Origin: an uncultured Dehalococcoidales bacterium
Lineage (GTDB): Bacteria > Chloroflexota > Dehalococcoidia > GIF9 > UBA5629
Assembly (NCBI GenBank): GCA_964582065.1
Contig: CAZOQG010000001.1
Location: forward strand, 1-50,528
Length of the DNA stretch: 50,528 nucleotides
Direction of reading: 5' to 3'
Shown one piece after another: positions 1 to 50,528 of the stretch; position 1 is the first letter of the stretch, and each line of letters opens with the position of its first letter. Made by a program: the position numbers and the translations under genes. Below the pieces are notes generated by a model. That model was given only the letters and a program-made list of their open reading frames with translations. It was not told where the DNA came from and ran no database searches.

Positions 1-1049
1 TCCCCGCAGAAATCATTACTGCGCTTGAACTGGTCCCGTACCGGACATACGGAGATATGACTGAGCCGGTCACTGATGCCGATAGGGCCTTACCCGCAGC
101 ATTCTGTCCTATTATGCGCACCTGTCTCGATTGCGCATTGAAAGCCAAAGATGATTTCCTGGATGGGATAGCCGCCACTCATTCCTGCGACCCTCAAGAG
201 AAAACGGCTCGTGTCTGGCAATCCTACATTAGCTATCCTTATTTCCACTTTATGGATATGCCCGGCACGGTTCGTCCAGAGGCCCTGGAATATTTCAAAG
301 GACAGTTAAACGATTTCAGGAAGACGTTGGAGTCCTTCGCAGGAAAAGAACTGTCCCCAGCCAAACTCAAGGCAGCCATTGAGGCTCATAATCAACAGCG
401 AGCCCTGGTAAGACAACTACACGAGCTAACCAAGCCGGCTCCGCCTCTCATATCGGGAACAGAAATCGTTCAAGTGACAAAGGCTTTGATGAGCCTCCCT
501 GTTGCCGAGGGCAACGAGTTACTGGCGCAAGTTGCAGCCGAGATCAAGGAGCGCGCAGGTGGCCCGGAAAAGAAACCAGCACGGCTTCTCGTCTGGAGCG
601 GCTCTCTAGATAACGCAGACCTCATGCAAATACTCGAAGCTGGAGCAAATGTGGTGATGAATGAGAGTTGCGGCGGCATCAGAGCCTACAGAGCCGACGT
701 GAAGCTCACTACTGACCCGCTAGATGGACTGGCTCGTTACTATCTAGAGGAAATCACCTGCGCCCGCACCTTTAGGGAAGCTGTCCTCGGTGAGACCAGC
801 AAAGATTATAAGAAAGACCTGGAAAGCCGGTTCGGCTATCTGAAAGGCCTTGCCAAGGAATGGAATGTCAATGGCGCTATCCTTATACTCGTCAGGTATT
901 GTGACCCCTTCGCTTTCGAAATGCCAAATCTCAAGGACTACTTCGATAGCCTCGGCATTCCCAGCACCTACATAGAATACGATTACACGGAGGGAGCCTT
1001 GGCACCGTTGAGAACAAGGGTTGAAGCTTTCCTGGAGACAATTAGCTAG
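1..1049 (+). CDS. 2-hydroxyacyl-CoA dehydratase / benzoyl-CoA reductase family, non-ATPase (HgdB/BcrB-like) subunit; 5' end cut by the window edge
   Basis: Frame 3 is open from nt 3 (PAEIITALELVPYRTYGD precedes the first Met at 57), so the gene starts upstream of the window. It has the general HGD-D-family look with conserved Cys contexts (AFCPIMRTC, HSCDP, ESCGG, RYCDPF). Two BcrAD/BadFG ATPase genes follow directly. Stop TAG at 1047-1049. Confidence 0.7.
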   Translation, partial: PAEIITALELVPYRTYGDMTEPVTDADRALPAAFCPIMRTCLDCALKAKDDFLDGIAATHSCDPQEKTARVWQSYISYPYFHFMDMPGTVRPEALEYFKGQLNDFRKTLESFAGKELSPAKLKAAIEAHNQQRALVRQLHELTKPAPPLISGTEIVQVTKALMSLPVAEGNELLAQVAAEIKERAGGPEKKPARLLVWSGSLDNADLMQILEAGANVVMNESCGGIRAYRADVKLTTDPLDGLARYYLEEITCARTFREAVLGETSKDYKKDLESRFGYLKGLAKEWNVNGAILILVRYCDPFAFEMPNLKDYFDSLGIPSTYIEYDYTEGALAPLRTRVEAFLETIS

Positions 1050-1071
1050 AAACGCCGCTCAAGAGGTCCGC

Positions 1072-1914
1072 TTGTATTTCGCCGGGGTCGACATAGGTTC
1101 CACCATGACCAAGACTGTCCTTATGGACACGAATGGCAAGGTTTTGTCTGCCATCAAAGGCCCTACCGGCCCCGAACACCGCCAGCTAGCCAACGAGGTT
1201 ATGAAAATGGCGCTGGAGCAAGCCGGACTGCAACTTGAGGACATCTCCTACGTTGTAGCCACCGGCTACGGGCGGCTAAACGTCCCTTTCGCTGACCGCC
1301 AGATTACAGAACTGACCTGTCATGCCAGAGGGGTATCGAGCTTGTTTCCCAATGTCAGAACGGCCATTGATATCGGCGGGCAAGATGCTAAGTGTATGAA
1401 GATTAATAACGGCAAGCTGCTCAACTTTGCTATGAACGACAAATGCGCCGCCGGGACAGGCAGGTTCCTGGAAGTCATTGCCGCCACACTGGGTATCAAG
1501 CTGGAGGACCTCGGGGATATCTCCCTGAAATCTGCCAAAAAGGTTGAGATTAGCAACCTTTGCACCATCTTTGCCCAGCAAGAGATAGTAGCTCGCCTTT
1601 CCCAGGGAGAAAAGCCGGAAGATATCATAGCTGGGCTTCATGATGCCCTGTCTAGCAGGGTGGCAGCATTGGCGCACAGGCTCAAGATAGAACCTGATGT
1701 GGTGCTTACGGGAGGCGTGGCAAAAAACCTTGGAATAGTCAAGGCCATGAAGGAAAACTTGGGCTGCGAACTCCTCGTTCCAGAAGACCCGCTTCTCACC
1801 GGGGCGATGGGCGCCGCTATCCTGGCAAAGGAACTGTCATCGGCGGCAACAGCCAAAGGCGAGCCTGTCTCGACAAAACCACGTCGCCTGGAAAAGGCTA
1901 CCTTCTTCCAGTAA
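1072..1914 (+). CDS. BcrAD/BadFG-type ATPase subunit (reductase/dehydratase activator family), copy 1
   Basis: Motifs GVDIGSTMTKTV, DIGGQDAK, NDKCAAGTGRFLE and a second cluster Cys (SNLCTIF). The ORF is open from TTG 1021. I prefer TTG 1072, which lies 5 nt behind AAGAGG (1061-1066) and gives MYFAGVDIGST. Confidence 0.85.
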   Translation: MYFAGVDIGSTMTKTVLMDTNGKVLSAIKGPTGPEHRQLANEVMKMALEQAGLQLEDISYVVATGYGRLNVPFADRQITELTCHARGVSSLFPNVRTAIDIGGQDAKCMKINNGKLLNFAMNDKCAAGTGRFLEVIAATLGIKLEDLGDISLKSAKKVEISNLCTIFAQQEIVARLSQGEKPEDIIAGLHDALSSRVAALAHRLKIEPDVVLTGGVAKNLGIVKAMKENLGCELLVPEDPLLTGAMGAAILAKELSSAATAKGEPVSTKPRRLEKATFFQ

Positions 1915-1927
1915 GGAAGCAACCTAA

Positions 1928-2722
1928 ATGGCTTGGTTTATGGGCATCGACATCGGCTCGGCGTACAGTAAGGGAGTCATAACCAGGGATAACCAACTTT
2001 CCGCTTACTACGTGATTCTCTCCGGAGCCAATTACCGAACGGCGGCCGAGACGATAAGACAAGAGCTCTTGGCAAAGGCTAGCCTGGCTCAGGATGATAT
2101 AACCGATACCGTTGCCACCGGTTCTGGCGCCGGCAATGTCTACTTCGCCAGCCAGAAGGTCAGTGACATAGTCTGTACTGCCAGAGGCACAAACAGCGTC
2201 TTCCCCACCGCCAGGACAGCAATCGACGTGGCAGGCCAATCCACAAAGGTGATGCGGATAGATGCTCAGGGGCTTGTGGTCAACTTCGCCGTTAGTGAGA
2301 AGTGTGCTGCCGGAAGCGGCCGATTCATTGAGGTTATTGCCAACGTGCTGCGAATGGATTTGCAGGACTTCGGCCTGCTTGCCCTCAAGTCCAAGAATCC
2401 TATCACTTTCAGCACCGGCTGCGCTGTTTTCGGCGAATCAGAGGCTATCACCAGAGTCAGCGAAGGCATCCCCAAAGAGGATATCGCCGCCGGCGTCAAC
2501 AAAGCCTTGGCCGACAAGGCCTCCTCCCTGATTAAAAAGATCAAGCTCGAAGAGCCATGCGCTATCTGCGGCGGTGGTGCTCTCAACGTCGGCCTCATCA
2601 CGACCATAGAGCATGAGCTGAACATCCAGCTACTGGTGCCTCGTGAACCCCAAATCATCACCGCCCTGGGCGCTGCCATAACCGCCAAGACATCACCTGT
2701 CGCTCCAAATCCTAAATCTTAA
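1928..2722 (+). CDS. BcrAD/BadFG-type ATPase subunit, copy 2 (distinct paralogue)
   Basis: Motifs GIDIGSAYSKGV, DVAGQSTK, SEKCAAGSGRFIE and STGCAVFGE. Starts 13 nt after the previous stop. Clearly diverged from copy 1. Confidence 0.85.
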   Translation: MAWFMGIDIGSAYSKGVITRDNQLSAYYVILSGANYRTAAETIRQELLAKASLAQDDITDTVATGSGAGNVYFASQKVSDIVCTARGTNSVFPTARTAIDVAGQSTKVMRIDAQGLVVNFAVSEKCAAGSGRFIEVIANVLRMDLQDFGLLALKSKNPITFSTGCAVFGESEAITRVSEGIPKEDIAAGVNKALADKASSLIKKIKLEEPCAICGGGALNVGLITTIEHELNIQLLVPREPQIITALGAAITAKTSPVAPNPKS

Positions 2723-2865
2723 TTTCTAAACCCTAAACAAATTCAAAATCCAAAAAGGAGTCCGGGCGCGTTGCTCCAAGGAGCAAGAAAACAATATCTC
2801 CATTTTTATCTGTCATTTTCACTTTCAACCTTTAACCTTTGGGTTTTGTTCACCCTCACCTCAAT

Positions 2866-3004
2866 CCTCTCCCACCAAGGGAGAGGGGACAAATGTAGGG
2901 AGGGGGTGGTGGAGAGATCCTTCGCTGAGCTCAGGACAAGCTCTGAAGGTCTGTCCCTACATTGCTGGCGAGTGCCAGCATGTAGTGCGAGGCTTTAGCC
3001 TCGC
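2866..3004. repeat. Cluster of perfect hairpins plus a REP-like motif in a 384-nt intergenic region
   Basis: Three perfect hairpins: CCTCTCCC-accaa-GGGAGAGG (2866-2886), TGCTGGC-gagt-GCCAGCA (2963-2980) and GCGAGGC-ttta-GCCTCGC (2987-3004). The motif GAGATCCTTCGCTGAGCTCAGGA (2914-2936) recurs in reverse complement at 35953-35975. The 75-aa ORF 2771-2998 is judged an artefact of this repeat. Confidence 0.55.
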
Positions 3005-3106
3005 TTAAGGCGACCTCGAAAGGTTCCACTATGTATGGTAAGCAATAAGACAGACTGAAAGCACCATAGCAAGAAACGAATCGAGTTTTGAATAAGGAGT
3101 CGAAAG

Positions 3107-3613
3107 ATGATCAGAGATTTCAAGGGCAAGAGCCCCAAAATTGCACCATCGGCATTCGTTAGCGAAACCGCCTACGTCATCGGAGATGTCGAAATCGGCG
3201 AAAACTCCAATATCTGGCCGGGAGCGGTCATCAGGGCGGATTTTGGCAAAACAACCATTGGACACAACACCAGCATTGAAGATAATTGCGTTGTGCATAG
3301 CGGAACTGACGTCACCATTGGGAATGGCGTAATTATCGGACACGGAGCCGTTATCCACTGCCGCAGGATCGGCAGCAATGTTCTGGTGGGCAACAATGCC
3401 ACTATCCTTGATAACGCCGAGATCGGCGATTTCTGTATTGTTGGCGCCGGCTCTCTGATAACGTCGGGAACGAAGATCCCAGACCATTCATTGGCTATCG
3501 GCGTGCCAGCCCGAATAAAGGGCCAGCTATCTCCAGAACAACTGGCCGAGCTAAAAAACGGTGCAGAGATTTATACAAAGCTGGCCCAGAAGTATAAGCA
3601 ACAAGGGCTTTGA
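3107..3613 (+). CDS. Gamma-carbonic-anhydrase-like / PaaY-like left-handed beta-helix (hexapeptide repeat) protein
   Basis: N-terminus MIRDFKGKSPKIAPSAFVSETAYVIGDVEIGENSNIWPGAVIRAD followed by successive hexapeptide repeats (IGHNTSIEDNCVVH, IGNGVIIGHGAVIH). RBS AAGGAG lies upstream. Confidence 0.85.
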   Translation: MIRDFKGKSPKIAPSAFVSETAYVIGDVEIGENSNIWPGAVIRADFGKTTIGHNTSIEDNCVVHSGTDVTIGNGVIIGHGAVIHCRRIGSNVLVGNNATILDNAEIGDFCIVGAGSLITSGTKIPDHSLAIGVPARIKGQLSPEQLAELKNGAEIYTKLAQKYKQQGL

Positions 3614-3877
3614 GGAACAAAGGGCCGCTCGGACGGGGAGGTGAGAGGGCCCCTGATGTGCTGGACGAGCACAGTTCCTTTGATCTCTCAGAACCGAGAG
3701 ACGAGCTACCAGAGTAGTACAGGACGTGTAATACAGTTAGAGCGTGCCACGCTGGGTTACCCAACCCCCTCAAGTCTTTGCTGACAGGAACTTGCAGTGC
3801 GACTAAAGTCCTACCCCAAACGTGACCTACTGGTGATTTACGTTCGGTGGCATTCGGAGGAAAATTGGGCGAGGAGG

Positions 3878-4444
3878 ATGGCAATGAGAAGGAAAACGCA
3901 TTTCAGCTTACGGCTATTGGGACTGGTCACAGTCCTCTTGATTGGCACGGTGACCTGGACAGGGTGCCAGGGATGTGTGATACAACCCGGCATGTCCCCG
4001 GAGGGCTGGTGCTGCGATGCCGGCAACGTCGCCCCTTGCTCCGAGGATGAGTGCCACAGCTGGGGAGGCGAGTTTTTCCCCACCGAGCATGAGGCCATAG
4101 CGCACTGCCAGGGTCAGATGCAGGACCAGATGCCAGGCGAGGGCTGGTGCTGCGATGGCGGCAACGTCTCCCCTTGCTCCGAGGATGAATGCCATAGCTG
4201 GGGAGGCGCCTTCTTCCTATACGAGCACGAGGCCATAGCTCACTGCCAGGGTTCAGCATCTGGTCCCTCACCTCCAGGTAAGCCAGTCATCAACTACTTC
4301 ACCGCTACCCCGAACCCAGTCTCCCCCACCGGGACGGTAACTCTAGCGTGGGAGGTTTCCAGGGCTAATAAAGTGACCCTACGGCGTGATGGTAGCTTAC
4401 CAGAGCAAGGGTGCGGTGATAACCACGAGAGGTATGCCCATTGA
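3878..4444 (+). CDS. Lipoprotein with a tandemly duplicated Cys-rich module, followed by the start of an Ig-like domain
   Basis: Signal peptide with lipobox (LLGLVTVLLIGTVTWTGC). Start is ATG 3878 or 3884, behind GAGGAGG. The module EGWCCD-GNV-PCSEDECHSWGG-F---EHEAIAHCQG occurs twice. The frame ends prematurely at 4444, while the Ig-like domain continues in another frame. Confidence 0.6.
   Translation: MAMRRKTHFSLRLLGLVTVLLIGTVTWTGCQGCVIQPGMSPEGWCCDAGNVAPCSEDECHSWGGEFFPTEHEAIAHCQGQMQDQMPGEGWCCDGGNVSPCSEDECHSWGGAFFLYEHEAIAHCQGSASGPSPPGKPVINYFTATPNPVSPTGTVTLAWEVSRANKVTLRRDGSLPEQGCGDNHERYAH
4001..4252 (+). repeat. Tandem 138-nt (46-codon) in-frame duplication inside the lipoprotein gene
   Basis: Copy 1 is 4001-4114 and copy 2 is 4139-4252. 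Both begin GAGGGCTGGTGCTGCGATG and end CACTGCCAGGGT, with scattered substitutions. Confidence 0.9.
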
Positions 4445-4583
4445 AGTCAAAGCAATCGGGAGCCGCCAAGACGACTTCCTTGTTCATCCTGTGCAGTGGG
4501 GCATCCCCCATCCGTATAAGCTAACGGCCCAGAATGCGACTGGGGCTGTTACTAAAGAAGTTACGGTTACCGTCACGCCATAG
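4377..4583 (+). pseudogene. Out-of-frame continuation of the 3878-4444 lipoprotein gene (second half of the Ig-like domain)
   Basis: This frame is open from 4377 and reads PYGVMVAYQSKGAVITTRGMPIEVKAIG...YKLTAQNATGAVTKEVTVTVTP. That is the expected end of the beta-sandwich begun by INYFTATPNPVSPTGTVTLAWEVSRANKVTL in the other frame. Confidence 0.5.
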
Positions 4584-4861
4584 CCACCGGGCTTAGTATT
4601 GCCATAGCCTGAATGCTAAGCTGGCCGAGGAGTAGAGGCAGCAAGCAGGGCTTTCAGGCACTAAGGGCCCGCAAGAATAGCGAGGGCTGATATCAGGAGC
4701 GGCTTTGCCCTTGCTCCTCATGGAGGTTTGCCACTATCTCCTTCACCTTCCGGTCTCCTAGTACCAATCTACTAGAGAGAGTAGGGCTTTCAGCGCATTT
4801 ACAAAACGACAAGGAAGCCCTATCATATTTGTTCCGAAAATAGACTGTCGCACCCTGGCCC

Positions 4862-4951
4862 GGGTAGATTGGAGCATCGGCTCCAATCATGCCTAGAGCA
4901 GATGCTCTAGGCTACCCATACTTTCATAATTCGCTGGTGGGCATGTGCCCA
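4862..4951. repeat. Nested perfect palindromes forming a Y-shaped structure, plus a 14-nt palindrome
   Basis: GATTGGAGC-atcg-GCTCCAATC (4867-4888) and GCCTAGAGCA-ga-TGCTCTAGGC (4891-4912) are both enclosed by GGGTAG (4862-4867) and CTACCC (4912-4917). TGGGCA-tg-TGCCCA follows at 4938-4951. Confidence 0.8.
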
Positions 4952-5016
4952 TGTCCACCTGTTTCGCTTGCGCGAAGCCAGGCTCCGATGGCGATTGGTT
5001 CAACCTCTGTGCTAAG

Positions 5017-5457
5017 ATGTTGCCGACTGATTTGGAGAGGAATCGACCGTTGTTCAAGAAGGTGCATGTATTCAGAGTCAAACCTGGGCAGGAATTACTC
5101 GGTGAGATAGCGCGCCACTGCCAGGAACATGGCATCTCATCGGGTGTGGTTATCGGAATCATTGGCTCGGTGAGGAGCGCTCGGCTCAACTTCCTGATGG
5201 AGCTCCCCGGCAAATACGACAGCGTAGATTATCCCGGCCCACTGGAGATTGTCTGCGCTCAAGGGTCTGTGGCTCTGAAGGGCGACAGCCCCATCATCCA
5301 CATACACATCCAACTTTCGGGGCAAGATACCTGCCGGGGAGGTCATCTCGCTGAGGCGACGGTATTCTCCACGGCCGAGGTGACCATCGGGGAACTCGAT
5401 TACCAGCTCCGGCGCCACCCTGATAGCTACACCGGCCTGAATGAACTGGTTGATTGA
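5017..5457 (+). CDS. PPC / DUF296 domain protein
   Basis: VHVFRVKPGQELLGEIARHCQEHGISSGVVIGIIGSVRSARL...HIHIQLSGQD...GGHLAEATVFSTAEVTI matches the DUF296 pattern. ATG 5017 is preferred over the ORF-track start at 4945, which lies inside the palindrome cluster. Confidence 0.7.
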   Translation: MLPTDLERNRPLFKKVHVFRVKPGQELLGEIARHCQEHGISSGVVIGIIGSVRSARLNFLMELPGKYDSVDYPGPLEIVCAQGSVALKGDSPIIHIHIQLSGQDTCRGGHLAEATVFSTAEVTIGELDYQLRRHPDSYTGLNELVD

Positions 5458-5479
5458 CAGGCTGTGCTCTTGGTTACGA

Positions 5480-6220
5480 CTATTTCTCTATCGCCGCTGG
5501 CTTCTTCAGCGCGTCCAAGGCCTGCTGGAATACCCGGTTAGCGCCTCGAAGGTAGCTCTCCCGCGGCGCGAGTTCACGGCTGACGATGCTGAGAGTCTCA
5601 GGGGACATCTTACCTTCCTCCACAAGCTGGCGTCCGGCCTCTCTCGCGGCTTCAAAGACGTCATCTGGTGACCTGCCCATCTCCATCAAAGGCTTCAGTA
5701 TTTCGCCATGAGGGCGCAACAGCGCCCCAGCGAACTCCGTCCCCATGTTCTTGCACATCGCTCTCACGTGGACAAGTAGCGGGTCGAAGTTGTCCATCTC
5801 CCAAAAGCCAGCGTTGGAGACCAACACCACCTTGCCAGGGTCGCGCGCCTCCCGCAACGGGTGGCGACAGTGACCATCGCGCAGTTCGATGAACGGCTGT
5901 GCCAGTGGTATCAGTCGGTCCAGCAGGTTCTTCATCGGTCCAATCATGCCATCCACGTAGAGCGGTGTGGCCAACACCCAGATGTCGGCCTCGCGTAGCT
6001 TGGGATGAAGCATCTGCATGTCGTCCTTCTGGAAGCACACTCCCGGTGTCTTCAGCCAACAGGTGAAGCAACCCTGGCAGGGATTGATGTTCAGCTTCTT
6101 GGTGTAGAAAAGCTCAACCTCTGCCCCACCCTCCTTCATCCCATCAAGGAAGGGAGTCAAGATAAGGGCCGTATTTCCCTTGTCCATCCTGGGACTCGAA
6201 TTGAATGCCAGTACCTTCAT
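5480..6220 (-). CDS. Iron-sulfur flavoprotein / NADPH-dependent FMN reductase family
   Basis: MKVLAFNSSPRMDKGNT flavodoxin-like N-terminus plus an Isf-type compact Cys motif, CQGCFTCWLKTPGVC (C-x2-C-x2-C-x7-C). Confidence 0.8.
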   Translation of the reverse strand: MKVLAFNSSPRMDKGNTALILTPFLDGMKEGGAEVELFYTKKLNINPCQGCFTCWLKTPGVCFQKDDMQMLHPKLREADIWVLATPLYVDGMIGPMKNLLDRLIPLAQPFIELRDGHCRHPLREARDPGKVVLVSNAGFWEMDNFDPLLVHVRAMCKNMGTEFAGALLRPHGEILKPLMEMGRSPDDVFEAAREAGRQLVEEGKMSPETLSIVSRELAPRESYLRGANRVFQQALDALKKPAAIEK

Positions 6221-6335
6221 TTCTTTTCCTCCTCTTGGCCTTTAATTCAATAGGGAGCCATCCAACCCCATATGACTCCTGCACTGGAGCACCTTCTACT
6301 GCCATGATACTCTACCACCGGTTGAAGGCAGTTAT

Positions 6336-7640
6336 CTAGACTGAGCCGGCTGTTATCTTGAGCTCCTCCTTTAGCCTCGGCGGCTTGCACAGGAGAATCG
6401 CCGCAAAGCCAACGGCTGCTACTACCCACGCAATGATCAAAACGGTGAAATAGGTGCCCTGTACATCATAGAGAAACCCGGCAAGAGGAGCCGCCGCGGC
6501 TTGGACCGCCATCGCAATGGGCGAAGTCAGTCCGCTAATCACCGGAAAAGCATCAGGCCCCCAGTAATTGCCGGTAATGGTGGGGATACAGATATAGACG
6601 GCTCCAAAGCCAAACCCACCCAGCAAGGGATATAGGTAAGCAGCCCACATGGCGGCGGGCGAGACAAACCAGAACAGAACGCTTCCCAGGAGGACACAAA
6701 CAGCGCCGGAGACAAACAGAAAGCGGGGCTCAATAATATCACCCAAAGCGGCGATGGTAAAACGCCCCACAATACTCAGTCCAATGGCCAGGCTGTAGAA
6801 GAAGGCCGCCATAGACGGGTCGAAACCCCGGTCTTGCAGATGAAGGGGACCCTGGCTGTTAACTATCTGCCACAGGAAGAAAGTCCCCACTACAGCTACA
6901 ATCAGAAGCCAAAAGGCGGGCGTCTTTAGAGCACCGCGTGCCGTCCAGCCAACGGGGGTGCGGTAAGTCCGGGCCACCCGGCCCCTGCCAGCTGCCGCTG
7001 CCTTTGTCTCATCCGTACTCAACCCATCGAGATGCTGACCCATGTCAGCCGGCCGGTTACGCACCGCCAACATAACCACCGCTGCTCCTATTATTGACGC
7101 AATGGCGATGATATACCAGCCAATACGCCAGTCCCCACCCATGTCCTGGACAGCGGCGCTGATGAGCTGAGGGGCCAGGAAGCCACCGATAGCCCCACCA
7201 CCCAAGACTAGGCCCAGAGCCAGGGCACGGCGGGCACTAAACCACGAGATGACTACTGTCTGGACCGGGATCATCGAGGCCAGCGATAGGCCTAAGCCAG
7301 TGAACAAGCAAAGAACAAGGTATATGGGATAGATGTGACCTGCCAGGCCCAACAGGAACGTAGCCACAGCGATAATCAGCCCTCCAATAGACATAGTAAG
7401 CCTGGCTCCAAAGCGGCCAATCATCCAGGCAGTGAAAGGGCCGGTAATACCCATGAACAGCAGCATGGCGGTGAATCCAACCATTGTCTCCCCACGCGAC
7501 CATCCCATGTCTCCAATCATGAACGGATAGAGCACCACCGGACTGTAGAAGGCGAAACCAATCGGAATAGTATAGACAATCCACAGGAAGAACAGCAGCC
7601 ACCACCCGTAGAAACCCTTTGCCTGTGTCTTAGCTTCCAT
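6336..7640 (-). CDS. MFS transporter (12 TMS, oxalate/formate-antiporter-like look)
   Basis: 434 aa, highly hydrophobic, with two 6-helix halves separated by a charged loop (RNRPADMGQHLDGLSTDETKAAAAGRGR). Confidence 0.85.
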   Translation of the reverse strand: MEAKTQAKGFYGWWLLFFLWIVYTIPIGFAFYSPVVLYPFMIGDMGWSRGETMVGFTAMLLFMGITGPFTAWMIGRFGARLTMSIGGLIIAVATFLLGLAGHIYPIYLVLCLFTGLGLSLASMIPVQTVVISWFSARRALALGLVLGGGAIGGFLAPQLISAAVQDMGGDWRIGWYIIAIASIIGAAVVMLAVRNRPADMGQHLDGLSTDETKAAAAGRGRVARTYRTPVGWTARGALKTPAFWLLIVAVVGTFFLWQIVNSQGPLHLQDRGFDPSMAAFFYSLAIGLSIVGRFTIAALGDIIEPRFLFVSGAVCVLLGSVLFWFVSPAAMWAAYLYPLLGGFGFGAVYICIPTITGNYWGPDAFPVISGLTSPIAMAVQAAAAPLAGFLYDVQGTYFTVLIIAWVVAAVGFAAILLCKPPRLKEELKITAGSV

Positions 7641-7739
7641 AACTTAGCATCTCTTTCCAGCTTCCGGGAGGTGAAACAAAGGTGAGCTTCCTATTATACC
7701 ACCATATGACATGTTTCAAAGAACCCTTTTCAGGCGATA

Positions 7740-7768
7740 TTGCCAGACCAGGTCTGGCCTCGTATAAT
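7740..7768 (+). promoter_or_regulatory. Sigma-70-type promoter with a palindromic operator, upstream of the VOC gene
   Basis: TTGCCA (7740-7745), 17-nt spacer, TATAAT (7763-7768). The spacer carries the perfect 15-nt palindrome CCAGACC-a-GGTCTGG (7743-7757). Confidence 0.55.
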
Positions 7769-7805
7769 AGGCAAGTGTAAATCTAAATAACAGGAGGCAA
7801 ACAAA

Positions 7806-8225
7806 ATGAAGATTGAGAAGATTGACCACGTTGCCATTTTGGTAGAAGACGTGGAGAAAGCCGAGAAGTTCTTCGCCGATTTGTTCGAAACCAAGTTCGC
7901 CGCCCTTGGGGAAGTGAAAGAGATGGATATAACAAGCATGATGGAACCCTCAGGCATAGAAATAATTCAGCCTCTTTCTCCAGATGGGGTAAGCGCTAGA
8001 ACACTGAAGAACCGGGGAGAAGGATTATCGCTTCTCTCGCTAAAGGTGTCAAACCTTAATGAAGCCATGGCTGAAATGAAATCCCGAGGCATCAGGCTTA
8101 CAGGGCAAGTGCAAAGCGGGGGAATGAGGGCAGCAATATATCATCCCAAAGATGCATACGGTGTGATGATTGAGCTGATTGAATACGAAACCGAGCACCC
8201 TGCTGTTACTGCCGGAAAGCAATAG
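7806..8225 (+). CDS. VOC (glyoxalase / methylmalonyl-CoA-epimerase-like) family protein
   Basis: MKIEKIDHVAILVEDVEKAEKFF... and ...AIYHPKDAYGVMIELIE give the typical paired beta-alpha-beta-beta-beta signature. RBS AGGAGG at 7792-7797. Confidence 0.8.
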   Translation: MKIEKIDHVAILVEDVEKAEKFFADLFETKFAALGEVKEMDITSMMEPSGIEIIQPLSPDGVSARTLKNRGEGLSLLSLKVSNLNEAMAEMKSRGIRLTGQVQSGGMRAAIYHPKDAYGVMIELIEYETEHPAVTAGKQ

Positions 8226-8260
8226 CAGAATGCCCCTTTTTGATGGACTGTTTATATACT

Positions 8261-8323
8261 TGGCAGCGAAACCATCAAGCTAAAAACCAAACGTCGTGGG
8301 TTCAAATCCAACCCCCGCTACCA
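8261..8323 (+). other. tRNA 3'-half-like remnant (T-arm, acceptor 3' strand and CCA); not a complete tRNA
   Basis: GTGGGTTCAAATCCAACCCCCGCTACCA ends at 8323. TGGCAGCG (8261-8268) can pair with CGCTACCA (8316-8323). No D-arm or anticodon arm could be drawn. Confidence 0.4.
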
Positions 8324-8350
8324 AGTCTATGAATACGCAGAACCTCCCTG

Positions 8351-8512
8351 GAGGAAGTCGCGGCTCTTATTGCTCTAAAGCTTGGCCAGGCTGTTAGCGA
8401 AGAAGAGGTCATTCAGTTCTGCAAACAAAGGATGGCCGCATACAAGCGTCCTCACTCTGTGATCTTTGTGGGAGGAATAGAAGCGTCCAGAAGAGAACTG
8501 AAGGAGCCTTGA
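8351..8512 (+). pseudogene. C-terminal fragment of an AMP-dependent acyl-CoA synthetase
   Basis: Translates to EEVAALIALKLGQAVSEEEVIQFCKQRMAAYKRPHSVIFVGGIEASRRELKEP*, the characteristic C-terminal subdomain (..FCK.RLAAYK.P..V.FV..). The frame is closed by TGA at 8330-8332, so about 90% of the gene is missing. Confidence 0.65.
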
Positions 8513-8549
8513 CGTCGGTTATGATCTCGTTCAGATAGATGGGTGACAC

Positions 8550-8577
8550 TTGATAAGAGATGAAAGGACAGTATAAT
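8550..8577 (+). promoter_or_regulatory. Near-consensus sigma-70 promoter with no obvious gene downstream
   Basis: TTGATA (8550-8555), 16-nt spacer, TATAAT (8572-8577). It is followed by GC-rich hairpins (GGCAG-catc-CTGCC and the palindrome CGGCGCGCCG) and the second T-arm-like 13-mer. Confidence 0.4.
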
Positions 8578-8771
8578 GGCTGCGCCATGAGTGTATATGG
8601 CAGCATCCTGCCAGGAGCGGCGCGCCGGGCAAGCACTGCGGACCACATCAAAATCGCCACTGGGTTCAAATCCTCCGAACACTAACATAGCGGATCTCGG
8701 AGATATAACTGTGACGGCGATTCGTGATTCACACCGACCAACAGTTGACAGTAACCGAAGCCGACTACCCC

Positions 8772-8819
8772 TTGACAAAAACTTGCTAGTTGTGATATAT
8801 TGACCAACCAGTCGATCAA
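8772..8819 (+). promoter_or_regulatory. Promoter and candidate operator of the TetR / ABC operon
   Basis: TTGACA (8772-8777), 18-nt spacer, extended -10 TGaTATATT (8793-8801). An imperfect inverted repeat TTGACCAAC-ca-GTCGATCAA (8800-8819, 7 of 9 positions per half-site) lies directly downstream. Confidence 0.5.
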
Positions 8820-8854
8820 TCACGCTCTTTGAGTTAAATTAGAGGTCGGCTGTC

Positions 8855-9502
8855 GTGGTTGCGAGGGCTACGATTCGGACTTACAGTGTAGACAGTGATC
8901 TAGTTGCGACGCGCAGACAGCAAATAGCTGTGGCTGCTGCCCGTGTGCTGGTTAAGAAGGCATTTGACAGGACAACTGTCCGAGAGATAGCCAAGGCCTG
9001 TGGTGTGTCCTCAGGGACGATCTATCACTACATCGGCTCAAAGGGAGATATCATCGACCTAGTTCTTAGTCACGGTGAAGCTCACTACAAACAGTTCTTT
9101 GAGAAAGCAGATGTCTATCTCAAGACATTGAATCCGACTCAGGCTTTGAAACAGACAATTGAAGATTTCTACCGAAAACTCGACGGGCGCCAAGATTTTG
9201 CGCTTTTCTGCTACCAAGAAGCGAAGAACATGTCACCAAGGCAGCTGGGGACTTTGTTAGACTGGGACAGGAGTGTTGTGGATGTATTTGGCAGGCTGCT
9301 AGACAAGGGATGTGCCTCTGGCGAATTCGTCATAGATGATGTCAGGCTGGTTGCTAACCGCATTGTTAGCGACAGTGCAATGTGGGCAGTAAGGCGGTGG
9401 TTTCTTAGAGAACACTGCACACTGGAAGAGTACATAGGCCAAGAGATCCAGTTTATTCTTAGAGCAATAAGTCGAGATAAAGGCATGTACAATGAAGGGT
9501 GA
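8855..9502 (+). CDS. TetR/AcrR family transcriptional regulator
   Basis: HTH segment TVREIAKACGVSSGTIYHYIGSKGDII. GTG start behind AGAGG. Overlaps the next gene by 11 nt. Confidence 0.9.
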   Translation: MVARATIRTYSVDSDLVATRRQQIAVAAARVLVKKAFDRTTVREIAKACGVSSGTIYHYIGSKGDIIDLVLSHGEAHYKQFFEKADVYLKTLNPTQALKQTIEDFYRKLDGRQDFALFCYQEAKNMSPRQLGTLLDWDRSVVDVFGRLLDKGCASGEFVIDDVRLVANRIVSDSAMWAVRRWFLREHCTLEEYIGQEIQFILRAISRDKGMYNEG

Positions 9503-10313
9503 TGCCAAAATAAAGCTAGAAAATATCTATATGAAGTTTGGTGGCTTGACGGCTCTTGACAATGTGACTGTGGAGGTCAAGAGAGGAGAGATTCTTGCTA
9601 TTATCGGTCCGAATGGGGCTGGCAAAACAGTATTGCTCAACTGCATTAGCGGGTTCTATCACCCGCAGGAGGGGAACATTTACTTCGAGGGGGAAAAGAT
9701 AAACAGCAAACGAGCCCACGAGAGGGGCAGAATGGGGCTTGCTAGAACCTTCCAGAACATTGAGCTTTACAGTGGACTGACTAGTGTGGAGAACTTGATG
9801 GCAGCTAGGCAAGGTTTGATGAAGTCCAATTTCCTGGCCAATGCTCTTTACTTCGGGCCAACACATAAAGAGGAGGTAGAGCATCGCCGCATAGTTGAGG
9901 ATATTATTGACTTCCTCGAGATGGAAGCCATAAGGGATAGCGTGGTGGGTGTCCTGCCCTATGGCTTGAGGAAAAGGGTTGAGTTGGGAAGAGCCCTTGC
10001 CCTAGAACCCAAGGTGCTTCTGCTAGATGAGCCAATGGCAGGCATGAATCTGGAAGAGAAGGAAGACCTTTGCCGGTTTATCATTGATGTGTATGAGGGG
10101 CAGGGGAACATGTATCCCGACACCCCAACCCTGCGAGATGGCGTCGATACTATAGTCCTCATTGAGCATGATATGGGGGTGGTTATGGGCATAGCCGATA
10201 GGATAGTTGTGCTTGACTTCGGTCATCTGATAGCTGAGGGCACTCCCGATGAAATCAAAACCAACCCTGCAGTAGTCAAAGTCTACCTGGGAGAGGAGGC
10301 TTCTTCGGATTAG
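9492..10313 (+). CDS. ABC transporter ATP-binding protein, LivG-like
   Basis: Walker A GPNGAGKT, signature YGLRKRVELGRAL, Walker B LLLDEPMAG and a LivG-type C-terminus NPAVVKVYLGEE. Confidence 0.9.
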   Translation: MKGDAKIKLENIYMKFGGLTALDNVTVEVKRGEILAIIGPNGAGKTVLLNCISGFYHPQEGNIYFEGEKINSKRAHERGRMGLARTFQNIELYSGLTSVENLMAARQGLMKSNFLANALYFGPTHKEEVEHRRIVEDIIDFLEMEAIRDSVVGVLPYGLRKRVELGRALALEPKVLLLDEPMAGMNLEEKEDLCRFIIDVYEGQGNMYPDTPTLRDGVDTIVLIEHDMGVVMGIADRIVVLDFGHLIAEGTPDEIKTNPAVVKVYLGEEASSD

Positions 10314-10334
10314 GGCCGCAGCACCCTCTTAGGC

Positions 10335-12245
10335 ATGGTTATGATAAATACCGACACACCGATTTACGTCATCCCCAGACTCCTGATCAGAAACGCTGAA
10401 AAATGGCCAGACAAAGTGGCTATGCGCAAGAAGGACCGCGGTGTCTGGCACGAGTATACCTGGGGAGAAGTACATCGTAAGATCAAGGAACTGTCTCTCG
10501 GTTTCATGGCTTTAGGTTTGGAGAAAGGTGATAAGGTAACCTTTATCGGCGATAGTGAGCCCCAGTTGGAGTGGGGCATTCTTGCTGTTCAATCAGCAGG
10601 AGGGCTGACTGCCGGAGCGTATTCCGATTCAATTCCCTCTGAGCTGAAATACATAGTTGAGCATTCTGATTCCAAATTCGCCATAGCTGACGACCAAGAA
10701 CAATGTGACAAATTCATTGAGCTGAAGAACGAACTGCCGGGGCTAAAGAAGGTCATATATTGGGATCCCAAGGGGTTGGCTCATTATCATGACCCACTTC
10801 TGACGAGCTACGATGAGCTTATGGAGATGGGCAAGAAATACGAACAAGCACATCCCACAGCGTTTGAGGATAGCGTGACGTCAATAAAACCCGAGGATTT
10901 TTGTTCTTTATATTATACATCAGGGACTAGTGGCTTACCAAAAGGAGCCATGATGAGCCACAGGAACTTAATAAAGTTCGGCCAAGGGACTGTCTATAAA
11001 TGCACGGTCACCCCCGATTATAACTTCGTCTCCACTGCGCCAACAGCTTTTATTGGGGCAAGCTTTGTCGCTTCGATACCATGTTTGTTAACCGGAGCCA
11101 CATTGAATTACCCCGAGGAGGTTGAGACTCTTGTCCATGATATTAGGGAAGTGGGCCCTCAGCTATTAGCAAGCATGCCCAGGATGTGGGAAGCTATGGT
11201 TGCTACCACAGAGATGAAGGTAATGGATGCCGGCTTTTTGAAGCGGCTTACTTATAGTCTGTTCCTTCCGGTGGGGTTTAAGCAAGCTGAGTTGAGTTAC
11301 TCCAAGCAAAGGCCAAACCTATTCTGGCGCTTACTCATTTGGCTCGGTGAAGCAACTCTATTTAGACCGCTCAAAGATAAGCATGGCTTATTAAATGCTC
11401 AGGTTGCCATTACTGGGAGTGCTGCCATGAGTGTTGACACCTTCAGATTCTGGCGTGCCATGGGCATTTCGCTGAGGCAGATATATGCAGGCACTGAAGC
11501 CGGATACATAAGCGGGCACGATACGGGCGACATCAAGGACGACACGGTCGGGACGCTTGTTCCTGACGTGGAAGTGCGTGTTAACCATAATGGAGAGCTT
11601 TTAGTTAGAAGCGAAAGCATGTTCAGGGGTTATTACAAAGACCCAGAGAAAACTAAGGCTTCGATAAAGGATGGGTGGTTCTATACCGGTGATGCGGGAC
11701 ACATTACTGAAGATGGCCATATCATTTATCTGGATAGGGTGGCTGACCTTGCTGAGATGGCCAGCGGTGAAAGATATGCTCCCGGATACATCGAGGGGCG
11801 GTTGAGATATAGCCCTTACTTGAAGGATGCCATAGTTCTGGGCGATAACAGGGATGTGGTTTCTGCTATATTAATCATCAATTACGACAATGTTGGGCGG
11901 TGGGCAGAAAAACGCCATATCGCCTATACCACCTTTGCTGATCTATCTCAGAAACAAGAGGTGGCGGGCCTGATCAGGCAAGATATAGACAGAGTGAATC
12001 GATATCTACCTGAAGGGGCGAGATTGAAGAAGTACGTTTTGTCACATAAGGAGTTTGACCCAGATGAGTCTGAATTGACCAGAACACAGAAGTTGAGGCG
12101 GAGCTTTGTAGAACAGCGATACAGGGAAATAGTAGATGCTATCTATAGTGGCAGAGAAGAGGTTATGGCAGAGGCAACAGTGACCTATCAGGATGGCAGA
12201 AAAGGAGTAACCAAGACCGCGGTAAGAATAAGGAGTTGTACATAG
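10335..12245 (+). CDS. AMP-dependent acyl-CoA synthetase (long-chain-fatty-acid-CoA-ligase-like) embedded in the ABC operon
   Basis: Motifs YYTSGTSGLPKGAM, YAGTEAG, GWFYTGDAG and a conserved C-terminal lysine region (TRTQKLRR). Confidence 0.9.
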   Translation: MVMINTDTPIYVIPRLLIRNAEKWPDKVAMRKKDRGVWHEYTWGEVHRKIKELSLGFMALGLEKGDKVTFIGDSEPQLEWGILAVQSAGGLTAGAYSDSIPSELKYIVEHSDSKFAIADDQEQCDKFIELKNELPGLKKVIYWDPKGLAHYHDPLLTSYDELMEMGKKYEQAHPTAFEDSVTSIKPEDFCSLYYTSGTSGLPKGAMMSHRNLIKFGQGTVYKCTVTPDYNFVSTAPTAFIGASFVASIPCLLTGATLNYPEEVETLVHDIREVGPQLLASMPRMWEAMVATTEMKVMDAGFLKRLTYSLFLPVGFKQAELSYSKQRPNLFWRLLIWLGEATLFRPLKDKHGLLNAQVAITGSAAMSVDTFRFWRAMGISLRQIYAGTEAGYISGHDTGDIKDDTVGTLVPDVEVRVNHNGELLVRSESMFRGYYKDPEKTKASIKDGWFYTGDAGHITEDGHIIYLDRVADLAEMASGERYAPGYIEGRLRYSPYLKDAIVLGDNRDVVSAILIINYDNVGRWAEKRHIAYTTFADLSQKQEVAGLIRQDIDRVNRYLPEGARLKKYVLSHKEFDPDESELTRTQKLRRSFVEQRYREIVDAIYSGREEVMAEATVTYQDGRKGVTKTAVRIRSCT

Positions 12246-12255
12246 GGGGCAACAC

Positions 12256-13131
12256 GTGACATTCTTTTTGCAATGTGTTTTGAGTGGTATAAGTGCCGGA
12301 GCCGTATACGGCCTGGCGGCATTAGGTTTTGTCCTGATCTACAAGACAACAGGGATTTTGAATCTTGCCCAGGGTGCGCTCATAATGCTTGGCGGTTACT
12401 TGTTTTCTTCGCTAGCGCTACAGATGGATCTGCCTATATGGCTTGCCATTTTGCTAAGCCTCTTGATAATGGGTGCTTTGGGGTATTACGTGGAACGGTT
12501 CCCGTTACGCCCTATGCTTGGTCAGCCTCACCTGGCAATAATAATGGTAACCCTTGCCCTTAGTATCTTCTTTAGTGCCATCGTGACCTCAGTCTGGGGT
12601 GAATATGCAGTTATGCCGACCCCTTACTTCTTACCTGCAGGGGCAGTTCAAATAGGCGAGATGGTAATTACGTCAAACCTCTTCTGGTCATTCATAATAG
12701 CCGGGGCTATTGTAGGTGCCTTTATTCTTTTCTTCCAGTTCAGCAGGCTAGGGCTCAACATGAGGGCTACTGCTGAGGGTCACCAGATAGTGCGAAGCAT
12801 GGGAATAAGCGTAAGCGCTATTATCGCCGTGACCTGGGCCATTGCTAGCATCATCGGCACAACTGGAGGAATTCTCACCGGGCAGATCAGAGGCGTTGAC
12901 TATTGCCTAGCTGACTACGGGCTGAAAGCCATAGGGGGAGCTATCCTCGGTGGCCTGGACTCTATTCATGGTGCCATAATTGGTTGCCTCATAGTTGGGG
13001 TCCTGGAGACCCTGGCTGGCGGTTATATCGGTCACGGGATAAAGGACGTCTTCCCCTATATTATTCTGGTCATAGCCATAGTAATCAAGCCTTACGGTCT
13101 GTTCGGCTTGGAAAGGATAGAGAGGGTATAA
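12256..13131 (+). CDS. Branched-chain-amino-acid-type ABC permease, LivH-like
   Basis: 291 aa polytopic protein (AGAVYGLAALGFVLIYKTTGILNLAQG). GTG start behind AGGGGG. Confidence 0.9.
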   Translation: MTFFLQCVLSGISAGAVYGLAALGFVLIYKTTGILNLAQGALIMLGGYLFSSLALQMDLPIWLAILLSLLIMGALGYYVERFPLRPMLGQPHLAIIMVTLALSIFFSAIVTSVWGEYAVMPTPYFLPAGAVQIGEMVITSNLFWSFIIAGAIVGAFILFFQFSRLGLNMRATAEGHQIVRSMGISVSAIIAVTWAIASIIGTTGGILTGQIRGVDYCLADYGLKAIGGAILGGLDSIHGAIIGCLIVGVLETLAGGYIGHGIKDVFPYIILVIAIVIKPYGLFGLERIERV

Positions 13132-13133
13132 AA

Positions 13134-14189
13134 ATGGCTCTGCCTTGTGGTACTTACAACACCAGATACGAACAGGCGTTTGCCATTTTTCGCACTAAAA
13201 CCCACTGGGCGATGCTACTGGGACTGCTTGTTCTTCTCGCCATGCTCCCCTTTCTTTTGGACTCGTATTTTATGACTGTTATTAATATGATGTTAATCAT
13301 GATTATTGCTGTTCAAGGTCTCAATATCGTAACTGGTTACTGTGGACAGATACACTTTGGGCAGGCTGCCTTTATGGCAGTAGGGGCTTATAGCTCTGCC
13401 CTGCTTATGAATCACTTCGGGCTTTCCTTCTGGCTTTGTCTGCCTTTGGCCGGCATCATAGCGGCTCTCGTCGGCATACTCTTCGGGCTGCCTTCGGTGC
13501 GGGTTAAGGGAATTTATCTGGCTCTGGTTACATTAGCAGCTCAGTTCATCATTATCTATGTGATTGAGACCCCTCTCCAATGGCTAACGGGGGGGCAGTG
13601 GGCTCTGGATACTCCAGCCCCCCAACTATGGGGCTTTGTATTTAATACACAGATAGAGCTCTTCTATCTCATTGCTGGTATCACTGTTCTGATGACATTT
13701 TTTGCCAAGAACCTGGTGCGCACCCGGGTGGGCAGGAACTTCGTTGCCGTGAGAGACAACGATATAGCGGCCGAGGTTATGGGGGTTAATATCATGCGCA
13801 CCAAGGTTCTCGCCTTCGCGATTGCCTCTTTCTACGCCGGAGTGGCTGGTTCATTATGGGCTCATTACACCCAGGCGTTCACAACGACTGACTTTAACCT
13901 TATGCAGTCTATATGGTTTGTAGGCATGCTGATTGTGGGCGGTATGGGTACTATCGTCGGCCCCATACTGGGCACTATGTTTATCACGCTTCTGGATCAG
14001 TCGGTGCTCATGTTCACACCAACGATGGCTGCAACATTGCCCATGCTAACAGTAGCACAAATCTCTTCAATAGCGATGTTTGCCTTTGCTTTAGTCATCA
14101 TTGTATTCCTCGTCTGGGAGCCCAGGGGTTTGGCTCACAGATGGGAGATTCTTAAGATTTCCTATCGCTTATGGCCATTTGCATACTAA
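13134..14189 (+). CDS. Branched-chain-amino-acid-type ABC permease, LivM-like
   Basis: ATG 13134 lies 2 nt after the LivH-like stop. The ORF-track extension from 12984 overlaps LivH and is not coding. Typical motifs QGLNIVTGYCGQIHFGQAAFMAVGAY and RVKGIYLALVTLA. Confidence 0.9.
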   Translation: MALPCGTYNTRYEQAFAIFRTKTHWAMLLGLLVLLAMLPFLLDSYFMTVINMMLIMIIAVQGLNIVTGYCGQIHFGQAAFMAVGAYSSALLMNHFGLSFWLCLPLAGIIAALVGILFGLPSVRVKGIYLALVTLAAQFIIIYVIETPLQWLTGGQWALDTPAPQLWGFVFNTQIELFYLIAGITVLMTFFAKNLVRTRVGRNFVAVRDNDIAAEVMGVNIMRTKVLAFAIASFYAGVAGSLWAHYTQAFTTTDFNLMQSIWFVGMLIVGGMGTIVGPILGTMFITLLDQSVLMFTPTMAATLPMLTVAQISSIAMFAFALVIIVFLVWEPRGLAHRWEILKISYRLWPFAY

Positions 14190-14276
14190 ATTCAAGAGGA
14201 GGTGATATAAAGAGAGAAAAAGGACATTAGGATAAGAGGACAGGTTCAAATCAAGGATTATTAAGGAGGTTGAAAG

Positions 14277-15599
14277 ATGAAAAGAAGAAGTAGTTTTGCT
14301 TTTGTGGTTGTGATGAGTTTAGCATTGTTAGCTTTGCCTGTGATGACCGGTTGCGCACCGAAAGAGGCCGCTCCTTCACCAGCAGCACCAGCAGCAACAG
14401 AAGTTGTTAAGCCGGAAAGCGTTGGGATAGCTGCATTTGTCGACATGACTGGGCCTCTCCGTGCCATGTCATATCCAGGACATGTGGGCTACATAACCTA
14501 TTGGAGATGGCTTAACGAGACAGAGGGGGGGATTGATGGTGTGCCGATAAACTACATTGAGATTGACACCGTCTATGATATCAAGAAGATGCGCTCCGGC
14601 TACGAGCGGTATAAGGACGAAATAGTCACCTGTGAAGCGCAAGGGCAAAGTCCTTTCTATGACAGTCTAATGCCAAGGTTGGTCGAGGACAAGATACCGG
14701 CTTATTGCAGCATTGGTGGTTCTGATGCCTTTCTTTATCCCTCAACGAGTTGGCTTTATGGCGCCATCAATACGGCTGACCTTTTTGGGACTTACGCGCA
14801 GTGGGCTTTGGAGAATTGGACGGAGGACAGGAAACCGAGGGTAGCCATGCTGTTGGGTGACTATCCTGGCGGTAGGTTCCCACTATTCTGTCCCCCATAC
14901 CTGGAGTCCTTAGGTATGGAGGTCGTGGCTACGGAGCTTGTGCCCGTCAGAGGCTTAACCAGTACCATGGACCAGTTGCTCAGGATTACTAAGGCCAAGC
15001 CAGACTTTGTTTTTACCACCATAGTTACCAACCAGTTGGTGATAGTGCTGGATGAACTGCATGGCATGGGAATAGAGTTGGGGCCGAGAGAGCAGGGCAA
15101 GGATTTTGAGCTCTTTACTTCCTATGGGTTCGATCAAGATATGAGGGCAGCAATGCGCCCTGAGAACTGGGACGGTCTCATAGCCTCCGACAATTCGTGG
15201 GATTTCCAGAAATATGGCGATCCCGACTACCCATTCTATACGCTGATGGTGGACAAGTATATGGAGTACTATGATGTGCCCCAGGAGCGCCTTGCCCCCT
15301 CCATCGCCGGATTCTATGGCGGAATGATTATGGCAGAGGCGATAAGACTGGCGGCAGAAGAGGTAGGCTGGGAAAACCTGACCGGCGAAGCAGTTGGCCT
15401 TTATGGTTACCCCAATGTCAAGAATTTTGATACTGGCCTTTGCCCTCCGGTAACCTTCAGCAAGGATGACGGACGCCTGCAGGCTGGCTATCTGTTCCGA
15501 ACATACGAAGATGGGTCAACAGAGGACTTATGGGTCTATACGAAGATGCCATGGGTCTTTAAGTGGCTTGATGAGCAGGGTTTTCCTATTACTGACTGA
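14277..15599 (+). CDS. ABC substrate-binding lipoprotein (type-I periplasmic binding fold, Liv-like)
   Basis: Signal peptide with lipobox LLALPVMTGC, 440 aa. RBS AAGGAGG upstream. Lies between the permease and ATPase genes. Confidence 0.85.
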   Translation: MKRRSSFAFVVVMSLALLALPVMTGCAPKEAAPSPAAPAATEVVKPESVGIAAFVDMTGPLRAMSYPGHVGYITYWRWLNETEGGIDGVPINYIEIDTVYDIKKMRSGYERYKDEIVTCEAQGQSPFYDSLMPRLVEDKIPAYCSIGGSDAFLYPSTSWLYGAINTADLFGTYAQWALENWTEDRKPRVAMLLGDYPGGRFPLFCPPYLESLGMEVVATELVPVRGLTSTMDQLLRITKAKPDFVFTTIVTNQLVIVLDELHGMGIELGPREQGKDFELFTSYGFDQDMRAAMRPENWDGLIASDNSWDFQKYGDPDYPFYTLMVDKYMEYYDVPQERLAPSIAGFYGGMIMAEAIRLAAEEVGWENLTGEAVGLYGYPNVKNFDTGLCPPVTFSKDDGRLQAGYLFRTYEDGSTEDLWVYTKMPWVFKWLDEQGFPITD

Positions 15600-15626
15600 G
15601 TAAGCCTCGACCTGCGCAGGTGAGAA

Positions 15627-16421
15627 GTGCTGAAGATAAGTAATGTTGAGGTTACTTACGTCGACGTCATCCTCGTCTTGAGGGGGATTTCGCTACAGGT
15701 CGAAGACGCAAGTATTGTCGCCCTGCTAGGTGCCAATGGCGCTGGCAAGAGCACTACCCTCAAGGCCATATCCGGTCTGCTCCACACTGAAGAGGGAGAG
15801 GTAACCAGAGGCACCATTGAATTCGACGGGCACAGGATAGACAGGTTGAATCCCGAGCAAACGGCTAAGATGGGGATTATTCAGGTTGTGGAAGGCCGGC
15901 AGTTGCTCGAGCACCTGACCGTCGAGGAGAACTTGCATGTGGGAGGCAGTGTCTACAAAGGTGGAAGCAAGATGAGACAAGATCTAGACATGGTCTACGA
16001 TTACTTCCCCAAGCTCAAGATGCTCAGGAAGAGCACCAGCGGCTACCTGTCCGGCGGGGAGGGCCAGATGCTAGTGATGGGACGAGCCTTGATGGCACAT
16101 CCCAGACTTCTGCTTCTGGATGAACCTTCGCTAGGCCTGTCTCCCGTTCTGGTTAGGGAGATATATACGATAATAGGGAGAATCAACGACGAGGACAAGA
16201 CCTCAATCCTGCTGGTGGAGCAGAACGCGAAAGCGGCACTACGCATTGCTGAATACGGATACGTCATGGAGAATGGGAGAATAGTGCTTGATGGCCCGGC
16301 CGACGACCTCATAGACAATGAGGACATAAAGGAGTTCTACCTTGGTCTGAGTCAAGTGGGTGGGAAGAAGAGCTTTCGCGACGTGAAGCACTATAAGCGA
16401 AGGAAGAGATGGCTAGCGTGA
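15627..16421 (+). CDS. ABC transporter ATP-binding protein, LivF-like
   Basis: Walker A GANGAGKST, signature LSGGEGQML, Walker B LLLDEPSLGL and IKEFYLG. Confidence 0.9.
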   Translation: MLKISNVEVTYVDVILVLRGISLQVEDASIVALLGANGAGKSTTLKAISGLLHTEEGEVTRGTIEFDGHRIDRLNPEQTAKMGIIQVVEGRQLLEHLTVEENLHVGGSVYKGGSKMRQDLDMVYDYFPKLKMLRKSTSGYLSGGEGQMLVMGRALMAHPRLLLLDEPSLGLSPVLVREIYTIIGRINDEDKTSILLVEQNAKAALRIAEYGYVMENGRIVLDGPADDLIDNEDIKEFYLGLSQVGGKKSFRDVKHYKRRKRWLA

Positions 16422-16527
16422 GGTAGATGGTTGTCTCCCAGGGCTGTGCACGGACATGAGCTAGTCAACGGACCTGGACGGAAATTCAGAACAAAGCTCA
16501 GTAACTAAACCCAGCACGGAGGTAAGA

Positions 16528-17106
16528 ATGGGCTATCTAGAAGAAATGGCTAAATACCAGAAAACAGAAAAGCAGAAAAGCTTCTCAGCAGATTTTCTCG
16601 AGGCGGAACAGGTAGAAAACTATGAATTCTGGGATGAGATAGAGATTGGCAAGGAAACCGAAGTGCCAATCAAGTTTGAGGTCAAGGCTGAGGACATGAT
16701 GGCCTATGCAGAAGGAGTTCCCGATGACAGCCCTCTCTTCTACGACCAGGAATACGCCAAGAAGTGTGGCCATGATGGACTGGTGGCTCATCCCCTTTTT
16801 GGCACTCAGGTCGCGTTTTACGTCTTGAGGAAAGGGCATGGTAGCTGGCTCAGAACCCCAGGGGCTAGGAATCCGGGGCAGGTAATTGAGTGGTATAACC
16901 CGATTCGGGTTGGCGATGTTCTTACCATCAAACAGAAAGGCTACGACAAGTGGATCAAGAGGGGAAAGTACTACATGAGATATCTGCAGGAAACGTACGA
17001 CCAGAATGGCACTCTGAAGGGTAGGGCTTATGGAACTCTGATTCTACCGAGAACCAGGGAAGACGTACTGAAATTCGTGAAAGGGGAGCATGCCCTGGAA
17101 GCGTAA
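16528..17106 (+). CDS. MaoC-dehydratase N-terminal-type hot-dog protein (large subunit of a two-gene hydratase), copy A
   Basis: FEVKAEDMMAYAEGVPDDSPLFYDQEYAKKCGHDGLVAHPLFG matches the N-terminal-half MaoC pattern. A MaoC-proper gene follows. Confidence 0.75.
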   Translation: MGYLEEMAKYQKTEKQKSFSADFLEAEQVENYEFWDEIEIGKETEVPIKFEVKAEDMMAYAEGVPDDSPLFYDQEYAKKCGHDGLVAHPLFGTQVAFYVLRKGHGSWLRTPGARNPGQVIEWYNPIRVGDVLTIKQKGYDKWIKRGKYYMRYLQETYDQNGTLKGRAYGTLILPRTREDVLKFVKGEHALEA

Positions 17107-17167
17107 GAATCAGGACCGGGGTCTCTCGGGAGTATCAACAAATAACTGTGAAGTAGGAGGCAAGAAA

Positions 17168-17608
17168 ATGGCAGATAGACTTACGTTTAACTCGGTGGAT
17201 TGCGGGGATGTGTTACCCGAGGTAAAGCAGGAGAACAGTCAGGAACTTACCTGGAAGCATGCTGTAGCGTCGCTCGACTATAATCCCGTTCACACGCACC
17301 CCGAGTGGTGCAAGACAGCCCAGGTGTTTGGCCTACCTGTTACGGTGATGCACGGTAATCAGACTATGTCTCTTATGTGCAAGGTCATTACTGATTGGGC
17401 GTACCCTGTGGGCGGTCGCATGAAGAGGCTGGAGGTCAAACTGATTAAGCCCGTGCCCGTCGGTTCCACTTGTACCTATGGTGGTGCAGTGACTGAGAAG
17501 CACCCTATCGGTAAGGGACAGGACTTCGTGACCGTTGACGTATGGGCCAAGAACCAAGATGGAGAACAGGTAGGAATCGGTACCGCACAGGTTTCGTTGC
17601 CTAAGTAA
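17168..17608 (+). CDS. MaoC-like (R)-specific enoyl-CoA hydratase hot-dog protein (small subunit), copy A
   Basis: SLDYNPVHTHPEWCKTAQVFGLPVTVMHGNQTMSLM is the hydratase-2 motif region. ATG 17168 sits behind GGAGG. Confidence 0.8.
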   Translation: MADRLTFNSVDCGDVLPEVKQENSQELTWKHAVASLDYNPVHTHPEWCKTAQVFGLPVTVMHGNQTMSLMCKVITDWAYPVGGRMKRLEVKLIKPVPVGSTCTYGGAVTEKHPIGKGQDFVTVDVWAKNQDGEQVGIGTAQVSLPK

Positions 17609-17895
17609 CATTGTTTCGCAGACAGTCTATGTTCCGCCCAGCCACAGTTAGACCATGGTCGGGTAAGTGATGAACACAAAGGAGACGCAGCAGTATTCTG
17701 GCATGTTTCAGCTCCGCCGCGTTTGAGCATTGGTAGTGACCCTCTGCCGGCGCTGAGGATGGTATCAGGAAACCTGTGCACACCAGAGACACCTTGAGAC
17801 CGTTGGGAGGGGGGCGCTCTACCGTGAAAGGGATGTTTTGCGGAAGTGAGAACCAAAAGTGGGAATCAGAAACCAAGTTGAACAAGGAGGCAAGA

Positions 17896-18480
17896 ATGGA
17901 TTATCTGGAAGAAATGGCGAAATATCAGAAGACGGAAAAGGAGAAGGAGTTCGGATCCGATTTTCTCAAAACTCAGGAGGTCGAAGACTATGAATTCTGG
18001 GACGAGATAGAAATAGGCGAAGAGACTGAGACTGAGGTGCCAATCAAGTTTGAAGTCAAGGCTGAGGACATGATGGCCTATGCAGAAGGAGTTCCTGACG
18101 ATAGTCGTCTCTTCTACGATGAGGAATATGCCAAGAAGTGTGGCCACGATGGGTTGGTGGCTCATCCCCTCTTCGGTACCCAGGTCCTTTTTTTTGTTTT
18201 GAGGAAGGGGCATGGTAGCTGGCTCAGGACCCCAGGCTCCAGAAACCCGGGCCAGGTAATGGAGTGGTATGACCCGATTCGGGTTGGGGATGTCCTTGTT
18301 CTCAAACAGAGGGGCTACGATAAGTGGGTAAAAAGAGGGAAGTACTATATGCGGTACCTGGCAGAAGTATATGATCAGAACGGCACGCTCAAGAGCAGGC
18401 TTTTCACGACCCTGATTCTGCCCAAAACCAGAGCTGATGTATTGAGGTTTGTCAAAGGCGAGCATGCTCTGGAAGCGTGA
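17896..18480 (+). CDS. MaoC-dehydratase N-terminal-type hot-dog protein, copy B (no partner gene)
   Basis: Close paralogue of 16528-17106, including a 41-nt identical run (16681-16721 = 18055-18095). ATG 17896 sits behind AAGGAGG. The ORF-track start at 17776 is not supported. Confidence 0.75.
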   Translation: MDYLEEMAKYQKTEKEKEFGSDFLKTQEVEDYEFWDEIEIGEETETEVPIKFEVKAEDMMAYAEGVPDDSRLFYDEEYAKKCGHDGLVAHPLFGTQVLFFVLRKGHGSWLRTPGSRNPGQVMEWYDPIRVGDVLVLKQRGYDKWVKRGKYYMRYLAEVYDQNGTLKSRLFTTLILPKTRADVLRFVKGEHALEA

Positions 18481-18745
18481 GCGTTGCACGATAAACTGTA
18501 CAGTGAGAAGCAAATAGTCAGCATCGTCGGCGCGATCATTGTGGGTAGTCACTAGCGTTGGCGTACCCCCATTGTGAACGACGCGCGTAGCTGAGTTGTA
18601 TTTGTCAAGCATAGACGATATCCAGTCAGTTTCTTTTCTGGTCTGCAGCGTATTCGGTTTTGCGTCCTTTGTTTTGGGTGGTATATTGGTACACAGCATT
18701 GTTAGGCGACATTGACTGATGAACGCAAACCAGGGAGGTATGCAA

Positions 18746-19510
18746 GTGAAAGGACTCGAAGGGAAGGTTGCTCTGGTCACCGGTGGAGGCTCGGGAATTG
18801 GCCGAGCTACGGCCCTGGCATTTGCCCACGAGGGAGCAAAGGTTGTTATTGCCGGGCGGGGTGCTGAGCGTGGTAACGAGACGGTACAACTGATCAAGCA
18901 GGCCGGCGGCGAAGCTGTCTTTGTCAAGACAGACGTGTCGAAGGCAGCCGAAGTCGAGGCATTAGTCAACAGAGTCGTTGAGACCTGCGGACGGCTAGAT
19001 TACGCCTTCAACAACTCTGGCGTAGGAGCAAGCGGGGCGCGGTTGGCAAAAGAAACCGAGGAAATCTGGGATCGTACAATCAACACCAATCTCAAAGGGG
19101 TGTGGCTATGCATGAAGTACGAGATCCTGCAGATGCTGAAACAGGGAGGCGGAGCCATCGTGAACTGCTCGTCCACCTTTGGGCTGGGCGGCGGCTACAG
19201 GATAGCAGCCTACAGTGCAAGCAAGCACGGCGTAGTGGGGCTGACAAAGTCGGCTGCGATGGACTATGCCAAGGATAACATCCGGGTCAATGCGGTGTGT
19301 CCCGGATGGATAAAGACGGACATGCTGCGGCCGGTCTTAAAGGACCGCCTCGACATAGCTGAGGACAGTGTGCCAGAGGTGCCATTGGGACGAATGGGTG
19401 CGCCGGAAGAAGTCGCCGAAGCAGTGGTATGGTTGTGCACAGAGTCAGCTTCGTTCATCACGGGGGACGCAATGGTTATAGGTGGCGGGACGGCACTATC
19501 AGCGCTGTGA
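18746..19510 (+). CDS. Short-chain dehydrogenase/reductase (FabG-like)
   Basis: Motifs TGGGSGIGRA, NNSG and YSASKHG. GTG 18746 is 7 nt behind GGGAGG (18733-18738). Alternative starts are ATG 18740 and ATG 18719. Confidence 0.9.
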   Translation: MKGLEGKVALVTGGGSGIGRATALAFAHEGAKVVIAGRGAERGNETVQLIKQAGGEAVFVKTDVSKAAEVEALVNRVVETCGRLDYAFNNSGVGASGARLAKETEEIWDRTINTNLKGVWLCMKYEILQMLKQGGGAIVNCSSTFGLGGGYRIAAYSASKHGVVGLTKSAAMDYAKDNIRVNAVCPGWIKTDMLRPVLKDRLDIAEDSVPEVPLGRMGAPEEVAEAVVWLCTESASFITGDAMVIGGGTALSAL

Positions 19511-19676
19511 ACGCAGCGGCCGTGCTGCTAGGCTCGGGTAATGAGCTCCAACCACCCCCGGTGCCAGCGACTTCATGTCAGACGGTCAGAGCCAAGCTAA
19601 GGTGGCAAGTGACATCTGTTGATATTAGCGTTCCAACCATGCGAGAAACAACGTGATAGTCCCGAGTGTGCAACCA

Positions 19677-20171
19677 ATGCGTATTGGGCTTGTATCAGAC
19701 ACACATATACCACAGTCAGTAGAGGCATTGCCCCGACAGGTAATAGAGTCCTTCCGGGGAGTAGATTTCATCTTACACGCCGGTGATATTTACACGTCTT
19801 CGGTACTAGATGACTTAGAGTCCATAGCGCCGGTGTTCGCAGCGAAGGGAGACGACGACTGCGGCGCGCTGTTGATTGACAGTCGTGTAAGATATAAACA
19901 TGTAATCAAGGTGGGGCGCAAGACGCTCTGGCTTATTCATATGTTACCCAGCTTCTACACCACCACATTGGCCCAAGAAGAAGAGGAGGAGTCTCCCGAC
20001 ATCATTATCTTCGGCCACCAGCATGCCGCGCGAGTGAAGCACTACAACGGAGTTCTCTTTGTGAATCCGGGTAGTCCTACGTGTCCGAATTACTGCCTTG
20101 GCCTCGGTACTGTCGCTATTCTGGACATCAACTCAGGGGAAGCTCAGGCACATATCCTGCCGCTGTCTTGA
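19677..20171 (+). CDS. YfcE/MJ0936-type metallophosphoesterase
   Basis: MRIGLVSDTHIP, ILHAGDI, GHQH and FVNPGSPT. The start could also be GTG 19653. Confidence 0.85.
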   Translation: MRIGLVSDTHIPQSVEALPRQVIESFRGVDFILHAGDIYTSSVLDDLESIAPVFAAKGDDDCGALLIDSRVRYKHVIKVGRKTLWLIHMLPSFYTTTLAQEEEEESPDIIIFGHQHAARVKHYNGVLFVNPGSPTCPNYCLGLGTVAILDINSGEAQAHILPLS

Positions 20172-20422
20172 GGCTTGCTTACGTCAGGGGGACCAAGGGG
20201 CCTTCTTCCAGAATCAAAGCTAGGAAGATGTCTTTGTTCCAGAGTTCTGCGGTCAGGTTGGAGCTGCGCAATCAAGTTGATGAGCTTGAAGTACAGGAGG
20301 CAAGGTTTCTTACGCGCTTGAGTTTGACAGCGTTCATAGCTGACTCGTAGCTAAGGAAACTGACGTTCCACAACAGCAAGGTGAAAAAATGGACTTCCCG
20401 CGGCCCCAGTCATTGTAGCACT

Positions 20423-20833
20423 TTAGGTTAGAGTTGCCGGCATTAGAGCTGGCTGTACACCTTGAGGAGGCGGCGGCCGATAACCAAGAGAGCTATGCGG
20501 TCGGAACTGCTTGTATTCCCTCCTCCAGTGCTCTATCAAAATCTTGCCTCAACTAGCGTCGTGACTATCTCCCGATTGAGGAACTCATCCCTTAGCTTGC
20601 CAATGTGTAGGTTTTCAGCAAGAATGAGACAGTTGGAAGGTCAAGGTTAAGACACGCTTCTTCGGTAGAATCACGGTCAGCGCAACAATAGCCCGGATTG
20701 TGCAGTCGGCAGTAAGATTGGCGAAAACGGAACAACTCGGGCTATCAAGTCGCAACCTTTCCGGATTACCCGCCCTTGTGGTGATAAGGCCAAAGGCTGG
20801 CTTGAGTTGGCTACCAATCACCTTACGTTCCAT
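20423..20833 (-). mobile_element. Degraded remnant of an rve-type (IS3-family-like) transposase, C-terminal third only, frame-shifted
   Basis: The minus strand reads GKLRDEFLNREIVTTLVEAR (20601-20542). After a frameshift it reads ILIEHWRREYKQFRPHSSLGYRPPPPQ...* with stop at 20423-20425. Upstream is a degenerate ERKVIGSQL...GNPERLRLDSPS (cf. SRKVVGW ... PE.LRSDNGPEF). No DDE core and no terminal repeats were identified. Confidence 0.7.
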
Positions 20834-20977
20834 AGTATGGAGACGCTTGAATACCGTTTTGCTAAGTAGGCGTTTCCGCGTAGAATCTCCGGGATATGAT
20901 TTCCTTGCCTCTCCAAGAAATTGAAATCATCAAGAACTCATGGTAGATTATGGCATGGCAAAAAGGGAGGAGCATGC

Positions 20978-23344
20978 GTGAAAGAACATGTTAAGACCCT
21001 TGAGGAGAAAGAAGGATCGCAGCGCTTCAAGCGCATAAGGCAGGAACTTCTCTCCACGCCGGTCCACTTGTGCCCGGAGCGGGCATATCTCGTCACCGAC
21101 TACTTTAGGCATCACGATAATCCAACTGAGCCCATGGTGATTCGTAAGGCCAGGGCCTTGCGCCATGTTCTGAGGCATAAATCAGTGCGCATCTATCCTG
21201 ATGAGCTGATCGTGGGCAACGTAGGCAGCCAGCGCATCTCAGCCCTTATCCAACCTGAGTTGAGCGGAGTTTTCATGAGCGGAGACTTGCTGTGGATAGA
21301 TAAGAGGAAGACAACTCCTTTGCGCATCCCCTGGCGTGACCGTCTGAAGTTGCTCTTCCGCGTCTTCCCTTACTGGCTCGTTCGCAACATGCCTTTCCGG
21401 GCCTTCTTTCCGCGTTTCCGCCAGTTGTTCCGCTACGTGGTAGAACAGCTCAACGCCACCTATTACCTGATCAACGAGGCCGGCGGCATCGGACACTTTC
21501 TTCCCAACTATGAAAGGATGCTCAAGTTGGGTGTAAAGGGTTATCTGGAGATTATGGTGGGAAAAGAAGGAGACCTCCACCGCGCGGCGCGCATCGCCTG
21601 TGAAGGCCTGGTTGACTTTGCCACCCGCTTGGCGCAGGAGGTCGAGCGTTTGGCTGCTGCGGAAGAAAATACGGCCCGCGCCGCTGAACTCAACGAAATA
21701 GCGCGTATCTGCCACAAGGTCCCATCTGGCCCTGCCGAGACCTTTCATGAAGCCTTGCAGTCCCTATGGCTGACCCACATGGCAGTGAGCCTGGAGGGAC
21801 TCAACTCCGCTATCTCCTTCGGGAGGATGGACCAGTATCTTTATCCCTATTACCGGCGTGACCTGGAGGAAGGTAGAATCAACCCCGAGCGAGCCCGCGA
21901 GCTTCTGCTTTGCTTCTCCGCCAAGGCCACCGAGCACGTCTTCCTGCTCTCGGAGGGAGTCAGCCAGTACCATGGTGGCTACCTGGTGGTGCAGGCAGCG
22001 ATAGTAGGAGGCATGGACCGAGAGGGAAAGGATGCCGTCAACGATCTTACGTACCTCTTTCTCGACGTAATGGAGGAATCCGGCCTCCGGGACCCCAACT
22101 ACCAGGCGCGAATTCACGCCGGTTCTCCGGATAGTTACCTGAGACGAGTGGCGGATGTGGCGAGGAAAGGCAACGGGGTACCGGCCCTCTTCAATGACGA
22201 GGCTGCTACAGCCTCCCTTGTGGCACACGGCTATCCTGTGGAAGAGGCACGCAATTATGGGGTGGTGGGGTGCGTGGAGCTGGCCTTGCCCGGGAAGAGC
22301 TTCTTGTCCACGGATGCCGCGCTGTTCAATCTTCCTCTCTGCCTCGAGCTGGCACTCAACCGTGGAAGGCGGCTCAAGGGTCGCCAGCAAGTGGGTGCTG
22401 CCACCCCGGATTCTGCCTCTTTCACCAGTATTGACCAGGTGATTGAAGCCTTCCGGGCGCAGGTGGAGCACATGGTGGCACGTATGATAGGTGACCTTCA
22501 GGTGATCGAGAAAGGGAATAGTGATTACCACCCCACCCCCTTCTCCTCGCTGCTGGTTGACGGCTGCCTGGAGTCAGGACAAGATGTCACTGGCGGCGGA
22601 GCCCTGTATAACTCCAGTGGTATCCAGGGAGTAGGGGTGGCAGACATGGCGGATTCACTGGCGGCTCTAGATGAGGTGGTGTTCCAGCGCCACAAATATA
22701 CCATGCCTCAGGTGCTGAAGGCCCTGCGTGACGACTTCGCTTCTGCCCGTGAGGTACGGGCCGAGCTACTCAAGGCGCCAAAGTACGGGAACGACCATAC
22801 CCTGCCCGATGACTATGCCAATCTGGTAGTACGTAGTTTCCACTCGGCCCTTGCTCGACACCGCAACATGCGTGGAGGCTCCTACGTGCCCGGGTTTTAT
22901 TCCGTGACATGCCACGTGGCCTTCGGGCAGCGAGTGGGCGCCTTGCCCAGCGGAAGAAGGGCTGGAGAACCATTCGCAGCTAGCTTGGGAGCGGCCAATG
23001 GGCGGGACCGCCTGGGGCCCACTGCCCTGCTCAACTCAGTGGCGCACATAGACTCCACATTGTCGCCCAACGGTTACGCCCTGAACCTTCGTTTCGATTC
23101 TCGCACCCTGGCCGGTGATCAAGGGGTAAATATCCTGACCGCTTTGGCGAAAGGCTTTTTCGAATCAGGGGGGATGGAAATGCAACTAAACGTGCTCGAC
23201 CCTGACATGTTGGAGGACGCCCGCCGTAATCCGGGGAAGTACCCGGGGCTGGTAGTACGCGTATCAGGTTATTGCGCTTACTTCGATGATCTTCCTGACG
23301 CCGCAAAACAGGACATCATCGCCCGAACCTGCCTCGAGGTATGA
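20978..23344 (+). CDS. Glycyl radical enzyme 1 (PFL2 / dehydratase-like family), substrate unknown
   Basis: Glycyl loop VVRVSGYCAYF (Gly codon 23267-23269). Thiyl loop VVGCVELALPG (Cys codon 22271-22273, Glu 22277-22279). GTG 20978 is 5 nt behind GGGAGGAG. Confidence 0.9.
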   Translation: MKEHVKTLEEKEGSQRFKRIRQELLSTPVHLCPERAYLVTDYFRHHDNPTEPMVIRKARALRHVLRHKSVRIYPDELIVGNVGSQRISALIQPELSGVFMSGDLLWIDKRKTTPLRIPWRDRLKLLFRVFPYWLVRNMPFRAFFPRFRQLFRYVVEQLNATYYLINEAGGIGHFLPNYERMLKLGVKGYLEIMVGKEGDLHRAARIACEGLVDFATRLAQEVERLAAAEENTARAAELNEIARICHKVPSGPAETFHEALQSLWLTHMAVSLEGLNSAISFGRMDQYLYPYYRRDLEEGRINPERARELLLCFSAKATEHVFLLSEGVSQYHGGYLVVQAAIVGGMDREGKDAVNDLTYLFLDVMEESGLRDPNYQARIHAGSPDSYLRRVADVARKGNGVPALFNDEAATASLVAHGYPVEEARNYGVVGCVELALPGKSFLSTDAALFNLPLCLELALNRGRRLKGRQQVGAATPDSASFTSIDQVIEAFRAQVEHMVARMIGDLQVIEKGNSDYHPTPFSSLLVDGCLESGQDVTGGGALYNSSGIQGVGVADMADSLAALDEVVFQRHKYTMPQVLKALRDDFASAREVRAELLKAPKYGNDHTLPDDYANLVVRSFHSALARHRNMRGGSYVPGFYSVTCHVAFGQRVGALPSGRRAGEPFAASLGAANGRDRLGPTALLNSVAHIDSTLSPNGYALNLRFDSRTLAGDQGVNILTALAKGFFESGGMEMQLNVLDPDMLEDARRNPGKYPGLVVRVSGYCAYFDDLPDAAKQDIIARTCLEV

Positions 23345-23421
23345 ACTAGCATCCTCGTCCATCGACTCTAAAGACACACCGACACCACGCCTTTCAGCAC
23401 ATGGCTCAGGCTGGACACTGC

Positions 23422-24564
23422 TTATGATTCTATTCTAACCTTGTCAGGAAGGATTTGACCCAAGAGCTTTATCGCTCCATCCACCATATCATCCAGGATT
23501 TGCTTGGCAGGCTTCGTATCATTAAGCATTCCCACAATCTGCCCTGTAGGCGCACACAGGAGGTCGTGCCTCTCCACCTCCGCCAGGCTGTCAATGAGAT
23601 CGGCCATGAGTAGCACCTGCGTCACCATAGGTAGAGCAGGCATCCCCGACTTATCAAAGGCCTCTTGTATTGGGTTCTTTATCTGGCGCAGGGTTTTGCC
23701 TGTCCACACCCTGCTGACTGCGGTGCCCTCTTCAGTAGCTTCCGTCATCATCTTCCGATGGATATCGGTGACATTCGCCTCCTCAGCAAAGAGGAAGGCA
23801 GTGCCTACCCAGACTCCAACAGCTCCCAGTGCCAGAGAGGCGACAAGTCCCCTGCCATCGCCTATCCCCCCGGCAGCCAAAACCGGGGTAGGTGACACAG
23901 TATCTACGACCTGGGGAATCAAGGCAAAGGTGCTCACCCTGCCAGTGTGGCCTCCCGCCTCATGTCCCTGAGCCACGATGAAGTCGGCACCCGCCTTCTT
24001 GTGGCGCAGCGCACCCCGTACATTGCCAGCCAGCCCCAGTACCCTCATTCCTCCTTCATGAGCCATGGGTACCACCCATTCTAGAATCCCCACGGCTGAG
24101 CAGAAAAGAGGAACACCCTCCTCTAGCATCACTTGTATCTGCTTCTTGGAGTGCTCCTCAGTGAAGATGAACTCTTGCTTAGTCTCAGCAAGAGTCACGC
24201 CATAGTCTTCCGCCAACTTCTCCACAAAGTCGATATGCTCTTTAGGGACAAATTTCCTTTTCATTTCCGCCAAAGACATATCTGCAGGTGGCGCCTCAGT
24301 AAGGGCGCTGGGAAGCAACACGTCAACCCCAAACGGCTTGTCAGTGAGGCTCTTGATCTCCCTAATCTCGGTACGCAGTTCATCCAAGGGCAGACCAGTA
24401 GCCCCCAGAACACCCATTCCACCGGCGTTGGACACGGCACCAACAAGCTTCGGCTGCGCTGAGTGACCCTCACCAGCCAGGCCCCCCATGCCAGCAAGCA
24501 GAATGGGGTACTCAATACCCAGCATGTCGCAGAGTTCGGTATGAAGTATCTTCCTCTTATTCAC
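23422..24564 (-). CDS. Nitronate monooxygenase / FabK-like FMN-dependent oxidoreductase (NMO family)
   Basis: YPILLAGMGG, NAGGMGVLG and AQGHEAGGHTG. GTG 24564 sits behind AAAGGAG. The ORF-track start at 24642 is the TTG of the -35 box. Confidence 0.85.
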   Translation of the reverse strand: MNKRKILHTELCDMLGIEYPILLAGMGGLAGEGHSAQPKLVGAVSNAGGMGVLGATGLPLDELRTEIREIKSLTDKPFGVDVLLPSALTEAPPADMSLAEMKRKFVPKEHIDFVEKLAEDYGVTLAETKQEFIFTEEHSKKQIQVMLEEGVPLFCSAVGILEWVVPMAHEGGMRVLGLAGNVRGALRHKKAGADFIVAQGHEAGGHTGRVSTFALIPQVVDTVSPTPVLAAGGIGDGRGLVASLALGAVGVWVGTAFLFAEEANVTDIHRKMMTEATEEGTAVSRVWTGKTLRQIKNPIQEAFDKSGMPALPMVTQVLLMADLIDSLAEVERHDLLCAPTGQIVGMLNDTKPAKQILDDMVDGAIKLLGQILPDKVRIES

Positions 24565-24614
24565 CTTTTCTCCTTTCTCTTCTTGCTCTCGGAACCCTGT
24601 ACCCCGCAAATCAC

Positions 24615-24642
24615 AGTATAACACGCGGACAAGCAGTGTCAA
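24615..24642 (-). promoter_or_regulatory. Sigma-70-type promoter of the NMO-like gene
   Basis: On the minus strand: TTGACA (24642-24637), 16-nt spacer, TATACT (24620-24615). The GTG start is about 50 nt downstream. Confidence 0.55.
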
Positions 24643-24686
24643 CAGAAGGATGTAGCCTCTCTCAATCCGTGACTAACGATGCCAAC

Positions 24687-24716
24687 TTGCATTTGCGGGC
24701 AGACATGCCATAAAAT
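24687..24716 (+). promoter_or_regulatory. Candidate promoter of the GRE-2 / activase / crotonase unit
   Basis: TTGCAT (24687-24692), 18-nt spacer, TAAAAT (24711-24716), about 95 nt upstream of ATG 24812. Confidence 0.45.
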
Positions 24717-24811
24717 CGCGGTAGGGGTTTGGACGAGAGGGGAAAGACAAAACCTGAAGTCAAAAGTCGAGCTTTTCGCACCAGACAGACTCGAATAAAC
24801 AACGGGAGGAC

Positions 24812-27211
24812 ATGATGTCTACCAGAACTCAAACGCTTATGGTAAATACTCCCATAAAAGCCCAACAGATTGCGCTAGCAGAGCTTAGTGAGGATGTAAG
24901 GGCGACGAGACCTGGCTTCAAATGGTCTCTGGACCTGGAGAGGGCAAGATTGCTAACAGAATCCTACAAGCAAACCGAAGGGGAGCCCATGGCTCTCAGG
25001 AGAGCAAAGGCCTTGGCACACATCCTGTCAAATATGACCGTATATATCCGGCCGGGTGAGTTGATTGTAGGTAACTATGCATCTGATTCAGACTCTGTCC
25101 CTTTCTACCCTGAGTTCGCCTGGAAATGGATAGTAAGGGAGACGGCACCAGGGGCAGTTTACAGCGGTATGTTGACCGACGAAGGCAGGGAAGAGTTGAA
25201 GGAAATATGTAGCTATTGGGGTGATTTAGCCATACACCACAGGCTGAGAACATATCTGCCAGAAGACTTGGCCGATATGTTCTGGATTTTTAATTGGGAG
25301 TCTACCACGCCAAACTATGAGAAGATCCTCGAGATGGGCTTGAAGGGCATTATTGAAGATGCCAGGGAGAGAAAGACGAAGTTGGATGGGGAGTACATGG
25401 CGGAGACTATCAATGGTGTAGACTTTGTTAAGAAGAAGGACTTCCTGGACAGCGTTATCATTGCCCTGGATGCTGTGATTAAGTGGAGTAAGAGATATGC
25501 AGCGCTAGCCAGAGAGCTAGCTGAGACCGATGATGACCGGCTAAGGAAGCAGGAACTAGAAACTATAGCCAATACCTGCCAATGGGTGCCGGAAAACCCT
25601 GCCCGAATATTCCAGGAGGCGCTGCAGTGCTATTGGTTCATTCACCTCATCGTCAACTTCATTGAACTGCCCCAGGTAGGCAGCGGAATAAGGTTTGACC
25701 AATGCTTCAATCGCCTCTATGAGAAAGACGTACGGGAAGGAAGGCTGAACAGAGAGCAAGCTCAAGAACTGGTCGAGTTCTTGTTTGTGAAATTCCAGGA
25801 GACTGGCTTCTTGCACGCACCTATATGGTCAGGTTTTGGAGGCGGTGCCCTGGGGTTCCAAACGGTTACCATCGGTGGGACAGACTCCGAGGGCCGCGAT
25901 ATCACCAATGAAGTGAGTTACATAGTCTTGGACGCTACTAAAAGCGTAACAGCTATAGTCCCTCCGTTGGCTCTAAGATGGCACGATGGAATGCCCAAGA
26001 AGTTAATTGATAAGGCTATTGAGGTGCTGGCCTCAGGAATGCCTCAGCCGGCTATCTTCAACGACAAAGTGAATGTATTGAGATTGGTCAGCCTCGGTTG
26101 CTCCATCGAAGATGCCAACAACTACTCCATCAACAATTGCATGGTGCCGACTATCCCGGGCAAGAACTTCAATCATATGTCAGCCTGGGCTAATGGCATA
26201 CCTGTTGCTCTATGCCTGAATCATGCCTTGGGAGTAAGCCCTGTAGCGTTATATAAGAGGGCCGGTGATACCACGATAGACCCGGCGACGCTAAGCTCGG
26301 TCGATGAATTGCTTGGCGCCACGGTTGAGAACTACAAATGGCTTGTGCACCGGCTAGTTCTGATAGCAAACATTGCTGATGCTCTTTATCAGGAATATGC
26401 GCCAAGGCCATTCCTATCAAGCGTGATTGATGACTGCATTGAGAAAGCTCAGGACGTTAGAGATTGGAACTATACGCCAGATTACAGAGATATTACTCTC
26501 TTCGGCCTTAACACTGTCGCCGATTCCTTGGCAGCTATAAAGAAGCTGGTATTTGATGAGAAGAAGATATCTATGGAGAAACTGGTCGAGGCTTTAAGGA
26601 GCAATTGGCAGGGTTACGAAGACCTTCACAGGGCGTGTCTTGGAGCTCCGAAGTTTGGCAATGATGATGATTATGTCGACTCAATATCACGGGAGCTCGG
26701 AAAGAGAATTTCTGAAGAGACCCAGAAATGTAAAACAAACCGGGGGACTCCTGTTGTTGTAGATGGCACAGCGGCAACCGCCTGGTGGAGCTTTGGGCGT
26801 GTCTGTGCCGCTACACCAGATGGCAGAAGCGCAGGCGACCCATTCAATGACGGGACGATTTCGCCGATGGCTGGCAGGGACAAGAAAGGGCCTACAGCAG
26901 TGCTGAAATCGGTTTCAAAGGTTGACCCACTAATAAGTTGGAATCAGCTGTTCAACCAGACTTTCATGCCCCAATACCTTGTAGGCCACAATGCCGAGCT
27001 GTTCGCCCAATATCTAAAGACCTTCGGCGATCTGGGTATTCACCACGTTCAGTTCACCACGGTTGGTAGAGAGACGTTGGAAGATGCCCAAAAGCATCCG
27101 GAGAAATACCCCAGTCTGATGGTGAGGGTGGCCGGGTTTGCTGCCTACTTCATAGACCTCGACAAGAACTTGCAGGATTCAATCATTGCCAGAACCCCCC
27201 AGTGCCTCTGA
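24812..27211 (+). CDS. Glycyl radical enzyme 2 (PFL2-like) with an atypical Cys loop, substrate unknown
   Basis: Glycyl loop MVRVAGFAAYF (Gly codon 27134-27136). Thiyl loop YSINNCMVPTIPG (Cys codon 26138-26140). RBS GGGAGG upstream of ATGATG. Confidence 0.9.
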   Translation: MMSTRTQTLMVNTPIKAQQIALAELSEDVRATRPGFKWSLDLERARLLTESYKQTEGEPMALRRAKALAHILSNMTVYIRPGELIVGNYASDSDSVPFYPEFAWKWIVRETAPGAVYSGMLTDEGREELKEICSYWGDLAIHHRLRTYLPEDLADMFWIFNWESTTPNYEKILEMGLKGIIEDARERKTKLDGEYMAETINGVDFVKKKDFLDSVIIALDAVIKWSKRYAALARELAETDDDRLRKQELETIANTCQWVPENPARIFQEALQCYWFIHLIVNFIELPQVGSGIRFDQCFNRLYEKDVREGRLNREQAQELVEFLFVKFQETGFLHAPIWSGFGGGALGFQTVTIGGTDSEGRDITNEVSYIVLDATKSVTAIVPPLALRWHDGMPKKLIDKAIEVLASGMPQPAIFNDKVNVLRLVSLGCSIEDANNYSINNCMVPTIPGKNFNHMSAWANGIPVALCLNHALGVSPVALYKRAGDTTIDPATLSSVDELLGATVENYKWLVHRLVLIANIADALYQEYAPRPFLSSVIDDCIEKAQDVRDWNYTPDYRDITLFGLNTVADSLAAIKKLVFDEKKISMEKLVEALRSNWQGYEDLHRACLGAPKFGNDDDYVDSISRELGKRISEETQKCKTNRGTPVVVDGTAATAWWSFGRVCAATPDGRSAGDPFNDGTISPMAGRDKKGPTAVLKSVSKVDPLISWNQLFNQTFMPQYLVGHNAELFAQYLKTFGDLGIHHVQFTTVGRETLEDAQKHPEKYPSLMVRVAGFAAYFIDLDKNLQDSIIARTPQCL

Positions 27212-27230
27212 TCTCCTCAAAGAGAAGGAT

Positions 27231-28175
27231 ATGGCTCGCTCACACTCCCCAGGTCAGAAGAACCAGGGTGCAGCGGACGGGTTGGTATTTAGCATTCAGA
27301 GGTATAGCATTCAAGACGGCCCCGGAATCAGAACCACAATATTCCTTAAGGGCTGTCCGCTGAAATGCAAATGGTGCTCCAACCCCGAATCGCAGAATCC
27401 ACACCCTGAGATCATGGTCAGAAAAGCAAGATGCAATGGGTGTGGAAAGTGTTTGGACGTTTGCGACTGCCGCGCCATTACTGTGGATGAAGACGGTTTG
27501 CGCGTAGACAGGTCGAGGTGTGATTTATGCATGAAATGCGTGGATGTGTGTCCCACAGATGCAATAGAAATCACAGGGAAAAACATGACTTTAGAAGAGG
27601 CAATAGAGGAATGCAGCAAAGATGAGCTGTTCTATCGCAATTCAGGCGGCGGTGTGACATTATCTGGCGGTGAACCTCTGTACCAGCCGGAATTCGCTCT
27701 GAACTTGCTGAAGGAGTGTAAGGAGAGAGCTCTTAGCACGGCTCTTGATACTTGCGGCTACGCCAGTTGGGAGGTCTTAGACAAGGTCCTGGGATACACG
27801 GACCTGGTCCTGTTCGATATTAAGCACCTGGATCCTGAAATCCACCGCAAGGGTACGGGCCTTGGGAATCAGCTTATCCTTGAAAACCTCAGGAAGATTA
27901 TTGACGCCGGGAGAACAAGAGTCTGGCTAAGAGTCCCGATTATCCCTAACTACAGTGATTCCGCGCAATATATGGAGAGCTTAGCAGTAGCCGTCGCAGA
28001 AATGCCTGTTGAAAAGATTTCCCTGTTGGCTTACCACGAATGGGGCAAGCCAAAGTATGAGTTCTTGGGCAGAGACTACCCGCTTGATGGTTCCGTCCCC
28101 CCGAGTGAAGACAGACTGCAGACTTTGCAGGACATCATGCAGTCCAAAGGGCTGCAAGTTACCATCGGCTATTAG
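27231..28175 (+). CDS. Glycyl-radical-enzyme activating enzyme (radical SAM, with two auxiliary ferredoxin-type clusters)
   Basis: DGPGIRTTIFLKGCPLKCKWCSNPES (C-x3-C-x2-C), CNGCGKCLDVC and CDLCMKCVDVCP. ATG 27231 lies 19 nt after the GRE-2 stop. Confidence 0.9.
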   Translation: MARSHSPGQKNQGAADGLVFSIQRYSIQDGPGIRTTIFLKGCPLKCKWCSNPESQNPHPEIMVRKARCNGCGKCLDVCDCRAITVDEDGLRVDRSRCDLCMKCVDVCPTDAIEITGKNMTLEEAIEECSKDELFYRNSGGGVTLSGGEPLYQPEFALNLLKECKERALSTALDTCGYASWEVLDKVLGYTDLVLFDIKHLDPEIHRKGTGLGNQLILENLRKIIDAGRTRVWLRVPIIPNYSDSAQYMESLAVAVAEMPVEKISLLAYHEWGKPKYEFLGRDYPLDGSVPPSEDRLQTLQDIMQSKGLQVTIGY

Positions 28176-28339
28176 AAGATCCCGGCTTGGGGAGAGAATT
28201 GCCCGGTTTGCGCCCCATCAGGACCGACAATAGCCAATGTCTCCCGTTGTTCCAACAACACTAACCGAGGGTTGACTTCTCCACAAGCGACTCAAGCGCT
28301 GTATTAGGTTATAATGGGACATAGAAAAGGAGGTCACCT

Positions 28340-29131
28340 ATGGAGCATGAAGAACTCAGACTGGAAAAGGCGGAGGGTGTTGCCGTTATGACTCTCAACC
28401 GCCCGAAAAGGCTGAATGCCCTCACAATGAAAATGATGCGGGAATTCGACAAGCTCTTCAGGGAGCTTCAAGAGGATGACGACGTGCGAGTGTTGATTAT
28501 TACCGGGGCAGGTGAAGGTTTTTGTGCCGGGGCCGATGTTGATTCGTTAACTTCAATAACTCAGCTTGGCTCAGATTTGCCAAGACAAGAAAGGCTGCAG
28601 GCTATCGGTGCTTTCGCTTTGTTGCTTTATAACCTGGAGAAGCCAGTCATTGCTGCAGTCAACGGCGTAGCAGCAGGAGCCGGTGTATCAATTGCGCTGC
28701 TCTCAGATATCAGGATCGCCTCTGAGAAAGCCAGGTTTACCATGGCCTTCGTTCGTAGGGGCCTGATTCCAGACTGCGGGGCTACCTTTTTGATGCCAAG
28801 ATTGCTCGGTGCCGCAAAATCATTTGAGCTGATGTACACGGGTGACATCATTGATGCCAGAGAGGCAGAACGTGTAGGTCTGGTCAATAAAGTTGTTCCA
28901 CATGACAGGCTGATGGATGAAGCCACTGTCCTGGCCAAGAGGCTGGCCAAAGGACCCCCGCTGGCCCTGGCGCAAATTAAACGTGCTGTTCACAGCGGCT
29001 TGATGAACGATCTTGAGCAACAGCTATACTTTGAATCGTACGCGCAGAACTTCTGCGCTGGGACAGAGGATCTCAAGGAAGGGGTCAGCTCATTCGTCGA
29101 GAAGCGTGAGCCGCAATTCAAAGGCCGGTAA
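28340..29131 (+). CDS. Enoyl-CoA hydratase/isomerase (crotonase) family
   Basis: LNRPKRLNAL, ITGAGEGFCAGADV and AAVNGVAAGAGVSIAL. RBS AAGGAGG upstream. Confidence 0.9.
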   Translation: MEHEELRLEKAEGVAVMTLNRPKRLNALTMKMMREFDKLFRELQEDDDVRVLIITGAGEGFCAGADVDSLTSITQLGSDLPRQERLQAIGAFALLLYNLEKPVIAAVNGVAAGAGVSIALLSDIRIASEKARFTMAFVRRGLIPDCGATFLMPRLLGAAKSFELMYTGDIIDAREAERVGLVNKVVPHDRLMDEATVLAKRLAKGPPLALAQIKRAVHSGLMNDLEQQLYFESYAQNFCAGTEDLKEGVSSFVEKREPQFKGR

Positions 29132-29161
29132 TGACGTAGGGCTGGATCGGCCGCTGTTCCG

Positions 29162-30358
29162 CTATTTCTCCTGGTCTTTTAACTTCGATACGCGGACGGT
29201 GGGGCTCTCCTCAATTCTGCCGTATTTCATCACTCTGTCAATCAAGTCCTTGCTCCACAGGCCTTTTTCGACAATGCTAATAAGTGCTGTCGTATCAAGG
29301 TCCGAGACTTCTCCCCATTTGCCTGCCTCTTTTATTATCCCGTCCAGGTCCAGGCGCTCAGCATCGCTCTTACGTGGGAATTTGAGTTTGTCAGCGAATG
29401 TAACCCTCACCTTGCAGTCGCTGCCTTTTATTATCTCGACCTGTTCTCTTCTGGCGTAATCAAGAATCGCCTCCCTCACCTTCTCCATTTCGGCCTCTAT
29501 CCCGGCCTCTTGATTCTTCAGCTGTGCATATTTGTTGGCTAGCACGACCCCGGGCTCGTTGAGGTATTCGTTAACCGGCAGAGCTTCCACCTTGTAGAAA
29601 TGCTTTCTCAGCGGGCACAAATCAGGATATTCGCACCAGTTGCATAACGCGGACTCGTTTGGCAGGAAATCCTGGACAGACTCTATTTCATCGATTAACC
29701 TCTTAGTGCTTTCAATCAAGCCTGAAATGGCTTCCGGAGTGCGGTAGGAAACCAACTCCGCATCAAAAGCCACGTAGTGCCAGACAAGCCTGATATTCTC
29801 AACATCTGGCCATCTCCTCTGGACTCCAATCTGATATAAGCCAAGCTGCCTATCCTTATCGGCATCTTCCTGACCAGGCATATGGGACGACGTCTTATAG
29901 TCGTGAATCTCATGAGTGCCGTCCTGAGTTCGTGACAGCCGGTCTATGTAACCCTGCATTTTGTACTTATTCTCGTCGTCCAGCGAGAACCCCATTCTCA
30001 TCTCAGTCTGTATCGTTATATCTGCATCAAACGGTGCATAGCGGTTGTAGTAATTCTCAATCAGCTTCTCGCCCAGGGATCTGTAGTGCTCTTGGGTCAG
30101 CTCCTGCTTCATGATAACGATCGAGTCGTTCCAGTTTTCCTGCCATATTCTATTGTAGAAAGCAAGCAAATCACTCAGGCTGTTCGTCTTGGTAAACCTG
30201 AGGTCGTCATAGCACTTCTTCAAGGTGTCATGAACCCTCAACCCCAGGAAACCCTCGACGCCTTCCATGTCTCGCTTAATCCTGTCCCGGTAGCGAAGCT
30301 TGTACTTCAAGGGACACTGCTCATAGATACCTAGCTGTGAATCAGAATAAACCGCCAT
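29162..30358 (-). CDS. Cas4/AddB-like Fe-S PD-(D/E)XK nuclease with an uncharacterised C-terminal domain
   Basis: N-terminal Cys (YEQCPLKYKLRY), GYIDRL...HEIHDYKTS (D...D-x-K) and CNWCEYPDLC (C-x2-C-x5-C). The roughly 130-aa C-terminal extension has no motif I recognise. Confidence 0.8.
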   Translation of the reverse strand: MAVYSDSQLGIYEQCPLKYKLRYRDRIKRDMEGVEGFLGLRVHDTLKKCYDDLRFTKTNSLSDLLAFYNRIWQENWNDSIVIMKQELTQEHYRSLGEKLIENYYNRYAPFDADITIQTEMRMGFSLDDENKYKMQGYIDRLSRTQDGTHEIHDYKTSSHMPGQEDADKDRQLGLYQIGVQRRWPDVENIRLVWHYVAFDAELVSYRTPEAISGLIESTKRLIDEIESVQDFLPNESALCNWCEYPDLCPLRKHFYKVEALPVNEYLNEPGVVLANKYAQLKNQEAGIEAEMEKVREAILDYARREQVEIIKGSDCKVRVTFADKLKFPRKSDAERLDLDGIIKEAGKWGEVSDLDTTALISIVEKGLWSKDLIDRVMKYGRIEESPTVRVSKLKDQEK

Positions 30359-30379
30359 ATCAACTCCTGCTTGAGCTGC

Positions 30380-30883
30380 CTAAACCCGGCGTCCAGCCAA
30401 CCTCTCCCTCAAGGCCTTCAGGTTGACCACATCCTCCTGATTGTACTGCAGTAGCAGAGCCAGGGCATTCTGATTACCGCCCTTCCGGTACTGCCACCAC
30501 AGCTGCACTGCCTCGAATCCGCCGACGCCTTCCAATTCCCTGCGAATTCCCAACTGCCGTTCAACTGCCTTGAAACCACCGAACAGGTTGTTTCTCCAGC
30601 AGTCATACATCAGGTCGTGATGGTAGAATTCAGTGGCTAGGTCTATCCCGAGAGAAACAGCAATGAAGGGAATGTCGAATCTGCTGCCGTTGTAGGTATA
30701 GATTGTGTTTACACCCCTCAGGGCTGTTACAAGGTTGCCTCTGGTCACCTCTTCGCCTACTAATTGAATAAGCTCACTGTTTCTGCCATGGCACCGGTAA
30801 ATGCCGATTACGGTTATGGCATCATAATACCGAGACAAGCCGGTGGTCTCAATATCAAGGTAGGCATCAACCAACTGCCTCAT
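30380..30883 (-). CDS. RNase-H-fold 3'-5' exonuclease, YprB/MrfB-like
   Basis: DEDD-type motifs YLDIETTGL, YTYNGSRFDIPF, HHDLMY and YNQEDVVNL. 167 aa. Lies 21 nt upstream of the PD-(D/E)XK gene on the same strand. Confidence 0.75.
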   Translation of the reverse strand: MRQLVDAYLDIETTGLSRYYDAITVIGIYRCHGRNSELIQLVGEEVTRGNLVTALRGVNTIYTYNGSRFDIPFIAVSLGIDLATEFYHHDLMYDCWRNNLFGGFKAVERQLGIRRELEGVGGFEAVQLWWQYRKGGNQNALALLLQYNQEDVVNLKALRERLAGRRV

Positions 30884-31166
30884 AGCCTGTGCTTCCGCCT
30901 TCCATCAAATTCCAGCATAGCATACACCGGAGACAGCTAGGTTGTCACAAGTTGAACGCGTACCTAATGAAGTCTTGCACAAGTATGCCCAAGCTGCCAG
31001 CCTCCCATCTTCCAAAATTATAGCACAACGGCCGCAGCGGCGACTGTATTCTAAGCTCCGGCCACCTATCTCTATTCACTATTGACTGTTTGTGTTACAA
31101 TTCGGCAAGTTTGGTCTAAACAGCCTGGGTGTAGAATTCAGACGGGCGTTTCTTGAATCAGTTGTG

Positions 31167-32552
31167 ATGGATAGGACAAGTGTCGGTGATACCCAAAACA
31201 AGAGGGCTGCTCTACTCGTGGCTACACTGGGTTCTTTCCTCACGCCCTTTATGGGTTCCTCCATCACCATTGCGCTCCCGTCAATTGGGAGTGAACTGGC
31301 GATGGATGCCATTTCTCTGGGCTGGGTGGCCACCGCATACCTTCTGGCTGCAGCGATGTTTCTTGTCCCCCTCGGAAGAATAGCCGACATATACGGAAGA
31401 AAGAGGATTTTTGCATACGGCATACTCACCTACACTGTCGCCTCTATCCTTTCGGCAGTTGCAATTTCCGCCGCTATGCTTATCGCCTCCAGGGTCTTGC
31501 AGGGGATAGGAGGGGCAATGATCTTCAGTACTGGAGTAGCCATTCTAACTTCAGTATTCCCCGCTGAGGAGAGAGGCAAAGCGCTGGGAATAAATGTCGC
31601 CGCAGTTTATTTGGGGCTCTCTCTCGGGCCATTCCTGGGCGGACTTCTAACCGAGCATTTTGGCTGGAGAAGCATTTTCGTGTTGAACGTACCTCTGGGC
31701 CTAATAATAATTGCCTTTATCTTCTGGAAATTGAAGGGGGAGTGGGCCGAGGCAAAGGGAGAGAAATTCGATATTACGGGCTCCGTGATTTACAGCCTGA
31801 TGCTCGTTGCGACAATGTATGGATTTACTCAACTGCCAGATATATCAGGTGTGTGGCTAATTGTGATTGGTGTGGTGGGGCTTGTGGGGTTTGTCAAGTG
31901 GGAAATGAAGGTGAAAAGCCCTGTCCTGAACATAGGCCTGTTCAGGAACAACACAGTGTTCGCCTTATCCAACCTGGCAGCGCTAATCAATTACAGTGCC
32001 ACATTCGCCGTGGGATTTCTGTTGAGCCTTTACTTGCAGTACATAAAAGGGCTCAGCCCTCAAAACGCAGGCCTGATATTGGTAGCTGCCCCGGTGGTAC
32101 AGGCTGTTTTCTCACCGCTTGCCGGCAGACTTTCCGACAGGATTGAACCGAGAATCGTAGCCTCAGCGGGTATGGGGTTGACATCGGTAGGCCTTGTCCT
32201 TTTAACATTCTTGGGTGAGAAAACAAGCTTGGGGTTCATCGTCGCCAGTTTGGTTGTCCTTGGTTTTGGCTTCGCCCTCTTCTCGTCTCCCAACACAAAT
32301 GCGGTTATGAGTTCTGTTGAAAAGAGATTCTACGGCGTAGCCTCAGGAATGCTGGCAACAATGCGGCAGGTTGGGATGACGTTCAGCATGGGAATGGCTA
32401 TGTTGCTATTTGCCCTATACATCGGCAGGGTCCAAATTACACCGGAATACTATTCGCTTTTCTTGAGAAGTGTGAACGTGGCCTTCGTCATTTTTGCCTC
32501 CCTTTGCTTCGCGGGCACATTTGCCTCGCTGGCAAGAGGCAAGATACGATGA
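31167..32552 (+). CDS. MFS transporter, DHA2 (14-TMS drug:H+ antiporter-like)
   Basis: LVATLGSFLTPFMGSSITIALPSIG and GRIADIYGRKRIF, about 14 hydrophobic segments. ATG 31167 is preferred over the ORF-track start at 31092. Confidence 0.85.
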   Translation: MDRTSVGDTQNKRAALLVATLGSFLTPFMGSSITIALPSIGSELAMDAISLGWVATAYLLAAAMFLVPLGRIADIYGRKRIFAYGILTYTVASILSAVAISAAMLIASRVLQGIGGAMIFSTGVAILTSVFPAEERGKALGINVAAVYLGLSLGPFLGGLLTEHFGWRSIFVLNVPLGLIIIAFIFWKLKGEWAEAKGEKFDITGSVIYSLMLVATMYGFTQLPDISGVWLIVIGVVGLVGFVKWEMKVKSPVLNIGLFRNNTVFALSNLAALINYSATFAVGFLLSLYLQYIKGLSPQNAGLILVAAPVVQAVFSPLAGRLSDRIEPRIVASAGMGLTSVGLVLLTFLGEKTSLGFIVASLVVLGFGFALFSSPNTNAVMSSVEKRFYGVASGMLATMRQVGMTFSMGMAMLLFALYIGRVQITPEYYSLFLRSVNVAFVIFASLCFAGTFASLARGKIR

Positions 32553-32673
32553 AGACCTTTAGGGAATAACCACCACGGCAAACAGCACTTCGTCGTTTGT
32601 CTTAGTTAACGCAGGCGGTGTTGCCTTCTTCGGTGCAATGAAGAAAAATGGAGAGGTGACTTCCCCCAGCGCA

Positions 32674-33687
32674 CTACCGCTCCATCAGTTTCCGGGCCGC
32701 GTCCACGATGCGCCTCGTGCTGGGGAGAACCTGATCCTCAAGTTCCCGGGAATAAGGGATGGTCTCTTCTGTGCAAACACGGCTGTACTTGAGTGGGATT
32801 CCGGCCTCCAGTATAATGGCTCCAAGTTCTCCAGAAAGGCCGAAGTCCCGGTAGTCCTCATCCACAACGAGCAGACGTCGGCTTGTGGAGACAGCGTCAC
32901 ACAGGGCCCCATGGTCAAGTGGTGAAACGGTTCTCAGGTCCAGCACACTGGCAGAGATCCCCTGTTCTTCGAGAACGGCTGCAGCCTCCAGGCAACGGTG
33001 GACGCCGACAGCCACGCTCACCATGGTTATATCGTCGCCCTCGCGTAGAGTGGCTGCCTTTCCCAGTGGCACCGCGGTCCAACTGTCAGGAACCGGCCCA
33101 TTCATGCCTTCCGACGGTACGTCAAACCGAACAGTACTCCGTCCACCCACCCCCATGTTGTCCAGCCAATAGCTGGCAAGCAGCTTGTGTTCGAGGTAGA
33201 CTACCGGCCCTTCATGTTCGATGGCTGAGAGCATGATTCCGCCGGCATCCGCAGGGTTTGAAGGCACCACCACACTTAGTCCAGGAATATGTGCCAGCCA
33301 ACCCCACAAGGACTGCTCATGTTGCCCTGCATCTCCGTAGCCACCCCCACACGCAGCTCGGACGACCATGGGGACCTTCCATTTTCCGCCGGAAAATGCC
33401 TCGATCTTGGCAGCGTGGTTGAGCAACGCATCCATGGCCACCCCTATGAAGTCCACCAACATTACCTCAACCACGGGCCGCAGGCCTGCCATGGCGGCTC
33501 CAACTGCGGCGCCCACGAATGCGGCCTCGCTGATGGGGGCTGGACGAACTCTCCGTTCCCCGAAACGCGCAAACAGGTTGAGGCGCAGCGTGTGAACGTC
33601 CTCCCCAAAGACCACAATCCTGGGGTCACTGGCCATAGCTTGAGCTAGGGCATCCTCGATGGCATCAGCAAAGCTCATGGTTCTCAT
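32674..33687 (-). CDS. TPP-dependent 2-oxoacid/acetoin dehydrogenase E1 component, beta subunit
   Basis: VVFGEDV, APISEAAFVGAAVGAAMAGLRPV and the transketolase-like C-terminal domain (LDLRTVSPLD). Confidence 0.9.
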   Translation of the reverse strand: MRTMSFADAIEDALAQAMASDPRIVVFGEDVHTLRLNLFARFGERRVRPAPISEAAFVGAAVGAAMAGLRPVVEVMLVDFIGVAMDALLNHAAKIEAFSGGKWKVPMVVRAACGGGYGDAGQHEQSLWGWLAHIPGLSVVVPSNPADAGGIMLSAIEHEGPVVYLEHKLLASYWLDNMGVGGRSTVRFDVPSEGMNGPVPDSWTAVPLGKAATLREGDDITMVSVAVGVHRCLEAAAVLEEQGISASVLDLRTVSPLDHGALCDAVSTSRRLLVVDEDYRDFGLSGELGAIILEAGIPLKYSRVCTEETIPYSRELEDQVLPSTRRIVDAARKLMER

Positions 33688-33761
33688 CTTTTGTTCCTCT
33701 GAATCCAGCGAAGGCTGACAGGCTGACTGTATCGACTTGGTAAGGTTTCCATCAGCGTAAG

Positions 33762-34763
33762 TCAGGACGACGACAACGCAACTTCCAACACGTGTTGGAT
33801 TTCCTCCTCCACCCCTTTTTCAACCTCATTCAGGCGAGCTTTTTCTACCTTCAGCCTCCGTCGAAGCCGGTCAATGGGGTCACGGCGGTTCCAGTGCTGG
33901 TCAGCGGTGATTCGACCAATCAGAGAGCCAACAGTGCCAAGACTGGCAATGCGCTCACCTGGGGACCCTCCTTGTTTTGCCGAGACCGAGCGAAAGAGCG
34001 GTCCGGCTAACTCGCCTAACTGGTTTCGTAGCAGCGGATCACCCAAGAAATGTCCCTCCAGCCGGGGGCAGAGGGCCAGCAAAAAAGTGGGCCCGTTTCC
34101 ATTTCGCGCCCGATCTGCTCCCTGGCCTGCAGCATTCCATACCTCCTCCACGTCTGTCCCGTCCACCTCGAGGGCGGGCATGCCGAAGCTCTTGGCTCGT
34201 TCCACCAGGTTTCCCCCAGTAACACCATGGGAACGGGTGGTAACTGCCCATTCGTTGTCCTTGCAGACAAAGAGCACGGGCAGCTTCCAGGCCACGGCGA
34301 GGTTAATGCTCTCCACCAGCATCCCCTGGTTCATGGCCCCTTCACCGAAAAAGGCCACAGCTAGATTCCCCGGATGGAGGTATTGAACGGCCAGAGCGAA
34401 GCCTGCAGCCGCGGGGCCGGATGAACCCACAATCCCTGAAGAGGCAGCCAGATGCCGAGGAGAAAACAGGTGCATATGTCCACCCATGCCGCAACAGAGG
34501 CCGTCTGCACTACCTAGAAACTCCCGCACAAGAAGTAGGAGGTCGACTCCGCGGACAACGAGTGGAGGCGTGCTGCGGTGGTCGAGGGCCATTGCATCTC
34601 CCTCCTGAAGTTGGCTTACAACACCCGCAGCAATGGCCTCTTCTCCAATTCCTAGGTGCATCTCTCCGGAGATTTTCCCTTGTTCCCACAGGTCCTTGAC
34701 AGACTCCTCAAACCGTCTGCTCCGGAGCATTTGTCGGTAAAGAGACCATAGATCAGGTTCCAT
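33762..34763 (-). CDS. TPP-dependent 2-oxoacid/acetoin dehydrogenase E1 component, alpha subunit
   Basis: RRFEE..., GEMHLGIGEEA, and a TPP-binding segment FFGEGAMNQGMLVESINLAVAWKLPVLFVCKDNEWA (variant of GDG...NN). Confidence 0.9.
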   Translation of the reverse strand: MEPDLWSLYRQMLRSRRFEESVKDLWEQGKISGEMHLGIGEEAIAAGVVSQLQEGDAMALDHRSTPPLVVRGVDLLLLVREFLGSADGLCCGMGGHMHLFSPRHLAASSGIVGSSGPAAAGFALAVQYLHPGNLAVAFFGEGAMNQGMLVESINLAVAWKLPVLFVCKDNEWAVTTRSHGVTGGNLVERAKSFGMPALEVDGTDVEEVWNAAGQGADRARNGNGPTFLLALCPRLEGHFLGDPLLRNQLGELAGPLFRSVSAKQGGSPGERIASLGTVGSLIGRITADQHWNRRDPIDRLRRRLKVEKARLNEVEKGVEEEIQHVLEVALSSS

Positions 34764-34941
34764 ATTCTCCTACCCGGAGTGATAGTCTATGTTGCTGCTA
34801 TTGTATGCTTCTCTTGCCGTAAATGTCTAGCTTCTGTTCCAAACCAGATTGTGCAGTTGCAACGTTGGCTACGAGAACACAGGGATGGCATCGTCACAAT
34901 ATCCGGACCCTGTTCCTTGTTCTCCAGGAACAATCGGCACC

Positions 34942-35802
34942 TCAATCGGCGTAGAAGGCGATGGCGAGAAGGCCCGGCCCGGTGTGAACGCCCATGACGG
35001 GGGTAAACTCGGTAAGATACAGCTCAAGGCAGTTGAACCTCGACTTAATCTCAGCGGCGAGCTTTTCCGCCTCCTCCAACTCATCAGCATGATGCACCAT
35101 GACATGCACTTTGGACTCTCCCATCCTCTGTGCCATTATCTCCAGCATGCGCTCCACGGCCTTTGTCTTGGTTCTGGGGCGTGCCACAGGCGTTGTCTCT
35201 CCTATCGCCGGGGAATGTTCTACAATAGGTTTCATACTTAGTAATGACCCGGCCCAAGCTGCCGCTCTGGCAATACGGCCAAGTCTGGCAAGATAGTATA
35301 GAGTATCCAACATGGCCAGGAAATTAACCTTGCCCATCATGTTTCGTGCCGCCTCAACTGCCTGACCCAAGTTCGCCCCCTGGCTGGCCACACGAGCTGC
35401 CTCGAGGACGATAAACCCCAATGCGCCGGATACAGCTCGGCTATCAAACGCCTCGACAGCAGTATTGGGTAGCTCTTCTTCAGCAATCTCCCTGGCTGCT
35501 GATGCTGCATCGAAGGTCATGCTCTGCAAGCTGGTGAGAGTGATACACAGTATGCTTTCAGCTTCCTGTCCCAACTGGCGGTAGGCATTCAGGAAGTCTC
35601 CCGCTGACGCAGTCGATGTGGTAGGCATATTCTGCCTTTTGCGCATAATCTTGTAGACTTCGCCGGGAGTCATGTCAATCCCGTCGCGGTAGCTCTTACC
35701 TTCATAGATTATTTCAAGGGGTACTACGCAAATATCGTACTGCTCCACGAGTTCCGGCGGCAGACAACATGTGCTGTCAGTGAGGATAGCGACTTTTTTC
35801 AT
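34942..35802 (-). CDS. DegV family fatty-acid-binding protein
   Basis: MKKVAILTDSTCCLPPELVEQYDICVVPLEIIYEGKSYRDGIDMTP. ATG 35802 lies 8 nt behind GGGGGA. The ORF is open from 35811. Confidence 0.85.
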   Translation of the reverse strand: MKKVAILTDSTCCLPPELVEQYDICVVPLEIIYEGKSYRDGIDMTPGEVYKIMRKRQNMPTTSTASAGDFLNAYRQLGQEAESILCITLTSLQSMTFDAASAAREIAEEELPNTAVEAFDSRAVSGALGFIVLEAARVASQGANLGQAVEAARNMMGKVNFLAMLDTLYYLARLGRIARAAAWAGSLLSMKPIVEHSPAIGETTPVARPRTKTKAVERMLEIMAQRMGESKVHVMVHHADELEEAEKLAAEIKSRFNCLELYLTEFTPVMGVHTGPGLLAIAFYAD

Positions 35803-35952
35803 GACGTACATCCCCCAAACAAGTAGTCCGTACTACTTTGCCATACGAGGTAGTCCCTTGTCAATAGAAGGATAGCTTCCCATCGAACCGTGCTTGACGT
35901 TAGAAGAACATGTAGGAACAGATCCAGAGACCTGTCCATAGCGTGACTGTCA

Positions 35953-35975
35953 CCCTGAGAGCAGCGAAGGGTCTC
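35953..35975. repeat. Second copy (inverted) of the REP-like motif seen at 2914-2936
   Basis: CCCTGAGAGCAGCGAAGGGTCTC compared with the reverse complement of 2914-2936 (TCCTGAGCTCAGCGAAGGATCTC). Both copies are intergenic. Confidence 0.45.
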
Positions 35976-36071
35976 AAAGTGGAAATTTAAAAGGTCAGAA
36001 TGTAAGACGCAGAATTTCTTGTGAGACTCACCTGAGAAAGAGAGCAGAAGGCCTAGCCGGGGGCCGGAGGG

Positions 36072-36674
36072 CTACCGTTGATACGTACCTATCAGCCGGC
36101 ATTCGTCAAAGATGTGCCCCTCCATGAAACCGAGCACCTCCTCCTTGGATACACCTACACCCAAGTCCAGGGGCTGGTCCAACACGTACAAAGTGAAGCG
36201 GTAGTGGTGGACAGCGCCCTGCGGTGGACAGGGGCCGAAGTAGCCGACCTTACCGAAGTCGTTCTTCCCTTGCAGAGCTCCGCTTGGCAGTTCGCCCTCC
36301 GGAGGGACGCCTTCCGGTAGCTCCCGCGTATACGGCAGCAGGTTGAAGAGAACCCAATGCGTAAAAGCGCCACCGGGTGCATCAGGGTCATCCATTATCA
36401 GGGCGAGCGAATTGGCCCCTGCCGGCACACCGCTCCAGCCAAGCGGTGGCGAGATGTTCTCACCATCGCAGGTGTACTTGACTGGGATCTTTCCCCCTTC
36501 CTCAAAAGCAGGACTAGACACCGATAACGCCTTCACTCCCCCCTCCGGTAATGGCGGCGCTTCAGGTTCCGGTGGTGCAGCTTCTTCCGGCGGTGCCGCA
36601 GGCTGAGCACAGCCAGCAACAGCCACACCCGTGAGCAGCAACAAGCTCATGAAGATTAGCACAGCTTTTGGCAT
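36072..36674 (-). CDS. YbhB/YbcL (PEBP / Raf-kinase-inhibitor-like) family lipoprotein
   Basis: Lipobox LLTGVAVAGC and SPPLGWSGVPAGANSLALIMDDPDAPGGAFTHWVLFNL. Confidence 0.85.
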   Translation of the reverse strand: MPKAVLIFMSLLLLTGVAVAGCAQPAAPPEEAAPPEPEAPPLPEGGVKALSVSSPAFEEGGKIPVKYTCDGENISPPLGWSGVPAGANSLALIMDDPDAPGGAFTHWVLFNLLPYTRELPEGVPPEGELPSGALQGKNDFGKVGYFGPCPPQGAVHHYRFTLYVLDQPLDLGVGVSKEEVLGFMEGHIFDECRLIGTYQR

Positions 36675-36994
36675 CTCTTGGCACCTCCTTCGTTATTCAG
36701 TGGCAACATAATGTATTCCTATTCGCCATCCGCACTTGAAAAGACTTCGTCACTTGCTGCAATCAACGCAAATCGTATTAGCTCCTCTCGCGGCTGTCAA
36801 GTTTGTAACCTCTGTCTTGGAACACATTAACCCGAATGTGACCGACGCCACAGCTATAGCAGCTTGTCCGCCGACTGTTACTCAGTTATACTGTGAGTCA
36901 GGAACTGAGGGAAAAGGTACTGGTCAGGGACAAATCTAGGAAGACTGGATACGAGAAACGACGATAAGTGTCTAACAATCAAAGGAGGTTATGA

Positions 36995-37588
36995 ATGATT
37001 AACAGAATTGCCATTTCCAAGCCTCAGCCCTTCCCCTTGGTGCTGAAATACAATAACGTTCGCAGCTATGTTCTTACGGCTGCCTTCGTCTCACTGGCTG
37101 TTTTGGTGCCGTGGGTTTTTCACCAATTCCACTTAGCTGGCCCCACCTTCTTGCCCATGCATATCTTTGTATTGATGGCCGGACTATTATTTGGCTGGCG
37201 GGCAGGTCTGGCTGTTGGGCTACTCACCCCTCTTTCCAGCTATGCCGTCTCGCAAATGCCAGTTCTGACCATCCTGCCACAAATATTAATAGAGCTTTCA
37301 GCCTATGGTCTAATAGCCGGGATACTGCGTGAGAAGTACAACCTGCGAGCAATATGGTCATTACTCGGAGCCATGATAGGCGGGCGCTTGGCCCTATTAC
37401 TGGCACTACCAGTTATATACCTTGTTGCGGGAGAAAGCTATAGTCCACTGGGCTTGGAGACAAGTCCTTTTGTTGCCTTTTCATCGGTGATTAAGCAGGG
37501 CTGGCCGGGTATAGTTCTCCAACTGGTTTCGATACCGGCGCTGATTTGGCTAGCGGGAAAACTAGCAGCCAAAAACGGTGAAGAGTGA
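36995..37588 (+). CDS. ECF-transporter S-component-like integral membrane protein
   Basis: 197 aa with about 6 TMS (FLPMHIFVLMAGLLFGWRAGLAVGLLTPLSS). RBS AAAGGAGG upstream. The family assignment is tentative. Confidence 0.6.
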   Translation: MINRIAISKPQPFPLVLKYNNVRSYVLTAAFVSLAVLVPWVFHQFHLAGPTFLPMHIFVLMAGLLFGWRAGLAVGLLTPLSSYAVSQMPVLTILPQILIELSAYGLIAGILREKYNLRAIWSLLGAMIGGRLALLLALPVIYLVAGESYSPLGLETSPFVAFSSVIKQGWPGIVLQLVSIPALIWLAGKLAAKNGEE

Positions 37589-37598
37589 ATAGCTCCAG

Positions 37599-38033
37599 AT
37601 GCACAGGCGCCTATTCAACGAATTCTTGACAGGCGGTAACACCCTTCAAGTATTCGAAGACAACGAGCTAGTCTTTACGTCAAATAAGGACAGATTGCTG
37701 CCGTTGCTTGAATACATAGAGGACTTCGCCCCTTACCACCGAGAGGTAGTAATCTTCGACAAGATTATGGGTCGCGCCGCAGCCTTGCTTTGTGTCAAGG
37801 CAAGTTGCCAGGAGGTTTACAGCCCGCTAGGCAGTCAACTTGCCATCGAGGCACTGGACAAATATGGGATTAAGTATCACCTGACCCAAATTGTGCCTTA
37901 TATCCAAAAGGCCGACCAGAAAGATATGTGTCCCATGGAGAGATTATCGCTGGATAAAGGGCCTGAAGAGTTCTACGAAGCAATCAGAAGCATTGTCAGC
38001 AAGGTGCAAGCAGAGGACTCCGACAAAAATTGA
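37599..38033 (+). CDS. DUF1893 (TM1506-like) domain protein
   Basis: VIFDKIMGRAAALLCVKA...LSQLAIEALDKYGIKYHLTQIVPYIQKADQKDMCPMERL resembles the DUF1893 pattern. Starts 10 nt after the S-component-like gene. Confidence 0.6.
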   Translation: MHRRLFNEFLTGGNTLQVFEDNELVFTSNKDRLLPLLEYIEDFAPYHREVVIFDKIMGRAAALLCVKASCQEVYSPLGSQLAIEALDKYGIKYHLTQIVPYIQKADQKDMCPMERLSLDKGPEEFYEAIRSIVSKVQAEDSDKN

Positions 38034-38120
38034 TGCCTCGCAGCCTACCCGGCTATATCGGCCTGACCAGCCGGCTGTGCACAACCTTGACCTGTGACAT
38101 TCGTTCAGTTTCTCCCGTAT

Positions 38121-38744
38121 TCACTGCCCTGCCTTGATATGTTTGGCGATGATGTCTATAGCTTCAAATAAATCGGGTGTTGGCAGGAAGTAGCTCGTCC
38201 TGATCCTGGTATATTCATACTTTGGCTCAGGGTGAATCGAAATGCCTCCCCTGAGAACATTAATGTCAACCGCCAGCAGCCTGTCCGTCAGACGGTAGTC
38301 GAGGTTAAGCTTCCGGACCAGATAATCATCTCCCTTCCACTCAATACTGGTCACTTTGCCCGAGAAAGCTGCGCTTCTCCTTCTGACCATCATAGTCTTC
38401 TTCTTATTCTCTCTCCCTGTCAAACTAACGCTCCTCACCAGAAAGTCGAGAAAGTAGCGGGCTCCATGCTGGCTGGCCACGCCGATAACGTTTATTGAAT
38501 CTATGTTCCTGTCGGTCAGTTTGATAGCCCCAACTGACTTCTGTCCCCAAGAGCGTTTCCGTCCGACTTTTTCCTGGCCGGTGCTTTCTTCGAGGTGAGA
38601 CGCCTTGACCCCTATCCCCAGAAGATGCTGACAAAGCTCATCAACCTTCTGGGGACCACCCTTCTTTCGGCTCCTGAAAGCCAGAGACAATCCTATAGCT
38701 GCCAGAATCCCAAACAGAATAGGTAAAGCATCGCTCCAGTCCAT
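38121..38744 (-). CDS. Hypothetical protein with a single N-terminal TM anchor
   Basis: MDWSDALPILFGILAAIGLSLAF followed by RSRKKG and a roughly 180-aa soluble domain with no motif I recognise. Co-directional with the upstream beta-helix gene (41-nt gap). Confidence 0.55.
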   Translation of the reverse strand: MDWSDALPILFGILAAIGLSLAFRSRKKGGPQKVDELCQHLLGIGVKASHLEESTGQEKVGRKRSWGQKSVGAIKLTDRNIDSINVIGVASQHGARYFLDFLVRSVSLTGRENKKKTMMVRRRSAAFSGKVTSIEWKGDDYLVRKLNLDYRLTDRLLAVDINVLRGGISIHPEPKYEYTRIRTSYFLPTPDLFEAIDIIAKHIKAGQ

Positions 38745-38785
38745 CCGATGTTCCCTCGTAGATTAGTTAGTTTGAAGTTACCACG

Positions 38786-39940
38786 TTACGCTTCAGCCTG
38801 CAATCTTTTTTCTGAGACCACCACAGCCCCTAGCCCAAAGAGTGCTGTAGCCAGCCCAACCCAAAATCCGAGGAAGGGGATCAGCCTCAGAATACCAAGA
38901 ATGACAAGACCCAAAGCTAGGGCTCCCACCAGCAGGCCTTTAGATTCCATTTCGGTGGACCGCCTGATAATCAACCGCCCAATAAGCAAAGCCACCGGGA
39001 TCTGACTGAGATAGATGGCTATTCCGTACACAGCCAAGGCGATCAAGCCGACAGGTATCCCGATGACCGTGAAACACACGATTATGGCAGCGATAGGGGT
39101 GGCGAATAAAATAACAGCCCCCCAGCCCAGGCTTGGCAGCGGGTACATTCGGATTGAATCCGCCATTGATACTATCCTCCGCGGCATGATGAGTATGATA
39201 ATAATCCCTACCACCAGTATCATCAGGAAAGCCACTACCTTGCCCATGGCCGTAGCGGCTATTCCAGCACCCAGGGCAGCTTTGGCCGGCTCCTCTTCCA
39301 CTGGCTGGTGGGTGGTTGTGCCCCCGACCTGAGCGCCGGACTCGATTTCGGCTTCGTTCTCACTGGTATAGGTAAGGTCGCCTTCAATGTTGGCTGTAGA
39401 TGCCACTGTCAGGTTGTCAACTTCAAGTTCAACGTTCCCCCGCACCCCGTTGGTAATGGTGACTTCGCCGGCACCACCCTTAACATCACCTTCAATGAGT
39501 GCGTCAATACGCACGTTTCCAGCACCGACGAGGAGGTCACCGCCGATTTCGGCCGTGTTGGCGATATTTGCAGCGCTGCAAAAAGCGATCAAGTCACCGC
39601 CAACGTCACCCCTGATGTTGAGCGTTTCTCCCGCCAGCCGAGCAGCATGGGCAACATCACCATTCACATTGATTGTCTCGGCAGCGGCGACAATGCTACC
39701 GTTGACTGTGCCATTAACGGTCACCTCTCTACCCACAGCCCAGAGGTCACCATTAATCGTGCCATCAATGACGATGCTCTCACCGGCTATGTAGAGGTCG
39801 TCATTGATTACTTCCCCGCTGGCAACGGTGATGGTGTCTCCACTGCGAAGGTCAGCCGCCAGAACGGGCGCCGCAGCGAACAATGTCACCGATATGGCAA
39901 CCAAAACGCCGCCGAGCACCGTCAAAAAGCGTTTTGACAT
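38786..39940 (-). CDS. Secreted beta-helix (bactofilin / polymer-forming-cytoskeletal-like repeats) protein with a C-terminal polytopic membrane domain
   Basis: Signal peptide, then about 10 degenerate repeats of the type (I/V)xGDLxxxGxxVx(I/V)xGxVxG, then 4-5 hydrophobic helices (aa ~225-384). Confidence 0.65.
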   Translation of the reverse strand: MSKRFLTVLGGVLVAISVTLFAAAPVLAADLRSGDTITVASGEVINDDLYIAGESIVIDGTINGDLWAVGREVTVNGTVNGSIVAAAETINVNGDVAHAARLAGETLNIRGDVGGDLIAFCSAANIANTAEIGGDLLVGAGNVRIDALIEGDVKGGAGEVTITNGVRGNVELEVDNLTVASTANIEGDLTYTSENEAEIESGAQVGGTTTHQPVEEEPAKAALGAGIAATAMGKVVAFLMILVVGIIIILIMPRRIVSMADSIRMYPLPSLGWGAVILFATPIAAIIVCFTVIGIPVGLIALAVYGIAIYLSQIPVALLIGRLIIRRSTEMESKGLLVGALALGLVILGILRLIPFLGFWVGLATALFGLGAVVVSEKRLQAEA

Positions 39941-39988
39941 AATTCACCTCTCACAAAGAACTTGTTTGGAAAAAACAAAACAGTCCAG

Positions 39989-40426
39989 TTAAGGCAGGGT
40001 AACCTGTGCCGTACCCACGGCTACGTTTTCTCCGTCCTGATTCATCGCCCACAGGTCAAGAGCCACGAAGTCCTGTCCTTTGCCGATAGGGTGTTTCTCG
40101 GTCACGACAGCACCATAGGTACAAGTAGAACCTTCAGGCACAGGCTTAATCAGCTTAACCTCCACTCTCTTCAGCCTGCCGCCTACGGGAAATGCCCAAT
40201 TAGTGATGACGGTGGCCATGAGTGACATAGTCTGATTACCATGCATCACCGTAACGGGCAAGCCAAACACCTGGGCTGTCTTACACCACTCAGGGCTTGT
40301 GTGAACGGGATTATAGTCGAGTGAAGTAACGGCATGTCTCCACATGTCCTCTTGAGTTATGTGTTGCCTGACCTCGGGCAACATATCGCCGCAGTTTACT
40401 GACTCGAAGGTTAGCTTGTCTGCCAT
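39989..40426 (-). CDS. MaoC-like enoyl-CoA hydratase hot-dog protein (small subunit), copy C
   Basis: SLDYNPVHTSPEWCKTAQVFGLPVTVMHGNQTMSLM. Close paralogue of 17168-17608. Confidence 0.8.
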   Translation of the reverse strand: MADKLTFESVNCGDMLPEVRQHITQEDMWRHAVTSLDYNPVHTSPEWCKTAQVFGLPVTVMHGNQTMSLMATVITNWAFPVGGRLKRVEVKLIKPVPEGSTCTYGAVVTEKHPIGKGQDFVALDLWAMNQDGENVAVGTAQVTLP

Positions 40427-40475
40427 CCTGGTTACCTCCTGCTGATAGTTTTCCTACGAAGCTACCGGGGTTGGC

Positions 40476-41054
40476 TCACGCTTCCAGAGCATGTTCCCCT
40501 TTCACGAATCTCAGTACGTCAGCTCTGGACTTGGGCAAAACCAGGGTGATGAAGCCTCTCATCTTTAGCTTGCCATCCTGGTCATGCAGTTCTGATTGAT
40601 ACCTCATGTAGTATTTTCCTCTCTTAATCCACTTGTCGTAGCCCTTCGTCTTAAGAGTAAGGACATCACCCACGCGGATTGGGTCGTACCACTCAATTAT
40701 CTGGCCTGGATTTCTGGACCCTGGAGTTCTAATCCAGCTGCCATGCCCTTTGCCCAAAAGGAAAAAAAGGACCTGCGTAGTAAACATAGGATGAGCAACT
40801 ATCCCATCATAGCCGCATTTCTTGGCGTATTCCTCGTCATAGAACAGAGGGTTGGCATCAGGGACTCCTTCTGCATAGGCCTTCATATCCTCGGCCTTTA
40901 CCTCAAACTTGGTTGGCACTACCGATTCTTTGCCTATTTCTATTTCATCCCAGAATTCGTAGTCGTCTATCTGCTGCCGCTCAAGGAAATCGGCTGAGAA
41001 GATTTTTTGTTTTTCCGTCTTCTGATATTTCGCCATTTCTTCTAGATAACCCAT
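40476..41054 (-). CDS. MaoC-dehydratase N-terminal-type hot-dog protein (large subunit), copy C
   Basis: MGYLEEMAKYQKTEKQK...RFVKGEHALEA. ATG 41054 lies 5 nt behind GGAGG. The ORF-track GTG at 41060 sits inside the RBS. Confidence 0.75.
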   Translation of the reverse strand: MGYLEEMAKYQKTEKQKIFSADFLERQQIDDYEFWDEIEIGKESVVPTKFEVKAEDMKAYAEGVPDANPLFYDEEYAKKCGYDGIVAHPMFTTQVLFFLLGKGHGSWIRTPGSRNPGQIIEWYDPIRVGDVLTLKTKGYDKWIKRGKYYMRYQSELHDQDGKLKMRGFITLVLPKSRADVLRFVKGEHALEA

Positions 41055-41147
41055 TTTCACCTCCTGTTTGATGCCTTGTTAGCATGTTTTGCTCTTGCCT
41101 CCTGGCCGAAGTTGGTTGACCGGCTTTGCAGAGTAGATGTGGTGAGT

Positions 41148-41738
41148 CTAGCGAAGGAAGACACGCACTCTTCTACGCAAGACAAAGCCGGCTATGAGGC
41201 CAAAAATCAGACCACCAAGGTGACCTTGCCAGGCTACATTGGGGAAGAAGGACATAATGATGAAACCTCCAATCACTGCCACCCAGAGAGGCATGGGCAC
41301 AGGTATCGGTATCATGAAAACCCGCAATCTGGGCGTTAGCACAGCAAGTGTCCCACCCAGGGCAAAAATGGCGCCTGAAGCACCAACAACTATGGCGAAG
41401 GGTGACCCTAGAAGCATAAAAAAGATATTGCCCAGTATCCCTCCGAAGAAGTATATGACCAGGAAGCTTCTAGTGCCGATCAGCCCGCTCAAAAACCTGC
41501 CGAAAAAGAAGAGAGTCAACATATTGGCCGCCAGGTGCCAGATGCCACCGTGGACGAAAAGGTTGGTCACGATTGTCCAAGGCATCGCCAAGAAACTCGC
41601 TGGCTGCAATCCGAGGAGAAGTATGAGCTCGTAATCTACAAGACGTGCCACAATGGTGGCTATATATACCAAGAGGCATACAATTATTATGGCCAACACA
41701 GGACTCAGGCCAAAACCTCGATAGCTACTGTATCTCAT
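41148..41738 (-). CDS. Rhomboid family intramembrane serine protease
   Basis: HGGIWHLAANMLTLFFFG, GASGAIFALGG (catalytic Ser) and WQGHLGGLIFG (catalytic His). Confidence 0.85.
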   Translation of the reverse strand: MRYSSYRGFGLSPVLAIIIVCLLVYIATIVARLVDYELILLLGLQPASFLAMPWTIVTNLFVHGGIWHLAANMLTLFFFGRFLSGLIGTRSFLVIYFFGGILGNIFFMLLGSPFAIVVGASGAIFALGGTLAVLTPRLRVFMIPIPVPMPLWVAVIGGFIIMSFFPNVAWQGHLGGLIFGLIAGFVLRRRVRVFLR

Positions 41739-41944
41739 TGTTCTGCATACCTCTTGGCAGAATCTCCAATAGCCTTGCTTTCATATGATAGGCCTGTGGC
41801 TGCCCGGGACTGAGCCCGCTGTGCTGTCTCAAGAGCAGTCTGAAGAGCTTTCTCGGCGACAGGCTCAATACGATACTTCCTGATACTTCGTCGCTCTATT
41901 ATCGCTTGGATGACGTCCGTATCAGTCACCTCCTTGATGCTCAC
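41735..41944 (-). CDS. Small ORF (69 aa) resembling only the N-terminal segment of a nitroreductase
   Basis: VIQAIIERRSIRKYRIEPVAEKALQTALETA. The GTG start overlaps the MBL stop (GTGA) and its stop overlaps the rhomboid start (ATGA). It may be a decayed gene. Confidence 0.3.
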   Translation of the reverse strand: MSIKEVTDTDVIQAIIERRSIRKYRIEPVAEKALQTALETAQRAQSRAATGLSYESKAIGDSAKRYAEQ

Positions 41945-42924
41945 TCCAACGAGTACAATATGTTGTGGTCCTTCGTCTTTTTCCGTATCTTCCCGACTGC
42001 TTCCAGATAGTCCAGATGAGCGATGGTTTCTCCAACAGCAAACCATTTCTGCACCGGAGGGAACTCTTCCCACGAGCTACAGTCTATGTCCCAGGCTATG
42101 TAGGGGGCAACCTCCCATGCGCTCTTATCCCCACCTTCAAGAGCAGACAGACCCTCACGTAGCCTGCTTTGATGATGTTCCTGTAATTCCCTGATTCTTC
42201 TTCTGTGGTCATTCCAGATCCTTCGATGGCCTGGCAGGACAAGGCTCACATCAAGGGGGTACACCTTTTCCAGGCTTGCCAGATACGCTCCGAGCGCATT
42301 TTCCAGTTCCGGCCAGCAAGTAATGTTGGGAGTGATGTCAATAAGGATGTGGTCACCAGCCACCAGGATTTTCTTGTTAGCCTCGTAGAGACACATATGA
42401 CCCGGCGAGTGTCCCGGGGTTTCAATGCACCTGAACGAGTAGTCTCCAATCTCTATTGCGTCGCCTTCTTTCAACACACAAAAATCTAGCCGACGTTTTG
42501 GGCTGTATCGAAAGCCAGGATGGCCTTCCAGCACTTTCTTCATCTCGTCCTCAGGAAAGCCATTCGAACAGAAAAATCTGAAGCGTTCTTCCCAGTGCTC
42601 TTTAGCTTTTTCAATCTCGGCACCCATAATAGAGGCTTCCACTTCGCTGAAGTAGATTTTCGAAGTATCCGTGGCCAACTTTCCCACCAGGCCCGAGTGA
42701 TCCGCGTGCAAGTGAGTAATGAAGAAGTCTGTCTTGCTTAAGTCGACGTCCAGTTTCTCTAAACTCGCCCGCATCGGGCGCAAACATTCCTCGCGGTTCA
42801 TCCCCGTATCAATAATCAAAGACCGCCCCCCATCCTTTATCAAGTATGAGTTCAAAGCCTTTAGAGGGCTTTTGGGGAGAGGAATTTCAATCCTGTAAAG
42901 GTCAGGCAATATCTCTTCAAACAC
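41941..42924 (-). CDS. MBL-fold metallo-hydrolase
   Basis: LIIDTG, ITHLHADHSG, TPGHSPGH and VLPGH. Confidence 0.85.
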   Translation of the reverse strand: MFEEILPDLYRIEIPLPKSPLKALNSYLIKDGGRSLIIDTGMNREECLRPMRASLEKLDVDLSKTDFFITHLHADHSGLVGKLATDTSKIYFSEVEASIMGAEIEKAKEHWEERFRFFCSNGFPEDEMKKVLEGHPGFRYSPKRRLDFCVLKEGDAIEIGDYSFRCIETPGHSPGHMCLYEANKKILVAGDHILIDITPNITCWPELENALGAYLASLEKVYPLDVSLVLPGHRRIWNDHRRRIRELQEHHQSRLREGLSALEGGDKSAWEVAPYIAWDIDCSSWEEFPPVQKWFAVGETIAHLDYLEAVGKIRKKTKDHNILYSLE

Positions 42925-43222
42925 TAGGTTAACCTCCGACTCAAAACGTTTCGACTATTGTACCACCTTTTTTGGCTTTTGTCCTCGCTCCGATTTCAAT
43001 CACAAGAAATGTAACCCAAGACAATCTAGATATGGCCCGATTATCAATCTCAAGCAAGGCTAAAACGGGGGCATATGGGGCAATGGACATGTATTCAAGG
43101 AATGAATGCCCAACGGCTGTAAGGGACAGGCAGCCTCAGGGCCAACATGATGAGAGCAGGCCTGGTAGTGCTCAGATTGGAATAGTCGTAACCATACTGC
43201 CTAAGCTATAAGATATTGAGGG

Positions 43223-44221
43223 CTAACTGCGCAGCCCTGTTTCTTTCAGTTCTGTGACTAAGCAGGGAAGGATATCGCACAGGTCTCCCACCAAGCCTAT
43301 GTCCGCCACATCAAAGATCGGGGCATTGGGGTTCTGATCAATGGCCAAGACAACCTTTGCCTTCAGGAAACCGGCAGTGAACTGAGGAGCACCTGAAGCA
43401 CCAACACTAATGAACAGCTTCGGGCTCACTGTTTTACCGCTCTGGCCAACCATTCTGTGCTCAGGAATCCACCCGCTATCTACAGCTGGCCGAGTACCGG
43501 CTACTGCCCCACCTAGAACCTTTGCCAATTCCTCAACTAGTTCAAATCCTCCGGCGGAAAGCAGACCCCACCCACCAGCCACCACCACCTCAGCCTCCTC
43601 CAGGGCTGCTCCAGTGCTCTCCTCGTGGACCATTTCCAGCGTCTCTACCCTAAGCTCTTGTTGCACATCAACAGCTAGCGTAATAATCTCCCCCTCCCTC
43701 TCCTCCCAGTCGCATTTTGTCATGACCCCGGGACTCACGGTAGCTATCTGAGGTCTTCTCACAGGGCAGGCAATATTTACCATTAGATTCCCCCCCCAGC
43801 CCGGCACCACCTGAACCAATTGGGGCTTCTCAGTGTCTTCATTGACAATACGTAGCTCCACGCAGTGAGCAGTCAGTCCGGTCTTCAGCTTAGCCGCTAT
43901 CCTCGGAGCTAAGTCCCTGCCAATGCTAGTGGCTCCAATCAGTACGATTCCCGGTTTGTGTGTATCGACAAGCTTTGCTACCAAATCAGCATATACTTCG
44001 CTCTGGTAAAATCGAAGCCTCGGGTCCTCCCCTACGTAAACCCTGTCCGCACCGTAGCATACCAGTTGGCGAGTCAGTGCCCGAACCCTGTCTCCCAACA
44101 AGACGGCAGCCAATCCTACCTTCAGCTGCCGAGCTAATTCCGTCCCCTTGCCTAAAAGCTCAAAGGAGACGTTCATCAGTTTTCCCACCCTTTGCTCAGC
44201 GATGACCCAGACCTCGTTCAT
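43223..44221 (-). CDS. etfA: Electron transfer flavoprotein, alpha subunit
   Basis: VVAGGWG and PKLFISVGASGAPQFTAG (FAD-binding signature region). ATGA overlap with etfB. Confidence 0.9.
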   Translation of the reverse strand: MNEVWVIAEQRVGKLMNVSFELLGKGTELARQLKVGLAAVLLGDRVRALTRQLVCYGADRVYVGEDPRLRFYQSEVYADLVAKLVDTHKPGIVLIGATSIGRDLAPRIAAKLKTGLTAHCVELRIVNEDTEKPQLVQVVPGWGGNLMVNIACPVRRPQIATVSPGVMTKCDWEEREGEIITLAVDVQQELRVETLEMVHEESTGAALEEAEVVVAGGWGLLSAGGFELVEELAKVLGGAVAGTRPAVDSGWIPEHRMVGQSGKTVSPKLFISVGASGAPQFTAGFLKAKVVLAIDQNPNAPIFDVADIGLVGDLCDILPCLVTELKETGLRS

Positions 44222-45018
44222 GTTGTTATCAACTCGTGAAGCCTATTCACTGCTTTCTTGGCTATCTGTCTAGGTGGCCCCTCGAGGATCTCCCTTCGGC
44301 GTGTTGTATCCCGTTCAAATATCCCAGTGACGTGAGTTGGCGAGCCCTCAAGCCCAATCATGTCCTGAGTGGCTCCAATATCGGAAGCCCCCCAGATTTG
44401 CATCTCCTTACTCCCTGCTTCCATTATCGCCCATACTGTAGGCAACCTAGGTTGGTTGATCCCCTTGGCCACTGCGAGCATAGCTGGCAATTTCACCCTA
44501 ACCTTCATATAGCCCTCCTCCAAGGCTTGCTTGACTATCAAGCTACTTCCTTGCTCAAAGGCAATCTGAATAACAGAGGTTACATGGGGAATATCGAGGA
44601 ACTCGGCAAGTTGTGGCCCTACCTGGCCGGTGCCACTATCTATCGTCTCGTTGCCACAAAGGATGAGACCGAAGCGCCCCAGCTTCTTGATACCGCAAGC
44701 CAGGGAATAAGCAGTGGCCAGAGTATCCGCCCCAGCGAAGGACTTGTCACAGAGCAGAACGGCGTCGTCAGCTCCGATTGCCAGTGCCTCCTCGAGGGCG
44801 CATTTTGCTTGCGGAGGCCCCATGCTTATCGCCGTCACCTTGCCCGAAAACTCCTCTCGAATCCTCAACGCCTCCTCCAGGGCATGAAGGTCCGGCGGAT
44901 TGATTACCGCAGGGATGCCTTCTCTGCTTATCGTCTGCCGGATAGGGTCAAGAGTAATCCGGGAGAAATGCTCAGGATGTGGAACCTGCTTGATGCAAAC
45001 TATGATATTGAGAGACAT
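44218..45018 (-). CDS. etfB: Electron transfer flavoprotein, beta subunit
   Basis: MSLNIIVCIKQVPHPE..., 266 aa, directly downstream of the acyl-CoA dehydrogenase gene. Confidence 0.9.
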   Translation of the reverse strand: MSLNIIVCIKQVPHPEHFSRITLDPIRQTISREGIPAVINPPDLHALEEALRIREEFSGKVTAISMGPPQAKCALEEALAIGADDAVLLCDKSFAGADTLATAYSLACGIKKLGRFGLILCGNETIDSGTGQVGPQLAEFLDIPHVTSVIQIAFEQGSSLIVKQALEEGYMKVRVKLPAMLAVAKGINQPRLPTVWAIMEAGSKEMQIWGASDIGATQDMIGLEGSPTHVTGIFERDTTRRREILEGPPRQIAKKAVNRLHELITT

Positions 45019-45040
45019 GGACGTGGTCTAAACCAGTCTG

Positions 45041-46174
45041 CTATCGAGCAATAGCGCCGCCGATGATGACTCTCTGTACGTCCTGGGCACCTGCCGCTGG
45101 CAGCATCTCTAAGGCATCCCTGAGACGGCGCACAAGCTGATATTCAGGAATAAGTCCATAGCCGCCCATTATTTCCGCTGCCTTGAGGCATACCTTGTTG
45201 GCGACATCTGTGGCATACAACTTCGCTCTGGCTATGTCCGAGCCTATCTCCCCCGGGCTCTTGCCCTGGTCCAAGAGCCAGCCTGTGTAGTAGCATAACC
45301 ATCTCGCTGCTTCAATTTCCACATTCATGTTCACCAGTGCAAACTGAACTGCCTGAAGCTGAACTATGGGCTTGCCATATAGGTTTCTCTCCTTGGCAAA
45401 CCTGAGGGTCACCTCATAAGCCCCCTGGGCAATACCTAAGCTGACTGCCGCTGCCCCGGGCCTGCCCACAGCCCCGATGCCAGCGAGTGCTAACCGCACG
45501 CCTCGTCCTTCCTGGCCAACCAGGTTTTCCTTGGGAATTCGGCAATTGGTAAAAGCTAACTCACTGACGGGAATCGACCCCAGTCCCAGCCTTCCCTCCC
45601 TTCTGGGAGTTGTGAACCCCGGGGTTCCTTTCTCAACCAGCAGGAGGTTGGTGCCGTCCCCTGCTTTGGCGACGAAGCCAACCACGTCGGCCGTTTCGCC
45701 CGCTGTAATAAAGACCTTGCGGCCGTTGACGTTATACTCATCGCCTACCAATTCGGCAGTCGTCTGGAGTGTGGACGCATCAGAGCCGCCTGTCGCCTCG
45801 GTAAGGGCCCAGGCCATAACTGTATCTCCCTGGCAAAGAGGAGGCAAGTACTTCTTCTTCTGTTCGTCGCTGCCGAAGTTCTGTAGTCCATACATACCTA
45901 TCTGCCCGGTCTGGAAGTAGAAGCCCAGAGGGGGATAAACTCGCGATATCTCCTCAATCATAATCATCCTGGCCAGATGGCCCATGTCCGACCCGCCATA
46001 CTCCTTGGAGTTGATTATCCCCACCAGCCCCAGCTTGGCTGCCTTCTTCAACGCCTCGAACGGGAACTCTCCCTTCTCATCGAAGCTCAAGGCGTTGGGC
46101 GCGAGTTCGCTCTCGGCAAACGCTCGAACCATGTCCCTCAGCATCTCTTGCTCTCGAGTCGGAGCAAAATCCAT
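45041..46174 (-). CDS. Acyl-CoA dehydrogenase (butyryl-CoA-dehydrogenase-like)
   Basis: ALTEATGGSDA, the QIGMYGL region, IMGGYGLIPEYQLVRRLRDA and a catalytic-base region near the C-terminus. Confidence 0.9.
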   Translation of the reverse strand: MDFAPTREQEMLRDMVRAFAESELAPNALSFDEKGEFPFEALKKAAKLGLVGIINSKEYGGSDMGHLARMIMIEEISRVYPPLGFYFQTGQIGMYGLQNFGSDEQKKKYLPPLCQGDTVMAWALTEATGGSDASTLQTTAELVGDEYNVNGRKVFITAGETADVVGFVAKAGDGTNLLLVEKGTPGFTTPRREGRLGLGSIPVSELAFTNCRIPKENLVGQEGRGVRLALAGIGAVGRPGAAAVSLGIAQGAYEVTLRFAKERNLYGKPIVQLQAVQFALVNMNVEIEAARWLCYYTGWLLDQGKSPGEIGSDIARAKLYATDVANKVCLKAAEIMGGYGLIPEYQLVRRLRDALEMLPAAGAQDVQRVIIGGAIAR

Positions 46175-46278
46175 AGTAAATCCCTCCTTCTAAAAGATTA
46201 TGTAGTTTGACCCCCAGCCGACTTTGCCTTAGGCACAATTTACGCTAGGCAACAGAATTATAACAAAACACGAGGGAA

Positions 46279-46848
46279 ATGACAGCTGAGGACAATGCCT
46301 GCTTCATTGTATCATACGCCTGCGGATGGAGCGAAGACGACGCTGAGGGCGAAAAGGGGTTTGTCGGTTTTACGAAAGCAATGGACTATGCCGCGAACGA
46401 CGATGCGGCAAAGGCACGTTTGGATAGTGTCAGGCAGGCTAAGCTAGACAAGGGGCAATATGCTGGGGTCGTCTTTTCGCCCTTGGAAAGAAGCAAAGTC
46501 GAGCCAGACCTGGTCATGGTGTTTTGCAACCCGGCCCAACTAATGAGACTGGTGCACGGAGCAACCTAGGGAGCGGGTACAAGCCTACGCCCTGCTTTCC
46601 GTGGTTTTGCGGCATCCTGTGTCGAAGGGATTCTGCAAACACTCAAGGATAGGGAGCCAAAGGTAGCACTACCCGGAAACGGCGAGAGAGTCTGGGCCAT
46701 GGTGCAGGATGATGAGTTCCTTTTCACCATCCCCGCCGGTTCACTCGATCAGGTTATTGCCGGCCTTGAAGCTACTGACCGAAGCGGCGTCCGATACCCG
46801 ATACCCGTCGACGTGAGACACCAGCCAACCTTGCCAAAATGGCCTTAA
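46279..46848 (+). CDS. DUF169-like protein interrupted by an in-frame TAG at 46567-46569 (pseudogene or recoded)
   Basis: VVFSPLERSKVEPDLVMVFCNPAQLMRLVHGAT-TAG-GAGTSLRPAFRGFAASCVEGI...DDEFLFTIPAGSLDQVIAGLEATDRSGVRYPIP. The same frame continues for 93 more codons to TAA 46846-46848. Confidence 0.5.
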
Positions 46849-47164
46849 GAAAGCCGGCAAGAAAGCTGCTGAAGACCCGTTGGTCATTCTTTAACCACGC
46901 CAGCGGCCAATTGGCTTGCCGCCTGACCGCGCTGGAGAGACACAGTCAACCCAGCAATTGTCGGGGGGAACGGTGTGGCAGTCCTATTATCTCAGCGGTT
47001 TTCCACAGAATTCGGCATAGAGGCAAGAAAAGCGGCAAACCAGCTACAGACCCTGTTCCCCGAGACGGCAGTCATGTCCGCAGCAATTCGGCACGTGGCC
47101 GTGGGGAGGCCGCTTTAGCCCCCGGGGCAGCGCTTTGGGCTTGATATCCAGAACCAGCAGACTT

Positions 47165-50041
47165 CTATGCACCCTCAGCCAATATGCGATTTATTTCCTT
47201 CTTTAGCTGCTCAGCATCAAAGGGTTTATCGATGCGAAGGGCTTTTGTCCTGGAAAGGAAAGCTGTGGTGTCGGCTCCCATAACATCACCAGTGATGAAG
47301 ACCACTCTCCTGGCTAACGATTGAGCCGTTTTCTTGAAATGGTTATACAGCTCGATACCACTCATTCCGGGCATTTTGATGTCCAGCAGGATGAGGCTGT
47401 ACCTTTCAGTCTCGACCTTTTCCAGGGCATCATCGGCATTGTCTACAGTTTCTACCTCGTGTCCTTCATCAGTCAGCACATGGCTTAGGAAGTCCCTGAT
47501 GACAGGCTCATCATCTACTACCAGTATTCTGGCTTTAGCTGCCTCTTGAGATTCCTCAACCTCTGGTTCAGCCAGTCCCAATTGTCGAGGTCTGGTGACG
47601 ATGGGTAATTCCACGATGAAGGTAGCCCCTTGGCCTCGCTTGCTCTCAGCATATATCTGCCCATTGTGTTCAGCGATAATCCCGTGACACACGCTCAAAC
47701 CAAGTCCTGTTCCCTGGCCTACTTCCCGGGTAGTAAAGAAGGGGTCAAATAGTCTTGCCATATTCTCCCTGGCTATCCCTGGGCCATTATCTTTGAAAGA
47801 TATCCGTATCGTGTTATCTATGGCCTCTGTCCTAATGGAGAGCTTACCCTTACCATGAGCCAATTTCATCTCGGTCTCGGCATTCACGATCAGGTTCAGG
47901 AACACTTGTTGCAGCTGAGCGCCATCTGCAATGGTCGCTCGCAATTCGGGAGCAAAGTAGGTGCTAACCTTTATATTGTTGGTCTCCAGTTCATAAGTAC
48001 GAAAGGCGAGAGTGGTTTCGATAAGCTCGTTTATACTGACATAGTCTCGCTGTGGTTTATGCTGCCGGGCGAAGGTAAGCAGCCTCTTTACGACACCGGC
48101 TACCCGTTGGGCACCATCATGGATAAGCTTCACATCGTTCTTGATGTCTCCCGGGATATCCCTTCCCATCAGCAACTGGGCGTAGCCGATAACGCCGGTG
48201 AGGGGATTATTTATCTCGTGGGCAATGCCTGATGCCATCTCGCCGACCGTAGCCAGGCGGCTTGCCATCTGGGCCTTCTGCTCCAATTGCCGTCTTTCTT
48301 CCTCTGCCTGCCTACGCTGGGTGATGTCACGGCTGACTCCACGAAATCCGATGATGTCGCCGTCCGAGTTTCGTACAGGCGAAGCTGAGGTTTCCAGGGA
48401 GCGTTTGGAGCCATCTTTTCGAACGATTTCCCAGGAAAAGCCCTGCATTGGTTTGCCAGTCCGATAGACTTCGTTAAAGGCCTGGTACACGCGCTTAGCA
48501 TCCTCTCCGACCGAGTAAGTACGCGAGCTCACTCCCATCGACTCTTCTGCGGCATACCCGAAGATGCGGCACAATGCCTCGTTGAAGAAGGTGATGTTGC
48601 CGGCAATGTCTACCTCGAAGTAGCCGTCTTCGACACCTTCCAGGATAGTCCGGTATCTCTCCTCAGATTGCCGCAAAGCCTCCTCGGCCTGCTTGCGCTC
48701 GGTGATGTCCCTGCCGATTCCCCGAAAGCCGATAATCTGCCCGTCTTGGTTATGCAGAGGAAGGACTGTGGTTTCGGCAAATCCTGTGCTCCGATCCCCC
48801 CGAACAATTTCCCAGGAAAAGCTTTTGACCGGCTTGCCTGTCCGATAGGCCTCATTGAAGGCCTTGTACACGTCGTCAATGCTCTTTTCCGCAGAGAAGG
48901 TTTTATAGCTTGCCCCCATCAATTCTTGTCTGGAAAGTCGCAGGTTGCGACAAGTTGCCTCATTGGCGAAGGTGATATGGCCACTCAGGTCTACCTCAAA
49001 GTAGCTATCTTCCATCTCATCCAGTACAGTCCGGTACCTCTCTTCAGACTGCCTTAGCGCTTCTTCTGCTTGCTTACGCTCGGTGATGTCTCTGGCGACA
49101 CCCTGAATCGCATAGGGCTTCCCCCCATGGTAAATAACAGATGCTTTGGTTTCCACACACACATATTCACCGTTCTTCCTCTCTAACATATACTCCGTTA
49201 GCTCTTGTTGAGAACCGGTTTCTTTTAGCTCTTGAAGCATGTCAAAAGCCTGTGGAATTTGGTCTTCGCTTAGCAACGATGCAAAATTAAGAGAAAGGAT
49301 TTCTTCCTTGTCATAACCGAGCAGGTTTAAGGCTACTTGGTTTGCGTCAATGAAATTGCCTTCAAAATCATGGACGTACACGCAATCAAGCGAGCGGTCA
49401 AACAAGGCCCGGTAGCGCTCCTCGCTTTGCCGCAGCGCTTGCTCTGCCTGCTTGCGTTCAGCCAACTCCAATTGAAGCTGCTCATTGGCCATCTGCAGTT
49501 CAGCTGTGCGCTGTTCCACCAGCGTCTCAAGATGCTGGCGATGTTTTGTTAATTCCTCCTCCATTCGCTTGCGCTCGGTGGTGTCTCTAGCAATACCTAA
49601 AGCGGCAACCATATTTCCTTGAGAGTCTAGTATTGGCGAGGCGTCATTTAAGATATTGATATAGAAACCGTGTTTGGTTCTATATCTGTATTCCATGGTT
49701 TCCTGAGTCTTGTGTTCAACCAACCGGCTAAATTGCTCTCTCACAGCTTCTGAATCTTCAGGATGAACTAATTCAAACCCGTTTATTTCCTTTATTTCTT
49801 CAGGTGAATACCCCAGGTGTTTCATAAATGCCTTGTTGGTGAACAAGAAATCCCCCTTTATGTCCACTGTAAATATCATATCCGAGGAGAGTTCTATCAA
49901 GTCCCCATTCACTTGTTCAGATTCTCCTGGCGCCTCCTCCTGCTCGCGCTCGGTTTTCGATGCTTCCAATTGAGCAATCCGTTGGCACGCACGTTCCAAC
50001 TCGGCCATGAGCTGCTCTGTTGTTTTATCTTTGACTTTCAT
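47165..50041 (-). CDS. Hybrid sensor histidine kinase: coiled-coil, 4-5 PAS domains, HisKA, HATPase and a C-terminal receiver
   Basis: GIAHEINNPLT (H-box), NLIVNA, DNGPGI, GTGLGLS, and receiver ILVVDDEP...LILLDIKMPGMSG. ATG 50041 is preferred; the ORF is open from TTG 50134. Confidence 0.9.
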   Translation of the reverse strand: MKVKDKTTEQLMAELERACQRIAQLEASKTEREQEEAPGESEQVNGDLIELSSDMIFTVDIKGDFLFTNKAFMKHLGYSPEEIKEINGFELVHPEDSEAVREQFSRLVEHKTQETMEYRYRTKHGFYINILNDASPILDSQGNMVAALGIARDTTERKRMEEELTKHRQHLETLVEQRTAELQMANEQLQLELAERKQAEQALRQSEERYRALFDRSLDCVYVHDFEGNFIDANQVALNLLGYDKEEILSLNFASLLSEDQIPQAFDMLQELKETGSQQELTEYMLERKNGEYVCVETKASVIYHGGKPYAIQGVARDITERKQAEEALRQSEERYRTVLDEMEDSYFEVDLSGHITFANEATCRNLRLSRQELMGASYKTFSAEKSIDDVYKAFNEAYRTGKPVKSFSWEIVRGDRSTGFAETTVLPLHNQDGQIIGFRGIGRDITERKQAEEALRQSEERYRTILEGVEDGYFEVDIAGNITFFNEALCRIFGYAAEESMGVSSRTYSVGEDAKRVYQAFNEVYRTGKPMQGFSWEIVRKDGSKRSLETSASPVRNSDGDIIGFRGVSRDITQRRQAEEERRQLEQKAQMASRLATVGEMASGIAHEINNPLTGVIGYAQLLMGRDIPGDIKNDVKLIHDGAQRVAGVVKRLLTFARQHKPQRDYVSINELIETTLAFRTYELETNNIKVSTYFAPELRATIADGAQLQQVFLNLIVNAETEMKLAHGKGKLSIRTEAIDNTIRISFKDNGPGIARENMARLFDPFFTTREVGQGTGLGLSVCHGIIAEHNGQIYAESKRGQGATFIVELPIVTRPRQLGLAEPEVEESQEAAKARILVVDDEPVIRDFLSHVLTDEGHEVETVDNADDALEKVETERYSLILLDIKMPGMSGIELYNHFKKTAQSLARRVVFITGDVMGADTTAFLSRTKALRIDKPFDAEQLKKEINRILAEGA
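48329..49090 (-). repeat. Tandem duplicated PAS module (2 x 381 nt) inside the kinase gene
   Basis: Units 49090-48710 and 48709-48329 both begin DITERKQAEEALRQSEERYRT and share YFEVD, GKP..FSWEI and IGFRG. A third copy of the linker (ERKQAEQALRQSEERYRALF) lies at 49456-49400. Confidence 0.7.
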
Positions 50042-50528
50042 CTTGTGTTCGTCCTGGAATCGGGTGATTACGGAGAACTGACAATCCCACCTGATCCTTC
50101 CTAACTGATTAAAATCATGCAGCTTGCTTGGCAATATATGACCCTGCTCCTATCTATCTCGGTCAGTTGCAAGTTGTTACGGTATACCAGCACCAATCCT
50201 CCTATTTATCCCGAATGTAGCACCATCTCCGTTCCGATTATACGCCCAACCGAAGGTGAATATAATAGGAATTTGGTAACAGGCAGAATAGCCATTTAGT
50301 AACCCATTACTTGGCTGTGTGCTTCTAGAGAGGGCAAAGCAAATATACCCCTCCAGATTTTGTAGCTAAACGGATAAACAGATGCGGCTTTGTCGTAGTG
50401 GCTAACCCGTGCCCGCGCGCAGTGCAATTACAACTTTGGAGGGGGACGTAGTATTGCGAGAGATTGGCTGGGTTCCAGTTTAGTAGGCCCATAATGTGTA
50501 ACAAGAAGGCTGGATATCCTCTGTTTCC

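Follow-up and report, generated by a model that had tools for sequence, protein, structure and literature searches.

Anoxic sediments are dominated by Dehalococcoidia, Desulfobacterota and Asgard archaea. "Ass/Bss-like" glycyl-radical enzymes (GREs) serve metagenome papers as evidence of anaerobic hydrocarbon degradation on sequence grounds, and the GREs assigned in this way in Hermodarchaeota, Chloroflexi and Asgard archaea share 29-33% identity with AssA and BssA (PMC8163825, PMC6472368). Among the described enzymes, a Cys-x-Glu on the Cys loop marks the GRE 1,2-eliminases and isomerases (PMC13450708, sections 5.6-5.7). A 2026 review lists as open problems the uncharacterised GRE clades and the Archaeoglobus enzyme, whose function is debated (PMC13450708). 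Here, a window of 50,528 nucleotides from an uncultured Dehalococcoidales bacterium (GCA_964582065.1, CAZOQG010000001.1:1-50528) was analysed, in which two GRE genes lie close together (Table 1). This 8-kb region is probably best explained as two separate glycyl-radical systems, a GRE-2/activase module and a stand-alone GRE-1, with a common FabK/NMO-type neighbour. An earlier sequence-only reading had suggested an undescribed anaerobic pathway. Such GREs were already named putative fumarate-adding enzymes in metagenome papers (PMC6472368, PMC8163825).

Table 1. Features of the GRE region and of the genes upstream of it (window coordinates).
Feature	Position	Strand	Details
Transposase C-terminus remnant, putative (…ILIEHWRREYKQFRPHSSLGYRPPPP…)	20423..20560	-	identified from motif
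GRE-1, stand-alone eliminase-type GRE	20978..23344	+	788 aa; Cys432-Val-Glu434, His173, Asp446, Gly764
FMN-dependent NMO/FabK-family oxidoreductase	23422..24555	-	PF03060, E 2e-63
Sigma-70-like promoter match, candidate	24615..24642	-	TTGACA-16-TATACT, 11/12 consensus, upstream of NMO
GRE-2, non-eliminase GRE	24812..27211	+	799 aa; Cys443 in NNCMVP, Gly775
GRE-activating radical-SAM enzyme	27231..28175	+	CX3CX2C + two ferredoxin-type clusters
Crotonase-family enoyl-CoA hydratase/isomerase	28340..29131	+	PF00378, E 6.8e-67
TetR, LivG, acyl-CoA synthetase, LivH/M/K/F, MaoC pair, MaoC, SDR	8855..19510	+	possible accessory genes

The gene positions and motifs described in the sequence-only reading were all recovered. 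The catalytic Cys of GRE-1 lies in YGVVGCVELALP (codon TGC at 22271-22273) and its glycyl loop is VVRVSGYCAYF (Gly codon GGT at 23267-23269), while the Cys of GRE-2 lies in YSINNCMVPTIP (codon 26138-26140) and its glycyl loop is MVRVAGFAAYF (Gly codon 27134-27136). The two proteins share 32% identity over ~790 residues and are not recent duplicates, as had been judged by eye. The activase, with CPLKCKWC and two ferredoxin-type Cys clusters, starts 19 nt past the GRE-2 stop, and a tblastn search found no other activase-like sequence in the 50.5-kb window. The NMO/FabK-like gene between the GREs runs towards GRE-1 and away from GRE-2, and the crotonase gene lies downstream of the activase. Small Cys-rich intergenic ORFs of the BssB/BssC kind were absent between 19.5 and 29.5 kb. 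The wider context was also as described and comprises BCR-like genes, a Liv importer in which an acyl-CoA synthetase gene is embedded, three sets of MaoC genes, an SDR, and an acyl-CoA dehydrogenase with EtfAB; the genes from TetR to SDR are syntenic in L001 only.

Both proteins have the features of PFL-like GREs, namely the domains PF02901 and PF01228 (E 2e-176 and 1.3e-25 for GRE-1; 1.2e-164 and 4.9e-26 for GRE-2), an RVxG[FY] Gly loop and a mid-protein Cys loop. Neither belongs to a characterised family, in agreement with the earlier reading: the NCBIfam equivalog cutoffs were not approached, the TIGR01774 subfamily cutoff was also missed, and identity did not exceed 37% for the reference GREs (BLASTP) or 34% for the solved structures (Foldseek). 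For the named dehydratases, both GREs scored less than half of the equivalog cutoffs, and neither is therefore orthologous to one of these. The Cys-Cys pair of the formate-lyases (PFL, TdcE) was absent, both GREs having a single Cys, and the TIGR01255 scores were 124-164 bits versus a cutoff of 994. The decarboxylase profiles, which comprised the HPAD and IAD models since PAD and AAD models are absent from NCBIfam, gave 271-380 bits versus cutoffs of 1100-1150. An HPAD-type small (γ) subunit was not found at the locus.

GRE-1 represents a family separate from GRE-2; the GRE-1 family is highly conserved, stand-alone, of the eliminase type and related to AfPFL2. Its Cys-x-Glu (C432-V-E434) was invariant in 26/26 family members, and dehydratase-type residues were present at His173 in GGIGH (GDH His164), Asp446 (GDH Asp447) and Tyr641 (GDH Tyr640). 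Judged from these residues, the most likely role of GRE-1 is that of a dehydratase, lyase or isomerase with a hydroxylated substrate. In neighbour-joining distance trees with only ten reference enzymes (AAD left out), it partnered AfPFL2 with 79-100% bootstrap. AfPFL2 (2f3o) was also its best solved match, at only 37% identity. Within the window, GC3 is highest in the GRE-1 gene.

The grouping with AfPFL2 would also fit GRE-1 being an alkylsuccinate synthase, as proposed for PflD/PFL2 of Archaeoglobus fulgidus; alkane activation has been proposed for AfPFL2-like GREs in MAGs of Chloroflexi and Actinobacteria (PMC6472368, PMC13450708). However, GRE-1 retains the GDH-type Cys-x-Glu, His and Asp, whereas the succinate synthases carry C-M-S-P and lack that His. 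Its identity to BSS/MASS is 25-28%, and neither small subunits nor a conserved β-oxidation context accompany it. We consider this function highly improbable for GRE-1.

The active site of GRE-2 is of another kind. In C443-M-V445, the eliminase Glu position is Val or Ile in 49/49 members, and N-N-C-M-V-P, which has no Glu, is invariable in the family. The eliminase GxGH segment is deleted, so that the His is lost, and Ser457 stands at the Asp position. All GRE eliminases and isomerases use a Glu and a His that GRE-2 lacks, which rules it out as a dehydratase or lyase. Its AF2 model (pTM 0.91) gave TM values of 0.86-0.91 to all solved GREs. In the same ten-reference trees, GRE-2 was sister to BSS/MASS/AssA with 78-93% bootstrap under six settings, and was not nested in the BSS/MASS clade. 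The sister placement could be a tree artefact; the raw identity of GRE-2 is nearer to GDH (37%) than to BSS (32%).

The same placement would be expected if GRE-2 were a true fumarate-adding alkyl- or arylsuccinate synthase working without small subunits, and such a reaction has been proposed for Hermodarchaeota homologues with 62-64% identity to GRE-2 (PMC8163825). The C-M-x-P Cys loop and the motif DKKGPTAVL[KR]S are shared with the X-succinate synthases, β-oxidation-type and SCP2 genes occur in the context of the GRE-2 family, and in L058 the gene directly after a true AssA encodes a 51% paralogue. Position 456, which is aligned with BSS Arg508, is Arg in the Asgard members and in the L057/L058 paralogues, which also favours fumarate addition, but it is Met in the window and Ile, Met or Val in the other bacterial members typed. 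Moreover, the fumarate-contacting N611-G-W613-H-N615 of BSS is replaced by an invariant D557-Y558-R559-D560, in an alignment in which this loop is 2 residues shorter than in BSS and structural equivalence is uncertain. The β/γ Fe-S subunits that BSS and MASS require for solubility and turnover are also missing; a search of 59 loci and the window for ORFs of 35-130 aa with 4 or more Cys found none conserved near GRE-2. The recurrent neighbours of GRE-2 included no succinyl-CoA-type transferase or mutase, and identity to BSS/MASS was only 31-32%. Fumarate addition by GRE-2 is thus unlikely in our view.

A function like that of arylacetate decarboxylase was also considered for GRE-2, as enzymes of this class likewise have neither the Glu nor a small subunit. 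With the Cys loop as the only query, the best solved match was AAD 7e7l (GGCVLHQVPGK, E 2e-13), and AAD has no accessory subunit (PMC13450708). On the other hand, AAD was the lowest-ranked GRE fold with an overall identity of 28-29%, the NCBIfam decarboxylase scores were far under their cutoffs, and the tree, in which AAD was not included, grouped GRE-2 with the succinate synthases. A volatile-hydrocarbon product would also leave the tight operon of ligase, crotonase and enoyl reductase genes unexplained. The probability of this function is very small.

GRE-2 may instead form a new functional class that is not an eliminase, isomerase, formate-lyase, decarboxylase or fumarate-adding enzyme, with long-chain or isoprenoid-type acyl thioesters as substrate or product; this is put forward tentatively. 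Such a class would explain the operon of Dehalococcoidia (FadD, crotonase, FabK-type reductase and carotenoid-isomerase-like flavoprotein) as well as the spread into Asgard archaea. From family membership, the activase would put the radical on Gly775 and Cys443 would bear the working thiyl radical. In the reading of two separate systems, GRE-2 would start by hydrogen abstraction, with a hydrophobic, lipid-like acid, an acyl-CoA or a hydrocarbon as its substrate, and would form or rearrange a C-C bond with no leaving-group elimination. The enzymes that would process the product, in the form of a CoA thioester, are the FadD-type ligases, the crotonase and the FabK-type reductase of enoyl thioesters. 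One option for the new class is a radical C-C formation or rearrangement that would unblock anaerobic β-oxidation of recalcitrant lipids. The proposal for the chemistry of GRE-2 draws on the missing residues, the ten-reference distance tree and the gene context.

To describe the conservation of the region, loci of both families were surveyed. The GRE-2 family was found in 63 GTDB species-level loci, and GRE-2/activase loci occurred in Chloroflexota, Desulfobacterota, other bacteria and Asgard archaea. GRE-2 and the activase form a conserved two-gene unit, and the activase (362 bits on TIGR02494 versus a cutoff of 174) is the dedicated partner of GRE-2, starting at most 700 nt downstream of it in 40 of the 43 related loci with enough sequence. 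In Chloroflexota, the two genes stand in a tight operon with a FabK/NMO flavoenzyme, a crotonase, FadD-type ligases and a CrtISO-like/FNR/2Fe-2S fusion. The order in Dehalococcoidia is FadD-NMO-ECH-fusion-GRE2-AE with gaps of 18-47 nt, then four tandem FadD genes; a LivK-type binding protein follows the activase in 6-7 Chloroflexota loci. The NMO, crotonase, CrtISO-like/FNR/Fer2 fusion and FadD-type ligases were each present in 20/48 GRE-2 loci, compared with 4, 2, 1 and 6, respectively, of 82 GRE-1 loci taken as the control; these loci are not phylogenetically independent, and Fisher tests therefore overstate the significance. The CoA-ester neighbours were mainly those of Chloroflexota, and most Asgard loci had GRE-2 and the activase alone.

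GRE-1 does not share in this conservation. The survey found an activase in 0/82 and GRE-2 in 0/82 GRE-1 loci, and no neighbour was common to more than 11/81, although many of these loci are short contigs (more than 3 kb upstream in 43, more than 3 kb downstream in 50). Further GRE-1 contexts (84-87% identity) were unrelated to that of the window. The sequence-only reading had placed GRE-1, the NMO, GRE-2, the activase and the crotonase in one pathway, and of this the link of GRE-2 and its activase to CoA-ester enzymes stood, while GRE-1 is not part of the conserved unit: it was present in 0/48 other GRE-2 loci, and the full GRE1-NMO-GRE2-AE-crotonase order recurred in L001 alone, a 94-96% identical relative.

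That the two GREs act sequentially in one pathway with a single activase in common is quite unlikely. In its favour, the genes lie side by side in the window and L001, only one activase is present within 50 kb, NMO-type genes recur next to both GRE families, and GRE-1 and GRE-2 have similar Gly loops (RVSGYCA and RVAGFAA, respectively), with variation at a single position within each family. However, besides the missing co-occurrence, the GRE-1 and NMO block (window 20894-24577, 90% nucleotide identity) is placed elsewhere in L155, a 94% relative, apart from any GRE-2 or activase, and the junction in the window is marked by a transposase remnant within the 806-nt gap upstream of GRE-1. Cross-activation of GREs is documented only between near-identical Gly loops (PMC13450708, section 2.5). 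The adjacency of GRE-1 and GRE-2 is a lineage-specific rearrangement, limited to the window's own lineage. Given the absence of co-occurrence and the separation in L155, one activase for both GREs is therefore a default assumption and no feature of the system. For GRE-1, activation in trans is needed, and in this genome it could possibly be provided by the GRE-2 activase.

The flavoenzyme is the gene that the two systems have in common. Among solved structures it is closest to FabK enoyl-ACP reductases (155 bits), and it scored 219.6 bits on the FabK equivalog TIGR03151 versus a cutoff of 453.1, while it matched PF03060 at the family level. FabK likewise has PF03060, but the window flavoenzyme is ~50-60 residues longer and lies outside a fatty-acid synthesis context. 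NMO orthologues with 77-81% identity adjoin GRE-2 in Chloroflexota, an 83% orthologue adjoins GRE-1 in L155, and several unrelated contexts (L002/L078, L094, L074, L155) have an NMO-like gene directly next to GRE-1. GRE-1 and the flavoenzyme may thus be functionally tied, and some link of both GREs here may hence exist. Crotonase orthologues (55-77% identity) occurred near GRE-2 in 20/48 loci. The promoter candidate lies in the divergent intergenic region, where the regional match count was not above the shuffled expectation.

Two families that tended to be lumped are now separated, GRE-1 with an eliminase-type site and GRE-2, which is without the fumarate-binding residues in bacteria, perhaps not so in Asgard archaea. 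The compact conserved operon of FadD, NMO, crotonase, flavoprotein fusion, GRE-2 and activase is defined and open to direct cloning and assay. Whatever its outcome, an assay would bear on a marker-gene inference in wide use, correcting or confirming it, and it could add a new GRE reaction type.

Compared with known systems, GRE-2 has the GRE fold of the X-succinate synthases (BSS α 4pkc/5bwe, MASS α 9o8u; TM 0.89-0.91), and shares with them a single catalytic Cys in a loop without Glu, an adjacent dedicated activase with ferredoxin-type inserts and a CoA-ester gene context. It differs from them in the low identity and the lack of β/γ(/δ) Fe-S subunits, and from BSS in Met456, in the D-Y-R-D loop and in an invariant Gly-rich loop, WSGxGGGALGFQ, in the region aligned with the toluene pocket. 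Its neighbours are a FabK-like reductase, a crotonase and FadD ligases, whereas the X-succinate synthases have Bbs or mutase genes. The Hermodarchaeota/Promethearchaeota MAG proteins with 62-64% identity belong to the GRE-2 family, and an activase gene adjoins each of them. Judged from taxon and annotation, these would be the "Ass/Bss" and PflD-like GREs of Zhang 2021 (PMC8163825) and Dong 2019 (PMC6472368). The Asgard members differ from the window's bacterial type (Met/Ile) in having Arg at position 456, and their loci are without the NMO/crotonase/ligase operon.

The B12-independent dehydratases GDH (1r8w) and PD (5i2a) are the best overall sequence match for GRE-2 and near-best for GRE-1 (34-35%). 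Unlike them, GRE-2 has neither the Glu nor the His. With these and the other CXE eliminases and isomerases GRE-1 shares the Cys-x-Glu, His, Asp and Tyr, in a residue numbering nearly identical to that of GDH. Unlike GDH/PD, it is without an adjacent activase, microcompartment genes or aldehyde-handling genes, and GDH Ser282 is Ala in GRE-1; the identity is too low, and the same substrate is therefore not expected. AfPFL2/PflD, whose function is debated, has an adjacent activase, PflC, according to the literature, in contrast to the GRE-1 family with none in 82 loci. Like GRE-1, it has the set of CVE, His and Asp, together with Ala at the position of GDH Ser282.

The genes, domains and wider gene map described by the sequence-only reading were all present in the window, and the features discussed here are collected in the table. 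The Cys and Gly codons singled out in the two glycyl-radical enzymes (GREs) encoded the catalytic Cys and the radical Gly of the peptides quoted for both. GRE-1 and GRE-2 shared 32% identity, so that their description as dissimilar enzymes was borne out. The activase started 19 nt past the GRE-2 stop and was, as had been proposed, the sole activase-like sequence in the window. No small Cys-rich intergenic ORF of the BssB/BssC type was found near GRE-1 or GRE-2 in the window, in agreement with the same reading. The wider window contained BCR-like genes, TetR, a Liv importer with an embedded acyl-CoA synthetase, three MaoC sets, an SDR, an acyl-CoA dehydrogenase (ACAD) and EtfAB. Promoter and terminator scans of the region gave match counts not above the shuffled expectation.

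Positions of the features discussed in the text
Feature	Position	Strand	Length	Remarks
BCR/2-hydroxyacyl-CoA-dehydratase-type set	57-2722			HgdB-like D component and two BcrAD-family ATPases, at window edge
MaoC-type (FAS1_DH_region) paralogues	16528-17106, 17896-18480, 40476-41060			
Transposase C-terminal remnant	20423-20560	minus		ILIEHWRREYKQFRPHSSLGYRPPPP
GRE-1	20978-23344		788 aa	PF02901 and PF01228, very low E-values
NMO-family gene (FabK/NMO-type flavoenzyme)	23422-24555	minus		
GRE-2	24812-27211		799 aa	PF02901 and PF01228, very low E-values
GRE-2 Gly-rich loop	25817-25855			residues 336-348
GRE-2 residue 456	26177-26179			aligned with BSS Arg508
Activase (AE)	27231-28175			CPLKCKWC and two ferredoxin-type clusters; above curated TIGR02494 cutoff
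Crotonase (ECH)	28340-29131			
PD-(D/E)XK nuclease gene and RNase H-like (PF13482) gene	29162-30883	minus		directly after crotonase

Three further gene sets were noted. The three FAS1_DH_region paralogues had 77-83% mutual identity, and two of them were paired with MaoC_dehydratase partners, which were 71% identical to each other. The nuclease and RNase H-like pair was kept in L001, a close relative. The BCR-type set is probably cut off upstream by the window edge, and near either GRE in other loci it was represented only by single weak matches in L073 and L084.

One genome per GTDB species was scanned, which yielded 63 GRE-2 loci, all of them MAG-derived, and no species representative was above 86% identity. 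The bacterial loci came from Dehalococcoidia and other Chloroflexota, Thermodesulfobacteriota, SAR324, Spirochaetales, Leptospirales and NPL-UPA2, and the Asgard archaeal loci from Hermod-, Prometh-, Jord-, Thor-, Hod- and Freyarchaeota. Forty-eight near-full-length loci were analysed, and the activase started no more than 700 nt downstream of GRE-2 in 40 of the 43 with sufficient downstream sequence. An NMO gene, a crotonase, FadD-type ligases and an 882-aa fusion protein were each found in 20 of the 48 loci. The proposed tie between a GRE and CoA-ester enzymes therefore held for the module of GRE-2, activase, NMO and crotonase, but not for GRE-1, which is an unrelated orphan. The fusion protein combines a flavoprotein of the carotenoid-isomerase/phytoene-desaturase family with an FNR-like domain and a 2Fe-2S (ferredoxin) domain. 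Its gene lay directly 5' of GRE-2 or a few genes 3' of it (L009:16887-19535, L048:7320-9965 and 20 further Chloroflexota loci) and was absent from the window. In the Actinobacteria locus L004, a 63% homologue of this protein was encoded close to GRE-1. No family of small Cys-rich ORFs (small Fe-S subunits) accompanied GRE-2 in 59 loci.

The gene order around GRE-2 took several forms. In Dehalococcoidia such as L048 and L025, FadD-NMO-ECH-fusion-GRE2-AE were on one strand with gaps of 18-47 nt and overlapping GRE2/AE frames, followed by RlmN and four tandem FadD paralogues; all the ligases scored highest with long-chain-fatty-acid-CoA ligase models. A second Chloroflexota arrangement was ECH-OYE/dienoyl-CoA-reductase-NMO-MarR, divergent from GRE2-AE-binding protein-…-ECH-fusion-SCP2-SCP2, and the window proteins were 77-81% (NMO), 75-77% (crotonase) and 69-72% (activase) identical to those of this type. 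In other bacteria GRE2-AE was accompanied either by an ACAD plus an NMO-like gene or by a ligase, and the Asgard loci mostly had GRE2-AE alone. At L010:7506-13357, GRE-2 was present in two tandem copies, with 84 and 82% identity to the window enzyme, and a single activase came after them; this is a clearer instance of one activase beside two GREs, there close paralogues.

GRE-1 homologues were very numerous and unusually conserved, with 68-98% identity across MAGs of Chloroflexota, Actinobacteria and Thermodesulfobacteriota. We compared 82 GRE-1 loci, 80 from a metagenome scan and 2 from look-ups, and neither an activase nor GRE-2 was near GRE-1 in any of them. De novo ORF clustering revealed no neighbour common to over 11 of the 81 loci clustered; a 206-aa membrane protein formed the top cluster, and the surroundings of single GRE-1 loci at 75-87% identity were unrelated. 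Judged by these loci, which held no activase, no GRE-2 and no shared neighbours, GRE-1 is a stand-alone gene whose activation would have to come in trans.

The order GRE1-NMO-GRE2-AE-ECH, which had been read as a single pathway, was found again only in L001, a 94-96% identical relative, so that its expected conservation in other genomes did not hold. In another relative, L155 (ENA ERZ24794679 NODE_26681; GRE-1 94%), a block corresponding to window 20894-24577 and comprising GRE-1 and NMO was kept at 90% nucleotide identity, flanked on one side by homologues of the window genes at 3.6-7.7 kb and after NMO by a different Liv/ligase (ACS) cluster. No GRE-2 or activase was present on this 14-kb contig. 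The window segments 3561-7725 and 20894-24577 were joined directly in L155, and about 13 kb of the window (TetR, Liv, ACS, MaoC and SDR) was absent or elsewhere there. A transposase remnant was located in the 806-nt gap between a metallophosphoesterase gene and GRE-1 of the window, and the breakpoint of the shared block lay just downstream of it, near 20894. Among 31 genes for which GC3 was determined, GRE-1 had the highest value, but it exceeded the mean by only about 2 sd, which makes composition weak evidence of transfer. Taken together, the order confined to L001, the block in L155, the transposase remnant and GC3 indicate that the position of GRE-1 beside GRE-2 is a rearrangement specific to the window lineage.

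The common element is NMO, orthologues of which adjoin GRE-2 in Chloroflexota and GRE-1 in L155. Distant NMO-like genes (28-29% identity) also abutted GRE-1 in L002/L078, L094 and L074. This recurrence may mean that both GREs generally require a downstream FMN reductase, or it may be chance. The documented cases of cross-activation involve only GREs whose Gly loops are identical or almost so (PMC13450708). The loops of GRE-1 (RVSGYCA) and GRE-2 (RVAGFAA) differed at 3 of 7 positions, and the closest family variants were RVAGYCA and RVAGYSA. It is possible that the one activase serves both GREs, the window being the part of the genome seen.

Neither GRE corresponded to a characterised enzyme in searches of Pfam, NCBIfam, PDB sequences and Foldseek, in which the best identity was only 34-37%; pairwise identity to the reference GREs was 37% at most. 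Both missed the NCBIfam cutoff of the PFL2/glycerol-dehydratase subfamily (639 and 559 bits vs 678), and both scored less than half of every cutoff of the equivalogs HypD, HpsG, HpfG, CutC, IAD, HPAD and PFL. The best solved-structure matches were Archaeoglobus fulgidus PFL2 (AfPFL2, 2f3o), CutC and glycerol dehydratase (GDH) for GRE-1, and GDH and 1,2-propanediol dehydratase (PD) for GRE-2. The AlphaFold2 model of GRE-2 (pLDDT 86.8, pTM 0.91) had the standard GRE fold and matched all solved GREs with TM 0.86-0.91 at no more than 34% identity; since these matches were about equal, the fold comparison was not discriminating.

Neighbour-joining trees were computed from 44 sequences and 610-747 columns under six settings, with reference sequences rebuilt from PDB alignments (all block lengths agreed) and E. 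coli PflB, PflD and YbiW included. The GRE-2 family and two 51% paralogues from Deltaproteobacteria MAGs (L057 and L058) were monophyletic (100%), and their sister was the group of the fumarate-adding synthases BSS, MASS and AssA in 78-93% of bootstraps in these distance-based trees, which left out CutC, HypD, HplG, HPAD, IAD, PAD and AAD. The GRE-1 family was also monophyletic (100%), with AfPFL2 as its partner (79-100%). Neither family ever grouped with GDH/PD in these trees. The raw identity of GRE-2 was higher to GDH than to BSS, contrary to its tree position beside the succinate synthases.

The Cys-x-Glu motif is kept in all GRE eliminases and isomerases (PMC13450708). GRE-1 had C432-V-E434, the His of GGIGH (GDH His164), Asp446 (GDH Asp447) and Tyr641 (GDH Tyr640); at the position of GDH Ser282 it had Ala, as did AfPFL2. 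By its predicted active site, GRE-1 is an eliminase-type enzyme. The Cys loop of GRE-2, N-N-C443-M-V-P, lacked the Glu and was invariant in 49 family members, but for Val445 replaced by Ile in two, and the segment bearing the eliminase His was deleted. GRE-2 shared C-M-x-P with BSS and MASS (C-M-S-P in both) as well as the motif DKKGPTAVL[KR]S. The fumarate contacts of BSS are Arg508, Asn611, Trp613 and Asn615 (PMC13298812), and these aligned with Met456 and the invariant D-Y558-R559-D560 of GRE-2. As far as the alignments predict, GRE-2 has neither the eliminase site nor the canonical fumarate site. The toluene-pocket region of BSS (residues 381-391) aligned with an invariant Gly-rich loop, W339-S-G-x-G-G-G-A-L-G-F-Q, which the model predicted with low confidence (pLDDT <50), as it did only one other segment. 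This loop might order upon ligand binding, or bind phosphate or carboxylate.

Residue 456 varied by lineage among the homologues (L007-L066). Ile occupied this position in 38 bacterial sequences, Met did so in the window lineage and Val in a single sequence; Arg was present in 13 of the 14 archaeal sequences and also in the paralogues L057 and L058. This split between bacteria and the Asgard and AssA-linked sequences may mark two functional subtypes. If the alignment reflects the structure, the Asgard type could bind a dicarboxylate and the bacterial type of the window would not, a tentative reading because the GRE-2 loop is two residues shorter than that of BSS. At 7091-12442 of L058 (DAOWME010000015, Deltaproteobacteria MAG CSMAG_2994), the GRE-2 paralogue was directly preceded by a true AssA/MasD orthologue (1297 bits to MasD, 9o8u); an NMO-family gene, a family III CoA-transferase, an acyl-CoA synthetase and ACAD followed. 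The 22 kb of this locus showed no activase.

Judging from the missing catalytic residues, the tree position and the operon content, the likeliest mechanism for GRE-2 would be a radical reaction of non-eliminase type that acts on a lipid-like substrate and feeds a thioester pathway. We consider it fairly probable that the window combines a GRE-2 module with an unrelated eliminase-type orphan, GRE-1, placed there by rearrangement; any specific chemistry is much more doubtful.

The literature was searched for a GRE tied to CoA-ester enzymes. Limonenylsuccinate synthase, 61% identical to Bss, is a genuine enzyme of the BSS kind (PMC12583861) and belongs to another family than GRE-1 or GRE-2, and the enzymes in two papers on anaerobic benzene degradation are flavoproteins, not GREs (PMC13101534, PMC13416013). 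Dong et al. (2019) described GREs in MAGs of Chloroflexi, Actinobacteria, Thor- and Lokiarchaeota that clustered with A. fulgidus PflD and were [quoted passage not shown] (PMC6472368). Zhang et al. (2021) named GREs of Hermodarchaeota "Ass/Bss" because they were 29-33% identical to AssA and BssA (PMC8163825). Hermodarchaeota and Promethearchaeota MAG proteins with 62-64% identity, not matched by accession to the genes of Zhang et al., fell in the GRE-2 family, each with an adjoining activase. Uncharacterised clades, and the debate whether AfPFL2 is a glycerol dehydratase or a MASS, are listed as open problems in a 2026 review (PMC13450708). In view of the reports of 2019 and 2021, both GRE families have been seen before, but they were neither separated nor analysed for context. 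The suggested undescribed pathway is thus retained as a GRE-centred CoA-ester module of GRE-2, activase, NMO and crotonase, without GRE-1 and in families noticed before. The module provides a defined, testable operon for a much-cited yet unproven marker family.

Follow-up and report, generated by a model that had tools for sequence, protein, structure and literature searches.

A Glu-less glycyl radical enzyme with an Asn-Asn-Cys-Met-Val-Pro loop from an uncultured Dehalococcoidales bacterium belongs to a widespread clade of sediment bacteria and Asgard archaea

All thirteen characterised glycyl radical enzyme (GRE) eliminases and isomerases named in a review of the superfamily keep a C-x-E motif on the loop that carries the catalytic cysteine, the classes concerned being GD, PD, CutC, HypD, IslA/IseG, HpsG/HpfG, HpyG, HpzG, HplG, YbiW and PflD (PMC13450708). 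In these enzymes, the Glu at Cys+2 hydrogen-bonds the substrate hydroxyl (PMC13450708). The formate lyases PFL and TdcE need two adjacent Cys residues (C-C) on the loop, while HPAD has E505 at Cys+2 together with a small Fe-S subunit, and IAD has a catalytic Glu502 (PMC13450708). Three characterised classes, namely the X-succinate synthases (XSS), PAD and AAD, function without a Glu at Cys+2, and the known Glu-less GREs are enzymes that form or cleave C-C bonds (PMC13450708). The PAD loop is C482-x-Q484, with Q484, W495 and Y691 as essential residues (PMC13450708), and in a PDB alignment the loop of AAD (7e7l), an enzyme with no defined essential residues, reads G-C-V-L-H. For XSS, we took the sequences of BSS and of MasD (1-methylalkylsuccinate synthase) from the alignments of a BSS-like representative to PDB entries, since a tblastn search of plasmid records for an annotated bssA returned only PFL and eliminase-type GREs. 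Both have the loop [L/A]-C-M-S-P with an Arg at +15. An active-site Arg (R508 in BSS, R492 in MasD) binds the distal carboxylate of fumarate (PMC12358834, PMC4848970). A 2026 review names unannotated clades, archaeal GREs above all, as the main gap in the field, and the function of archaeal GREs as an open problem.

The window, i.e., the whole stretch of 50,528 nucleotides that was analysed, encodes two GREs (Table 1). GRE-1 has the loop G-C-V-E exactly where the initial annotation had placed it and keeps a GIGH motif, whereas GRE-2 keeps neither. GRE-1 has no activase of its own and is called as 788 aa in a 96%-identical relative. For GRE-2, HMMER searches against the PDB gave the best E-value for glycerol dehydratase (GDH; 6e-138), with BSS at 3e-106; the bit scores were 464 for GDH, 352 for Archaeoglobus fulgidus PflD/PFL2 (2f3o), 336 for AAD, 198 for HPAD and just 127 for PFL. 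The score against TIGR01774, the PFL2/glycerol dehydratase family, is 558.8 bits and under the cut-off of 678.2, and those against NF033715 and NF033718 (297 and 380) are far below the cut-offs of 1150 and 1100. An AF2 model (pTM 0.83) has the 10-stranded barrel fold of the superfamily, with TM values of 0.74-0.81 to all PFL2-like GRE structures in Foldseek; the comparison did not tell the GRE classes apart, and the model has low confidence in the active-site loops 336-348, 454-458 and 652-657 and in the Gly domain.

Table 1. Features of GRE-2 and its neighbours, with positions in the window.
Feature	Position	Strand	Basis
GRE-1, second GRE; loop G-C-V-E, GIGH motif kept	20921..23344; loop 22268..22279	+	ORF, profiles
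NMO/FabK-like FMN oxidoreductase, divergent from GRE-2	23422..24642	-	PF03060 in relatives
GRE-2, 799-aa PFL-like glycyl radical enzyme	24812..27211	+	ORF, PDB matches, AF2 model
F160-N-W-E-S-T-T166, site of the deleted/replaced eliminase GxGH motif	25289..25309	+	Alignment to 1r8w
Cys loop Y438-S-I-N-N-C443-M-V-P-T-I-P	26123..26158; C443 codon 26138..26140	+	ORF translation, alignments
H455-M456; M456 in the column of GDH D447 and BSS R508 (fumarate-binding Arg)	26174..26179	+	HMMER, MAFFT
Y558-R559, family-invariant; R559 in the column of BSS W613, a fumarate contact	26483..26488	+	Invariant alignment columns, mapping
Glycyl radical fingerprint R772-V-A-G775-F...R794	27125..27193; G775 codon 27134..27136	+	Regex match
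GRE-activating radical SAM enzyme, 329 aa	27186..28175	+	TIGR02494, 361.8 bits vs cut-off 174
Enoyl-CoA hydratase/isomerase family protein, 263 aa	28340..29131	+	Profile match

Residues 772-794 of GRE-2 (RVAGFAAYFIDLDKNLQDSIIAR), which include G775, fully match the GRE fingerprint RVxG[FWY]x6-8[FL]x4Qx2[IV]x2R (as quoted in PMC13450708), a match retained in 116/116 full-length homologs. The activase ORF shares 26 nt with the 3' end of the GRE-2 gene, and an activase directly follows the GRE in 22 of the 23 family loci. GRE-2 is intact, with a full-length ORF, a complete Gly fingerprint, a single loop Cys and an activase coupled in translation. Could it nevertheless be a non-catalytic or decaying paralog? 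Homologs do appear split or shortened in two streamlined genomes, NPL-UPA2 Unc8 (L031) and Ca. Psychracetigena (L038), with genes for an activase, a crotonase, a nitroreductase and a thiolase downstream, but the features just listed and a loop that is invariant across phyla make decay extremely unlikely.

The Cys loop of GRE-2 is encoded by TACTCCATCAACAATTGCATGGTGCCGACTATCCCG, and the ORF translation gives the same N-C-M-V letters that were read from this stretch at the outset. HMMER pairs 'ysinnCmvptipgk' of GRE-2 with 'ygiigCvepqkpgk' of glycerol dehydratase (C433, E435), and MAFFT puts C443 in one column with BSS C493 (whose Cys+2 is S495) and MasD C477, in agreement with the original choice of C443 as the catalytic Cys. 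The residue at Cys+2, where eliminases have Glu, is V445. Of the 120 best homologs, 117 contain INNCMVP and the other three IL[TS]CM[VI]P; given that the motif is kept at overall identities of just 62-96%, it is not due to chance. A loop comparison across GRE subfamilies, of the kind proposed with the initial annotation, found N-C-M-V in none of the established ones, so that, judged from the alignments and the published motifs, S-I-N-N-C-M-V-P occurs in no characterised GRE class. A Glu-less Cys+2 as such is less surprising than it looks, because many uncharacterised GREs share it: the Glu is missing in 21/21 of the 50%-identity clusters nearest to GRE-2 and present in just 79 of the 148 nearest representatives.

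Other catalytic residues of the dehydratases have also been replaced. The B12-independent glycerol/propanediol dehydratases (1r8w, 5i2a, 9rco) are similar to GRE-2 in sequence (34% identity) and fold (TM 0.78), and they are of equal length and have an activase of the same type, with ferredoxin-like inserts. However, G-C-V-E-P in the dehydratases corresponds to N-C-M-V-P, a 5-residue gap relative to 1r8w leaves S164 facing GDH H164, GDH H281/S282 are replaced by Q288/V289, and GDH D447 is replaced by M456 (HMMER, MAFFT). As for the formate lyases, N442-C443 stands where PFL and TdcE have C-C. Since there is no Glu at Cys+2 and no second Cys, and the polar dehydratase residues are gone, we infer that neither Glu-assisted 1,2-elimination or isomerisation nor PFL-type acyl-enzyme chemistry would be possible for GRE-2. 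This supports the initial proposal of an enzyme of neither the eliminase nor the PFL type. An eliminase or isomerase might instead rely on the substrate as the base, or on another residue such as H455 or N442. The nearest solved relatives by E-value are indeed glycerol and propanediol dehydratases, H455 is near-invariant among the homologs and aligns with GDH H446, and the adjoining canonical CXE GRE-1 could have its activase in common with GRE-2. We regard this as decidedly unlikely, however, given the joint loss of the four polar GDH residues that serve catalysis or binding (including the GxGH deletion), the universal C-x-E of the characterised eliminases and isomerases, the TIGR01774 score under cut-off and the placement of GRE-2 outside the eliminase clade.

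That placement comes from an NJ tree built on uncorrected-type distances without an outgroup, in which GRE-2 lies outside the clade of GDH and GRE-1 in 100/100 bootstraps and the C-M-x-P clade is monophyletic in 93/100. The quartet of GRE-2 and BSS versus GDH and GRE-1 (100/100) was considered as evidence that GRE-2 is sister to XSS, but this was rejected, as it shows only a place outside the eliminase clade. The C-M-x-P clade is nested in a large radiation of Glu-less GREs and numbers several hundred proteins, with more than 700 members in all, of which at least 120 are 62% or more identical to GRE-2. It is widespread, from sediment bacteria and Asgard archaea: the hosts are uncultured Dehalococcoidia, some of them of hydrocarbon-type settings, Syntrophia/Desulfobacterota, among them relatives of Smithella and the Syntrophaceae, and at least five Asgard lineages, with members of 62-66% identity encoded in Hermod-, Loki-, Hod-, Thor- and Promethearchaeota MAGs. 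Literature searches by Dehalococcoidia, sequence similarity networks and PDB codes found no characterisation of the clade. Hermodarchaeota GREs have been called Ass/Bss from 29-33% identity to AssA/BssA and a single Cys (PMC8163825), and the naming of Asgard GREs as alkyl-/benzylsuccinate synthases has weak grounds. Unlike the N-N-C clade, the archaeal sequences in that study are described with a Gly ahead of the Cys (PMC8163825); its five 'Ass/Bss-like' proteins may belong to the N-N-C clade.

In Chloroflexota, the GRE gene occurs with an enoyl-CoA hydratase (ECH) and several ene-reductase-type flavoproteins. Six Chloroflexota loci have an ECH ortholog (56-80% identity) beside the GRE, and a total of 9-10 family loci have a crotonase gene in its vicinity. 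Seven Chloroflexota loci have an NMO ortholog (47-81% identity), and L009 has a distant homologue at 27%. Counts across the family loci are eight for NMO, six for a CrtI-like/FNR/2Fe-2S fusion, five for ACAD and three for OYE, and three loci (L010, L024 and L025) have an operon-like NMO-ECH-flavoprotein-GRE-AE order. MarR or TetR regulators, Leu/Ile/Val-type binding proteins and CoA ligases also occur in the context of the family. A class II benzoyl-CoA reductase (Bam-like) cluster adjoins the GRE in L003, an O-demethylase-like corrinoid/URO-D pair is present in L002, and Bcr-like genes lie in the window itself at 57..2722. The neighbours (ECH, FabK/NMO-like, OYE and CrtI-like ene-reductases, CoA ligases and ACADs) suggest a CoA-ester, enoyl-type pathway. 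Beyond Chloroflexota, no neighbour theme except the activase is conserved among the family loci compared, and for this reason the CoA-ester link may reflect lineage synteny and not function. Asgard loci have DUF255, nitroreductase and AhpC genes in common, apparently through lineage synteny or as part of an oxidative-stress response.

Among the closest characterised systems are also the XSS (BssA/TutD, 4pkc/5bwe; MasD, 9o8u). Like GRE-2, they have a single catalytic Cys with no Gly ahead of it, lack the Glu at Cys+2 and have Met and Pro at Cys+1 and Cys+3, and they share the fold (TMq 0.79-0.81, the highest values being those of BSS at 0.80-0.81) and a largely hydrophobic predicted pocket. GRE-2 might be a true alkyl- or benzylsuccinate synthase that joins a hydrocarbon radical to fumarate, in keeping with the Ass/Bss label of the Hermodarchaeota GREs, the Smithella/Syntrophaceae-related and hydrocarbon-setting hosts, and the Bam-like and Bcr-like genes mentioned above. 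The column of the fumarate-binding Arg gives a mixed picture. Arg is present in the Asgard subclade, in the sister clades NNCMQP, NNCMFP, DSCMIP and SNCMWP and in subclade B, and the genes adjoining the NNCMQP clade (carboxyltransferase, biotin protein and B12-binding) would be as expected for an alkylsuccinate-type pathway. By contrast, GRE-2 has M456 and its own subclade Ile or Met; among the 120 homologs, residue 456 is I/M/V in 88 and R in 29, and its identity co-varies with that of residue 291 and with the Gly-loop sequence. Moreover, the fumarate contacts W613, N615 and Q707 of BSS correspond to R, T and T (MAFFT), Val and Asn take the places of the Ser at Cys+2 and the L/A before the Cys, identity to BSS and MasD is 28-30% with a bit score below that to the dehydratases, and GRE-2 is approximately 60 residues shorter than XSS alpha subunits. 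XSS genes also encode small beta and gamma subunits (plus delta in MASS) together with alpha, and no such accessory subunit genes are conserved beside GRE-2. A 39-aa Cys-containing ORF just upstream (24679..24798) was considered as an accessory subunit and rejected, having no counterpart in related loci. Taken together, a true XSS is unlikely.

The pocket residues of GRE-2, derived from alignment to the BSS sequence alone, are predicted to be mostly aromatic or aliphatic (W162, F342, F349, M444, V445, M456, F564, A655 and A657), with a few conserved polar groups (N442, R559 and T653). Of these, the invariant R559 could hold a carboxylate, which would suit a single-subunit decarboxylase acting on acids of the aryl- or alkyl-acetate type, in which the thiyl radical would initiate CO2 loss with no help from a Glu at Cys+2. 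AAD (7e7l), which has no small subunit (PMC13450708), and PAD/PhdB, with its Gln at Cys+2, are precedents for single-subunit Glu-less GREs, although their loop sequences differ from that of GRE-2; HPAD and IAD, by contrast, have a catalytic Glu on or near the Cys loop, while GRE-2 has V445 at Cys+2 and no small-subunit gene. The regulators, binding proteins, CoA ligases and benzoyl-CoA reductase genes of the family loci and the corrinoid/URO-D pair of L002 would fit an aromatic-acid context. On the other hand, the AAD and HPAD bit scores compared to that of GDH indicate no special affinity, PAD Q484 and Y691 would correspond, by offset from the catalytic Cys, to V445 and approximately T653, and a hydrocarbon end product fits poorly with CoA-ester-processing neighbours. 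We therefore consider such a decarboxylase rather unlikely.

The explanation that we tentatively prefer, at somewhat less than even confidence, is that GRE-2 is a functional catalytic subunit of an uncharacterised S-I-N-N-C-M-[V/Q/F]-P clade and carries out Glu-independent radical C-C chemistry. It is supported by the near-invariant loop, the lost dehydratase residues, the partial likeness to the XSS loops with Arg in the sister clades, the tree, the Glu-less nearest clusters, the gene context in Chloroflexota and the alkylsuccinate-type genes beside the NNCMQP clade. Given the complete fingerprint, the single loop Cys and the coupled activase, the canonical radical relay is expected: the activase would generate a radical on G775, which would pass to C443 as a thiyl radical, and this in turn would take a hydrogen from the substrate and give it back later. 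The substrate radical would then undergo C-C chemistry independent of acid/base groups. It would either add to an activated alkene, as in XSS-like hydroalkylation, or take a step in the opposite sense, i.e., beta-scission or decarboxylation. Such C-C formation, cleavage or decarboxylation is reasonable because these are the reactions of the known Glu-less GREs. The substrate would be a hydrophobic molecule that carries, or is paired with, one carboxylate or thioester group, and it or its product would enter a CoA-ester, enoyl-type pathway; in short, our best guess is a hydrophobic acid or thioester as the substrate of Glu-independent radical C-C chemistry. Counting against the proposal, dehydratases and not XSS give the best E-values in both the sequence and the Foldseek comparisons, and its XSS-like version has in addition to contend with the Ile/Met in the XSS Arg column of the enzyme's own subclade and the unconserved W613, N615 and Q707.

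In a bolder and more doubtful version, the S-I-N-N-C-M-x-P clade would be a new functional GRE class of single-subunit enzymes for base-independent radical C-C chemistry, and horizontal transfer would have carried it between Dehalococcoidia, Desulfobacterota and Asgard archaea. Such enzymes could, for example, hydroalkylate a mono-carboxylate or enoyl-CoA acceptor in place of fumarate, or catalyse a new C-C lyase or decarboxylase reaction on aromatic or alicyclic acids. The Cys loop usually predicts the reaction class of a GRE, and the invariant loop of the GRE-2 clade is unlike that of any characterised class. The clade can be set apart from eliminases and true XSS by N-N-C-M-V-P, by the loss of GxGH, the H/S pair and the D, and by Arg versus Ile/Met at residue 456 co-varying with residue 291, and the analysis points to a few candidate substrates and partner enzymes. 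Should the chemistry prove new, anaerobic carbon cycling and radical biocatalysis would both gain a reaction type; and if the clade is indeed a new class, it would offer a testable candidate for the disputed 'Ass/Bss-like' metabolism of hydrocarbons or recalcitrant carbon in Asgard archaea and subsurface Chloroflexota.

The initial annotation placed the catalytic Cys of GRE-2, a glycyl radical enzyme (GRE), in a loop with neither a Glu at Cys+2 nor a Cys-Cys pair, and the translation bears this out (C443-M-V445). In HMMER, GRE-2 'ysinnCmvptipgk' pairs with 'ygiigCvepqkpgk' of B12-independent glycerol dehydratase (catalytic C433, E435), and MAFFT puts C443 in one column with C493 of benzylsuccinate synthase (BSS) and C477 of 1-methylalkylsuccinate synthase (MasD), confirming C443 as the right catalytic Cys. 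The region around G775 completely matches the GRE fingerprint RVxG[FWY]x6-8[FL]x4Qx2[IV]x2R (PMC13450708). With Gly fingerprint, Cys loop and radical SAM activating enzyme (activase) all intact, a radical relay from G775 to C443 would be expected, and the C443 radical would then abstract a hydrogen from the substrate; that GRE-2 is a decaying paralog is highly implausible.

Coordinates of the features discussed (window positions unless another genome locus, L-number, is named)
Feature	Coordinates	Strand	Basis or remark
Bcr/HgdB-like (HGD-D/BcrB-like) gene, then two BcrAD/BadFG-type ATPase genes	57..2722	+	~22 kb upstream of GRE-2
GRE-1, second GRE	20921..23344	+	canonical GIGH and G-C-V-E-L motifs
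GRE-1 G-C-V-E	22268..22279		translation
39-aa ORF	24679..24798		only small ORF upstream of GRE-2
GRE-2, 799 aa	24812..27211	+	ORF
GRE-2 position 291	25682..25684		co-varying site
GRE-2 Cys loop, Y438-S-I-N-N-C443-M-V-P-T-I-P	26123..26158	+	translation
GRE-2 C443 codon	26138..26140	+	translation
GRE-2 position 456	26177..26179		co-varying site
GRE-2 positions 774-777	27131..27142		co-varying sites
Glycyl-radical activating enzyme	27186..28175	+	TIGR02494, 361.8 bits (cut-off 174); overlaps GRE-2 3' end
PD-(D/E)XK/Cas4-like nuclease (398 aa) and RNase H-like/RecB-like gene (167 aa)	29162..30883	-	just downstream of the GRE-2/activase/crotonase block
881-aa flavoprotein fusion, L025	7319..9961
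Seemingly split or shortened homolog, L031 (NPL-UPA2 Unc8)	10001..11685		133+406 aa
Seemingly split or shortened homolog, L038 (Ca. Psychracetigena)	9655..11623		284+350 aa
GRE paralog array, L008	7557..12397
GRE paralog array, L056	1747..12606
GRE paralog array, L060	5138..15046

The G-C-V-E of GRE-1 is exactly as previously claimed; the glycerol-dehydratase-type GIGH and GCVE that GRE-1 keeps are replaced in GRE-2. Both score below the TIGR01774 cut-off of 678.2 bits (GRE-1, 638.7; GRE-2, 558.8), and no equivalog model match was found for GRE-1. GRE-1 lacks an activase, and a divergent gene for an NMO (FabK-like FMN oxidoreductase) lies between it and GRE-2. A 96%-identical relative (GCA_030605165.1) retains the entire local gene order, including the nuclease and RNase H-like genes, and gives GRE-1 a length of 788 aa, which makes it probable that the true start lies downstream of the TTG at 20921.

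Among characterised classes, C-x-E is the loop of the eliminases (glycerol and propanediol dehydratases, HpfG, HypD, HpyG (8ID1), HpzG (8IOF), CutC, IseG (5YMR), IslA and HpsG (6LON)), in which the Glu is hydrogen-bonded to substrate, and of the isomerases HplG, YbiW and PflD (PMC13450708); for 9RCO the comparison covers its identity as the GRM3 propanediol dehydratase. PFL and TdcE have C-C. The decarboxylases vary, with C503 and E505 in HPAD, catalytic Glu502 in IAD, C482 and essential Q484 in PAD, and G-G-C-V-L-H-Q-V-P-G-K in AAD (7e7l). That GRE-2 is an AAD/PAD-like decarboxylase is unlikely. The sequences of BSS (V-L-C-M-S-P-G, with R508) and MasD (M-A-C-M-S-P-N, with R492) were retrieved through a PDB query with a BSS-like representative. 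This C-M-S-P of the X-succinate synthases (XSS) is the motif closest to the GRE-2 loop, sharing Met at +1 and Pro at +3. A PDB query with 64 residues around the GRE-2 loop found no N-C-M-V-type loop in solved chains; its best local match was glycerol dehydratase. Since no established subfamily compared shares N-C-M-V, the earlier reading of a loop of neither eliminase nor PFL type stands, and the loop assigns GRE-2 to none of them. We infer that GRE-2 uses neither Glu-assisted elimination or isomerisation nor PFL-type acyl-enzyme chemistry.

Searching 5.8 billion proteins gave 705 homologs at E<=1e-50. Within the best 120 of these (62-96% identity), INNCMVP occurs in 117 and IL[TS]CM[VI]P in the remaining 3, and the Gly fingerprint is intact in every one of the 116 full-length homologs; judging from these sequences, the loop is a conserved, non-accidental feature of the family. 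In their sources these proteins carry generic names ('pyruvate formate lyase family protein', 'formate C-acetyltransferase', 'hypothetical'). All members come from metagenome-assembled genomes (MAGs), both bacterial (Chloroflexota, Dehalococcoidia, Dehalococcoidales; Thermodesulfobacteriota, Syntrophobacteria, Syntrophaceae; candidate division NPL-UPA2) and Asgard archaeal (Hermod-, Loki-, Hod-, Thor-, Prometh- and Jord-archaeal); the closest match from a named genome (84% identity) belongs to an uncultured Dehalococcoidales MAG. Two 84-86% identical homologs (L031, L038) are seemingly split or shortened, which may reflect pseudogene formation or misassembly; downstream of them lie genes for an activase, a crotonase, a nitroreductase and a thiolase. 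Dehalococcoidia and Syntrophaceae MAGs also carry 2-4 GRE paralogs in tandem (L008, L056, L060, L073, L077), L008 having two adjacent N-N-C-M-V-P copies.

An exhaustive HMMER search of 1.84 billion cluster representatives returned 1919 proteins at E<=1e-30. Among the best 150 of these, which were aligned, Glu at Cys+2 is present in only 79 of 148 and absent in all 21 nearest clusters (P0121-P0141, 39-64% identity), whose loops include D-S-C-M-I-P, S-N-C-M-W-P and N-H-C-M-Q-P; genome loci add clades with N-N-C-M-Q-P and N-N-C-M-F-P (45-51% identity). In bootstrapped neighbour-joining trees, the C-M-x-P group is monophyletic (93 of 100 replicates) and GRE-2 lies outside the clade of glycerol dehydratase and GRE-1 (100 of 100); by midpoint rooting of a neighbour-joining tree only, the group is provisionally placed in a Glu-less half that also holds BSS and MasD. 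Structure does not discriminate between classes, because Foldseek gives TM 0.74-0.81 to every PFL2-like GRE, with the best E-values for dehydratases and the highest TMq for BSS. Four representatives (P0234, P0236, P0256, P0258) have R-V-[A/S]-T-[Y/W] instead of R-V-x-G-[Y/F]; these are probably aminoacyl radical enzymes whose radical residue is a Thr. P0268 has neither loop Cys nor Gly motif.

Beyond the Glu, HMMER and MAFFT place the GxGH H164 of glycerol dehydratase within a 5-residue deletion of GRE-2 (F160-N-W-E-S-T-T), and H281/S282, E435 and D447 are replaced by Q288/V289, V445 and M456; an eliminase working with an alternative base is very doubtful. Aligning the BSS active-site residues listed in PMC4848970 with GRE-2 gives the pairs Y197/W162, S199/S164, I384/F342, L391/F349, L492/N442, M494/M444, S495/V445, R508/M456, W613/R559, N615/T562, I617/F564, Q707/T653, V709/A655 and L711/A657. 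The family alignment shows no variation at M444, R559 or T653, and hardly any at N441, N442, V445, H455 and W459. From these alignments, a pocket lined mostly by aromatic and aliphatic residues is predicted, with a single invariant Arg; the AF2 model (pLDDT 76.9, pTM 0.83) has low confidence at 336-348, 454-458, 652-657 and the Gly domain.

Position 456 (the BSS R508/glycerol dehydratase D447 column) is I, M or V in 88 homologs, GRE-2 included, together with L-P-Q-V-G-S291 and R-V-A-G-F-A-A, and Arg in 29, mostly Asgard (subclade B), together with L-P-M-V-G-D291 and R-V-[A/C]-G-Y-S-A. Since all sister clades have Arg in this column, the XSS-like Arg456 is probably ancestral and lost in the subclade of GRE-2. 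The R456/D291 co-variation could reflect a salt bridge or a changed substrate charge. Many subclade B proteins have a Cys immediately preceding the radical Gly (RVCGY).

No small accessory-subunit genes were found flanking GRE-2; the 39-aa ORF was rejected as one, having no counterpart in related loci. A true fumarate-adding XSS, the class closest in loop motif, is quite unlikely for GRE-2, in which M456 takes the place of BSS R508. Across 23 non-redundant family loci, neighbours are the activase (22), a crotonase-family gene (9, or 10 with L031), an NMO/FabK-like FMN enzyme (8), an 881-aa fusion (6), acyl-CoA dehydrogenase (5), a Leu/Ile/Val-type binding protein (5), an OYE-type ene-reductase with a pyridine-nucleotide-disulfide 'enoate reductase'-type protein (3) and MarR (3-4). 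Six Chloroflexota loci (L010, L024 and L025 among them) carry the fusion immediately before the GRE; it unusually joins an amine-oxidase/CrtI-like FAD flavoprotein to an FNR-like FAD/NAD module and a 2Fe-2S ferredoxin, and has no counterpart within the window. NMO, enoyl-CoA hydratase (ECH), flavoprotein, GRE and activase genes follow one another in this order, tight and co-directional, in L010, L024 and L025; the same families are otherwise arranged in the window, L007, L008 and L015, and all these loci are from Chloroflexota. The window also has TetR, an ABC importer and a 636-aa AMP-ligase, and GRE-1 is preceded by three MaoC-type hydratase genes and an SDR; the genes at 57..2722 resemble components of a benzoyl-CoA reductase of the ATP-dependent type or of a 2-hydroxyacyl-CoA dehydratase system. 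In L003 a Bam-like class II benzoyl-CoA reductase cluster immediately precedes the GRE, L002 has a corrinoid protein and URO-D methyltransferase, and DUF255, nitroreductase and AhpC genes are shared among Asgard loci. The N-N-C-M-Q-P sister clade (L040, L043, L086, L048, L051; GREs ~45% identical to GRE-2) adjoins a carboxyltransferase, an OadA-like biotin protein, small B12-binding proteins, a sigma-54 activator, OYE and AFOR genes, a set that we take to recall downstream steps of alkylsuccinate metabolism. All these links from gene context are suggestive rather than decisive.

Our tentative preference, held at somewhat less than even confidence, is that GRE-2 performs radical C-C chemistry that is acid/base-independent, the substrate being hydrophobic and bearing a single carboxylate or thioester. 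The step may be an XSS-like addition to an activated alkene or, alternatively, beta-scission or decarboxylation, and would feed an enoyl-CoA-type pathway.

Both the GRE superfamily and the notion that it contains unannotated clades are well known, a point that a recent review makes above all for archaea (PMC13450708). Uncharacterised family members often have no Glu at this site, which makes the bare loop observation only moderately surprising. The novelty lies in an invariant loop, not described before, that marks out a broad cross-domain clade. This clade combines XSS-like and eliminase-like traits, has no accessory subunits and is relevant to the contested 'Ass/Bss' annotation of Asgard GREs (PMC8163825).
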